DNA of 64,000 nt from Folioceros fuciformis (Eukaryota). Positions 1 through 64,000 of the stretch are shown here, piece by piece (position 1 is the first letter of the stretch; the number at the start of each line of letters is the position of its first letter). Made by a program: the position numbers and the translations under genes. The DNA is taken from NCBI GenBank assembly GCA_049999805.1, contig JBNGIO010006185.1, forward strand, positions 199,775 to 263,774, in the 5' to 3' direction. The notes below the pieces were generated by a model, which was given only the letters and a program-made list of their open reading frames with translations, made no database searches and had not been told where the DNA came from.

Positions 1-1837
1 CCCCTGCCCTAGCTAGGGCATGGTCTCCATGGCCGTTTAGGCCAGCCAGACAATCAGCCAGCTTGACATTGGACCTTGACATACCCTAGATTCCCCTTCC
101 TATGTTCAAACCATTATTTTATTATATAATATTATTTTATCATTATTTAATTATTTAATACTATATATTTTAATTAATAATAAACCAATTACCAAGCCTA
201 GATTCAAACTTTCCCAACCCTATGGTACGGTACCAAACCTAAACTTTCTCAGGTCTGGGACCAAACCTATAGCCACTCTAATAACCAAACCAACTATTTC
301 TTTGTCAATTAACCTAATTTGCGCAAAGAAAAATAGAAAAATGACCAGAAAATAAAGAAAAATTAGGGAAAATAAGTAGGAAAAGAAAACCAAACCATAC
401 TGCTATTAACCCTTTTTCAACCAAAACAAACCACTACCCCAAACTTTGGAGGTTCACACTCTCATATTTAGAGTTTGGAGACAATGTTCTTGAATGCACA
501 ACAAAGACATCTTCACCCAACCATAGTTGTTTGATGCTCACTTCCTTAAGTATTATATGAACTTATAGTTGTGGTTTCTTCAGCAATGTATGCAGTGGAG
601 TTTTGGGAGCCCTATCTCTCACTTTGTCATTGGTCTAAAGTGGAGGAAGTTCATATATCCTTGGGCCCCACGTTGCGTGTAAGAGATATGTTTCCTTGGC
701 CATCCTTCCCACTTGAACATGATGGTTTATTCTCCTTAGTGATCTTCCTATGCCATGTCTATTGTTTAGAGGATGTTCGTCAAGCTTGATCGTGTGTTGT
801 CGCTTAGGTGCATGTAAATAGTAATCAGTTAATAATTAAGTTATGCTATCACTTAGGTGTATACAAATAGTAATTAGTTAATAATTAAGTTATGCTAACA
901 GGTAGCATGTTGGTATGACCAAGTCTTCTTCTTGGCTCAAAAAACTTGGTTTCTGTCCAAAGAGTCTCCTAGCCCAAACCTCTCACCCCCTTGCTCGATT
1001 ACATAAGGCCATTCTACTTGAGCTACGAACTACCTATTTATCATATACTTGGTCTCCTTTGTCTTCTTTAGTCATACAAACATACAAACAATGTCTTTGT
1101 GTCTTCTCCAAATTTGGGAAACCAAGTCTTCCTCTCCTTCTTTGCACCCATATGTATCTTTTGACCTCAAGATGATTATGGGCCATTTTTGGGCCATGTC
1201 TCATCATCTCATGATTCAGACAATGGAAAAGACAAAAATCTTGGAAGTGAAGATTGAGTTGTCCCAAATAAATGTGTAAAATTCTACCAAATATCCTCAT
1301 GGATATGATATAATTTTATATTATTTTTTTTGACAAAAATGGTACAAGTAATATTGGCTTATAATCCAAAGGCTCCAAGCTCAACCCACATATCCGGAGG
1401 AGGATAGAAAACTGGCTTGGAGAAACCACTTTGTACTAAATAATGTTATTTGCATCACATTCAATTCAGCAGCTGTTTGGATTAAATAACAACTACAGTT
1501 CACGCGCAATAACTCTCTGGAAACATTATTCTAAAGAAGCGCAATATACACATCTGGCTGTCCGAAGGAAAATTGCGTTGAAAACACAACTGTTCACCAA
1601 CGAAAGATGCCGATGTGCTGTATACGTCTTGGACAACATTAGGGTCTTGGGAAGAGTCGGTTTCCGCCCAGCCTCCTCCTTTCCAGCTCGCATGGGACCA
1701 CAGGCGACCACAAGAGTCTTCCAGAGTCTTTCAGGGCCTTTGGCAAAGGCAGTTCCGCTTCTGAAAGAGCTGTAAAAGGTGGAGCAAGGGTGCAGAAAGG
1801 ACGGGAGCCATCATCAGCTGGCATGAGTTGGCATGAG

Positions 1838-3487
1838 CTACCAAGCTGCGTCTTGATCTGACTGCTGGGATGAGGCGACTGTTGTCAAGACACTACTGCT
1901 GCTGTCACTCGTGCCTACAGTCCAGTCACATGTGCGGTTGGCGTAGTTAACCCATGTAAGTTCTGTCTCCTGATACTCGTACATGAACCTGCCCCAAGAA
2001 AGGCAAATCAGCATACTGCGTCTTTCAGCAAAATCAATGGACAACATGTGGTTACGTCAGTCCGCAGTGCCAACAAAAGGGCGATGCACAATCATGGATA
2101 GGGAAGAGAGCTTTCATTGACCTTTCGAAATTGAGACTCTCAGCGACCGATACCCTCACCAACTCGGCATTTTCATCGTAGAACAGGAACTCGGCATTGA
2201 GATAGTCGGGATCATCTATATGCTCCTTCCCATGGAGCTTCTGCAACCCGCAAAACGAATCCACGCCTCAGCTCATTATGAAGGAAACGTATCTGAAGGC
2301 ACCACATGTGAGACACCACCACAACTACCAGCCAGATGTTCCAGATGCGGTCAAGATTGTTGTGGTGAGCATGAAAAATCGGATCTCTGGCCGCAGAGTA
2401 CCCGCGGCCCATGTCCTCCCACTGTGCATTGTTGTGATTGCCAGTCCAGACGTGAATGGCAGCATGAGGCACAGCCTCCAGAGCTCCTGACAAGACGGGC
2501 CTGTTTTCCCCTGCCCGGAATGCGGGCGAGTAAAACGCATCTCTGTCGACAACCGACCTGTTGCACAAAATGTCCCACAGCAGCCCATTGTTCTCCTTCC
2601 TGAGCACATCCGCCTCCTCTGCAAGTGGAAAAACCGAAGATCGACAGTGGTCAGCCTCCAGAACCTCGGCCTCCTTCCTGGACTCATACGTGAGCCACAA
2701 AGTTGTACCAACCTGTGACAACGTTGGCTAGCACCTTTTCGAACTGCAGTTGAACCATGCGGTTGACAGTCATGGTGTTTTCCTTATGCCGTTCGTGGTC
2801 GAAGAGGCCCGGATATTTCTCCGGCTGGCTATACATGCGAGGAAACACGTTGGCCCATGGATGCTCGGTGCGCTGGTTGTCCCAGTTCCAAAAGGGAAGA
2901 GCGAACTCCTCGTCTCCAAGCAGCTTGGCTAGAATCCTCTCGTGGAAAAACTCAAACCTGGAAGCATTCCATTCCATTGCATTCCACTGGCATCAGCGGA
3001 AGTGCAGGAGCAGCCATGGCAAATGATACAGCACGGCACAGGAAGGCACAGGAGATTACCAACGATGGAACGGCATCAGGAACCACGTCTTGTGCACCAT
3101 GTAGTCCTTGTCAGGGTGTCCCAACTGCGATCTGACATCGGGAGAGCCGTACAAGCAGTGCAGGTTGGCCTGCTGGAAGTGCGAGCGGGGATCATTCTCC
3201 GGGAGCGCTCGGAGCAGCTCATAGGCTCGATTGTACTTCTCCATGTACGCCTCATCCACAAGATGCGCAGCCTGCCGAATTCTCCTCTTCTTCGGCAGCG
3301 GATTCTGCTCCAAATACTCCTTCAGGCTCTTGCTCACCGGCGGGTTCCGCATGATGGCCTCCAAGGTGCAGCAATTTCCCCAGCTCACATGAGGCCTGCA
3401 GGAGGAGAAATTTCCCATGGCAGGCTCCCCGCTCCCGGTCCCGACACCGAATGCCAGCAGCAGGATGGCGCACCAAAACAATGCCAT
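1838..3487 (-). CDS. PPO: Polyphenol oxidase (type-3 copper), short type with signal peptide; 5 exons: 3487-3060, 2957-2713, 2618-2329, 2240-2122, 1988-1838 (alternative upstream in-frame ATG at 3565)
   Basis: GT-AG introns join in frame. CuA region QQANLHCLYG...VHKTWFLMPFHRW, then FFHERILAKLLGDEEFALPFWNWD; CuB region EAVPHAAIHVWTG...EDMG..YSAARDPIFHAHHNNLDRIW; then DYLNAEFLFYDEN and the YEY motif. N-terminus MALFWCAILLLAFGVGTG is hydrophobic. Confidence 0.9.
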
Positions 3488-4261
3488 ACTGACCGAATTG
3501 CCGATCCCGGCCGCGGCAGCCGCCTCGCTAGACAATGCACCTTCCTTTCTTGCAGCTTCCTTCATATCTCCCTGGCTCTACCACCTGCATCAGCCGCAGG
3601 CCGCTCATTCAGACACCATTGGCCGGAAAATAGACGCGGCGCTGCAGCATTTACGTCCCTCAATAATTGATGGTTAGTCTGTTGCGCGGCTTCCATCCCT
3701 TGTAGGCCGGTCAGCATTGGAAGGACGGGATGCGAAAGGCATTGGCAGAGAAACAGAAGCCTTCGTACATCGTGGCGTGGACGTCACATTCCGTCCTTCA
3801 ATCAGGCCCAAGCCAGGCCCCACGCAAAAGCAAAAACCCATGCCCCACTTGTCAACGAAACTGAAGTAGACTAAACTGAAGTAGACTAAGTGTAACACCC
3901 ACATCTCGATGGTAGGTAGGCATTGGAGTGGAAAAAGGATATCCGCCTTTCCAGGCAGGCCTGGTCTTTTGCAAAGCAAATAGGTTGAGGCACGATCGGT
4001 GATGAGAGAGGGATATGTGTACGATTTCGACAATATATAATATGCATAGATGATGGTCCATCACCACCGAAGGGCAGATTAAGTTGGAGAATCATGCGTC
4101 CACCTGACAGGGATCTAGAAAACAAGCCTCATACTGAAACTTGAAGATGCAATCCCAATTCTATGGATCATAGGGTTGTTCCTTCTATGGCTTGCATTAT
4201 CGTGTTATGATGTCCATGTTGGGAGGCAGGCTTCCTTGACATCTGCAAAAGTTGCTTCATA

Positions 4262-5392
4262 CTACCATTGCGGGTGTTGCTGATACTCCTGCTGTAACGG
4301 AGTCTTGCTTGAGATGTAGTCGGGGCGGGAATTGGGTTCCACAGCCCAACCACACCCGTAGTTGTTGTAGTGCTGCCAAGGGGCTTCGACTTCCTGGTAT
4401 TCGTACATGAACCTGATGTGACGCACAGGAATGCACTTTTTTCTGTGAGCATTCCACGGATCCAATGAGAGCAACTGGTGCCAGAGGTGGAAGGATTTGA
4501 AGGATGTGAAGGAAGGGGAAAGCAGACTGTGTCTCACATTTCGAAGTTGAGAGATTCAGCCACCGTGACCTTCACCAGCTCAGCTTTCTCGTCGTAGAAC
4601 CAAAACTCTGCGTTCAGGAAGTCTGGATCCTGAATGTGCCCCTGCCCGTGTACGTCCTGCACTTGAGGAGTAAACCCATAAAATCTGACTTCAGGAATTA
4701 GACTCATGGGAGAAAGTGAAGGCGGAGCAGTTGTTTGAGCATTGTATGCAGTACCCGCCAGACATTCCAGAGGCGATCCAAATTGGCATGGCGGGCGTGG
4801 ACAATTGGGTCCCTGGCCGCAGAGAAGCCTTGCCCCATATCCTCCCAGTGGGCGTTGAGGTGGTTTCCGGTCCAGACGTGAATGGCGCCGTGAGGCGTGG
4901 CTTCCAGGTCGCCGGACATCTCCTCCTTGTCTCCTCCAGCCCGCAGGGGAGGGGAGTAGAACGCATCGTCGTCCACGCTGGATTTGTTGCACAAAATGTC
5001 CCACAGCAGCGCGTTGTTGGCTTCAGCCAAAGCCACCGGATCCTCTGCTCCACCACCCACACCACCTTCAGCCAATTTCCCAAATCCACGCACTGCCAAC
5101 CCACTCCCCAAGATGCTAAACGCAAGCCGAAGCCGAAGCCGAAGCCAACCCACCTTTCCGAATGCCGGCAACGACGTCCAGAATCTGCAGATCGATCACT
5201 AGGTTGGGATCCATGGTCCGCTCCTGTTGGGATCAAACAGGTTGGGATACTTGTCCGGCTGGCGGTACAAGGCCGGAAACACATTTGCCCGCGGCTCCGC
5301 ACTCCCCTGGTTGTCCCAATTCCAGAAAAGGCAGTGCGAATGTCTCGTCACCCAGGAGCTTCGCCAGGATTCTCTCATGGAAGAAATCGTAC
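4262..5392 (-). pseudogene. PPO pseudogene, tandem paralog; CuA exon not found
   Basis: Same intron positions as the intact PPO, with CuB (EATPHGAIHVWTG..EDMGQGFSAARDP) and YEY exons present. Frameshift near 5327 (LPF/LFWNWD), a second near 5220, and no AG acceptor before YDFFHERIL. Confidence 0.8.
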
Positions 5393-7357
5393 GGCACAAA
5401 TTCAGAGTGAGGACTCACAAAAGATGAGGAATCCGATGACCAAACAGCATCACATCCGGCAGCACGACATCCCCCTTGGACAATCTCAGGAATCACAAAT
5501 CGCGTAATCCAGCCCAAGCTTCGCCTACCGAAACCCACAAAATCCACCCCACAGCATCATGACACGATTTTCTTGTGACAGTTAAGCTCATTCGTTTCTA
5601 CCCGATGTGCTCTTAGAGCAACCTTCTTTTCGTAAGCTCCCTCTCCAGCATCGTCCTGACCACGTTTCTTCTGACGAGCTGCCTGGTTCCTGTTGCCGCG
5701 ATTCGAATTGTTCTTCGTCACGACCCTGCTGGTTTTAAATCGATCGACTATAAACTACCGAGGCCCACTCAGGTGATTCCAGCGACGTGCATGCACAGGT
5801 AGCGGAATGTTGATTCCCACTAGCTCTCTTGCTCACGCTTACGCCAGGGTGCCGCCTGATTTGCCACATATGGAACGACGAAACGACTTTCATGCGTTGA
5901 CACCTGGAGTGAAGTGNNNNNNNNNNCCTTAGCACAGGACTCGAATTCGAGTGGCTTGTCGGAATGTTTCGTCGGATGCGGCTCTGCGTGGCATATACCT
6001 CTGGACCCAGCGTAGCGTAGAAAGCGGAGGGGACAGTCCAAGAGGTACTTTTTTTCCCCCTCTATGTCTAAGAAACCGTTGATATCGCGATTAGTAGCTG
6101 AGGTAGAAAAGCCTCTCTTTCATTGTTTGGACGGTTATTGATTTTGAGGCTATGTTCGACATTCCTCTTATTTAAAGAGTTATATTGTATTGTTCTTAAA
6201 CTATTTTATTATTTCTACACTTAGTGTCATCACACTTAATTTCGTACTGTTTTTGCCATGCGCTTTCAGTTTATGCACGGCATTTAACCTCTCCACGGAT
6301 TGACCAATTGAACTTGGCCTATTGACTTTTTTGTAGACTACTTTATGTCATACTTGCATATGGTTGAAGGGATACAATTCCAGCACATTCCGCAGCAAAG
6401 GGATGGCCTGGCCAATAATTTTACCATCCCTTTCTACATGCACAAGAGCCAATCTATGATAGAAGAAAACCTAAGCTTCTCAAAACCTGACCAACCTTTC
6501 ATCTCCATTAGATGGGCTTGGTAGGATGTCATGAGAAGCTAGGCTTCTTAAAACTCAATTGACCTCCCTTCTTCATTTGCTTACAGTAGGGGCACATTAC
6601 AGTTGTAGGGGCAAATTACCTTAGTCCACTATGGGCTGATGGCTAGTTCACCAATAATGTTTCTTCTTTTGCTCTTGTTACTTGTAGAAGTCACAAGTTG
6701 TCTCTTCTTCATCCAAGAAGGATAGCTGGAAGACAAAAATAATGTCTTGTACATCCATGAAGATCATTCATCAGCCAATATTTAGTTAGATTAACAAAAG
6801 CACACTTAAGTCCTAAATGGAATCAATTGTGGTAGTTGGAAGCAAACTTCACATCCTTAATTAAGTTGGAAACCCCGAAGTAGGAAGGGAAATATGGAAT
6901 ACCGATATGGATAGGGGTTCTTTAATAGAAATTTTAGGGCAGCAGTAGACGGTGCAAAGATAAGGGACATAATGTTTGTGCCCGCTTCGATCATAGGGCA
7001 CAAAGTAGGCATCCTGATCAGGACACCTACTTTGTGTCCTGATCGGGATGGGTCCTTGCCAGGTGCAGCTCTGGAGCAAGCTCTGGGGCGAGTGGGAGGA
7101 CATAGCATTTGTAGGTTCATGCAAGAGCCATGGCTGTGTGGAGGGTGACAGGCTTGTTAGGGAGGCCTCTCGCCTAGCTGACTTCATGGAAGCAGACGTT
7201 GGCACACAATGAAGCTGCCAGGTGCAACAGTTTGGCTATAGAGCCAGCCCGTGCAACTGGAGTTCTGGTTGGTATCGGGCCTTCCATCAACCAATAATTC
7301 TTGTGGGAGAAGTTTGCATCGGACTCTACATTGCTCCAAGTTCGCAATCAATCTCAG

Positions 7358-8148
7358 GAGGCCCGAAACAGGAAGTCTAAGCAGGTCCTCTGGTTCGACG
7401 ACCGATGTAAGTTGGCGGGGGTGGATTCTAAGCCGCCTAGCACCGCACCTGCTCTTGCATCTAGCTAGAGTGTGCCGGATGCCAAAATCATCACCTTGCA
7501 AGTGCTCGGGAGAAACCGGCCAGTTGGGGCGGAATTCATGCTGGGTGGTTTGGTCCTCGCTCCCCTCAGGATTGTAGAACCACGCTTCTCAGAAGGCCTG
7601 AAACAGGAAGTCTAAGCAGGTCCTCTGGTTCAACGACCGGTATAAGCCGGCGGGGGTGGATTCTAACCCGCCTAACGCCGCACCTGCTCTTGCGTCTAGC
7701 TGGAGCGTGCTGGATGCCAAAATAATCACCTTGCAAGTGCTCGGGAGAAACCGGCCAGTTGGGGCGGAATTCATGTTGGGTGGTTTGGTCCTCGCTCCCC
7801 TCAGGATTGTAGAACCACGCTTCTTTGAAGGCCCGAAACAGGAAGTCTAAGCAGGTCCTCTGGTTCGACGACCGGTATAAGCCGGCGGGGGTGGATTCTA
7901 AGCCGCCTAGCGCCGCACCTGCTCTTGCGTCTAGCTTGAGCGTGCTGGATGCCAAAATCATCACCTTGCAAGTACTTGGGAGAAACCGGCCAGTTGGGAC
8001 GGAATTCATGTTGGGTGGTTTGGTCCTCGCTCCCCTTAGGATGCCAAAATCATCACCTTGCAAGTGCTTGGGAGAAACCGGCCAGTTGGGGCAGAATTCA
8101 TGTTGGGTGGTTTGGTCCTCGCTCCCCTTAGGATTGTAGAACCACGCT
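7358..8148. repeat. Tandem array of about 235-bp GC-rich units (3 copies) plus an internal partial duplication of about 92 bp
   Basis: gaaacaggaagtctaagcaggtcctctggtt starts at 7365, 7600 and 7835. ggatgccaaaatcatcaccttgcaag..cccttagga is repeated at about 7947 and 8039. Confidence 0.95.
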
Positions 8149-8274
8149 TTGGTGTCAGCTTCTTTCCAAGCACCCAGACATCAAATTCACCTACTACTAG
8201 CGTTGTGCACTAGTAGCATGCGCAGCGAGGACAAGAAGAGAATTGGGAAGAGAATGAGAAGCTCCCAATTGTCC

Positions 8275-8520
8275 CTAAATGCTGTGCCAAAAACTTAAGA
8301 TAATCAATGTGTCCCTTTCGGTCTAAAAAGAGGTTAGAGATATTTAAAAAAAAATGCAATACGGTGTATACTTAGGGTTGGATGATGTGGCAAGTGGCAA
8401 AGTAGAGTAGAGAAATATTCTTTAGATGCCATAGAATATTCACGTATAAAATATATATTAAAAACACATAAGTATGTAGTCCCTATCTGCATTGGTATTC
8501 CAGAGGGAAAAGGACTTATA
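8275..8520 (+). repeat. AT-rich dispersed repeat, related to 48070-48300 (probable non-autonomous TE family)
   Basis: Shared collinear blocks: ggatgatgtggcaag, aatatt..tagat...agaatattcac.tataaa, and gcat.gg..ttcca.ag. Confidence 0.6.
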
Positions 8521-9819
8521 GAAAATAAAAAATCATAAAAAATAATTCATCATAATATGCAATGGTTTTGGAAAAATATTTGTCCACCATAGTCCTATAT
8601 AGCCCCACAAACATTCGCCGTTTCTGGGACAGTGAAGGAGGGTGTGGGCGTGCCCACTTGTCCCGTATAGAAAAAACACATAGGTGTAAGGCTGCTAGGA
8701 TCTACGACTTGGATATATACGCATGTCCATCCAATCTGAATGTTATCTGAGAGTGAGGTCAAGGAATGAATAGACGTGCCTTTCATTGTCCTCCGCATGT
8801 GCACACGGAGTTGAGCGGACATGAAGCGTCATGGAGTCCCGCACCAATACTGTGCACGCTCCATTGCCATCCATATGTACGTCGTACAGATCTCCCAGAT
8901 CCCGGTTGCAGTGGGCCATGATCTGTTGTTCGATATACCCCACACACATGTAAGATATGAGCTCTAATGACAGCCCTCACCTACACTGCAGACACACAAA
9001 CCATTAGAATAATGGAGCCAGTGAAAAACATACCCAAGAGAGCGTAAACCACAAGCTGGGATCTCTACTACACATTGTGGTCGAAGAATTGGCCTCTCAG
9101 GAAAGCTGTCCACTTTTCATCCGCGAGGTGTCGTCCTGGCTGCCCAATGCCTGTGGCTCATGGGTTTGTGGTCGGAGCTGGTGGCGGGACCAGAAATGTC
9201 ACATGATGTATGTAGGTAGGTCTTGCCGCTTACATCGTGTCACTGCAAAGCAAACTATGATTGATGACAGTGGCCTGATGGTAGAAGTTCGCTCCCGTGC
9301 TTTCCTCAGTAGTGAAGTTGTCCAAGCTCCAGTGACTGCCTCTCTTCCTGCAATGGCAATTTGGTATGTTAGGGGATGGCCAATTCAACCTGCATAGCAT
9401 TGTAACAAGGACTGAGAAAGAGGTAGGTAGGTGGTATGGAGGGGATAATAGGTGTGCATATGCCAGTCCAGGATGAAGACCTTTGGTAGGAGCGGCAAGT
9501 GAGGGCTAGCGGGGTTGTTGGATACAAGACGTGTTTTGGCGGCTACAATAGAGCTCCAGATGCTGCTCCTGCATCTGCTTCTCCTCCTGAGCGAAGTTTA
9601 TGCAGACAACATCCCCCTCAACTGGCTTTTCCATCCCTTCTACCGATTGTGAATAAAACGCCTCTTGCTCGTCTTCTTGATCTGGTGCAATGTCCTTGGA
9701 GTCAGGACTGGAGGCTCGAGAAGGAGCATCCTCTGACCAGGCTTCTAAAGCAAAGAAGCCGAGAAAAGTTTTCAAATCCGAGATTGTGCTGTCAAGTGCT
9801 GCGTGCAACCTGTTCCCAG

Positions 9820-10389
9820 GCTCGTTTACTTCCACGACAGAATCCTGGGGAGCCTGATAGGAAGCCCAGACTTCACAGTCCCCTTCTGGAACTGGGACTA
9901 CCAGAGAGACTTGTATCCTTGCCCGAACGCTATTCCCCCGGCATTCCGAGATCTTGTGAAGTATCCGGCGTTGCACGATGCGTTCCGGGAGCCCTCGGGA
10001 GACCAGATCGTGAACCTGGCCAAGGGCACTGCTCTCGACATCACCTTCAGCACCGGTGAGCGGAGGCTCTGCCATGACATCCCGTTTGTGCAACATTTTG
10101 CACTCTAATTTCTTTCTCCATCCCAATGATGACGAGTACTGTAACAATTGTGCAGAGGACGAGCTGCGACTGCTCAGCTACAACCTCTTCCACAGAATCC
10201 TTGTGGTGAACTCTGAGAACGATCCGGTGCTCTTCTTCTCCACCCCGATCCGAGCAGGGGAATCCGGCAACAAAAAAGACCGACTGGACTATTACTTAGA
10301 GGGATTTGAGACTGTGATTCACGGGGGAGTTCATGCCTGGACAGGAACGAGTCCCACAGGCAGGGACATGGGAGCAGCCTGGACGGCAG
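9820..10389 (+). pseudogene. PPO fragment, inverted and more divergent (exons 9820-10055 and 10156-~10389)
   Basis: [26 protein letters not shown] and ETVIHGGVHAWTG..RDMG, with the same intron phases as the intact PPO. It breaks into a GAG-rich EKEQKL duplication before the third CuB His. No CuA exon is seen. Confidence 0.8.
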
Positions 10390-11055
10390 AGAAGGAGCAG
10401 AAGTTGGAGGAGGAGGAGGAGGAGAAGGAGCAGAAGTTGCTGGTGGGTACATATGAAATGCATGCAGCTAAGGGGCCCGGGCCATAATCCTCAACATGTT
10501 GATATGTATTTGAACAAGTCATCCCGCCTCCACCATCACCCTTAGTTGCCTGAATGAGAACTGTTGAAATACCACGATACAAGAAAGAACGGCCATTGAT
10601 TTGCTGTGACCGTCCCATGGTGTTGGATGAGGCTCTTAAGACAGAATTTGGCTGGCTAAGATTTAACTAGGTTGCACGACGGGCGAAGATGGGCTGAGGA
10701 GACGAAGGCAGGTGCCTACTTCAGGTGTAGGTGCTCAGTTCCCGACTGAAACATACTGATTCTTCACGGGCTCACACGCGCGACGCAAGGTATCAGTGTG
10801 GCTCATGTATTTGTGCTTGCCCTTGGTTGTGTTGTGATGGTCAGTTTTTAAGTTGATCTTAATTTGTTATGGGCTCATGCGCACGAAGGGCAAGGAATTA
10901 CTGTAGCTGCTGGGTTCGTGCTTGCCGTGAGGTTGTGCTGGGGGATGCAGTTGGTTCGTCTCAGCCTCGAAGAACCCTTGCCCCTTGTTCACTAGGCCTG
11001 GGATGAGACTGCTGTTTTCTTCTGTATTCTGTGTGAGTGCATACAGTGAAGACAC

Positions 11056-13833
11056 TCAGGAAGGTAAGGGTGTATGACTGGATCCAACCTTAGTTTCTTC
11101 ATGTTGCAGAACAGCTGTTTCAGCCACATGTATGTCCTCAATCTCAGGGTGTTTCCTGTCGCCTACCGAAAAGCTATGCACCAGTCCATCCAGGTCTGTC
11201 CAGCAGCTCTGCCCTGGCTCCTTCCATGCCCCGATTTCGATTCTCCTCGCGTGCATTTCCTCTGCCTGCTCCCACATCTGGGCATCGGAGTATATCCTGG
11301 ACATCAACACATAGGCTGATGCATCTTTCTTGTCGAGCTTCACTGCTTCATGGAAAGCCCGGCGTCCCACCTTCACGTTGCACCACTTTCGACAAGCTCC
11401 TAACAGAGTGTGCCAAATTGCAGCCGTAGGCAGGACAGGCATTGCCGTTACCAGGCAAAGAGCCTCGTCTACATGGCCTGCACGGCCGAGGAGATCCACC
11501 ATGCACGTGTAGTGCTCCACCGCTGGAGGGATGCCATAATTTTTGCTCATGGCCTCAAAGTACTCTTGCCCCGTGGTCACCAGGCCTGTGTGGCTGCATA
11601 CCGTGAGGACACTAAGGAAGGTGAGGGTGTCCGGCTGGATGCCATCCTGCCTCATTCTGCAAACCAAGTTAAGGACCTCTTCGCTGTCGCCCACACGGGT
11701 GTATCCTGCAATAAGCGCACTCCAGCTTACGACATCTCGGTGGGTCAACGCATCAAACACCTGCTGTGCATCAATCATGCTCCCTGACTTAGCATACATG
11801 TTGATCAGACTGTTGCCTACGTTTGCATCGGTGTGAAACCCTCGATCTGCAATCTGTGCATGAAGCTGCCTCCCCACATCCAAAGCTGCCATACTCGCGC
11901 ATGCCTGCAGGAGGCACATAAACGTGACGGCATCAGGTGGAGAAGCACCTTCCTCTCCCATAGCACTGTATAGGTGAAGGGCTTCCAAGCCCAAGCCCTG
12001 CAGGGCATATCCTGCTATCAGGGCAGTCCACGTCACCAAAGTCTTGTAATGCATATTGTCAAACACGTTCCGTGCATCCTCTAAACTCCCACACTTTGCA
12101 TACATGTTTACTAGGCTTCCGCCGACAACTGCATCAGATTGGAGTCCTCGTTCTCGAATTTGCACGTGAAGCTGCTTCCCCTTCTCCAAAGCTGAGGTGC
12201 CCAGACTTGCACATGCTTGTAGGAGGCATATGAATGTCACAGAATCGGGTCCAGCTGTGCCCTCTTCCTCCATGGCCCTGTAAAGACTCAGGGCTTCGTC
12301 ACCCATGCCCTGCTGGGCATAGCCTGCTATCAGGGCATTCCACATCACCACACCCTTCTCACCCAGTCCATCAAACACAGCCCGAGCATTTTCCGGGCTG
12401 CCGCACTTTGTATACATGCTCACCAAACTGGTAGCTACAAAGGCGTCAGCCTGTAGCCCTCGTTCTCTGATTCGCGCATGAAGCTCCGTCCCCTTACTCA
12501 AGCCCGCGGAGCCCATACTCGCACATGCTCGCAAGAGGCACACGAAAGTCACATGATCAAGTCCGGCAACACCATCTTCTCCCATGTTGCAGTACAGACG
12601 AAGGGCCTCCTCTCCCATGCCCTGCTGCAAATACCCTGCTATCATGGCGGTCCATGTCACCACATTTTTTTGAGAAAGTCCGTCAAACAAGCCTCTAGCA
12701 TCCTCCACGCTGCCACACTTGGCATACATATTCACCAGGCTCCCACCCACAAGCACGTCACCCTCAAGTCCGTGTCCCCTAATCTGCGTATGAAGCTGTT
12801 TCCCTTTCTCCAAAGCTGGGGCGCCCACACTTGCACACGCCTGCAGGACACACACAAATGTGATAGCATCAGGCGTAGCCAAGCCTTCCTCCTCCATAGC
12901 ACTGAAAAGACTGAGAGCTTCCCGACCCATGCTCCGCTGTGAATATCCTGCTATCATGGCATTCCACGTCACCACATTCTTTTGTGCAAGTCCATCAAAC
13001 ACTCTTTGCGCCTCTTCCAAGCTCCCGCACTTCGCATACATGTCCACCAGCCCACTAGAAACGAACACATCCGGCTGAACCCCACCATCCATCATATCAG
13101 CATGCACCTGCTGCCCCGATTTCAAGTCCCCTCCTCGTGCACAAGCCTGAAGAGCTGCTACAAACACATGCCCGTCTGGCTTCACACTTGACCTCCGCAT
13201 CCTCTGGTACAGCTGTACGGCCTCTTCATCTCCCCCATGCCTGACATGCGCCGAAATTATAGCAGACCAGGTGAAGGCGTCTGGTCTGGAGACCACTTCA
13301 AACACATCCATCGCTTCTTGCAGCAGGCCGTGCGAGGAATACATCCGGATGATATGGTTACACAAGAACGTATTCGACCCGTACCCATCCTTCACGGCCA
13401 GGGCATGCACACGGCGACCAAGCTCCAGGTCCCTCTCAACCGCGCACCTCTTCAGAACAGCATAAAAAAGAAACTGTGAAACTCCACACCCTGTCTGCAC
13501 CAGAAGCCCCAAACCCTCAACAGCCTCGCCGAGCAGTCCATGCTGACAAAGCTGGTTCACGAATTCAGTCGTCAAGCCACTTCCGTACCCGGCACGCCTT
13601 GCAGAGTCACTACGATCCCGCCCGCTCCAGCTGGACGCAAGAGGCGCAAGAAAACCCGTCTGCACATGCACGACCGGCTCCTCCAAAACAGAAGAGCCAT
13701 CTAGCCATACTCCTATCAGCCGTGGTCCTCCACAGGACTTCCTCCCGCACACCGCACCCGAACCCCAGGGTGCCTCAAACCCTGTCCACAACGACGCCAT
13801 CCATAGGTTAGCATGCCTGCAATCTGCAGGCAT
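11056..13833 (-). CDS. PLS-class PPR protein with E1/E2 and partial E+ (PG/WW-like box), no DYW domain; single exon; start codon uncertain
   Basis: Repeated P-L-S triplets (LVNMYAKCGS..VVTW.A.IAGY..VTF.CLLQACAS), HYTCMVDLLGRAG, and WKEPGQSCWTDLDGLVHSFSVGDRKHP. Confidence 0.93.
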   Translation of the reverse strand: MPADCRHANLWMASLWTGFEAPWGSGAVCGRKSCGGPRLIGVWLDGSSVLEEPVVHVQTGFLAPLASSWSGRDRSDSARRAGYGSGLTTEFVNQLCQHGLLGEAVEGLGLLVQTGCGVSQFLFYAVLKRCAVERDLELGRRVHALAVKDGYGSNTFLCNHIIRMYSSHGLLQEAMDVFEVVSRPDAFTWSAIISAHVRHGGDEEAVQLYQRMRRSSVKPDGHVFVAALQACARGGDLKSGQQVHADMMDGGVQPDVFVSSGLVDMYAKCGSLEEAQRVFDGLAQKNVVTWNAMIAGYSQRSMGREALSLFSAMEEEGLATPDAITFVCVLQACASVGAPALEKGKQLHTQIRGHGLEGDVLVGGSLVNMYAKCGSVEDARGLFDGLSQKNVVTWTAMIAGYLQQGMGEEALRLYCNMGEDGVAGLDHVTFVCLLRACASMGSAGLSKGTELHARIRERGLQADAFVATSLVSMYTKCGSPENARAVFDGLGEKGVVMWNALIAGYAQQGMGDEALSLYRAMEEEGTAGPDSVTFICLLQACASLGTSALEKGKQLHVQIRERGLQSDAVVGGSLVNMYAKCGSLEDARNVFDNMHYKTLVTWTALIAGYALQGLGLEALHLYSAMGEEGASPPDAVTFMCLLQACASMAALDVGRQLHAQIADRGFHTDANVGNSLINMYAKSGSMIDAQQVFDALTHRDVVSWSALIAGYTRVGDSEEVLNLVCRMRQDGIQPDTLTFLSVLTVCSHTGLVTTGQEYFEAMSKNYGIPPAVEHYTCMVDLLGRAGHVDEALCLVTAMPVLPTAAIWHTLLGACRKWCNVKVGRRAFHEAVKLDKKDASAYVLMSRIYSDAQMWEQAEEMHARRIEIGAWKEPGQSCWTDLDGLVHSFSVGDRKHPEIEDIHVAETAVLQHEETKVGSSHTPLPS

Positions 13834-14278
13834 TCTGACCAACCCGTCCGACTACTCCCGTGCAAGTCGCTGTCCAGCTCGAGCATCCCCAATAGTCCTT
13901 GGCCCCGTCTGCATGCTACTCCACTGGAGAGCTTCCCCCGGCTCAAACAAAGCATTGTGCGCTGCGATACGGGCTGGCAGGCTTCTCCCTACCCGGCAAG
14001 CTGCAATGAGACGTGGTGTGAAACGCGTCGTGGATTCGCATCCCATCGGAGACGATGAACGACCGTGCCACAGGGTCGGGCGTTGGGTACACTCCACCTT
14101 GTGTTCAGCTAATAACAGGTGAATACTAAATGAAAGTTTTAATTCAGATATAAATCTTACAGGCAGGTACATCAGTATGTAGACGACATGGGAGTCGAAT
14201 TTGAAGGACGGCCAATTCCATCTAAACTAGTCTAGGTACCTCGGGGAACAACTTGGTTCTGTCGTGTTGGTTTCGGCC

Positions 14279-15715
14279 ATGGCGGACAGACCGCACCTAC
14301 TGGTGTATGCCTTGAGAGGAGGGTTAGAAGGAGCTATCAGCGCGCCGAACAACGGATTCTTGAATCCAGCAATATGGAGCGCGCTTCCGGCCGATGTCTT
14401 GGAAATGGTGCTGCTTGTCCTGCCCCGTGGAGTCCAGCACAGGTTCCGTGTGGTTTGCAAGAAGTGGCTTGCACTGCTGACCTCTCCAAAATTCCTCCGG
14501 CTGAGCGAATCTTTGGCCCCTCGTCCTGCTGCTCCTCTGGTTTGTGGCTTCGAGTACTGGAACGGAGTGGAACCGGAGACACGGATGTCCAGTCCCAACC
14601 CTAACAGTCTGTGGACCAGATCATCCTTTTGTGAATCAGCTCTTGGCAAAGCGTACAGGTTGGACCTGTCATACCTTCCCCAGAAATTTCACAACTGGTT
14701 TGAAATGTGGAGTGCTGCTGACAAGAGGGTGGTGCAGCTGTGGCGTGACTCTTCGTCTCAGATTTGTGGCTCTGTAGGAGGATTGATCTACCTACTCAAT
14801 GAGGACATTGAATGCGAACTTGTAGGACAGCGTATTTTATCCGTATGTGTGTTGAATCCTTTCACCAGAACATGGAGGGAGCTTCCACCGCTGCTTATTT
14901 ACACAGATTGGACCTACTGGACGGTCAAGCTGGAGGTTGACGAACCTGATGGCAATGGCTTTAGGTTCACTGCTGTATGCGGATCTTGTGTCGTGTACAC
15001 AGATTTGGGGGCACCTTTCAACTGGAGCGTGTATGTTTACAGCTCTGCCGAGGGAAAGACTGGCTGGGAGGTTACCATGGGGCAGCCATCGAGTGAATGG
15101 TGCATGTTTCACGTGCTGGCAGAAGGTTGGATTTATGGGCTGGCAGGAGATTTGATGTATGGTTACCTGATTTCAACCGACCGGCTGACTGCTCACAGCC
15201 TGCTCGATGGTCGTCTTGTTGCAAGGGATAGCGATCCAAGTGCACTTGAGCGTGCATTTTCCCTGGACGAAAGGATCGGTTCCGCTTCCCCTACATGCGT
15301 CCCCACGCCATCTCTGTTAGAGCATCTGGGAGCACTGTATCTGGTAAGAGCTTTTGTCGATCCCCAAGAAGAGTGGCAGATAGGAATCTGGAAGCTCGAT
15401 CGGGATATATCGGCGATGCAATGGGAGCTCAGGTCAGTGTTCCCTCGTGGGCTAGTGGAATTTAGGGAAGGCACCAGAGAGTCATATTTGCCTGTGGAGA
15501 GTTTCGACGCCGTCGTTATCGGCGACGAAATTTTTTTCATGCTGCCAGTCAGGCACAGATGTTGCAATGCGGGTCCTGATGTATCGTCCAGTTTGGTGGC
15601 TTTCAACCTGCGGGATGATTCTTGGCAGTTGGTGACTGAGAAAGTGATAATTCTTAATCCGGCAAGTGGCCGAAGCCACGGTCTGCTTGAACCTAAATTC
15701 AATGTGTGGATTTGA
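14279..15715 (+). CDS. F-box protein with F-box-associated/kelch-like C-terminus, intronless
   Basis: IWSALPADVLEMVLLVLP...RFRVVCKKW F-box; GGLIYL...VLNPFTRTWRELPPL. Confidence 0.88.
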   Translation: MADRPHLLVYALRGGLEGAISAPNNGFLNPAIWSALPADVLEMVLLVLPRGVQHRFRVVCKKWLALLTSPKFLRLSESLAPRPAAPLVCGFEYWNGVEPETRMSSPNPNSLWTRSSFCESALGKAYRLDLSYLPQKFHNWFEMWSAADKRVVQLWRDSSSQICGSVGGLIYLLNEDIECELVGQRILSVCVLNPFTRTWRELPPLLIYTDWTYWTVKLEVDEPDGNGFRFTAVCGSCVVYTDLGAPFNWSVYVYSSAEGKTGWEVTMGQPSSEWCMFHVLAEGWIYGLAGDLMYGYLISTDRLTAHSLLDGRLVARDSDPSALERAFSLDERIGSASPTCVPTPSLLEHLGALYLVRAFVDPQEEWQIGIWKLDRDISAMQWELRSVFPRGLVEFREGTRESYLPVESFDAVVIGDEIFFMLPVRHRCCNAGPDVSSSLVAFNLRDDSWQLVTEKVIILNPASGRSHGLLEPKFNVWI

Positions 15716-15943
15716 TCACAAAAAGGCCTTCGCGTCTCAGTGAACCAGGCAATGGCCCTTTAGAAAGGGCACTGTAGAAGATTTTGCTACCGCTTCCTGC
15801 GAGTTACAGACAACAGACGCTGGGTGATACCCAAGAGTCTGCAGATACGAGACCTGTTCAGTTGAGTTGAGCAATGGTGGTTGGAACCTATGACAATGTG
15901 TGCCTTGCTAGCCGTGCGGCACTGATTCCAGTTCACCGCCCTG

Positions 15944-17802
15944 TCACTTGGCAGCCGCAACCATTGCTATCCTTGCATGTGTGAAAGCACTGATCACCGC
16001 AGCCAGTTGGAGCTTCTCCGAAGTTCCTGAGGCTAATCTGTACCTGATACAATAGAGGCAAACTTTATAAGATAACATAGCGAGAGGAAGCTCCGCACAA
16101 AGTGACCAAACATTTTCCACCAACCACAGACCAACGCTTACTCGGTATCAGCCAGTGCGTCCATAATCTCAACTCTAATATCCTGTGGCATATTTACACG
16201 GAAAACAAACCTGCAGACATCCACGGTTAGAGACTGACACCAAGGCAGTGGCAAGTCTTAAGGAGAGAAAAACCCCGGACACATTCTCCAAAACTCACAG
16301 CTGAAGATCCTTAATGATGTCGACTAAAGCAAAACCCTTGTGAACCTTCATTTCCGAAATCTCTGATGCAAATCAAGGAAGGAATCTGTTTGGAACGCTT
16401 TCAAGACCAGAACATGCAGGTCTACACGAAAACAGGGGCAGCAAGTGTCACCACTGGATACTTGTGTACGCATCACTGAATGGCTCATTCAGCAACCAAT
16501 GAGCGATCTGTTCTATATCCTTAGGCATGGGGTTGCCTGTACACAGATACACATCTTCTTCTGTAACATGCTCGCTTGCCATGTGCACTGACTGTGCAAT
16601 GAAACAAGAGGGATGGATCATCAGCAGCTGGAACGCTGAGGTACATGAACACCACATCACAGAAAGAAATGACCATCACCTGCAGTATGTTGAGCGCTTT
16701 TCGCATGTCCCCGTTGCAAAGACGACTGACAGCTTCCACAGCACTGTCTGTGATGTCTAAACTGAACTCACATCAGGAACATCACCTCAGTATCTGAAAG
16801 GTTAAGGTGAAGCAACTACAGCTTCTTTTCTGCTAATGGAAGCCAAACTTCACGTACCTCTCTCGGTTGCTGACAAAATGCAACCGTTCACGAACATATT
16901 GTTGATCAAGGGGCGGGAAGCGGAATCGAGTACATCGAGATTGCAAAGCTGGGATGATTTTGCTCACATGGTTGCATATAAGGCAAAACCTCGTCTTCCT
17001 CGTATACTTCTCGATAACTGCGGAGGCAATTGGACACCACAGTTTAGCTCGGGAGTCAAGTGATCTATCTACAACATGCAAACACGAAGTGTGACACGAG
17101 TGTGATTATTACTTCTACGGAGAGCAAATTGTGCATCTTTGGTCATAGCATCTGCTTCGTCCAAAATGACCAGCTTAACATTTGCGTTGGTACTGCCATG
17201 AAGAGAAGAGACATCCAGGACAAACAATATCAGAAAACAAGTCTGCAACGCATCAGGAAACCCCTACTGCCTGGGCATCCAAATTCCGCACACTCACCCA
17301 AAGCCCATGCGCTGAGTGCTGGCAAAGTCCTGTATTTGCTGACGGACAACATCAATTCCACGTTCATCGGAAGCATTGAGCTCAAGAATTTTGCTCTGAA
17401 ACTCTGAGCCATGCAGCTTCCTTGCCACTGCCAATATAGTGGATGTCTTGCCGGTCCCCGGTGGACCATAAAGCAACAGATGTGGAAGACTATTCTCATT
17501 CGTCAGCCTACCAACTGTGGATCAGAATAAGACGGGAGTCAGAAAGGCAGACATCACAATCTCATTCCCCTTAGCTTACGAGACTAAGCAAGCAATGCCA
17601 TACACAATTCGTGCCCATGCATACTTGTGTCCACGATATCTTTGTGAGCTGCAACGTCTGCTAACGACGCCGGTCTGTACTTCTCAACCCAGGGCGCGGT
17701 CTTGTCTTCCCCCGAGGCGAACGCTATTGCCTTTCCCTTGGTTCCACCCCTTCCTCCAGCACTGCCAAGCTGGGGCTCATCCACATCCATAGCTGTGGCC
17801 AT
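15944..17802 (-). CDS. RFC3: Replication factor C small subunit (yeast Rfc3 / human RFC5 type), about 9 exons
   Basis: [16 protein letters not shown] Walker [44 protein letters not shown], terminal exon [18 protein letters not shown]. Junctions are GT-AG. Confidence 0.95.
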
Positions 17803-18456
17803 CCTTCTAAACCCCAAACTGTCTCCTCTCCAATTCGAGCTATCACCGACCTAGAGTTCAGCTGGAGAACTTTCTATTTGGTACCCGCAAGACGCAAGCA
17901 CGCCAAGGTGAAGGGATGGTGCCGCAACCGCAACAAAGAATTACGAACATCCTTCATCCGCGCGAGAGCATTCTGGAGGGGTGCACCAAAGGGTGCTCTG
18001 CAAACAGCCACCAAATGCCCAGAATAAAAGCCTCCGGTTCGTACAGCCCGGAGAGAATGCTACCAAGGATGCCGTCCCTTCCCTTGCAGAGAGCAGAGGG
18101 AAAGCGCGGGAGAGCACTTAGTCCACGCAACGCTTTTACAGTTAACCTAATTAGGTTGCTAACGTTAGCACATTACAAAGTGAATGGAGCTGAGGTAACT
18201 TAAACATAAGGCACCCGCACTTTCAGGTCGTTTATGGAGAGTTCCTCCGTTGGTAGAATGGAAAGGCCGGCCACAGCTTGCGGGGGTTACAAAATGGGTA
18301 GATTTCGAGCCCGACTTCCTTTCACACAGGCGTGGCCATAGAAGGCAGCCCCACTCGTTTGCCCGACTCTTGCGTATCCTGCGAGCAGTCGACATTTCAG
18401 ACGCGGGGAATGTCCACCTTTACGTACCGGTACCCTCACGCAAGGAGGAAAATGTG

Positions 18457-20700
18457 TCAAATGCGATCTCCGCATGAACAAGACCCCGCCAGGAATGTAT
18501 GTACTCTGTGAGCATCCCGGACAATGATTTCTCGCTTCTCGAGGCGCGACATCACCTTGGTGCTACTGTGGCAATCATCGCACATGCGAAGATTTTTGGT
18601 GACTAGCAAGGTGGCACCATCTGGTGTGTTGAGCAAACCATACGCCAAGGCAAGCTTCTCTGCATGTCCACACAACGCATCCTCCTTTTCCTGCTCAGAC
18701 ACGGCCTTCAGCACCAACTGTGTATGTGGAACATGGCCCCCTTCCTCCTTGAGCCTCATATTAACGTCTCTCAGCTTGGGCTTGATGTCAGACCTCTCTT
18801 CCCCTACCGTGAACTCGTGCACCTGGCTTTGCAATTCAATGCATGCCTTGGCAGCTTTCTTCACAGCGCCGGCTCGTTTCCTCAAGTTTTCTATCTGCTC
18901 CACCTCCTTCCACCTGCCTGCGTTGGCATAAATGTTCCCCAACAGGGAATATGAACTTGCATCATGAGGTGCCAATTGAACGAGGTGGTCGAAACACCGT
19001 CGCCCTCGCTCTACGTCACCATAGCTCTTGCAAGCAGCCAGCAAAGCTGTCCAGCCCACGTCATTGGCACGTGCCCTACTCCGCAACATATCCTCCGCCT
19101 TGTCCAGATGGCCTGCACGACCGAGGAGGTCCACCATGCATATGTAATGCCGATCTGCTGGCTTGATGCCATGGTCCTGCATCATAGTGAAGAACCGATG
19201 CCCCTCCTGCACCAGCCCAGCGTGACTGCATGCCACCAAGAGGGCAGTGAAAGTTGTATCGTCAGGCTGAACACCCTGCTGCAACATCTCTTCAAAGCAC
19301 CGAATCGCCTTGTGGACGTCGCTGTGCACAGCGTACCCATTGACGAGGGCATTCCAAGTCACCACATCTCTTCTGGGCAAACTGGCAAACACTTCGCAGG
19401 CCTGGTCCATACTCCCGCACTTCGAGTACATGTCCACCAGGCAACTGCCGATGAAGACATCACTTTCCAGACCTTTAGTTCGAATCTGCGAGTGAAGCTG
19501 CATCCCCTGCTGCAGCGCTCCCACACTGGCACATGCCTGTAAAAGAGACACAAATGTGACATCATCAGCTGGAGTTTTGCCCTCGTGTTGCATACTCGAA
19601 TACAAAGCCAGAGCTTCTCGCCCTTGCCCCTTCCGAGAATATCCTGCTATCAAGGCATTCCACGTCACCACATCCCGTCTGGGCAAGCCGTCAAAAACCT
19701 TGCGAGCATCATCCAAGCTGCCACACTTAGCATACATATTCACCAAGCTGTTGCCAACGAAAACATCGGCCTCTACAGCACCGGCCCGGATGTCACCATG
19801 CACCTCCTTGCCGGCAGCCAAATCCTCTGCAGAGGCACACGCCGTAAGAGCTGCTACAAAGACATGGTTGTCCGGATCAACGCCTGTACCTGATTCTTTC
19901 ATCTGCCGATAGAAATCCATTGCCTGCTTAGGCCTTCCGTGTCTGGCATGCGCCGAAATGATGGAAGACCACATGTAAACATCTGGCGTAGTGACACCTC
20001 TGAACGCCTGCACAGCTTCCTCCAGTTTGCCGTGAGCCGCATACATACCAATCACATGATTAGCCAAGAACTCACTCGACCCCAACCCCCTGGTCAGAGC
20101 AAGAGAATGCACGCGCCTCCCGCAACCAAGATCCTTGTCCGCCACGCATCTTTTGAGCACTCGGTAGAAAAGAGTGCGGCTCACATAACATCCCCGCTGC
20201 ACAAGTTCATCCAAGGCGTCCACAGCTTCCCTTAGCTCCGCCTTCTCACAGCGTGTGACCAGATCCCGAACCAGCAAATCCTCGTCTGCATCTCCGACTC
20301 GTGATCTAGCCAAGTGCGGCAGCTCCACCAAATACCACGCCTCCTCCGCAACCTTCCCCGCATCACCAGGCACCCAGGCGGGCCTGAGATCATTGTCCAG
20401 CCACAGCGGCTCGTTGGAGGTTTTGTGCCTGAAGTCGGGATGGTGCGGGCTCTTCTTGCCAGACCTGTTGTCCCACCAGTGTGACGGATTTGAAAAGAAG
20501 TGATGCCACAAGAGCTCCTGCCGCGCTCTCTCCGGGATAAGCCCACCCTCCGTCCAGCTGCTTCCATGATGAGAGGGGGGGGAAGCGACCGAGCTTGAAC
20601 CACATCGCACATGGCCGCCAGAGGCGTTACGAATCACACATTCTGCACTCATCCAGGAAGAAGAGGGCGTGGTGCTCTGCATTTCGCACCACTGTCGCAT
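18457..20700 (-). CDS. PLS-class PPR protein with DYW:KP-type deaminase domain (ends DRI) and an N-terminal OSB-like PDF motif; candidate U-to-C editing factor
   Basis: PLS repeats and E domains, KKAAKACIE in place of the PG box, CGHAEKLALA, KNLRMCDDCH, CSCGDRI*. The ORF extends to an ATG at 20802 that lies inside the LINE. Confidence 0.93.
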   Translation of the reverse strand: MRQWCEMQSTTPSSSWMSAECVIRNASGGHVRCGSSSVASPPSHHGSSWTEGGLIPERARQELLWHHFFSNPSHWWDNRSGKKSPHHPDFRHKTSNEPLWLDNDLRPAWVPGDAGKVAEEAWYLVELPHLARSRVGDADEDLLVRDLVTRCEKAELREAVDALDELVQRGCYVSRTLFYRVLKRCVADKDLGCGRRVHSLALTRGLGSSEFLANHVIGMYAAHGKLEEAVQAFRGVTTPDVYMWSSIISAHARHGRPKQAMDFYRQMKESGTGVDPDNHVFVAALTACASAEDLAAGKEVHGDIRAGAVEADVFVGNSLVNMYAKCGSLDDARKVFDGLPRRDVVTWNALIAGYSRKGQGREALALYSSMQHEGKTPADDVTFVSLLQACASVGALQQGMQLHSQIRTKGLESDVFIGSCLVDMYSKCGSMDQACEVFASLPRRDVVTWNALVNGYAVHSDVHKAIRCFEEMLQQGVQPDDTTFTALLVACSHAGLVQEGHRFFTMMQDHGIKPADRHYICMVDLLGRAGHLDKAEDMLRSRARANDVGWTALLAACKSYGDVERGRRCFDHLVQLAPHDASSYSLLGNIYANAGRWKEVEQIENLRKRAGAVKKAAKACIELQSQVHEFTVGEERSDIKPKLRDVNMRLKEEGGHVPHTQLVLKAVSEQEKEDALCGHAEKLALAYGLLNTPDGATLLVTKNLRMCDDCHSSTKVMSRLEKREIIVRDAHRVHTFLAGSCSCGDRI

Positions 20701-20779
20701 ATCTCCTCGGATTCTACGACATCGACACCACTGCGGGGCGGGCTTCCTGTCTCCGCGATTGAATTCAAGATGTCCAGCA

Positions 20780-22922
20780 TAATCGATTGGCGTGCCTTTC
20801 ATTTTTAACCATCATATTCCTCATCGGGGCAGGAAAGGCCTTCCAACTCAACTCAACTGATCCATTGGGTCTTTCACTTTCCGTCAATATGATATTGTTG
20901 CTCTCATCATCATATATGTACCTTAGGGTTCACCAATCTCACCTATTTTTTTCCTTTTTTCACTTCTGATTTCTTATTCAACTTCAAACTATGGGTGATG
21001 GCAACATTGGCTGGATTAATGACACGGGGCATATGTCATTGCTCCTTCATGCAAAAAGTCTACAAAGAAACTTCAGGCTATGCTTCGTGTGGCATCGGAG
21101 TGGGCCTCCACACACTTCGTGGAATTCGATTCTAACAAAATTGAACTTATTCATTTTTCCCTGAAGCGTAAGGAATCAACAAAGGAATGTACTCTTTCGT
21201 TACCCGATGGTTCCCTTATCACTCCCTTCGAGTGTATTAGGTTTTTGGGCTTCTATTTGGATTCCAAGTTAACTTGGAACACGCATGTTCATCAGGTTTC
21301 GGCTTCCGCAATGCGTACTTTGTCAGCTATTATCTCTCTTGGGAATTCAGTTTGGGGCCTCAATGCCAAGCTTCTTCGACAATTATACATTAGTGTTGTC
21401 CTGCCCAAGCTCGATTACGGCTGCAATGTCTGGTCCAACGGAGGTCGTACATACATTCAACACCTCCAACGGGTCCAACGTCTTGCCTGTAAGGCCATTA
21501 CTGGTGTGTTTCGAACTATCTCCACTGATGCCCTGGAATTTGAAGCTTTTCTTCCGCCCACAGAGTTGCGCCTCCAACGCCATTCTCTCCGTTCTCTCTT
21601 GCGGAACGTCTCCTGCCCTCCCTCTCACCCCATCCATCAAGTCTTTCTTCCTACGACTAACTACAAAAAACACTACCACAATGCTATCCGTAGTCGCCTA
21701 ACACTCCTTTCCCCTAGTACTCTGTACTCCACTTTAGGCCTGCCCACCTCCACTGCCATTCAGACTATTTTTCCTCGACTCGTACCTCCCTGGGCCTCTC
21801 CTCTTTTTTTACCCACAACCATCGTAATTTTACAATCTCCCACTTCTGCTATTGCCTCACATTCCCTACATCTTTTGACCCCTGATGCCCTTGCCATTTA
21901 CACTGATGGTTCTCTTCTGGATGGTCAGGCTAGGGGCGCGGCTATTTTCTACTTTGAAGGGGATATTGTCCATCAATTATCTTTGGTTTAGAAACATACT
22001 ACGGGGTTTATGAGGCAGAACTCCTCTTTGTGGTCAAAGCAATTTCATGCTTGCCCACCCTCTTTGCTTCCATCCCCAGGATTTCGTCAGTTACAATTTT
22101 CCTTGATAATCAAGCAGCTATCATGTCTTGAACGGACACTTCGGCTCGCCCAGCCCAAGCCATATCTCTCCAAGCTAGGACATCTCTCCATGCCTTCTCA
22201 GTAGCTCATCTGGAGGCTTCCCTTAATCTCCACTGCATTTCAGGCCATCATAATATAGTTGGTAATGAGCATGTAGATGTAACCGCTAAGGCTGCCACTC
22301 TTCTTCCCATTTCCCGCGAAGACCGGATTCTATCAATGTCCAGAGCTCGCCAGCAAATTCATGCTGCAATTCTACAGGAGTGGCGTTTATGGTGGTTTTC
22401 CTCAACTAAGGCTTCTGCACTTAAGAGGGTGGTGCTTGGTGGCCCTTCAGCCTCGGTGCTACAACACCTTGGTCTCCATAACCGTAAGCTTTCATCATTT
22501 CTCACCTAGCTTCGGACTGGGCATATGGCTATTGGTGCTTACTTTAGGAGATTCAACATTGCAGAGGATCCATTTTGTCGGAAATGCAGGTCTTCAGAAG
22601 AAACTCGTCACCACATCCTTGGCTAGTGTATGGCCACTCGCAACACTTGGATCCAGGCGTTTCAAGGCTCTTACTACGATATCCGCCAACTTCTTAGTGT
22701 TCCCAAACTCAGGGAAAAGCTTCTATCTTACTTCAAGGCGATTGGCGATTACTTAACTTAGGCTTATTGACATAGCTATCTAGATTTGCTATTTTGTTTG
22801 CTCTAATCCTCTTTCTTTTGCGCTTTCCCAAAGTGTCCATTCAATCATGTTTTTGATTCACGTTCCGTCGTCATAGCCTCACGGCTGCATACGCCTAATG
22901 ATAAATAAATAAATAAATAAAT
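20780..22922 (+). mobile_element. 5'-truncated, degenerate non-LTR retrotransposon (LINE with RT, RNase H and Cys-His knuckle; Tad1/I-group-like) with 13-bp TSD
   Basis: TSD aagatgtccagca at 20767-20779 and 22923-22935; (TAAA)n tail at 22901-22922; remnant RT GSPISP; IRFLGFYLDSKLTW; RNase H AIYTDGS...GHHNIVGNEHVD; RTGH..CRKC..ETRHHI. Several stops and frameshifts. Confidence 0.93.
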
Positions 22923-23080
22923 AAGATGTCCAGCAGCTTTCTCCGAACCGACAAACTCCTTATCCCTCACCAACACTGACTGTGAATTTCGACGTTCATA
23001 GGGTCATTTTGCGACATTTCTGACACCAATTTTATTATTGGGGTTGCTCTCGAGCCAGTCTCTAAGCTCTTGCACCTACG

Positions 23081-23190
23081 CGCAACACTTTAAAGTGAGG
23101 CCTCTCCTTACCTTCGAGCCAATAGTCCCTTTCGTGCAACACTTTAAAGTGAGGCCTTTCCCTACCTTCGAGCCAATAGTCCCTTTCGTG
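23081..23190. repeat. About 55-bp direct duplication within a probable LTR-element remnant
   Basis: gcaacactttaaagtgaggcct..ccttcgagccaatagtccctttcgtg occurs twice. Confidence 0.8.
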
Positions 23191-23709
23191 GCACCAACCC
23201 ACTAAAGTGAAACGAGTCACTGTTCAACCTTTCACAAGACAAGAGCCACCCATCGAGGTAACCCAGCCCTCGTAGAGATGCCCTGTTTAGGCATTCCAAT
23301 TGTGGCTCTTCAAACTCTATGTTTGCTTGATTGGCAAGGAAATCCAAGGATTTTTACACGACACAATTGTGAGCTCGCCAAAGACACAACAAATCACATA
23401 GATGATAAATAAACAAGAAAGACAAGATCACACAGGAGATAAATATTCTAAGGAATTGGATGCACATTGTTTTGATTTGAAGAAGGACAATACTCCTTTG
23501 TGCATCAAGCAATACCATTTGAATCTACCATACTTGCAAGTACTCTTAAGACTAGTTAGACCAATATTTGGATGTAGGAATGATGGATCATGTCTTGATC
23601 AGCAAGAAGATAGCACCTTTTATCTTTGCACCTGGGATGCATTTGCTAAGACTGTGCACTAAACTCAATGGTTGGTAATGTATAGTTTTTTGACAAGGGT
23701 TTAGGGTTA

Positions 23710-24312
23710 TAACCAAACTTGGCTAAGGAAGGAGAATGAGCCCAAAATATCCTTCACTGAATCTGGCTAGGAAGGAGAATGAGTGTGAAACAACGTTCAC
23801 CAAATCTGATTAGGAAGGAGTATGAGCAGGAAATAACCTTCACCAAATCTGACTAAGAAAGGAGGATGAGCACTAGACAACCTTCTCTGAATCTCACAAA
23901 AGAAGGAGGATGATCACCGAACAACCTTCACCAAATCTCACAAAGGAAGGAGGATAAGCACCAAATAAGCATTGCCAAATCTTGTAGAGGAAGGAGGATG
24001 AGCAACAGACAAACCTTCACCAAATTTTGAAGAGGAAGGGGTATGAATAGCGGACAGCCTTCACCAAATCTTGCCAGAGGATGAGCACCGGACTATGTTC
24101 ACTAAATCTTGCTCGCTGAGGAAGGAGGATGAGAGGATGAGCACCGGACTATGTTCACTAAATCTTGCTCGCTGAGGAAGGAGGATGAGCTCTGGACGAC
24201 CTTCACCAAATCTTGCTTGCTGAGGAAGGAGGACGAGCNNNNNNNNNNCTGGACGACCTTCACCAAATCTTGCTTGCTGAGGAAGGAGGACGAGCACTGG
24301 ACGACCTTCACC
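23710..24312. repeat. Minisatellite of 43-48 bp units (about 13 copies, spans an N-gap)
   Basis: Recurring ttcaccaaatct...ggaaggaggatgagc. Copies become more homogeneous toward 24300. Confidence 0.9.
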
Positions 24313-24849
24313 CGCGTACCACACTTACTCTCTCCTTTTAGCTCTATGTCCTGGTTCCTTTAGTCATTACTTTTATTTTATTTTATGGAACTTTGGGAAT
24401 TGAAAGCGTAATACATATTCGGTTCGAGACCTTTCCATCTTGGCAGGTTCTTCTGTTGGCCGTCGATTCTGGTGCTTAGATAGCTGCCTACCTGGGTTGG
24501 TATGGCTGCCCATGCCGATCTTCGTTCGATGGATCGTGGTAGAGAACTTCCCGATTTTACCCTAAATCCTAAACCCGAGATTTAGATCCGGAGCGGCAGC
24601 AACTAGGCATGGGCTGGATTTGTTCAAACATGGTGGATGTCTGAACGAGCGTTCGTTGCCACTGTGGATATCGCATCCCAGGCGAGAAATGAGGAGGTTG
24701 GAAAGGCGTACGGTCTTTGAACGATGGCCCCAGAATGAAAACCAGACCCGCTGTACAACCAGCAAATAGGGGTGTGTCCAGGGATTCTTCCAGGAGCACC
24801 CGCTCACCTCAGCTTAGGGGTTCAACTCCTGGCAAACAACAACGAGTTC

Positions 24850-25824
24850 ATGACCACAAAGGATGTGGTTACATGGACTGCCCTGAGTGCTGGCTACGTG
24901 GAGCACGGGCTCGGACATGAGGAGCTTGTTGTGTATGGGCAAATGGAGCAGGAGGGCCTGGTTTCGGCTGACCATGATACTTTTGCTTGCCTTCTGGAGG
25001 CCTGTGGAAGCATTGTTGCCTTACAGAAGGGCAGACAGAATTCCCAGGTTGTCAAAATGGGACTCCTGGATGATGCAGAGGTGGGCTCCTGCCTGGTGCA
25101 CATGTGCTTTTTGGACAGCTTGGCCACAAAGAAGGTAGGGACGTGTGGACTACTCTCATTGCTGGGTATACACAGCGAGGACTCAGCCAAAATGCGCTGG
25201 TTGCGTAGGGACAAATGGAGTAGGCAGGCTTTACTTGGGCTCACAAAGTTCCTCTTGCTTCCTTTCTGAAGGCCTGTGGAAGCACTGGTGCGTTACAGAA
25301 GGGCAGGCAGCTGCACTCACTGACGGTCGAAGGAGGACTGCAAGATGACCTAGTAGTGGGCACCTGCTTGGTGGACATGTTAGATTGTTAAGCACAATGC
25401 TTAGCAGGAGCGAACAAGAAACCTGCAGTCACTACCATCGAGGTGAATAAGCAGGTACATAGATTTGTGGTGGGAGAACGGAGAGAGGATATTGCGCTCA
25501 AGGTAGAGAGCACTAACGCGCGTCTGAAGCACGAAGGAGGCCACGTACCTCACACGAAGGTGGTGTTGAATTCAGCCACTGTCTGAGAAGGAAAAGGAAG
25601 ATGCACTTTTTGGACATGCTGAGAAGCTAGCTCTGGCTTTTGGCCTCTTGAACACTCCCTGTGGAATACCTCTGGTGGTAACCAAGAATCTACGCATGTG
25701 CAGCGACTGCCACAGCTCCACGAAGATCATATCAAGGCTTGAACAAAGAGACATTGTTGTAAGGGATGGCTACCGTGCGCATTGATTCACAAACGGTCAC
25801 TGCACTTGTCAGGGGCGACCGTGA
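24850..25824 (+). pseudogene. PPR-DYW:KP pseudogene with GRP terminus
   Basis: Broken PLS repeats (KDVVTWTALSAGY, TFACLLEACGS), then AGANKKPAVTTIEV..EGGHVPHT, a frameshift near 25570, GHAEKLALAFGLL..KNLRMCSDCH, a premature TGA at 25783, and CTCQGRP*. Confidence 0.9.
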
Positions 25825-27263
25825 GAAAACGAGGGGGCTATCCAAGGCTCCACCGTGCACAGCACTCAAGGATGGCTTGTGCTCCTTTGGGAATTCCCAT
25901 CCAACGGCTGCCCTTTAGTTTCCACAGGATTGAAGGAAGCCGTAGGCTACGTACCTGCCTTTGATGCCCTGGAAGTGAGGAACCCAACCTCAGTGAATTC
26001 CAGCTTCCGTATCAATCTTGCATGGAAAGACCTGAAGCGTCCGGCCGGTCTGAGCTTATGTGTCTCTGAACTGAGTTCAGAGTTCGTTGAAGAAGCCTTT
26101 GTCAAGATCCATACGGAGTTGGTCGATGTTTTGAGCTCCCAAGGGCCTGAATCTTTGGCTGGCTGCTGCGCGCAGCAGGGTGCGCTCGTGTCGATGGAAT
26201 TGCAGGAGAAATTGGCTCTACACCACAAGCAGCAGGCGAAGCTGCCGACCTCGATTTCCAAGACAGGTCGTCCGGCTAGTCAGCAAACCAAGCCTTCCAC
26301 TTCCGCTTCCAAGAAGCCGCTTCAGCCCCCTCCGGCGACACAGCCCGTGATGCAATTTGGAAATCGTTTGTCCTTCGCCAGAATCGGAGACGCTGGACGA
26401 CCGTGCTACGGGGTTGGGCACATTCCACCTTCTGTAAAGCTAATACAGGTGTGTACACAAAATGGCGCGTAACACCTAAGGCGAGTAAAAATTGATGGGA
26501 TGAAACGTTTTTGCCTACATAGCCAAGCAGTCATTTGCGTGCAAGAGACATCATTTTTTGTTCGCGAACATACACATACGCATGGTGAGTCCTTGGCCAC
26601 CATGGCATAGGCATGATGAGCTATAATCCCTTGCCATCACATGTTTCTAATTTATAACCATACTGAATGCTATTTTCTGGCCATAATTTTGCCTAGGTAC
26701 AGTGGAGTAGCTCGCTACATCTAGAGGAGATGACACAAAACACAAGAACCTAGCTGGGAGGAACTACAATGGATTTTGAACTCTCTTTACACTTGGTCTA
26801 GTTAATAGACTAATCTGCTAACAAACTCTTTACACTTGGAAAGTTATTAGCCAAGAAACTGGTTCCCACACATTATTAGCCAAAACACTTGTTCTAAACT
26901 TTAGCACTACAGCATTATTAGCCTAGGGACAGGAGTAAGCGTTTGCAGAGACCGACTCTACTAACCCACTTTGAGTTTCGCCTGTAGAACAGGAAGCTGG
27001 CCTCCTCCGACCCCGATTTCAGGAACACATGGTTAGGCCTGCCTAGGGTACACATCTAGGGTTAATGACAAACATCTATGAAAAGGGGTTCATACTTCTC
27101 CTTTGATGCAGACCTCATTTTGGCGGCTGAACGTTTGATGAAGACATCAGTCCCAACGTATGGTTGCGTGTAGAGAGGAAGTATTTGGTCTACGCATGTC
27201 TGTCGATGATAAAAAAATAACTGATTTGTGGTAAGAAGAGACGCACCCAGGAGTGAAAGAGCA

Positions 27264-28418
27264 TCAGACCAGATGCCTTGAGCTGAGATCAAAGTGATAA
27301 GGTTGACAGTCACCATTCCACTTCGTAGTCCACTTGTCCTGAAAAGGAACACACCACCCTTGCCACTTCTTGAGAGCGACATGATAGCACACCACATGTT
27401 TCACCTTGGTGCTCAAGGGCCCCAAAATGATAAAACTGCTGCATATGAGGCCCCGGGAGGATACTACTTTTTGAGTACTCCAAGATGTGTAGCCCCACTC
27501 TCCAAGCATGGTTTTCATCTCCCCTTCGCCCAGCTCTGCAATCTTGTGGCGACGCATGGTCCACAAGTCTATTTCATAAATCCGCAGCCTTGGCTTGCTC
27601 CTGCTACGCCGTACACGGTAAAGACAGCCCTGATGCTTGACAAGACCAAAGTGGCCGCGCCAGTAGCTTGTGCGCCTGGACAAGATACAGCTGCAATAAG
27701 CATCTTCCACAAGCTGCCTCCTTGTTTGCTCTGGCAGCACCATTTGGCGACGAGCTGCAACTCCATCCACATATCTGACAGGAATCGACTCCACAAACGT
27801 CCAGCTACAAGTCCTGGAATCGTAGGCGTGCAACCTTGGAGTCTGGACTATAGTCCAATCGATCGTCCCGCACCCAACAAACAGCTTGTAGGAGTCATGA
27901 TAGACAAAGAGAGTTGCAAAGAGCACGTTGAAAGTGTCAGGAAGCTCCAGTTCTGGCAGTTGCTTGAATCTCCTGGTGATAGGATTACAAATATAGAACG
28001 GCTGCTGGATATTACACAGCACATCTTCCTTCCATCGTGCCAAGCAGAGAAGGCCGCTTGCTGCGGAGCAAGGATAAAGGCCGTCCGCCGGAAGATAGGG
28101 CAGACTCCATTTGATTTCCTTTATAGGTTCTGGAAGACTAAGAGGTCCAGCCTTGCCTTCCTGTTCATTCAACATCACCATACATGGAGGAGGGGTAGAC
28201 AGGCCACTCCACTCGTCCAGAAACCGCGCATCAGACAACAAGTGGAGCCAGGACTTGCAAACTGTACGAAACCGCAGCAGCTGCCGGAGGGGCAATAGCG
28301 TCAGTATCTTCTCCAGGATCTCCTGCGGCAACCAGCTCCACACTGCAGGGTCCATACTCACAGACTCCTCTCCCTCTGATTCCACACCATCTAGCAGAAG
28401 CCCGAAATACGTGCCCAT
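27264..28418 (-). CDS. F-box protein, intronless
   Basis: MDPAVWSWLPQEILEKILTLLPLRQLLRFRTVCKSW; ASGLLCL..ICNPITRRFKQLP. Confidence 0.88.
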   Translation of the reverse strand: MGTYFGLLLDGVESEGEESVSMDPAVWSWLPQEILEKILTLLPLRQLLRFRTVCKSWLHLLSDARFLDEWSGLSTPPPCMVMLNEQEGKAGPLSLPEPIKEIKWSLPYLPADGLYPCSAASGLLCLARWKEDVLCNIQQPFYICNPITRRFKQLPELELPDTFNVLFATLFVYHDSYKLFVGCGTIDWTIVQTPRLHAYDSRTCSWTFVESIPVRYVDGVAARRQMVLPEQTRRQLVEDAYCSCILSRRTSYWRGHFGLVKHQGCLYRVRRSRSKPRLRIYEIDLWTMRRHKIAELGEGEMKTMLGEWGYTSWSTQKVVSSRGLICSSFIILGPLSTKVKHVVCYHVALKKWQGWCVPFQDKWTTKWNGDCQPYHFDLSSRHLV

Positions 28419-29765
28419 GGTCGCCAAACCAGCCTGGATTCGCAAATACGCACAGAATGAGAGCCCACCCTAAATTTAGCCATGTTCATAACCAGCAAGC
28501 CGACTTCATTTCCACGACGGATATACCACCCTTCCTCCAGTCACAACACTGTAAAAAGGACAAAAAAAATGGAAATAACACCATCCCGTGCTTCTGCCAA
28601 TACCTAGCTCTTCTGCACGGATCTCGGCACCAGCAACGCAGTCCTCAGAACCTCTACACCTCTCTTCGTACACCTGGCCTAGCAGCTGCCTTCTTCACCA
28701 AACGCTACCTCAAAGGAAAACGAAACCACCTGCGACACAAACCAAATCAGAAAACCCAAGCCAAGTCCTCGAACAGTCCAACAACAATTCCACCTTCCAC
28801 GCAGCCACTATCTCAAACGGGCCCGCCTACGCGGCCAAGGCTACTAACCCTAATCCTGAGACTCCGCCCGAGGGCACAAGGCTGGACATATTTCGGCTAC
28901 CACCAGGAAAGAGAAAGAATTCTATTCACAAGCTCCATGGAAACCCGACCAACTCAGCCTTGGAAACTGATCACGACAGGGCTCGAAACATACCTTTTCC
29001 GTTGAGTGCGGAACACGCCATCGATCCAGCTCCAGCTCCCGTTCCAGCTCCGCCTCCGGCTCAGCTCTACAATGCCCACGGGTGCGCTGTTGTTGAGCTC
29101 CCTTACCGGCAATCCCGCTTCGCCCGCAGCGCTGGGCTGCTGCCCACGCCGCTAACCGTGAGCCTGATGCGAAAGGATTTAAGCGTGCCATTGCCTGGGT
29201 TTAAATCCCTCGGCGTCAGGCCCGTGGTAAGTCGTTTCCCCTCGGCTTGACGCACAACGGGAACTGTAAACGAAAACGGTGACATTGAATCATGCTCCGG
29301 CGCTAATTGCCTTAATGACAACCTGGACAGCGCCGGCTCCGACGACGTCTAAATTAGACGGCGCGTCGTCCATTCTCGACCGATTCCCTCGAACGGAGTC
29401 GATGGGAGCGTGATCGCTGCCGATTCGCACTGGAGAATGTTGAACCAATTCTAAGAGGTGTAAGGTGCGCTGATCTCGAAGTACACAGCGGATTACCGTC
29501 TTCAGATCTCTGTACATACAGTACAAGGCCAATCCTGTATTCAATGCTGAAGTCTTTGTTTCCCACGAGTTTGCTTGACTTGATTGACATGCTGGAACCT
29601 CGTGTCTTGCGAGGCCGTTGTGTGAAAACGTCACAAATTCCTTTGTTGAGCAGGAATACTATCGGGAAGGAAGCTGGCTGCAGGCGCAAGGGAGCAGGCT
29701 CTCTGCCACTCTACAAAACCTGAGGAAAGCAACGCTTGCAGTTGTCCTCCTCTTCCCCGGGTAAG

Positions 29766-32700
29766 ATGTCTCGGTTCCAAATGTGGATGCTTCTTCTGGC
29801 CCTGATTTGCTGCCGGAGCAGCAGCATTCACATTGGAAGCGCGGTTGTGGAAGGCGTTCCCACTGGCAGCTCGTTTGTGTCCAGCTCCCGACATTATCTG
29901 CGTTTTTTGTCCACGATGCATTTGCCAAGCTCTGGTATGGACTAAATCCGTCACTCCTTTAGTCTACGATTAGCTTGGTCTTGCATCCGCATGCTTGACC
30001 TAATGTATGATTTGCAAGGTGTTTAAGGCAATGTCATTGACAAGCACTCGGCGCCTGATGATTCTGCGCAAGGAGATAGTCGCATGCAGAGGCTTACCAG
30101 GCGTCGCTTTGTTGAAGAGTCTTCAAATTTGGTGTCTGGTGGGTCATTATCTGTCATCTGAGCAGTTGTCTGCTGGTATCATGTACTTCACCCCCGTACT
30201 GCATGGAATTCGCTAAGACGAGACAGTGTGCTTGTCCTTTCATATGCAGGGGCATGCGTTCTCAAGGAAGATGCGGAGGACAGTCCGGATGCTATCGAGC
30301 GATCTGTCCTGTTAGAACTCAAGGCTTCCGTTACCAAAGACCCTAGTGGAGTCTTGCGAAGCTGGCAAGACTCCAATGACAGTGCATCGCATTGTACCTG
30401 GGAGGGGATCCAGTGTGACAGGCAATGCCGTGTGGTGTCCCTGAATTTGGCTAATAGGTTGCTGGAGGGTACTATTACCCCAATGCTGGGGATCTTGTCT
30501 GGCTTGACTAGTCTGAACTTGTCCGGAAACCATTTTCATGGACAAGTTCCGGCAGAGCTGGGGCATGCTACATCCTTGAGGACGCTGGATCTGAGTGTGA
30601 ATGACGGCCTTTCCGGCTCAGTTCCAGCTGCACTCAGTAACATCACAAATCTGGAGATTCTCATGCTGTCCAATCTTTCGTTGACAGGATCTGTTCCCGC
30701 AGTTCTGGGTAGACTGCAGTCATTGAGGATATTGAACTTGGCATTCAATCAGCTGTCTGGTCCCATTCCTAGTGCGCTAGGCAGGATGTCCTCCCTTTCC
30801 GTTCTGAATTTGTCTTGGAATTGGTTCATAAATGGAAGCATTCCGGCGCAGCTTGGAAACCTGACAAGGTTAGATACTCTTGATCTGTCAGGATGCATTT
30901 ATCTCACGGGCGGCATTCCTTCGGAATTGGGGCATGCAACATCGTTAAGGAACTTGTATCTGAGCAACAGTCAGTTGTCAGGCTTCATTCCTGCGGCCTT
31001 CGGAAATCTTACCAATTTAGTGCATTTAAATCTGCGCAACACCCTCCTAAGTGGCACCATACCAAGCGCACTGGGAAGATGCCACAAGCTTGCCGTCTTT
31101 GCTCTGGGCTGGGATGCCTTGCTGGAGAAAGGGTACATTACCGGTGAGATTCCGGAAGGTTTGAGGAATTGCACGTCGCTCAGGGAATTGAGGCTGCGGG
31201 GCAACCGATTGACAGGTACAGTTCCTCCAATTCTGGGCATGCTGTCTGGTTTAGCCTACTTGGACTTGGGGATGAACAATCTCACAGGCACAATCCCCAG
31301 CACATTTGGCAACCTGAGTCGTTTGCAACTCCTCTCCCTGGGTGCCAATGATCTCCACGGGCAGATACCTGGGGAACTGCAGCAGCTGCGAATGCTGCAA
31401 GGCATAGGCCTGGACATCAATCGGCTTTCAGGGCCCTTGCCTGATTGGTTCGGCAACTTCACGCACATGTGGGGAATCGGTGTTGGGTTCAATCAACTCA
31501 CTGGAAGCATTCCACTGGACTTACCAGCAACATTGACATGGTTTAACATTGCAGGCAATCCGATGTCGGGATCGATACCTCGATCAATGGGCAACCTCAC
31601 CAGGCTGGAATCCCTTGTTCTCATGGGCACCGACTTGAGTGGTCCTATTCCACCAGAACTATCGAAGTGCTGGAAGCTGAAGTTTCTCACGATCGGGCGA
31701 GCATCAGACTTGTTCAATAAAAGCAACATCAGTGGCGTGATACCCGAGGAACTGGGGCAGCTGAGATTTATGGAGTTTCTGTGGTTGAGTTGGACGCAAT
31801 TGACAGGACCCATCCCTCCTTCTCTTGGCAATTGCAGCCGCTTGGTGAACCTGACCCTGCATTCCAATTCTCTAACAGGGTCTATCCCCTCCTTTCTCGG
31901 CAGTCGTCAGACTCTGGCATACCTCAATCTAGCAGACAACCAGTTGACTGGGCAGATACCTGAGGAACTCTTCCAGCACGGTGGAATCATATCCCTTCAC
32001 CTTGCGCACAATCATCTCACAGGTCCAATCCCTGGGAACATTGGAGATCTTCATCAACTCCAGGTACTGTACGTGAACGACAACAACCTGACTGGTCGGA
32101 TTCCCTCGTCCCTCAGCAACTGCCCCAACCTCCAGCAACTGGATCTTTCAGGGAATGATCTGGAGGGGGATGTCTTCTCCGACGCTCTTCAACCCCTCGT
32201 CAGCACGATCCGCCTATTGAACCTGTCTAAGAACAGGTTTACAGGCACAATTGCCGCCTGGTTGTCCAACGCAACCATGTTGCGCATCCTAGTGCTATCG
32301 GGAAACCGATTCAGCGGTGAGCTCCCACAGAATCTATCAGCTCTCCAGGGGTTCACAGACCCACACAATCACACCATCTTTCGAGACGATTACTCCAACG
32401 ACTATGCAGGTCTAGAGGTCACCACCAAGGGCACCATCCAGAACTACACCCGCCTCTACTACTCCACAACCATCCTGGACCTGTCCGACAACTCCTTCGA
32501 GGGCACAATCCCCGTCGAGATGGGCAATCTTCTCTACCTGCGCTTCCTCAACATGTCCCACAACAGGCTCACGGGAGAGATCCCCTCCACTCTCAGCAAC
32601 CTCAAGGAGCTGGAGCAGATGGACTTGTCAAACAACCAACTCACAGGATCTATTCCATCATATGTGGGAGACCTTGACCTGCTCAGTGCCTTCAATGTCT

Positions 32701-32996
32701 CCTACAACAATCTGTCAGGACCCATCCCAGGCACACCCAAATTCTCCCGCTTTGAGGAGTGGTCATTTGTGGGCAACCCCAACCTGTGCGGCCCTCCTCT
32801 CCACTCTCAATGTAAGCTTCCACCAGCAGGTCAAGCTCCCCTAGCCCCGCCTTCATCTCCACAACCAGCATCCCAGTTCATGCTAGATTCCATCTCACTG
32901 GCAGGCTTCTGTGTGGGATTTAGCGTGGCCTTCATCACCACCCTGAGCTTCCTTCTCTTCACCCACAGGGGATGGTCGTACATCAACGTATTGTAG
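29766..32996 (+). CDS. LRR receptor-like protein (no kinase); exon 1 29766-29934 (signal peptide), exon 2 30250-32996
   Basis: Signal peptide MSRFQMWMLLLALICC; in-frame phase-1 GT-AG intron; LRRNT HCTWEGIQC; many LxLxxNxLxGxIP repeats; island domain before the last LRRs; GNPNLCGPPL; transmembrane segment GFCVGFSVAFITTLSFLLF; short tail. Confidence 0.92.
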
Positions 32997-33028
32997 TGGA
33001 TAGCGTTTATACAGTACATACAACAATA

Positions 33029-35605
33029 CAGCCAAACCCTCTAATTGGGACGGGACCCCTATAAATGGGACGCCCGAACTCACTCCCTTGAATGTGTTAC
33101 GTTAAATGGGAAGCCTCTTTAATTTGTAAATGTGCTACGTTAAATAGAAATTTTTTAATTTATAAATGAAAATATATTTTCCAAACATTTAATGTAAGTA
33201 TATCTTTATAAAAAAAAGAAAATATATATTTTAAAATAAAAAATTAAGAAAATTATTTTATTGAGATTAAATCATAAGTTATTGAGATTATATCAAGTTA
33301 AAGGCTATCGAGATTATATCATAAAACATAGACCGTCATCGAGATTGGGCCTATATATGTAGTAGTTCTGTACACTATAAAACATAGACCGTCATCGAGA
33401 TTGGGCCTATATATGTAATAGTTCTGTACACTATGCTTTGTGATCAGAAGTATTTCCTAGTACATAAGTTGTTTCATTACAAGTTGTCTTTATGGTATTG
33501 TGAGTTGTGTTATGGTGTTGTAAGTTGTTATGTTGCTATGAAATATTTGGTATGTGTTCCTTTCCCATTCTCTTTGACGTGGAGGAACAATGCTGCCTTA
33601 GCCACCGCGCAAGCATGCTACCTTAACAAAGTAATAAAAGAAAGAGGTTTGCAAATATTATGTCCAACACTCTTGCACACTTNNNNNNNNNNNNNNNNNN
33701 NNNNNNNNNNNNNNNNNNNNNNNNNNNNNNNNNNNNNNNNNNNNNNNNNNNNNNNNNNNNNNNNNNNNNNNNNNNNNNNNNNTATACACTATGCTTTGTG
33801 ATCAGAAGAATTGTTCCTAGTACATAAGTTGTTTCATTGTACAAGTTGTGTTATGGTGTTGTAAGTTGTGTTGTTTTGTGATCAGAAGAATTGTTCTTCG
33901 TACATAAGTTGTTTCATTGTACAAGTTGTGTTATGGTGTTCTGAGTTGTTGTCTTGCTGTGAGATATTTTGTACGTGTTCCTTACCCATTCTCTTTGACG
34001 TGTAGGAACAATGCCGCCCAAGCTGCCGCGCAAGCATGCTACTCTAACAAAGCAACAAAAGAAAGAGGTTTGCGAATATTATGTCCAACAATCTTGTACA
34101 CTTAAGAAGTTGACTAAATGGACAACAGAGAAGTTTTCAATAGCAGCTTCTAAAAGTACATTATCTAGGATTGTGAATGACAAAGACAAATGGTTGGACC
34201 CTGCCATTGGTCCAACAACTAATATGGCAGGAATGAGGGATAGACGAGTCGTATGCCCACAAGTTGATCAGGTAGTACACGTTTGGGCTCTTGCAATCCA
34301 AGCTCAAGGTGCCACAATTTAAAATGACTTGCTTCGTGAGATGGCTTCCAAATTCCATGAGAGGATTCTTGAAGATGAGATACCGAAAATGACATACCGT
34401 AGAGGTTGGGTTGCTTGCTGCAAAAAAAGGTATAATTTTAAATCATTTGTCAAATATTGAGAGGCAGGAAGTGTTGACAATACAGGAGCAATGAAGGTAG
34501 CTATTAGAGAGCTGCAACTTCAAGTTCTTGATTATGGAGCTGCAACTGTTGTTAATATGGATGAGACTGGTCTTTTCTTTTGAGCACCGCCGAACAGGAC
34601 ACTTGCAACAATGCATGTTGCTGGACGGTAGCAATTTAAGGACCGATAAACAATTGGACTGACAACAAATGTTGATCGATCTTGCAAGTTGCCACCTTCT
34701 GTGATAAACAAATATCTTAGGCCTCGTGCTTTTTCGTCAGGAATGTTCAAAATCCCGAGAATTGAATATTATCTGGTCTGCAAACCAAAAGGCATGGATG
34801 ACAATAGAGCTATTTGAGAAGTTTTTGTAAGAATTTGATTAGAGGATGGTTGCATTAGGGCGGACTAGAGTGTTACTTATAGTGGATAATTATCCTGGGC
34901 ATCGGTTTGGTGATGTAGCTCAATTGCATGTTACAAATGTGGTTTTCTTTCCACCCAATGTGACAAACGTATATCAACCTTTGGACCAGGGGATCATCCG
35001 TTCTTTCAAGGCTCAGAATCACAAGTTGATGATTTTGTACCAATACAACCAAATCATAGACAATGCAGCTTGATATATTTGGTTGCATTGAGGAGGATGA
35101 AGGATTGGAGACTATGTATATTCCTACAGAGGACAAAATATGACAAGTATTAATGCCATCGCCTGTCAATGAGGAGGGTGAGGAGAATGATACAGCATCA
35201 GTGGAGACCTTAGTGCCAGGACCATGTATGACAAAGGATGCTGTAGATAATGTTATGAAGATAGAGAAGATGTTTTTGGAAGAGATGCCATATAATACTC
35301 TTGATGCTTTCAAGTTGGATTCTCGGCTGGAAAAATATATTGCTAGTCATTAGATGAAAGCAACTCAGTATCAATCAAGGATTGATGATTATTTTAACCC
35401 GGTTGGCAGCTATGGAGTATGAAGGAGCATTTTGGATTTTTTTTAAACTTTTTAGAAGCTTTTAAACTCTTTCCAATTTTTAATTTAAATAATTTTTTTA
35501 TTTTTTAAACATTTTAATTTTCAAAAAAATGAAAATGCCTAAATGGAACCCTCTAAATGGAAGGATTTTTACTACTCCCAATTCCCGATTAGAGGGGTCT
35601 GACTG
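33029..35605 (+). mobile_element. Pogo-like (Tc1/mariner superfamily) DNA transposon with a dead transposase at about 34011-35400
   Basis: TIRs CAGCCAAACCCTCTAATTGGGA and (reverse complement) CAGTCAGACCCCTCTAATCGGGA, flanked by TA on both sides. CENP-B-like HTH (LTKQQKKEVC..STLSRI), NMDETGLF, LIVDNYPGH, QPLDQGIIRSFKA. Many stops. Confidence 0.92.
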
Positions 35606-36381
35606 TAGCTAGTTGTGTGCATCACTGGGAGGCGGCGGGACCGTCTCACACACAAACCAAGAAAAATGACGCACCCGGATGACGTCGTTGACAGGCTTGG
35701 CGCACCACATTCACGTACATATTCCTCATTTTCTAGCAATACCATGATTTTCCGTACAGCGTGTCGGCAAAAGTGCCAGGGAACTGACGGCCTTCCAAAG
35801 GCACCACGATCCAGTAGCCGACACGTGGATCTCTGCTTTCTCCGATGAGGCGCCCACAAAGAGCAACGGTGATCGGCACCGCGACACGAGGCGCCGGTTG
35901 CTTTCCAAAGCTGCAAATTTAGGAGCTCAGTGCTGTTATGTATGTGCAAGAGACGTTTGCTTCTTTCTGGTGTCTTAACGCGTCAAGAACTGTGCTGCAT
36001 TGATGTCTTGTGGTAGAATCGAGGAATTAAATCGTCTGGAACCAGATTGTGAGAAGCGCGGTCGTGGAGAGCTTGCCAGACGAGGATCCGGTGTTGGGCT
36101 GAGTGGCTCGAGGTGCCATCAGCTCTGAGTGATCTTGCGGAGGATGGGACATGCTAGGAGGAGAGACAGAGTTGTTTGGTGGAGACTTGTGTTGCTGTGG
36201 AGGATTTGTCGTCAGGAGAGGAGCACGTTTGCTCTGGACTTCAGGGTCTGTTGATTCCAGAAGCCTCGGGCCATGTCCTGGTTGGGGACTTAGCAGGCAG
36301 GCAGGCAGGCAGGCAGGCAGGGAGGCAGACAGGCAGATTCAAGAAGTCGGGTAAATCCCGTCCTAGCTGAGCTCGACCACC

Positions 36382-39300
36382 ATGTCTGGGCTCTCGGAGC
36401 TCGGCACATCTGCCCTAATCAATGGGTTGACATGTGTGGGATTCCTCGTCACTTTCTCATTCCTCAAGAACCAGCCCATGAACTCTCGAGTCTATTTTCC
36501 GGCCTGGTATCGGAAGGGGCACCGGGTTGGAGAGGCTAGTGCATGTAGTACAAGGTTGCGGAAGTATCTGAATCTTGATGTGAAGAGCTATTTGCATGCC
36601 TTTGATTGGGTGAAAGCGTGCTACCGTATGCCGGAATCTGAGCTCATAGAACATGCTGGCCTTGACGCAGTTGTCTTCCTTCGAGTCTTCGTAGTGGGGT
36701 ATGTGGGTTTTCCGAATTGTGCATGAGCCCGCACTGTGTGTCATTTTCTCGCATGCTAGACCCAGCTTACGTTGATCTTTGGGCAGGTTGAAGATTTTTC
36801 TGCCAGTTGCGTTTTATTGCTTTCTTATCCTTGTGCCCATCAACCACACTGACAACGGGCTTGAGACCTACCGCGCTTCCCACGCTGATTTCGTGTATAC
36901 TGATCTGGACAAGCTGACCATCGCAAATGTAAACGATGGGTCAAGGAGGTTAGTTGTGTTTGTCCGGTGTGATCTGCAGAATGTGCATCGTGCATGAGAA
37001 AGAAGGACATGAAAACTGTCTTGAATCAGTCAGCATTTACCTGTGTCCCGTGCAGGTTGTGGGCGCATCTCATGTCAGCTTACCTTTTCACTGCATGGAC
37101 ATGTCTGGTTCTGTACATAGAGCTTCAAAAAGTAGTAGCACTACGATTCCAGTTTCTGGCTTCACAGCCCCGTCGGCCTGATGAGTTCACTGTAAGCTGT
37201 ACGGGCGGGAAACATGATCACTGCCAAGTGACTAGATGGGATTGTTGTTTGGAAATTGACGAACTGCTTGGTGCAGATTCTTGTCAGACAGGTGCCTAAG
37301 GACAAGGACGAATCTCTGAGTCTTCAAGTGGAGCATTTTTTTAGAGTGAACCATCCTGAACATTACGGTTTCCATCAGGTTTGCCAGATGCACTTTCTGT
37401 TGCTTGATCAGCTTCTACTTGCTGCAGACTTCCTCTCTGCCCTCGCTCAGTTATAACTGGTCCACTATGTGCTACAGGTTGTGTACAATGCTGGGAAATT
37501 GGCTGGCCTGCTGGCTGAGAAAGACAGTAACGAGAATAAGCTAGTCTATCTGGAAGCGAAGTACAGAAAGTCATCGAAAAGACCTACGAGAAGGGTAACT
37601 CTCGGTCTCCCTTTCATTCCCCTGTGCAATGCTCAGTACGCATTTCAGAATTGAGAGCAATGTGTTACGCAACCTTTCTTCGTCAGGCTTGCGTGTGATG
37701 CTAGCCCGTCTTGTGAAGCTAATGCTGAAAAGGCGTATCTGACTTTGCAGATGGGGTTCTTGCATCTTTTTGGGGAGGAAGTGGATCGGATCGACGAGTT
37801 GAAAGCAGAGATCACAAGATTATCTTCTGAGGTACGGTAAACCCACGGAAGACTCATATTTCCAGCCCTCCGACGCAAGTGTTGAATGCGAGAAGTTGTG
37901 GTACAATGCATGCAGATTGCTGAAGAACGGAGGAATGTGCTCCAAAACACCGATCACATCATGCCTGCTGCTTTTGTCACTTTTCTGACACGATGGGGAG
38001 CTGCTGTTTGCGCCCAAACTCAGCAAACTCGTGATGCAACCACATGGCTAACACATTGGGCGCCAGAGCCACGTGACGTGTATTGGCCAAACCTGGCAAT
38101 CCCCTATGTTAGCCTAAGTTCTCGCAAAGTTGGGACGCGGGTTGTTGTATTTTTCGTGGTCGTCTTCTTCATGTTCCCAGTTACCTTTGTTCAGTCAATG
38201 GCCAACTTGGATGGAATCGAGAAGAAGGTGCCATTTCTGAAATTCATCGTCAAGCAGTGAGTGATCTATGCCTCTTACTTTCATACTGGGTGCGTTGCGT
38301 TCAGCTACCGCTTCCTTCACATTCGTTTTGAGCAAGATCCAGCAGGTGCCGGCAGATTGTTAGCCTTCATCTTCCACCAAAACTGATGAGGGGCACTGTG
38401 TGTTGACAGGAAATTCATCAACTCAGTCCTGCAGGGATTTTTGCCTGGCCTTTCGTTGAAGATATTTTTGCTCATCATCCCGTTTATTCTGATGATTCTC
38501 TCAAAGATCGAAGGGCATGTCTCGAGGTCAAAACTGGATCTGAGTACCTCAGGAAAATACTTTCTGGTTATGGTGGTGAATGTGTTCCTCGGTAATGTCA
38601 TCGTTGGAACTGCGTTTCAGCAGCTGAAGCAGTATGTGGAGGCACCACCTGCGTAAGCACAAATCTTGGAACCCTGACGGTCAGTCTCTTACCCTCCTTC
38701 TCCACTTGGTAACGGGTGTTTTCCATCATTGTGCAACAGGATCCCTTCAACTCTGGGAAAGGCGATACCGTCAAAAGCCATCTTTTTCATGACCTACATC
38801 ATGGTGGATGGGTGGTCCAGCTTAGCGGGAGAGCTCCTACGTCTGTTTCCCCTTCTCATCTTCCAAGCAAAGGCTGCCGTCTTCCTCAGAACAGAGAAGG
38901 ACTTGGATGACGCGACCCCAGCAGGCAATGTCTGTTATGAAACAGTGTTTCCACAACTGGGGCTGTACTTTCTGCTTGGATTGGTCTACTCCACAAGTTC
39001 ACCTCTCATTCTGCCATTCCTTATCTTCTTTTTTGCCTTCGGGCATATGACCTACCGGCACCAGGTGCGATGTTAGTCTTTCTCAGCTCCTCTTCAAACT
39101 TGCTTAGCATGTGTCTTCCCTTACCGTACTGACCATGTGTTATGCATAACACACGAACACACAGATCATCAATGTCTACGAGCCGGAGTACGAGACTGCA
39201 GCCTCCTTCTGGCCACATATCCATCATCGCATTATTGCTTCTTTGATCATCATGCAGATCACTCTGGTTGGGCTTTTCTCCATCAAAAAGGCTCCATTGA

Positions 39301-39723
39301 CAACGCCCTTTTTGCTCCCACTACCTTGTATCACTCTTTTGTTCTTTTGGTATTGTCGTAACAAGTTTGAGCCAGCTTTCAGGCGCTATCCTTTACAGGT
39401 CAGTACACCTTGCTTGTGAAGTCCAACTCTACCGCTAAAATTCTGTCCAATGCTCAGCACCCAGATGTGTGAACTCTTTGCAGGAAGCAAAGGTGAAGGA
39501 TACACTTGAGCGCCGTCGTAAACCTCTTCTAGATCCTGCAGTTGATATGGTCGACGCCTACATGGACCCAGCGTTGAAGGCAGCTTGTGATGAAGTAGGC
39601 ATCGACATGAATCACCTCGAGGAAGGAAACGCAGATGGTCCACCATTAGTGCCTATTAGGAAAAGAACACGGACACCTGATGTAAGTCAGGATGCTGACA
39701 CTGAGAGAAAGCAACCATGTTGA
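36382..39723 (+). CDS. OSCA: OSCA/CSC1 (ERD4/TMEM63 family) mechanosensitive cation channel, multi-exon
   Basis: LKNQPMNSRVYFPAWY, ELIEHAGLDAVVFLR, PAAFVTFLTRWGAAVCAQTQQ, WAPEPRDVYWPNL, FFMTYIMVDGW, YRHQ/IINVY. GT-AG introns. Confidence 0.95.
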
Positions 39724-40266
39724 GTTTACATGATTTATGGTTTTTGCTCCGTATCGAGAGGAAATTCCTCGCTCTCGACTCGAGCGCTGAACTCGATCTG
39801 ATAGCGAATTACACAGCGTAACCGAAGGCTCCCTAGGCTGCGACAACCCGGAAGGGAAAGCTGTGTACAAGACAAACGAGAAGGAATCGAGAGAAGGAAC
39901 GAACCGGAGGATCGCATAGCCTGGCGACTCTCTCCAGGGCCGCAAAATCTTCACAGGCAGGGAGTTCACGAGCCGGAGAACAGGAAAAAGTACACACATC
40001 CAAATTTATTTCTGCTTTGCACATACATCATGATGATCAGGCCAGTTAGGGCATTGACAAAATTGCATACAGATGGAGAACCTGGACACGAGTTCTCCGA
40101 GAAGCTTGTTATGAACATGGCTGTTGAAAAAATTGGAAGGGAGAGGAGAGACCGTGTAGCCATCGTCTTCCAGGGGCTGAAGAAAATGGACACGGGCAGA
40201 GAATTCGCCTGCTGAATTTTAAAAGAAGTTTGACAAATACAGAGGAGGAAAGCAAGCCAAGCCATT

Positions 40267-41064
40267 CTAACGAGTGAATCCGACTTTGTCCGCATACTCA
40301 AATTGAGCAGCGAGGCGATCGAGCTGGCCCTTGACACTCATGTCGATGGAAGAGGAGCCGTCCTTCCCGTACTTGATTATGAAGCCTGCAATGAGAGAAG
40401 GATCGATGACGTTCTTCAACCTGACATTCTGAGCTCCGCTGAGAGATTGAATCTTCTTGGCAATAAGAGCTAGCTGGCTGTTTTGAATTTTCACGGCAGA
40501 GGTGACCACGGCGGCCTGAGTGTTTGTGAGCACGTTGTAAAGGACCTCGAACTCCTTGACAATGTCCTTGATGAGACCTATCCTCTTCTTGTCCACCAGG
40601 AGATACAGGAAGCTGAGCGTGTACTGGTTGAAGCGCGCATCCTTGGCCAGCTTCGCAAGCACGTCCTTCTTCTTCTCATCCGGCACCACAGGGCTCACCA
40701 AAAAGTCGAACACCTCAGGATCCTCCAACACAGAGGCCACCTTGTCCACGTCCTCGTTCACCTTGTCCAAAGTGCTGGTAGACTTGGCCAAGTCCGCCAA
40801 AGCACCCGCATAGCCTGCCGCTGCGGAGTCCGCCGCCATGCACACAACAGCACGGTGTCCCGAGCTCTTCCCTCTCGCTACCGGCACCTTGGAAGCCACC
40901 GCATTACGACTACGGCATAGAAAGCCGGCGCGGAGACTTGCCACCGGCCTCGCTCCTACCGAAGCCCGGACAGAAGTCCCGGAACAAGACGCCACAACAT
41001 CCACTCCCTTGGCCGGAGCTACACAAAACCTCCTCGACGCAACAGACTGCAGCAAAGCATCCAT
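40267..41064 (-). CDS. ATPD: Chloroplast ATP synthase delta subunit (nuclear-encoded, transit peptide), intronless
   Basis: SAAAGYAGALADLA, FLYLLVDKKRI, AVVTSAVKI, VRLKNVIDPSLIAGFII, IDMSVKGQL. Confidence 0.95.
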   Translation of the reverse strand: MDALLQSVASRRFCVAPAKGVDVVASCSGTSVRASVGARPVASLRAGFLCRSRNAVASKVPVARGKSSGHRAVVCMAADSAAAGYAGALADLAKSTSTLDKVNEDVDKVASVLEDPEVFDFLVSPVVPDEKKKDVLAKLAKDARFNQYTLSFLYLLVDKKRIGLIKDIVKEFEVLYNVLTNTQAAVVTSAVKIQNSQLALIAKKIQSLSGAQNVRLKNVIDPSLIAGFIIKYGKDGSSSIDMSVKGQLDRLAAQFEYADKVGFTR

Positions 41065-41837
41065 ATCTGCCGCTGCGACGCCGTCCCAACAAGCTAGCGC
41101 CCGAGGCAGACCAGGTCGTCGCAACACCGAGGCGGCTCAGATCCGATCCCTAGCAACGCATATCCAGATCCTCCCCTTCCGGTCCGCAAAATGCAAGCGT
41201 CCGGCTTCGACAATTTTCTCTCAGCTACGGGATACAGCAGGCCTGATCAGGGCGGAGGGAAAGCAAGCGATGGCGGACGTGAGGCAGACAGCGCCGCGGA
41301 TAGGGCCCTGGATCATGCTGGCATGGCGTGCTCTGTGTGGACGGGATAATGCTCTCGGGCAGGCCTCCTCTCCGCTGCCGCCATTTGGCGCTGCTGTCAG
41401 AGCATCAATCGACATTGCGAACTGGGGAGTCTAGAAATGACCTACCCGGAACCGGGACGGCTACCGAAACCGCAGCTAATGTACCCGCTCACGGTTACCG
41501 TAACCCCACCCCGGGCACGGTAACCTGGCCCGAGAGTCGGACCACTACCACACCGCTTCAACCACCACTTCACTTCCCGGTCCACTAGACGCGGATCACC
41601 CGCCGCGCCTGGTACTCTGATCCTGATCGGGACCGTCTTCCCGTCTCTCTCGACAGGACCCTTCGTTCCCCGCGTCGACAGAAACCGGATCGCCGTCGAT
41701 CCCTTCTCCAGCGCCTTCAGTCAAGTCGTCTGTATCAACACCAGTGCTGCTGCATTCAGAGTGAGAGCAGCGGACGTAGTGCCGTCATTCATGTTCCAGC
41801 CCATCCCACAGGACCCAGAGCTGCAAGGGGGAACAGA

Positions 41838-42722
41838 ATGCCTTCAGGCCTCCCGGACCCGCTGGTGGAACTATGCCCGCTCTGCTACACCGTTCTGAAC
41901 GACAAACTATGGGCCACAATGGGGGAATGCAGCCACTCGTACCATCTGAAATGCCTGCTCTCGGCCTTCATCAGCGAGGACGCCCACAACTCCGAGTACG
42001 TAATCTGCCCGGCATGCAGGCTAGCAGTAGTCAGCGGCAGCCCAGCATCCGAACGGCGGCTACGGAAGAAGCTCAACATCGCAGATCCCCCACCAGATCT
42101 TCAGCACATCCACGCGCCTAAATGGAAGCTGAAATCTCAGCAGCAGGCCACAGGACACAGACCCCAGACCTCCGGGCCCGTGCTGCCCCCCCGTCCCCGA
42201 CCCCGGTTCCCCGGCACCGGCTCCAGGCAACGCTTCTTCAAACAGGTGGTGGGCAGCCACAAGGGCGATGGAATGTCCACCAGACTCCCACCGGGCCCGG
42301 TGAAGCTGCAGCCCCGGCCGCCCATCTCGGTATCAGAGCTCATGGGCAGGCCCAGATCCCTCCCACGCAGCATGGGACGCGTCCAAGCGAGCACCCATCC
42401 ACGAACTCTAACCAATTCCCGCTCCCATCTGAGGCACCCGTTTCTCCAGCAAGCAGGCCATGGCCTCGGGCATGGGCTCGGGCATGAGTCCCCATGGGCT
42501 GATCCAGGCCTGGGGAGCGCTGACGAAGAGCCCGCCTGGTCTGATCTCAACTTGTCCACAGAAGCAAGTGCCGGGACAGGCATTACCAGGCCCAGAGTCA
42601 GGCCCCGGAACTTGTTCAAAATCCACCGACCCATCAAGAGGAGAAACTATCTGGCCAGACATGCTGCCATCGTTCGCCGGCAACGAGCCGCAGCCCACTT
42701 CGACTCGTCCCTCGACCCTTAG
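41838..42722 (+). CDS. RING-H2 finger protein with Pro/Arg-rich tail (putative E3 ligase)
   Basis: CPLC-x14-CSHSYHLKC-x17-CPAC at the N-terminus of a 294-aa ORF. Confidence 0.65.
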   Translation: MPSGLPDPLVELCPLCYTVLNDKLWATMGECSHSYHLKCLLSAFISEDAHNSEYVICPACRLAVVSGSPASERRLRKKLNIADPPPDLQHIHAPKWKLKSQQQATGHRPQTSGPVLPPRPRPRFPGTGSRQRFFKQVVGSHKGDGMSTRLPPGPVKLQPRPPISVSELMGRPRSLPRSMGRVQASTHPRTLTNSRSHLRHPFLQQAGHGLGHGLGHESPWADPGLGSADEEPAWSDLNLSTEASAGTGITRPRVRPRNLFKIHRPIKRRNYLARHAAIVRRQRAAAHFDSSLDP

Positions 42723-43381
42723 CCCAAAGCATCCTCTCATCTTCATCAGGCATTGAGTTGTGTTTCACAAACAGAACTTCCTGTATCGCCGCCCATGCCA
42801 CCTCCTTACCAGAAACCCACTCTTTTCCACCTCCTTTTCTTCCCTTCCTTCTGCAGGTGAGCAGTCAAGGATTGTCACACACAGATTGATTGATTTGCAC
42901 AGCCAGGTGAGCAGTCAAGGATTGTCCCACACAGATTGATTGAATTTCTGTGCAAGCACAGCCCATCATCGAATTTTGTGCTTGTTTTCTTTCCATACTT
43001 TGAGGCCATTAGAATGAATTGGAAGCTTTCCACTCACCGCAACACAAAACCATGCGGTTTGAGAAAACCAAGAATCCAACACGTTTTTTTGTAAGAAGAA
43101 ATCTTGAGAACTTAAAGGACTATGTACATGACAAGGCTTGAGTTCATCTTCACCTATTTCAAAAGCTGAGATCTATGGATCATGGACGCTATGTATCATG
43201 AATGACTTTAAGAGAAAAAATATAAAGAAAACCTTTTTATCAAGAGTATTATTTAAAATAAATTATTTTACAATTAAACTGNNNNNNNNNNNNNNNNNNN
43301 NNNNNNNNNNNNNNNNNNNNNNNNNNNNNNNNNNNNNNNNNNNNNNNNNNNNNNNNNNNNNNNNNNNNNNNNNNNNNNNNN

Positions 43382-44261
43382 GGAACGTGAGGGTAAGGAG
43401 GGGGAGGAGGGTGAGGAATGCTGCATCTGCAGGGAGGTGTTGGGGGCCTCGTACTGGACGAGGGCGGAGTCGGCGGGGTGCGGGCATGCGTTCCACGTCG
43501 CCTGCGCTGTGGAGTTCTTCTTCAACCAGGGGTACGTGAGGGAGGACTGCCCGGCGTGCGGGAGGATGGTCTCCCCGCCGGATTTGCCGCCCAGGTTCGA
43601 CTCGTCCTGGATCACCAGCAAGCACAGAGACAGCAAGGAGGTACCCGAGGTGGCGATCCGGTTCCTGCTGCGGTACCAGGCAGCCGTGAGGCCCCAGCCC
43701 GGGGACGGGCGGGTCCTGGTGCCGCTGGACGAGGCACGCGAGAAGTGCGTGGTGTGCGAGGCCGTGCTGGTGGGGAGATTCTGGGTGTGCATCCCCTGCT
43801 GCAGGAGTGGCGTCCATGTGAACTGCCTGGTGGTGTGGTTCCTTCAGTGCGGGCCTCGGGGGATGGTGTGCCCCGAGCCCCATTGTGGGGCGTCGGCGGT
43901 CCACCCGCCAGAGGGTTGCGAGGTGGAGGCAGAGGACATGCTGAACCCCATCGCCAGCGCCCACGAGCTGCATCCTGGAGCGGCGTGGCTCGCCCTGTCG
44001 CACCTGCGGCAGCCTGTGCCGCCTCATGATCCTGATGTGCGGGCGCTTGTGATGGGGCCGGGGATCTCGGCCCCGTTCTGGCTGCCGGCACAAGAACGAG
44101 GTCCTGGTGTCCGCATCGAGGCGGAAGCCACCGAGCGTGGCGAGAATATTCCTCCCTCCTTGTCCCACAAGCTGCCGCCTTCCAAGGATGCCGCGGAGAG
44201 CTCCTCGGCAGGTGCCGCTCGAGATCGGCCTTGCTCCAAGAGACAACGCGTTTCAGTTTGA
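43382..44261 (+). CDS. Double RING-like protein; 5' end lost in the N-gap
   Basis: CCIC..CGHAFHVAC..CPAC (RING-H2), followed by CVVC..CC..HVNC..CPEPHC. Confidence 0.65.
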
Positions 44262-44893
44262 CACACGGCTAACTGCTTTCCTTCGCCGCGTGAACGCGGC
44301 TTCCAACTGCCGTCCAACTGCCAACTTGTGAATTGAATCGGTGTTGGGTGTCTTCGAAGACAGCCAGGACCAAGCACATCGATGCAGAGAACTGCTCACC
44401 CATCCACTCACGGCCTACAACAAGCTGAAAGCAGGAAACAACCTACATGCTTTCGAGGTGGTTGAGAGGCATGGGAAGCAACAGACAGCCGTTTTGAAGG
44501 AGACCAGCAGGAAGCGCCATGGCGTCAAAGGCATCACACTTGGTTCGAGGTTGATCCTCATTCGGACTTGCATTTCTTTGTAGTCTTGTGGAAGTGACGA
44601 CTTTGTGGAGTACAGTACAAGACAATACGGCCTCTGTGCTGTAAAGGTTGATTGTGAATCTCTGTAATCCGAATCTTCGATCATGTTGAAAACAAGTAGA
44701 AGGAAAGATCCGGACACAAACAACTCTGACACGGAGTTCAAGGACAGCACTGCATGCTACCTCCTCTTGCCATAGTTCGAGGCTGGACTGGCCCCGTTTT
44801 ATCCAGAGGGCCCGGGTTCAAGCTAGTCTGCATTACATCCTGCTTCCGCTCCACTACAGCAAGCAGAAGTTTCAGCTTCACGACAAGCTGGTC

Positions 44894-46945
44894 CTAGAGA
44901 CAAGCATTTGGGAGCCAACCCAGCCTGTTCACAGGCAGGTCGAACACCAACCGCCAGTTCTGCAGTTGGTAGTTTCCGATGGAACTCAATTTTTCTGCTG
45001 ACCTCAGGATGGCCAGACACAAGTACGTGGATTTTTCGTCCTTCACTTCAACGATGAGGGTATCTCGAGCAAAGACGATGGAGCCGCCATCTTCGAACTG
45101 GAAGGTGACTTTGGGAATGAGGGGATCGGACACCTTGCCGGTGATGTCCCAGCAGGTGTCGAAGAGGCCGTAGTACTGCGGCAGGCCGGTGCGCATCACA
45201 GGCCCAAGACCCAACTTGTCTGCAACACTGATGAAGGCCTCCAGGAATGGGGTGTAGGCTGCACTGGCCAGGACTGTGTAAGGAGCAGCTGTGTCCACAA
45301 TCACACCTCCCTCGTCCTTGTCCTTGATGTCGAAAGCCTCTTCTGGAATGCCCTTCACCTCCTCGGTTCCCACGATGATGGTCTTCAAACCCACGTAGTA
45401 GAAGTTCGGGTTGCCTCCAGACTTGAGGGGCGTGTAGTAGATCTTGTCTGCAAGACCTTTGAGCCAACCATCCATGTCACAACGGATCAGTCCCTTGGAG
45501 TGCACTACTAACAGGGTGCTCACATCTCATCACGTCAAAACAGATCAAAAGCTGGTCCGAGATGGGTATTGGAGCAGTACTTGGATCGGGCATGGAGTCG
45601 GGGCCGAAAGCAAGGGTGTCTATGCTGTCCGATGCAGCTGTTGGCAGACAGAAGGAAAACTGGTTGCCGAAGTTGGGTGCAATCTGGGTGGCGAAAGATA
45701 GCTGGGATTTTCCGTTGCCTCCTCCGAGACCCAGGATTCCACTGTTCCCCAACGGAGGGGACGGGAAGAGTGTCTCTGTTGCCTTGCCAAACACCACTCC
45801 TGCAATCACACCTCAAGAAATATCACAACCGGAAATATTGCAACACCCGCCTCTTCAACACAAAACGTGACATCACAAGACGTGCAGCCATAAACACATG
45901 CTCCCACGTCACAGCAAGAAAATGCAACACAGCCGAGTTCTGCATTTCATCGTCCTAAGCCGCTATCATGCCACAGTACCCGAACCCGGCAGCAGCAAGC
46001 TTGAGCTTTCCAAGAAAGGGGTCCCGGACGACATACCGAGCAGGGTCAGGATGCCACCGTCAGACGTGTGGAACGTGAACGTCTCCTTCGCGAGCTCCCC
46101 GCTACTAAAAGCTCCGCTGCCCCGAGTATACAGCTTCTTGTAAGAGCAGCTATGCAACCCACAACTGACATACGACTCAGGGCTGCGCTCTTGGAGGCTC
46201 TGGCAGGGCCGGTCGAAGCAGCCCACCTCCTCCACCGAGGCCGACAGAAGGGGAAAGTAGCGCGGCGTCCTCTGCTCGAAGCACCTCTGCAAAACCCAAC
46301 AAAACCCACATCCCAAATCATCCAAACACACGTCTCCCACATCCCGTACCCCGCAAACCCAGCAACCATTCAACCCACCTTGCACGGAAAGGCTTGCACC
46401 CACAACAAATCGCTGGCAGTGTCCAGGAGAAAAATCTGATTCAACCTGGAGGGCACCTCTCCGATGGCGAATTGCACGTAGTAATCACCGACAGCGCGGG
46501 AGTTATCCACGCCCGACACCACAGGCCCGTGCACCGTGTTCTCCCCCTTCATGCCGAATTCCCCTCCACTGGGGAAAGCAGCCTGGTGCCGAGCCAGGCG
46601 ATGCTGGGATACGCAGGCTGTGTCTCCGACAGCGCAGTGCTTGGGCCGCATCGGCGAGCTGGCACCATCCACATGGCCCACCGACAAGGAAAATCCCTTG
46701 GCACCAGAGATCTCGCGCTTCGACGTCGAGCTCAGATCGAATTGTTGGAAACTCGGCAGCGAGGTGGTCGGAATCGGCTTGGGGCCTCCATTCTGCCGGC
46801 TCACACTGTCCAGTCCTTTGAGACGACTCTGGAATCCAAGAGACGCGTATTTTGGCGCTGTCGCGTGGAACTCCTGGTTGGCCGAGCTCAGACTGGTCGG
46901 AAATGCCACCACACAAAGGCAAGCTAAAACAGTGCCAAAAGCCAT
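44894..46945 (-). CDS. A1 (nepenthesin-like) aspartic protease; exons 46945-46379, 46286-45980, 45799-45581, 45447-44894
   Basis: Signal peptide; GDYYVQFAIG; LLDTASDLLWVQ; GILGLG; FSFCL; FYYVGLKTIIVG; GVIVDTAAPYT; SIGNYQLQN..VFD. Splicing is in frame. Confidence 0.9.
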
Positions 46946-47333
46946 TTTCCTTACAAGCCTATTAATTTCAAGTACAGCTACCAAACATATATATACTCCC
47001 AGCCCTCCAATATATATACGTCATACAGAATATGAAACAAAGGTCAATATGAAGTTTTATACAACTGGATAAAAAGTATCCGATTTCATATATAATAATT
47101 TATATTATTATACTATGTAATATTCAAAAGATATTATGAATAGTTTTTTTCTTGTTTCTTCCTTTGTTGGTGTGTGTTTCGTAATTTGCACTGTGCTGTT
47201 GGATTTTGCTTTCACAACAGCCTTGTTTTTGTTCACATTCATACTAAGAAAATGAGGATATTGTTAAATTCATGCATTTGTTGATATGTGTGTATTTTAA
47301 AAAGTATAATAATACGATTCACACAATATAGAT

Positions 47334-47337
<4 letters not shown>

Positions 47338-47371
<34 letters not shown>

Positions 47372-47381
47372 TATATATAAA
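47338..47381. repeat. (TA)n microsatellite
   Basis: Direct reading. Confidence 0.9.
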
Positions 47382-48069
47382 TATCACACATTTCAAGTAA
47401 AGATACTGTATCAATAAAATCTCTTAAGAATATAACAACCTTTCTAAAACTAATGTGGAGTGTTCCCATTGTAATAGGTTTATGATCATGGTCACCTCTC
47501 AATGCATTATTATTTAATTCATAAATATTTTGTATAAGGATCTTTCTAGATTTTTATAATGTATTAAATTTATCGAAAAGAAGAGATAAACAAAACACCA
47601 CATTTCCCAAAATCAAGAAGGATTAATAAAAATCTTATTCAATCAATTATTCTTTTATAATTTCTTGTAACTCCTCTTCTTATGTCTTGAAATAGAAAAA
47701 CACTGTCCACTAAGGTTCCAAAAAGAACATAAGAGAAACACTCTACAGAGAATTATGGAATACCGATACAGTCATATGCTAGGGCAATTAGGGTTTTCAA
47801 TTTCCCTGTTGTGGCAGATTGCTTCAAGGTTGGGGCCTTCCTCAATGGGTTTAGGGTTTCACGGCGGCCATGCTTTCATGGCTGCTCGTGTTTCATTCCA
47901 TGGGTTTTAGGTTTAGGGTTCCTTGCCACACTTCATGGCTTCTTCTTCCATGCCTCAGCGCCACTTCCATGCCTTCTTAGCCCCGTGTAGGCTAATTCGT
48001 GAGCTGGTCAAGCCACAAGCCCTAGACTCTAAATCCTAAACCCTAAAACCCAAGGAGCACCCTAAACCC

Positions 48070-48300
48070 GAAATGCTATGCAACAAACTTAACACACTAT
48101 GTCCAAGGATGTACACAAAGATATAGAGATATGTAAAAAACTTTGCTATACTATGTATATGTATGGAAGGATGATGTGGCAAGGTAGGCTATAGGAATAT
48201 TCCATAGATTGTACAGAATATTCACATATAAATACGTATTCCAAAAAAAAAAAAAAGTCTTTGGTCACTATTCGCATCGGCGTTCCATAGAGTATTGCAC
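48070..48300 (+). repeat. Second copy of the dispersed repeat at 8275-8520, preceded by telomere-like TTTAGGG/CCCTAAA motifs (47847-48070)
   Basis: Shared sequence blocks; gggtttagggttt and cctaaaccctaaa motifs. Confidence 0.6.
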
Positions 48301-49224
48301 AAATGATGAGGTTTAAAAGTATTCTTCCCTACATAATGGACATGTTTTCATCTCTTTTGCTTTTGAAACCCATGGGCTTTAATGATGACTTTTCAAGATT
48401 CATTAAGGAGTCCGCAAAGGTATATTAGAGTCATAGAAATAGGGTTTAACCTTAAACCCTTAGTGGTTGCTTTCTTTCAATATTGTATATTTATTGCTTT
48501 ACAAATAACATTGGTAAATGTATTCTTTAAACAACAACAAATACAAGTCAAGTGATTTCTTTGACACCAACAACCAATAGTAAATAGGCCTGTTCTTTGA
48601 ACAACAGGTACAAGTAAAGTTTTTTGGTACCCTTGGTAAGTAAGCTTTTATTATTCTATGTTATCTTATTTTAAAAACAATAATTAAATTTAAAAATAAT
48701 ATTAAAAAAAACTAATACCTTTTGGACCTAGAATTATGCCTTTCAACATTCTACATTATTTTATTTTAGGAACAATAATAAATTTAAAAATAATATTAAA
48801 AAAGGCTAGTACCCTTTTAAGCCTTTAGTGTGCTCGGGTTGTTCTTCCTTATCTTAAGAATAAATGAAACTTTTCATTTTTTTTTCAATAATAAAAAATA
48901 AGGTACTTTATTTCCTAGAAGTGATATATATTATTGAAAAAAAATGAAAAAATTATAATTACCATAAAGATAAGAACGAATAACCAAAGAAGACCAAAGA
49001 CATAACAAACACCCCTTATATATCATTGTCAAAACTACCTACTTTCTCAAAAATATTTAAAATGACAAAAGATCTAGCTACATCCAATGAAAGCTACTTG
49101 TCGTAATTCTAAAGATTGCATCACCAACACCCATCAACACCCTTGCAAAGAAATGCATATGCAATATCAAAACAAAGCAAGAAAACCCCATTTCTATGAT
49201 GGGCATACCATTGTACTACTAGAT

Positions 49225-49545
49225 AAGTATGGATGACATAAGATGACATACCTTTACACACTCAAAAGCCTTGTTAATATGCATTTCCGCACTCCCGGAC
49301 GATACACTTTACACAATCGCTTGGATTATACTCCTTTACACGCTCTGGAAAAGCCTTTGTGATGTAGCTTTGCACAACCTAGATGAGCCTTCATGATATA
49401 GCTTTGAACACTCTTCTTGTACCACACTCTTTAGTAAGGCAAGAGTGTAAAGCTGGATGATATGCCTTTATACACTCCTAGGTAAAGCTTGATGATGTAC
49501 CTTTACCCATCCCATCCAGCCTTGATGATATACCTTTCCACACTT
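49225..49545. repeat. Degenerate tandem repeat of roughly 30-45 bp units
   Basis: Recurring gatgatata.ctttacacactc / aaagcctt. Confidence 0.65.
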
Positions 49546-50149
49546 GCGGATTCGCAATCCTAACAATTGGCACTTCAGGTATAATAAACATACTCAGTAT
49601 CAACTTCTCCGGATAATAATATAATGAGAAAGGATACAACCCATTCACCCAACCCGCACAACTGACGCCCTTGCTTGATATTTTTTCGCTGTCCGGGTGT
49701 AAGTCTTCAAACGGACCTCAAAATTCCGATCCCTCTTACAGGCGTGACCTCTGGGTCGATGTCCTACACCCCACTTCCTGGGCATTGTGCATTTGAGTAA
49801 CATGGGGATCTACCCCCTCATCGTCAAAGCTTGCCACAGCTGCCACAGCTGCCACCAATCTGCCTCTACCGTCGATACCTTCCAGATTCTGAAGGCTTTC
49901 GGAGCAGACACAGAGACAGGAGAGCCAAAGCAATGCCAGCATCCGAGTACAGAAATCCTTAATACCCAACCAGGCCTGACGATATTGATCAACTTGTGGT
50001 ACTCATCTCGCTGGATATTGCGAAATTGATGCTCGTGCTCGCTCCTCAGACCATGAATTAGATCCAAATAAAGTGAGGTCATGCCAGTCGCACCAGCTGT
50101 TCGTCGTCGACAGTATGTAGTCTGAATCAGATGTGAAGTATGGATGAAA

Positions 50150-52670
50150 TATGCTTCTCCCACGTTCTCTGAAGAGGAAAAGGCCACCTACAGCTGAAGA
50201 AAGACACCGTGGTTAAGCAGATGATTACAAACAAGCGATCTCATTTCGAAGAGAACCTTCAAAGAAACTGCAGAGGAAACCTTAGGCCACTTCAAGACGT
50301 GCAAGGGAGTAAGAGAACCCACCAGGAGAGCAGACTGCAAGCCAGCTTCATGGCAGTTCGAAATCACGATTTCAACCTCATCTGCATATCTGAAAGCTAG
50401 ACAACAGTTGCCCATACTCTGCCAGCTGATGTTTAGGCCACACTGGACATCCCTTCTTGAGCCTGCGCGATCATATGGAGATCTTTGTCCTCAGCGCGGA
50501 AACACAAAAACTTCTTGTGGCAATTTCCTCATTGCATCCTGGCTCTTCTGGTTTTCGATCCTCCAGACTCGGCCGAGGTTACAAAAACTTTAGCAGTTTT
50601 TTTTCGTGCTACCCTTCTGGGCCAGGCAAGAGAGCTAAGCTTCAATGAGAAGAAAGCAGCTGCTCAGATGGAGAAGCACAAAGGGTACGGAGCAAATTGC
50701 AGCAGAAAGAAAAAGAAAGAAAGCCATACACATTTAGACACCAAAAGACCGAACGACATATCGCACCTTTGTTTCCCTTCACAAGGGCTGGAGGACGATG
50801 CATTTTTCAAGGGTTTGTAACGCTGATGAGGTTCATTCCTCTGACGAGCAGGTCCAATTTCGGGCCAAGACCTGGGAAGATACGAAATGTTTGAAATGTT
50901 TTTGACGTGTGTGTGCACTAATAAAAAAAATCACTGCGGGGTGGTCGAGGATGTCATACCGGTTGGTTAAGTCAATCCTATATGGCACACCATTTCGGAC
51001 GATGGTTGTGGCAATCCGCGAGTTTCCAGCCAGCAGCTCCAGTTCCTGGCCAACATACGGAGTCTTCCGCGAATCGACATCACACACAACTGACCTGATG
51101 CGTGGCTTGTGCCGATCCAGAATCACCTAGGTGTTCAGTCAGCTGTGAGTAATAGGAGATTAATGACCTCACATCTCACCTGGTACACAGAACGTAGTGC
51201 GCAGACCAGAATGACTATGCTGAACCTCACAAATAAATAGGCGCTAGTACCTGTGCAATAACATGGCGGAAGACGTAGTGTTCATCCTGCAAACGGAGGC
51301 GGGCTACGTGCCCCAACTTGTCGTATGTTGTCGGTACAGCCATACCCGCAGGGAGCAGGTCCTGCAAGATCTGCACAGAGTCCAGATCACCAAATGGGAA
51401 ATACACGCTTGGATGCCCCAAAGGGTCTAAGGGAATCTAGATTGTTTGCCCTTGCCCAACAATGAAGAATCTATTTTATTGCCAGCCGTAAGGGAAAAGA
51501 GTCGTCAGACCTCATCCACTGCCCAATAGTCATACGAAAGAACCAATCTTGTTTGCACAAGCTGCCGGGTTGTGAATCCTCTCTTGTTTCCAGCTGCAAC
51601 AGCCATCTGCCGAGCAAAGCGCATCGAATGCAGAGCAGGAGTTGTCAGATAATCAGAAAACTTGAAGGCCAACCCGACACGAAAGCACAGCTCATAACCC
51701 TGGTTCAGACCTGAAGCGCCATGGGAAGTTCGTCCAAGGCCTTCCCTGCAAGTCCTTCATCCAGCAACAACACTCTTGTTGATCCTTGAAATCGTTTCGA
51801 CTGCTTTCCTAGCTTTAACAAGCCTAGAAAGTCTCCTATTGCTCCATCATCCTTCCCAACTCCCCACCCATCCTCCACAACTTCCACAACCACAGCTTTC
51901 TCCTCCCACATGCTTCTGCTTATCCCCCTGGCTTCTACCATGTTAGATTTATCGTTCTGCAATGTTTCCTCACAGTCTCTCCTGCTGTAGACGAAAGACC
52001 GTGCTGCACCTCTAGGCCTTGATAGTTCCTCAAGATGGGGAAATCTTTCTTCCTTCCTCCTCCGCAGACTGACAACTCCAGTCCTCAGCACTGCTTCGCT
52101 GCCGACGTCATCATCATCGAAAACAGCCTTCCTGACAGACTCGGAAACAGTTTCACCTTTCCTCTCGCCATCCCAAAACAGGCCTTTCAAGTCCTCATCA
52201 ACTTCATCCCCGGCAACCCTTGCAAGATTCTTGATACGAGGCCAATTCAACAGATGCCCCCGAAGCTCATACTCCAACTTCTTACTCTCGTCTGACGGCA
52301 CTTGCAAGGCAGCAATATCATAAACCCTGGTAAACCCAGCCCTATCGATGTCAGCTCCCTTGACGTATCTCTGCTTCTTCACCAAATGGTTGTAGCTGCT
52401 GATGTCGTATACGCTGGTTTCCTCCTCCCCGTCCCGCTTGATTCTCTGCCACTTTTCCTTTTTCTTATCTGAAGCACATCCCCTTCGGCCCCAGCTCAGA
52501 GACGGGCCGAGACGGAGACCAGCGAACGCACAGACTATGCTTGCATGGTGCCTCCGAGTTCGTCTGCAGGACGAGAAGAGTTCTGTCTTAGGAGGAATTT
52601 CTCGACCCAAGCGCAGCCCTGGTTGTTCCCAAATCTGTACACCAATCTTCTGGAAGGAACACAGAACCAT
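50150..52670 (-). CDS. TRM5: tRNA (guanine37-N1) methyltransferase TRM5-like, organellar-type N-terminus; 3' half degenerate and 3' end uncertain
   Basis: FTRVYDIAALQVP..LRGHLLNWPRIKNLARV, TRVLLLDE, LVLSYDYWAVDE, LLPAGMAVPTTYDKLGHVARLRL, VILDRHKPRIRSVV, LELLAGN. The SAM-binding motif was not recognisable downstream. Confidence 0.75.
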
Positions 52671-52885
52671 TGCTTAGGGTGTCGAGTTCCTCAATGAACC
52701 TCTGCAGTGACCTCCTAACGTCCTGTCTAGCAGAGCGCTAAGAGCAACGGATCTTGCGAGCCTTGAATTTCTACTAATCGGTGGCTTCCTTATATATATC
52801 CCCGAAGCAGAAGATGTCTTGGACGGGAGACCGATCCCGCTTTTAGTTTCAGATCATAAGCACTATTTTCGGCAGGGGTCCAGCC
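52671..52885. promoter_or_regulatory. Probable bidirectional promoter/5'UTR (215 bp) between TRM5-like and ELP6
   Basis: Divergent ATGs at 52670 and 52886; tatatatat at 52791. Confidence 0.5.
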
Positions 52886-54061
52886 ATGTGGAGTTTAGAC
52901 GAAGCTGTGGACTGGACAAGCGAAGGGAATCTCATCCTTGTGAAAGATACGTTGGCTGCCAAAGGGACCTTCGTCTTGCACCATCTGCTCAAAAGTCTCC
53001 TGACGAATCCAGCGAAGGCACAGGACCGGCCTAGAAGCGTCAAGGTTGTGTTCGTAGGGCTTGCTGATACTTTTGGACACTACAACAGAGTAGTCAGAAA
53101 GCAGGTCAGGAGGAGTGCGACAACATTGGGCTTTGCTCCTCTCCAAGTCACCAAAGTCCAACTTTGCCTGAACAAGCCTGTGTCTCTGTCTCGTTCATGT
53201 AGCAGGGATGTAACTTGTCGAACTCTAGAGACAGTGGAGACGTTGCTTTCCTGGAATTTTCCCCAGACAAGTTCCTGGAGAGTGCGAAGAAGGAAAGCAC
53301 GGCAACAGGTTCCTTGCAGTAAGTAGCATCCGTCCTGACCCCTCCCCAACGTTTCCAATCATGCAATCTCGATTGCCTCAGACCAGACCCGTGCTGCATG
53401 AACGTGCAGGAACCCGCTCTTCAACCTGTACAGTAGAATACGACAGGCAGTGGGAAGGCTCCTTGTAGGCCGCACCGAGCACATATGTGTAGTGATTGAT
53501 GATGCCTGCTTGCTGGAGATAGCAGCTGCTGGCTCGCATCACCATGTGCTAGACTTCTTGCACTACTGTCGAGCACTTTCCTGTCAGCAGGCGCAAGTAA
53601 GTAAACCCCTTGTCCAGATTCCAATACCTGATTACGAAGTAATGTAACTTGTACAGCTGGCTGATAGATGCTGCACCTGTCGTTTTTACTTACAGAGTTG
53701 CTCGCTGGTGGTGCTTGTACACAATGACGTTTATGACGAATCAGACCCCTTCTCCTTAGTTCATGCGCTGGAGTCTGCCTCTGATGTTGTGCTGGACGTG
53801 GAGCCTTGCAGCAAACATATATCAAGTGATATACGAGGCTTGGTATGGTGTCTTGGGTCATGGCCATTCATCTTGCTGGAGTGGGGCAAGGACCACACTT
53901 CTGACACCCTGTGTTGTGTGCAGCTGACTGTTATTCATCGCACCATCCCAACTGGTGCAGATGATGTTGAGGAGAAAACTGGTTGTACCCAGGAGGTGAG
54001 GAGAGTTGAAACAGTTCGGTTTGAATTGTTGGAAACTGGTGTATCTTACACCCATGTCTGA
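52886..54061 (+). CDS. ELP6: Elongator complex protein 6, multi-exon
   Basis: LILVKDTLAAKGTFVLHHLLK, VVFVGLADTFGHYNRVVRKQ|GCNL, VVIDDACLLEI, VLDFLHYCRAL, LVVLVHNDVY, DVVLDVEP..DIRG|LTVIHR. Confidence 0.88.
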
Positions 54062-54254
54062 CCATCAGTCCCAGGGCCTTTGAAGGGCGATGGAGACTAG
54101 CCGGCTTTAGACCACTTTACAGCACTTTGCATGTAATCCTCGTTTCGATGATGATTCATGAGCATTAGATATGAGAACCAATGTAGAAAATGTTAGCTGA
54201 GTTTTTTGCTCTTAGTTACTCTTATGAGGATAAGGGAGGAGGGAGTGAAGTAGG

Positions 54255-56378
54255 CTACCATGGATCAGGAGGTACGTTTCTGGGCTGTGATTGGTTGGGG
54301 TGAGATCCCCAGCTTTGCTCAAGGAGAATCAGGCGCAGGCGCTCCAGAAGACGGTCCAACGCTAAGTGCTCTTGTTCGGCAAGAGAGTTCAGGGATGCTG
54401 GTGTTCGTGTGAAGTCCTGGCGAAAGCATATCGTCCATACGCGTGAGGGATGCAGGGTATGGAACTAATGATATCATGTTCATGATTCGAGAATGGACAG
54501 CATACCTCAGACACTGAATATGCCGAGAGATATGAGTAGGCGTCCTGGTAGAGTCCACAGTGGAAGAGGAGCATTCCGTAGTCCCTCTTCTCAATCTCAT
54601 CGACACCTAGGAGGACAAGCCTTTCTGAAGCTGATGGAACAAACGCAGAAAGATTATGTAACCTATGACCGACATGTGGTTGGTTCTTGTGGATTATGTG
54701 TCACAGATCGTTAGCCTTGTGCAGCGTACATACACATTAAAGGGCATGAATACCTGCAAGAGCTCGGCGGATGTCTCCAAAACTTGAACTAGTCCATATC
54801 CCACGCTGCAATCGTAGCTGAGCAGCCCTTGCAAGCGCAACATCTGCACCTCTGTTTCGTATCACGTAACGAGTGATAGTTGGAACTTATATTTGGAGCA
54901 ATCGAGCAATTAAACCAGGGGCACGAAAGCATACTTGCTGCTTGATGGAGCTGCGAACAGACTTTCGTAGGGGCTCATGGAATCCGACCGGGTGCCTCTG
55001 CTGGCTGCATTGGCGGCCTCCAGAAACTCAGAGCCATGACTGGAGCTCGCAGAAGACTTCCACGGCCAGAAAAGCTGCTTCAGGCTCCTGAGCACCTGAC
55101 ACCCCTTACTACGTCAGTCATGATAACCTGGGCAGCGAGGGGAGGACCACTCTTCTCCAGAGCAGTAAGCATGACAGTCAAAGTTGCGGCTCAAGTACCT
55201 CGACAAGAAGAAGCTGTGGCGTTAAGACAACCGGTTGGAGGGCTCCTCTTGACTGTTCTCTAATCCTGTCAGGGAGGTTTGAAGCGGCATGGGCATGGGG
55301 GAAACCGAGAGGGTTGATTGGGAGCTCAACCTCCGCCAGAAACTCTGTCGCTCCCGAAATATACAACCTTTTTGCAATTTCGCTGTAAATCAAAGCTAGC
55401 ATCAGCGGTGTTCCCATTCGTCGAGTCAGCACCTGCGCAGATGGATTGGTCGAATAAAGCTAGTGATGGAGGTGACTTCACTGATCAGAATCATGTCCAA
55501 GCTTCTGCTTGAAACTTTGCACAGACATGTCTCGAGAGATGAAGTTCCTTACAGAGTTGAGGTAAGAGTCCCGTGCATCCGCAACGTAACCTGGTGTGGC
55601 TCTCCTAAACCCCTGATTGAAACAGGCAAACATGAGGATACTAATCAGCACACCGTATCCATCTTTTGTGATCCAACATCATGTGAGAATGAAATGCCAA
55701 GTGCCTGGCGTCCTCACCTTATACACATACAAGAAACTGTCTAAAGCATCGAAGACTGCTGCGTCAGTAGCTCTTGCCGGCAAATAGTGCCCAGCGAATT
55801 CATTTGCCATTCCATCTAATCTCTCAATATACGAGTCCACAGGAAGTGGAACGGACGAGTGAGATACCAGAGCATCGTCTTCTGCAGCTATGTCCAGGGC
55901 AGCCCTGGCAAGATCGAACGAATGGGAAACATCCATGCCAGCCTCAGCATTTTGCAACTTCTCGATTTCCCCGGAAAAGTCTGCACGAGCAGCCTAGAGG
56001 GTTCAATACAAAATTAGAGCATGCCCGACCCTCGTACTAAACGAAACTGTGCAATACGACCGGAGAGGAGCGTGTGAGAAAGATGCGGCTTGAAACTGCG
56101 AATGCAAACCAAACGGGCGACGACGGATGTGGAAGTACCCGAGCATGAAAGGTGTCGAGACCTGCTTCATCCATGAAGTCGTGAAGACAAAACCTCAGCG
56201 GAGGGATTTCTCCACTGCTTTTCGCTTGAGAGGCTAAGCACTTGGAGGAACTTTGAATAGGAGGTGAAAAACAGGGCTCCCTGTTTGTGTTGAATCCTTG
56301 CTGTGTTATCACGAGCCAAGACCCGGATCCGGATGGCCTGTGATGGATAGAAATGGCGCTGTGCCATCCCTGAAACAT
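54255..56378 (-). CDS. SirB1/transglutaminase-like core protein with C-terminal TPR-like region (conserved plant family), multi-exon
   Basis: LARAALDIAAEDDALVSHSSVPLPVD, FLYVYK|GFRR, YLNS|VLTRRMGTPLMLALIYSE, RLQRGIWTSSSFGDIRRALA|SERLVLL, RDYGMLLFHCG, terminal exon ..PPDPW*. Confidence 0.85.
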
Positions 56379-57056
56379 GGTGATCATCTTATCAACAAAG
56401 GAAGGAATCTGCTATTCCACGCACTAGGAATAAGCAACCCGGCAGCCCTTAGCAAGACAGATTCAACTGCCTTGCAAATTCCGATGACACAACTACAAGC
56501 ATCAATCGCTCCTCCAGTCTGAACAACACGCAGGATCCAGTTGAGTCTAAGGATGAACAGGAGGTAAGCCTGTGAATTCGTTGGATCAGCGAATTCTCCA
56601 AGCTGTCTCCAGCATCAGTGCGAGGCAGGGACTCTGCGACGAACTACGCAGCGCATTTGCGTAAGGCGGGGTCCAGACTGACTCGACGAGCAACTTGACA
56701 GCGAGGGAGAGAAGGGTCGGGGAAACCGTTTCGCCGAATGGTCTGCGTGAAATAGGACACATGGATCGAGTCTTAGTGGTGGCCGAGTTTAGCCCGGCGG
56801 AATCTGTATCTAGGATCTAGACGAGGACGAGGCAGAATGAAGAACTGTCCAGGAACCATCTCATGTACACCTGTTACTTAGAGCCACAGAGCCCTCCAGG
56901 TGTCGTACTAATCAACACTATTTTCACATTAGCCACAGGTACAAGCTGTATGGTCTTAGGGAGGAGGAGAATCTGCTACCAGGGCAAGAAAAACTTCTGA
57001 AGCCCAACACAGGAGAGCAAGTATCGACAAGACGTGATCGAACGAGTTCATTTGAA

Positions 57057-58647
57057 TTACGCTGTTTTGGTGGCTGCCTTGGAATTATTCAGCACGTTCT
57101 TGACGTTTTCCTTCAGCTTTCCATACACCAAGTTGTTGATCCAGGGAATGTCCTTGTACTGGAACGTGGAGGACGAAGGAGCAGAAGACGAAGCAGGAGA
57201 AGAGGGGACCTTGCTTCTGCTTTTGTGTAACCACTCTCCTGCTTTCAAGTACCATTTGCTATCTGCAACCACGAGAGAAGACGACGGATCAGTTCTAGAG
57301 CCATGAAAGACTTTGGACCACCACACTTGGATGCCAATTCAATCCATATGTTCCAGCTTACCTTGGTTCCCATCTGGCGGCTTGGATAAGGCGTAGTCAT
57401 TTCGAGAAGCAAGCTGAATCCTTCTTGCCCTTTCCATAGCTTCCTTCTCTGCTTTCTCCCGAATGCGGTTCCTTTCCTTCCTCGGCGACCTGGCACTCCT
57501 GGGGCTGCTGATAAGAGGCGTGGGCCTGAGAGGGCTGCCCAATTCCAAATCCATGCCACGACGGTAGCTACCACCTGTACTGGGTGATGCTGGTCTGGAG
57601 GCGTTGTGTACAGGAGTGATGGACTTCATGCTCCCAGGACTAGCAGGAATTGAAGGGCCGTGACCTCGAGGACTGGGAGCGATGGGCGTACGTGGGGAAG
57701 AGAGAGGACTCCTCCTCATATCATGCACCTTCGTGACAGATTCAGCCGGAGTCGCCCTGCTCATGGACGGCGATCTTGACGGAGTGCGAGGGCTTCTGGG
57801 TAGCTTAGGATGTTGAGCAAACCCAGGAGTAGCCTTGGCATGAGAACTTCTCCAGGAACTAGGTGTCCTTCCAGTGGACCACTGCTGCCTAGGTCCCCTG
57901 TATGACGACGGCGTCCGAGCCATCTTCGGTGTATTCCCTGACCTGTCACGTACTATCGCCAGAGACCGATCACTTCCGGCATCTGCTGCGAACTTGGAAG
58001 CTGAAGGGCTCCCCAGAAGGGCACCCACATCAATATCTGCCTCTATCCAGGCAGGAAGCCTCAATGGATCATGCAACATATCTGCAAGCTCTACGCTGGG
58101 CCTGTGGAACCCAATCTTGCACCTGGTTCCAGGAAACTTTCCCAGATACAGCTGCACCCTGATGGGTAACCGGGGACGAGGCTTCATATCTCGTGTCGAG
58201 AGCACTGGAGCACATCGTGCCAAAACGAAGCCATTCAGTCCCACGATGGGCATAACACCCACGCTGCAAATCCACAAACCCATGTCAGACACAACAAAAC
58301 GCTCTCACTCCCTCACTCACGGTCATCTGCCAACAACCAGAGAAGGAAAATGCCTGGAAACAACAACACACGTACCCCTCACAAAACCAGCAAGCCTCCT
58401 CACTCGGAGCTACCTTCTTCCATCCAAACATGGGAGCTTTGTGGACGTTGAGCCCCGAGCCCTTGCACCTAGGACACCGGGTTCTCTCCCCATCCACATT
58501 TCCCCACAACCCAGTCACCTGCTTCACCCAAGTCTGAATATTCTCAAACTGCCCCGCCGTATGCTGCTCCACGTGGTGCGTAATCAGGGACCAAGAGAAG
58601 GGAGCCCGCACCACCTGCGACACGGCCACACTCTCTCCTCCCGCCAT
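57057..58647 (-). CDS. Uncharacterised protein with two CxxCxGxG (DnaJ-type zinc finger) motifs and a Ser/Pro/Arg-rich tail; 3 exons
   Basis: CPRCKGSG, and CWFCEG|VG formed across an in-frame intron (about 58375-58265). Last intron at about 57361-57328. Confidence 0.65.
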
Positions 58648-59697
58648 CTCCTACAGCCTCAACACCTCACCTCCACCCGCATTGCCTATCTCCAAGAATC
58701 TTCTCCTCCTCCCTCACCCCAGCTCCCATCTCTCCCATCCTCCGACCCTCCATCCAGCTACAGCTCCACCGCTGCTCTCCCAAGAACCACACACTGCCCT
58801 ATACACTCCACAAACGGTGCTAACAACACACACAATTCTGAAGCCTTCGCAAGACACTCTTGGGCCAACGCAACGGAACAACTCAATTCCTAGCTCGGCA
58901 ACGACACAGCAAGGAGAATCACGACACCGCTGCCGCCCGGCTGATGCTCTACCTACTGCCTAGCTCCAGGCTTGTCTTCTCCTTCTCGTTACAAGGCACA
59001 CGGATCTGGGGTGACCGACGTCGAAGGCGGGATCCGCCAAGTTCGAACGAAAGGCCGGTATTCTAGGGCACTCTGGTGTTGCGGCCCCACCACGCGTGCC
59101 CCCTGGCCACATCCTGTCACTTGAATGTCTCGAGATTTTGGTTGCGTTCACATGCCACTCCTGTCCAGACACGAGCGTCGGCTGACACAGCCAGATCTTG
59201 TTTTGCAAGAACCTAAACTCAGTTAAGGGTCAGAAATGCCAACTTGAGATTTCTCACTTTCTCTGAGAGCCAGAACAAAATGAAGACTGTTTAGCAGAAG
59301 TCTCCTCTGAGCTTCCGTTACCTCCTTTGAACTTCTGTTCTGCTACAGAATCGGAATCTGAGTACCTAGTAGTACAGTTCAGGGACTCTGGGACCCAGGA
59401 TACATATTTGCGTGGAGAGAAATCCAGACATGGAATGCCAAGAAACAGTACGAGTTGGGTTATGGATATGAGGAGCCCGAGATAGCAAGACAAGGTCTCT
59501 GGAACTCTGACATGGCAACCGTATCTTGGGCACGGGTTGTGACTCCTATGCAAAACCACGCACTCAACCAGCAGGAAGAGGGATGTCCACCTGGAAAATC
59601 AGCATTCTGCGGCCAGGAAACGGAGTTGTTGGAAGACCCCGTCACAACTGGATGACCTTCCTCCATCACATGCCGACAAGGAATTTACCGGAATGCT

Positions 59698-61470
59698 TCA
59701 GTTGGGAATTCTGTCCTTCAGGTACTGCAATAGAGCTTTGGTTCCACGCTCCAGGAGAGGGCGGCGGATGGTACGGAGGGGGTTCCCTTCCACCTTCAAG
59801 CTACGGAGGGATGACTCCAGCAAACCCAGCTTCGGAGGCAGGACAGAGATGTTGTTGTCTGCCAGGTTCAGCTCTTCCAGCTGTGTCAATTCAACGAGAC
59901 CTTCCACGACGACTGAGATGGAGTTTTGGCTCAAGTCTAGGACTCGCAGGTTAGTCAAGAGGCTCACGTCAGCTGGTATTTCCTGTAGCTGCATTCGCTG
60001 GAGTCTGAGTTCCTTGAGGTCAGGCATCTGTGAGAGAGAGGGGGGAGGTGGGAGAGGAGCCTTGATGCCACTCAGGTCCAGTATATGCAGCTTGGAGACG
60101 CCTGCAAACGCATCCTGAGGAAACTGAAGCAGTGGATTGTGAGCCAGCACCAAATGACGAAGGTTAGACAATGACGACAAAACAGAACCTGGCCATTCTT
60201 GGATCTTGTTGTCAGCCAGGAGAAGAGTAGTGAGAGAGGAGCAGCTCTGGACCTCGGGGGGGAGCTGCTGGATGTTGTTCTTGCAAAGATCCACCGTAGT
60301 GACTGCATCCCCTGCCCACACTTCGGCAGGAACAGCATCTAGCTTCAACCCTGCGAGTGAGAAGACCTTGGATGAGACTGCCTGCCTTGATGCCATAACC
60401 ACTACCTCCTGTACATCTGCCCCGAAAACATTGCCAGAGGCAACAGCTGCAGTGCTGGCCACTTCTGGCACCGGCAGCCTGCTTCTTAGGAACTTGAGCA
60501 ACGAAGGTGTTGATCCAGAGACCATAGAGCTTCGCAGAGACCGTAACGGATTCCCTATAAGTACCAGCTTCCGTAAGGTTGTCATGTTCCCAAGTTCTGC
60601 CGGCAAACCTGCCAAGTTATTGTTGGACAAGTCCAGAACTGAGAGACGCAAGGAGCAAGCCTCCACGGGAAACACTGTAAGCTGGTTGCCATGCAAGTCA
60701 AGAGTGGCCAGCGCTTTCAGACAGCCCATCTCCGGCGGGAGAGACGAGATGCGATTCAGGCCAAGGGACAGTTCAGCAAGAGAAACACAACCAGAAATGG
60801 CAGGACACAGAACTGAGATGCGGTTCTGATGAAGATCCAGCCGGATCAAACGCACAAGTACCTCCAGCCCTCCAGGCATCTCCGTCAAACAATTTTTCGC
60901 AGCATTAAGCTCTGTCAGAGAAGGGAAGCACCCAAGGTTAAGCAGCTTCACAAGCTTATTCCCCTCGGTCTCAAGCACTGTCAGACGGGAGCAGCGCGCT
61001 AGCTCCTCTGGCAAGGTGGTGAGTCTGTTATTCGATATCCTAAGATCAACCAGGTCCCCGCAGTTGCCAATGGTAGAAGGAAGGTTCTCCAACAGGTTGT
61101 TGGAACACTGCAACTTGACAAGTGCCGACAGACACCCTATCTCGTCAGGTAGCTGAGACAAGAGATTACCCGACACATCGATTGACTTTAGCAGAATCAG
61201 GCTGCCGATTGAAGAAGGCAGGCTTGCCAGCTTATTGTAACTGAGATTCAAAAGGGTCAAGGACGTCAGGGATCCAATATCCTCAGACAGAACCTTAATA
61301 CTGTTGTGCGCAAGAATCAGTTTCTGCAACTCCACCATCTCCCACCACTTCTCATCTGAGCCAGGTGCAGTCTCGATCGGGATGTACACTTGAGGAGGCA
61401 CCTCCGTCAAAGCCCTGTTAGACAGATTGAGAGAGCCAGACGCTCGTGCTGCTTTCAGCAGCTTCTCCAT
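59698..61470 (-). CDS. Intracellular LRR protein, LRRC40-like; single coding exon
   Basis: MEKLLKAARASGSLNLSNRAL, EKWWEMVELQKLILAHN, GNPLRSLRSSMV, GNPLRTIRRPLLERGTKALLQYLKDRI. Confidence 0.92.
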   Translation of the reverse strand: MEKLLKAARASGSLNLSNRALTEVPPQVYIPIETAPGSDEKWWEMVELQKLILAHNSIKVLSEDIGSLTSLTLLNLSYNKLASLPSSIGSLILLKSIDVSGNLLSQLPDEIGCLSALVKLQCSNNLLENLPSTIGNCGDLVDLRISNNRLTTLPEELARCSRLTVLETEGNKLVKLLNLGCFPSLTELNAAKNCLTEMPGGLEVLVRLIRLDLHQNRISVLCPAISGCVSLAELSLGLNRISSLPPEMGCLKALATLDLHGNQLTVFPVEACSLRLSVLDLSNNNLAGLPAELGNMTTLRKLVLIGNPLRSLRSSMVSGSTPSLLKFLRSRLPVPEVASTAAVASGNVFGADVQEVVVMASRQAVSSKVFSLAGLKLDAVPAEVWAGDAVTTVDLCKNNIQQLPPEVQSCSSLTTLLLADNKIQEWPGSVLSSLSNLRHLVLAHNPLLQFPQDAFAGVSKLHILDLSGIKAPLPPPPSLSQMPDLKELRLQRMQLQEIPADVSLLTNLRVLDLSQNSISVVVEGLVELTQLEELNLADNNISVLPPKLGLLESSLRSLKVEGNPLRTIRRPLLERGTKALLQYLKDRIPN

Positions 61471-62890
61471 CGTGGTAAGCTATTGAGGACCAGCTAGCTA
61501 TTCCATCCCCCACAATCCTCTAAGACTGAGGAAATCCCGACAGACAAGAAGCAGCACTGTCGTCCACTAAACAGCACGCAGTGAGGGATGTTATTATGCC
61601 GTGTCTTGACCGCATACGTGAGAAGAGTGATGTTCAGCATTCATCTGACTGCGATGGCAGAAACATTGGCCCCGTCAGGAATGAGAACTGAATGAATATT
61701 CCAAACCACGATTCCAGTATCTCCTCCGGATTCCATGGTAAATGATGTGTCACATATCAGGACAAACCAGACCAGCTGAGTGCAGCATCTGAGGGAGATG
61801 TTGGACAGGGAGAACTTTTGAAACTGTCATCCAGCCGAAGGCCAGTGCATAGACAAGCGCAGCAGACCTTAGATGATCACAACAGCTTCTCTGTTCCTGG
61901 GACGAAATGGAAGAGACGGAAAGGAATTCCACCAGCCTCCACAAGCTCCAGCTCCTGTTCCTCTCGGAAGCAGTTGGTCGAGACTGACGGCTCACGTGGA
62001 CCAGGATGAGACGCGAATGGCTCCGGCGAAAACGGGACCAAAATGGTGGTCAGGTTTTTAGGTCAGGCAGCGGCTGCCGAGCGATTGTCACACTGACACG
62101 CCAGGGGTGGGGATCGAGAGGGACAGACCGCTGCTGGGGACCTGAGCAAGGTACAGATAATATTTTGTGTGTGGCAATTATGTGTGTTTGGTGTACACAT
62201 GTCTGCAACACTATCCACAAAAGACTTCCATCAGCAGTTGTGGTCCCCAAGACTGGCAGAGATGTGCCTGTCTGGTCAGCTTGCTTTCTCTGAAATTGAG
62301 AGTTGCCTGCTGTACAGTCCTCAACGCCGCTTGGGAGGAGGTCAATGCAAGGGGGCTATGTGGGGGCCCTGCATACTGTATCTCTTGCGAGGGCATGGGG
62401 GAGTGGAGGGATTGACGTCTCCCGTAGCACACACATTGGGCAAGGGCGGAGCAGGAAAAGGGTTGATTGCGGATCGAGCCTGCAGGGCCTGAATCACAAG
62501 TTTTTCTCCTGCCTTTCCCTGAGCAGGAGTGCAACAATTTTGTTGCCGCTTGCAAGCAGTTCCTCCTGCTGCAAAATCCATAAGCAGATTGTTTTGGAGG
62601 ACGGGGAATTTGGCAAGCATGTTTCTGCTGGTGGTAGGAAGACGAAGGGAGTTGTGTTGGGGTTTACGGTCCAACCACTGGCATGGACCAGAAGGTGTCC
62701 TGCTCCTGTCTCATGTCGTCCTGACATTGCGTGTTGTTGTTCTCCACAGTCCATGATGCAGTCCTCTCCCCCGGAATCAACTGCTGACGAGGTCTTTATT
62801 GGGAACATTTTTCTGTGGTGGAATTGAGTCCTGTGCCTTGCAACCGATGAATTGTGATTGACGTCTGATGGCTGTTTTAGTGGGGTGCAG

Positions 62891-64000
62891 ATGGAGGAGG
62901 CATCTAGCAGAGGTTACTCTGTTGAGGAGGCAATTGAAGCTGTTGGGTTTGGCCGTTATCAGAAGTACCTGCTGGCTTATGCTGGGATGGCATGGGCAGC
63001 TGAAGCAATGGAGATGATGCTGTTGTCTTTTGCTGGACCAGCTGTCCAGCAAATGTGGAATTTGTCGACTCGGGAGGAGAGCATTATCTCGAGTATCGTT
63101 TTTGCTGGCATGATGATTGGAGCCTACTCTTGGGGCATATTATCTGACCTGAAAGGCAGGAGGTGTTCCTTTTTCCGTTTGGTTTCTTCCTCATTTCCGT
63201 GTATGGTTGATATCATGGTCTCAAACGTACCGACTGGGGTTTGTCTAATCTGATGTCTCACTTATCTGCAGGTTCGGGTTTTTTGCAACAGCAGTTCTTA
63301 CCTTCATTGCAGGCATCCTCAGCGCATTTTCCCCAAGTTATTACGTGTTGCTACTTCTGAGGGGTCTGGTCGGCGTTGGGCTGGGAGGGGGGCCCGTGCT
63401 GTCTTCTTGGTTTATGGAGTTCATTCCTTCTCCAAAACGAGGGTTCTGGATGGTGGTTATCTTTTTCTTCTGGACAGTAGGGTCAGTTGCAGAGGCTTCT
63501 CTCGCTTGGGTAAGAGTAACAAACACCTGCTGACTTTCTCAAGTATTGGCTGGTTGACGTTCTTGCAGCTGTTACATTCTGATCCAAAATGTTGCTCGTA
63601 TGAATGAGTCTCGAGTGAGGATTTTTGCCAACTGTTTGATTTCGGGGTGTGCAGTGTGTGATGCCTACCTTAGGATGGCGATGGCTGCTGGGACTATCTG
63701 CTGCACCGTTGGGCGTCCTTCTTTTCTTTTATTCACGAGTACCAGAGTCTCCAAGATATCTAGCGGCAAAAGGTGACATAGAGGGAGCTGAAAGAGTTTT
63801 CCAGTCTATGAGTCGAGTAAACGGCAAGTCCCTTCCACCAGGGAAACTAGTACGACCCTTGGCATCAGGCAAAGAAGTTGAGATTGTGCAACCAAGCAGT
63901 AGCTCGAAATGGGGTGGTGGAAGAGAAGTCGCCGATGGAATAGAAGATGTGCATCTTCTTCCAAATTCATCTGAAACAAAATCAAATAAACCGAGAGAGG
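62891..64000 (+). CDS. OCT7: MFS transporter, SV2/OCT7-like; exons 62891-63162, 63272-63509, 63655 to beyond the window (3' truncated)
   Basis: YSVEEAIEAVGFGRYQ, AEAMEMMLLSF, WGILSDLKGRR, LRGLVGVGLGG, EFIPSPKRG, LGWRWLL, PESPRYL. Confidence 0.9.

Follow-up and report, generated by a model that had tools for sequence, protein, structure and literature searches.

An OSB-type PDF motif precedes the PPR array of a candidate KP-class editing protein in Folioceros fuciformis

The window that we analysed is a 64,000-nucleotide stretch of Folioceros fuciformis DNA (GenBank assembly GCA_049999805.1, contig JBNGIO010006185.1, positions 199,775 to 263,774 of the forward strand), and all positions given here are counted from its first letter. 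An uninterrupted open reading frame of 781 codons plus stop lies on the minus strand at 18457..20802 and is made up, from N- to C-terminus, of a presequence, a PDF motif, a linker, a PLS array, E1/E2 motifs and a DYW domain, all on that strand. The presequence (residues 1-86, 20545..20802) is variable and could not be aligned among 16 proteins having both a PDF motif and PPR repeats (PDF-PPR proteins). The PDF motif follows (residues 87-148, 20359..20544, limits set by a local profile) and is joined by a linker (residues 149-170, 20293..20358), which varies in length and sequence among homologues, to the PLS-type PPR array (residues 171-593, 19024..20292). The array was detected by the Pfam families PPR, PPR_1, PPR_2 and PPR_3, with PPR families in the 781-residue frame reaching E values down to 2.3e-57, and contains about 12 PLS motifs, a count made by eye rather than with a tool. 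E1/E2 motifs occupy residues 594-648 (18859..19023; Pfam E_motif, residues 594-649, E 9.6e-15) and the protein ends with a KP-class DYW domain of 133 residues (residues 649-781, 18460..18858; Pfam DYW_deaminase, residues 689-779, E 6.7e-36). With its PPR array, E motifs, HAE at residues 713-715 and CDDCH at residues 741-745, the frame encodes a PLS-class PPR-E-DYW protein. Descriptions of PPR editing factors usually list a transit peptide, a PPR array, E motifs and a DYW domain.

The initial annotation had placed a PDF motif at 20371-20517 inside a PLS-E-DYW reading frame and this was exact: residues 96-144 are the string ELLWHHFFSNPSHWWDNRSGKKSPHHPDFRHKTSNEPLWLDNDLRPAWV, encoded by precisely those nucleotides in one unbroken frame with the rest of the protein. 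The motif extends somewhat beyond these limits, to residues 87-148 by the local profile and to residues 93-145 by a profile built from OSB proteins only, and the Pro-Asp-Phe signature is P122-D123-F124, inside residues 93-145. Searches of all six frames by pattern and by profile found one copy of the motif in the window. The neighbouring PPR-E gene (11056-13833, minus strand) was negative by both methods, in keeping with the earlier remark that it lacks the motif. The first 191 residues of the frame returned zero Pfam families at E<=1, and thus Pfam has no model for the PDF motif.

The available excerpts of three papers describe the PDF motif as a sequence of about 50 residues that takes its name from Pro-Asp-Phe and follows the OB fold of OSB proteins, either singly or repeated (PMC6963530, PMC4166229, PMC13393729). 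According to these excerpts the PDF motif of AtOSB1 alone suffices for ssDNA binding (PMC6963530), AtOSB1 and AtOSB2 bind ssDNA in preference to dsDNA or RNA (PMC4166229), AtOSB2 is a tetramer (PMC6963530) and ssDNA binding by PDF motifs is likewise described in PMC13393729. With residues 81-165 as query, phmmer searches of 1.84 billion representative sequences matched 663 proteins at E<=1e-3, 172 at E<=1e-10 and 18 at E<=1e-30. Every alignment covered roughly positions 13-66 of the query, and 2-13 copies of the motif were present in many of the matching proteins. Pfam architectures were sorted for the best 150 of the 663 matches (all at E<=1e-5): 26 had an SSB domain (PF00436) N-terminal to the motif copies, which is the OSB architecture, 12 were PPR proteins, one was a kinesin, two gave weak matches to unrelated families and 109 had no family. 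One SSB-bearing match is named 'OSB1, mitochondrial-like [Drosera capensis]' (E 6.4e-13), and the motif was also seen on a Coptis kinesin and on a Striga protein named ICR2-chloroplastic. A word-index search with residues 81-165 gave one match among 33 candidates, that method being too insensitive. The OSB-only profile was built from 51 PDF copies of the 26 SSB-domain proteins, with PPR rows and the query excluded, and was run against the 1303 six-frame stop-to-stop frames of the window. A significant match to such a profile was the check set beforehand for the proposed motif, and it was passed by a wide margin: the reading frame scored 68.9 bits (E 7.6e-21), and the runner-up frame had E 0.24. 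In a 17-row alignment of the motif 13 columns are invariant, with Trp, Phe, Arg, Lys and His as the invariant residues, and the window's copy matches all of them. These results support the identification of the segment, at the sequence level, as a true OSB-type PDF motif.

Four in-frame ATG codons are present at 20802 (M1), 20700 (M35), 20682 (M41) and 20652 (M51); M35, M41 and M51 are all upstream of the PDF motif, and the following in-frame Met falls within the PPR array. The presequence, which is Ser-rich and free of Asp from M35 onward, is probably a transit peptide. A public sequencing run (X1), the type of which is a software guess, contained a fraction of 0.83 of the sampled words, and its contigs were placed on 16500-23000. 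One of these (record 1, 2584 nt, 0 differences) runs from 19539 down to 17625 and then skips five introns of the next gene, the CT..AC ends of which are GT..AG on the minus strand. As this contig is spliced at five introns, run X1 contains RNA-derived sequence. Another contig (record 3, 1056 nt, 0 differences) spans 19714-20769 on the minus strand in one unspliced piece which runs from the motif through the linker into the first PPR motifs. In this transcript-type contig the motif and the first repeats are thus continuous and unspliced, in keeping with the fusion proposed in the initial annotation. The contig stops at 20769, below M1 (20802), and thus M35, M41 or M51 may be the true start. Contigs from three runs of other organisms (X2, X3 and X7), about 93% alike, also span 20371-20517. 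The indels, among those listed for these contigs, were at 20299-20308 and 20568-20570, with none in 20371-20517, a weak sign of constraint on the motif. At 20840-23000 the four runs examined gave zero contig cover, a gap that was given no weight. This transcribed gene encodes an editing-factor-type protein of PLS-E-DYW layout, with a DYW domain of the KP class.

In the available excerpts of PMC11845758, KP domains are marked by replacement of the P-G pair at the domain start with K-P and of the Ser in HxE with Ala or Cys, and the excerpts of PMC9478123 and PMC11845758 add a C-terminal triplet that varies, DRH and GRP being subgroups in hornworts, and a length of mostly 133 residues. The U-to-C activity of natural KP proteins is there said not yet to be established (PMC11845758). 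The last 133 residues of the window protein start with KAAKAC, contain HAE, K736 (position 88 of the domain) and CDDCH (residues 741-745) and end with DRI. HAE at residues 713-715 has Ala after the zinc-binding His, as in KP domains, the C-terminal triplet is DRI rather than DYW, and the length of 133 residues with Lys at position 88 fits as well. The name-giving pair reads K-A, such that there is no P-G and the K is retained, with A in place of P. KP-like relatives vary at the same pair (KKLAKAV, KRSAKAC, KKRASA and KKAGKA). The Lys at position 88 is present but is also conserved in PG domains, and therefore cannot tell KP from PG. The nearest relatives among the homologues listed (52-55% identity) have KKPAKAC|IEV and HAE, and end with DRH, DAH or GRP. 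By its overall likeness the DYW domain is of the KP class, a candidate for U-to-C editing, and is nearest to the DRH subgroup. Hence, the assignment of a KP-class editor stood on overall likeness (HAE, 133 residues, DRI), but not on the literal K-P pair, which reads K-A. For a housekeeping gene, that of the chloroplast ATP synthase delta subunit, the best named matches (Calypogeia, Diphasiastrum) were 62-66% identical, about equally far among liverwort, moss and lycophyte proteomes; taken with the DRH- and GRP-type relatives, this hints at a hornwort but is no proof of one.

PDF motifs ahead of PPR arrays recurred in other plants. The named PPR-bearing matches among the best 150 of 663 came from Adiantum capillus-veneris (four), Diphasiastrum complanatum (three), Pteridium aquilinum (one) and Sphagnum compactum (one), the last being a canonical PPR-E-DYW protein. 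The count of 12 PPR proteins in 150 is probably too low, because several short matches lacking a Pfam family end in PPR-like sequence; one of these is named 'pentatricopeptide repeat protein'. When the whole protein was the query, an N-terminal PDF motif was found on 15 of the 120 PPR homologues listed, their sources including Calypogeia fissa, several Sphagnum species and Diphasiastrum. All 29 PPR-linked proteins that were re-tested, and the query, matched the OSB-only profile with one to three copies that were always N-terminal. When 16 N-termini were aligned, the presequence was free to vary and the motif was conserved, and a variable linker of 20-45 residues led to the first PPR motif. The motif of several homologues begins only 16-32 residues after the annotated N-terminus, which leaves little space for a presequence.

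The motif did not follow the deaminase class. Among 77 DYW proteins that were typed, it was present on two of the 26 KP-like proteins (query included) and on six of the 51 PG-like proteins. As 24 of the 26 KP-like and 45 of the 51 PG-like proteins do without it, the motif cannot be a general requirement for editing. Hornworts, lycophytes and ferns are named as the three clades having KP proteins and U-to-C editing in the excerpts of PMC11845758 and PMC9478123, and PDF-PPR proteins were also found outside these clades, in liverworts and Sphagnum. A special link to KP proteins was thus supported neither by the class counts nor by the taxonomic spread. Among the homologues listed, the motif was on three of four rows from Calypogeia, six of seven from Sphagnum and five of 18 from Diphasiastrum, and on none of seven from Adiantum, four from Ceratopteris, one from Ceratodon and one from Funaria. 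All named non-seed rows together gave 14 of 42, and seed plants (Ginkgo 19, Cryptomeria 4) gave 0 of 23. This seed versus non-seed difference has a Fisher p value of 0.0011 for rows that are interrelated, that were picked because they resemble a protein of a non-seed plant and some of which may lack part of the N-terminus, and we take it as a lead rather than a result.

A FastTree phylogeny of 418 motif copies placed those linked to PPR arrays in 18 pure clades and grouped the window's copy with three others (P0006, P0122 and P0195) at a support of 0.76; with an alignment of 50 residues, a single fusion event cannot be told from several. The common layout of a presequence, one to three PDF motifs, a linker and a PPR array, which PG and KP deaminase types alike show and which extends over liverworts, Sphagnum, lycophytes and ferns, argues that the fusion is an old and selectively kept module and no local accident.

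An AlphaFold2 model of residues 82-153 from a 17-row alignment had a pLDDT of 85.9 and a pTM of 0.71; in it residues 91-104 form a helix, WWD and FRH form short strands and another helix starts at residue 144. In a context model of residues 51-330 the presequence (residues 51-86) was disordered (pLDDT about 40), PDF residues 91-150 were confident (pLDDT 85-95), linker residues 159-169 fell below a pLDDT of 50 and the PPR helix pairs exceeded 90 from residue 171. A confident domain, some ten disordered residues and a confident array argue that the PDF domain is a separate module on a short tether, and it is predicted to fold independently with a flexible link to the first PPR motif. Among solved structures there were zero sequence matches at E<=1, and structural searches gave a best E of 3.2 with Foldseek and a best Z of 3.3 with a wide VIA-align search; the best score in the ESM Atlas, 0.77, was within noise. 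Since no solved structure resembled the model, the fold gives no functional hint, and the lack of a match does not show that the fold is new.

The window protein shares a domain with the OSB proteins but is not a member of that family. The shared element is the motif of about 50 residues having the pattern W..(F)F..P..WWDNR..K..PDF(K/R)HK...LW(L/I)....P.WV. In contrast to OSB proteins, the window protein gave no SSB hit (Pfam at E<=1, for both the 781 residues and the first 191), and its PDF motif is N-terminal to a PPR array whereas that of OSB proteins is C-terminal to the OB fold. The window's copy scored 83.2 bits on a profile of 31 PPR-linked copies versus 70.1 on the OSB profile, a gain of 13 bits with the query left out of both; for the self-trained sequences such cross-scores are circular, and only the left-out query is free of this. 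With PPR-DYW:KP proteins, and the hornwort DRH subgroup among them, the protein has in common the PLS array, E1/E2 motifs, a DYW domain of 133 residues, HAE, CxxCH, Lys 88 and an end other than DYW. It differs from them in having K-A rather than K-P, DRI rather than DRH, and the additional N-terminal PDF motif, and the available excerpts of the two KP-protein papers (PMC11845758 and PMC9478123) do not mention an N-terminal PDF-like domain. Analogies are offered by maize PPR4, in which a nucleic-acid-binding domain (an N-terminal RRM) is appended to a PPR array, and the MORF, ORRM and OZ proteins, which add a helper function to PPR arrays in trans. In the window protein the module is a PDF rather than an RRM or MORF domain, it is found on PLS editing-type proteins of non-seed plants, and its helper role would be by analogy.

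PPR arrays read RNA with their N-terminus facing the 5' end of the RNA, and thus the PDF domain would sit just 5' of the PPR footprint. The interpretation that we favour, at about an even chance, is that the domain is a cis-acting, sequence-independent binder of single-stranded nucleic acid beside the PPR array. There it could add affinity or residence time on the substrate and could present the substrate to the array and the deaminase as a single strand. Such a role in cis would equal the job done in seed plants by the trans-acting MORF helpers. The ligand might be RNA or nucleoid ssDNA, with RNA slightly favoured because the remainder of the protein works on RNA. The ssDNA preference of AtOSB1 and AtOSB2 given in the excerpts of PMC4166229 instead favours a tethering function, the main rival, in which the PDF domain would bind ssDNA of the nucleoid (the non-template strand, R-loops, or replication or recombination intermediates) and never the RNA substrate; the editing factor would thereby be enriched at nucleoids, and editing would be co-transcriptional. 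The biochemistry quoted for PDF motifs in PMC6963530 and PMC4166229 is indeed ssDNA binding only, and the flexible linker of the model would suit a tether. We nevertheless consider tethering somewhat unlikely, given that in all 16 aligned proteins the PDF domain adjoins the 5'-side end of an RNA-reading array through a short linker, a placement that suits RNA contact too.

Two other functions were weighed against single-strand binding. If the PDF domain drove oligomerisation, or docking to an editosome partner or to OSB or recombination proteins, nucleic-acid binding would not be its role; the AtOSB2 tetramer (PMC6963530, from excerpts) would be accounted for, as would the presence of the motif on the unrelated Coptis kinesin and Striga ICR2-chloroplastic scaffolds, since mobile interaction modules behave in this way. 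This seems distinctly unlikely in view of the sufficiency of the AtOSB1 motif for ssDNA binding (PMC6963530). A make-up of Trp, Phe, Arg, Lys and His is typical of single-strand binders, and the invariant residues of the motif would suit such a function rather than a protein-protein interface. That the segment has no role in the mature protein, either leaving with the transit peptide or persisting as a functionless remnant of an ancient fusion of genes, is suggested by its position near the N-terminus, but is highly improbable: the motif is conserved in a liverwort, a moss, a lycophyte, a fern and this plant while its flanks are free to vary, it occurs in one to three copies, it is predicted with confidence to fold compactly, and presequences lack such conservation. 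From the conservation of the motif and its fold, the PDF domain is likely to be retained in the mature protein, where single-strand binding in cis remains our preferred function.

MORF proteins are restricted to seed plants (PMC13386178, excerpts), and replacement of the PDF domain by MORF proteins is weakly consistent with the pattern of 0 of 23 seed and 14 of 42 non-seed rows. A broader proposal, which we regard as fairly unlikely, is that the PDF motif was an ancestral built-in helper of land-plant PLS editors, a cis-acting single-strand binder that held the RNA or the transcribing nucleoid for the PPR array; bryophytes, lycophytes and ferns would have retained it, and the PPR proteins of seed plants, where MORF-type helpers took over, would have lost it.

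The motif and the protein class are each known, and what appears to be undescribed is the architecture that combines them. Full-text searches of the accessible literature found no paper tying the PDF motif to PPR proteins. The words 'PPR' and 'pentatricopeptide' are absent from a 2026 paper on OSB evolution (PMC13393729), 'PDF' and 'OSB' are absent from a 2026 kingdom-wide survey of editing factors (PMC13386178) and 'OSB' is absent from the hornwort genome paper; in the OSB1-3 literature DYW was absent among the matches listed. The architecture extends the known range of the PDF motif past OSB proteins. It also bears on how the editors of non-seed plants gain enough affinity without MORF-type helpers, as about one-third of the named non-seed PLS proteins sampled (14 of 42) have a conserved, apparently separately folded module at the 5'-side end of the array. 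The PDF domain is a candidate part for designer editors of both the C-to-U and U-to-C kinds, which in the excerpts of PMC9478123 are currently built without such a domain. If the ancestral-helper proposal is true, one module would be common to OSB proteins and PPR editors and would link organellar genome maintenance with RNA editing.

Within the PPR ORF (the 781-residue PDF-PLS-E-DYW reading frame of the KP class at 18457-20802, minus strand), contig depth rises about 100-fold at 19538-19754, and it is here that many contigs from all four sequencing runs join or break. This segment is a conserved PPR repeat common to many paralogues that splits the assemblies, and hence the ORF is not covered from end to end by any one contig. 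Toward the 3' end, a single unbroken contig of run X1, the run whose contigs match the window with no differences, extends from the interior of the ORF (19539) through its stop codon and into the gene downstream (16500-18060, minus strand), which suggests that the transcripts of the two genes overlap or that read-through occurs. Spliced contigs of X1, X2 and X3 confirm five short introns in the downstream gene, each of 88-110 nt and bounded by GT..AG. The beginning of its product includes ...PWVEKYRP..., which would fit the start of a replication factor C small subunit.

Just upstream of the PPR gene lies a 303-residue ORF (21080-21991, plus strand) for which no Pfam family was found and which may be a mobile-element remnant. 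Farther on, a degraded second KP-type PPR-DYW gene (24739-25785, plus strand) is present as pieces in three frames with stops, examples being KKPAVTTIEVNKQVHRF and FGHAEKLALAFGLLNTP...CSDCHS. Upstream of this gene no PDF motif was found, and its 5' side contains tandem repeats and a run of N at 24239-24248. Five other genes (40267-41064, minus; 14279-15715, plus; 27264-28418, minus; 30483-32996, plus; and 59698-61470, minus) comprise one chloroplast-type ATP synthase delta (OSCP), two F-box/KIB1-propeller genes and two LRR genes. The window is a gene-dense plant nuclear region, and the G+C content is 49.5%.

Among the PDF-PPR proteins recovered by the homology searches, seven (P0098, P0120, P0127, P0130, P0272, P0006 and P0141) have only 16-32 residues between the annotated start and the motif. 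This is below the usual length of an organellar presequence, and these are either truncated gene models or proteins that are targeted differently.

Arrays of PDF motifs were also found outside OSB and PPR proteins (P0003 and its cluster, P0052 and P0031). A Kingdonia protein has 13 copies and one from the dinoflagellate Effrenium voratum has nine. In Coptis chinensis three copies precede a kinesin motor; copies are also present in a Striga protein named ICR2-chloroplastic. A passage in a review describes the motif as restricted to green plants (PMC4166229).
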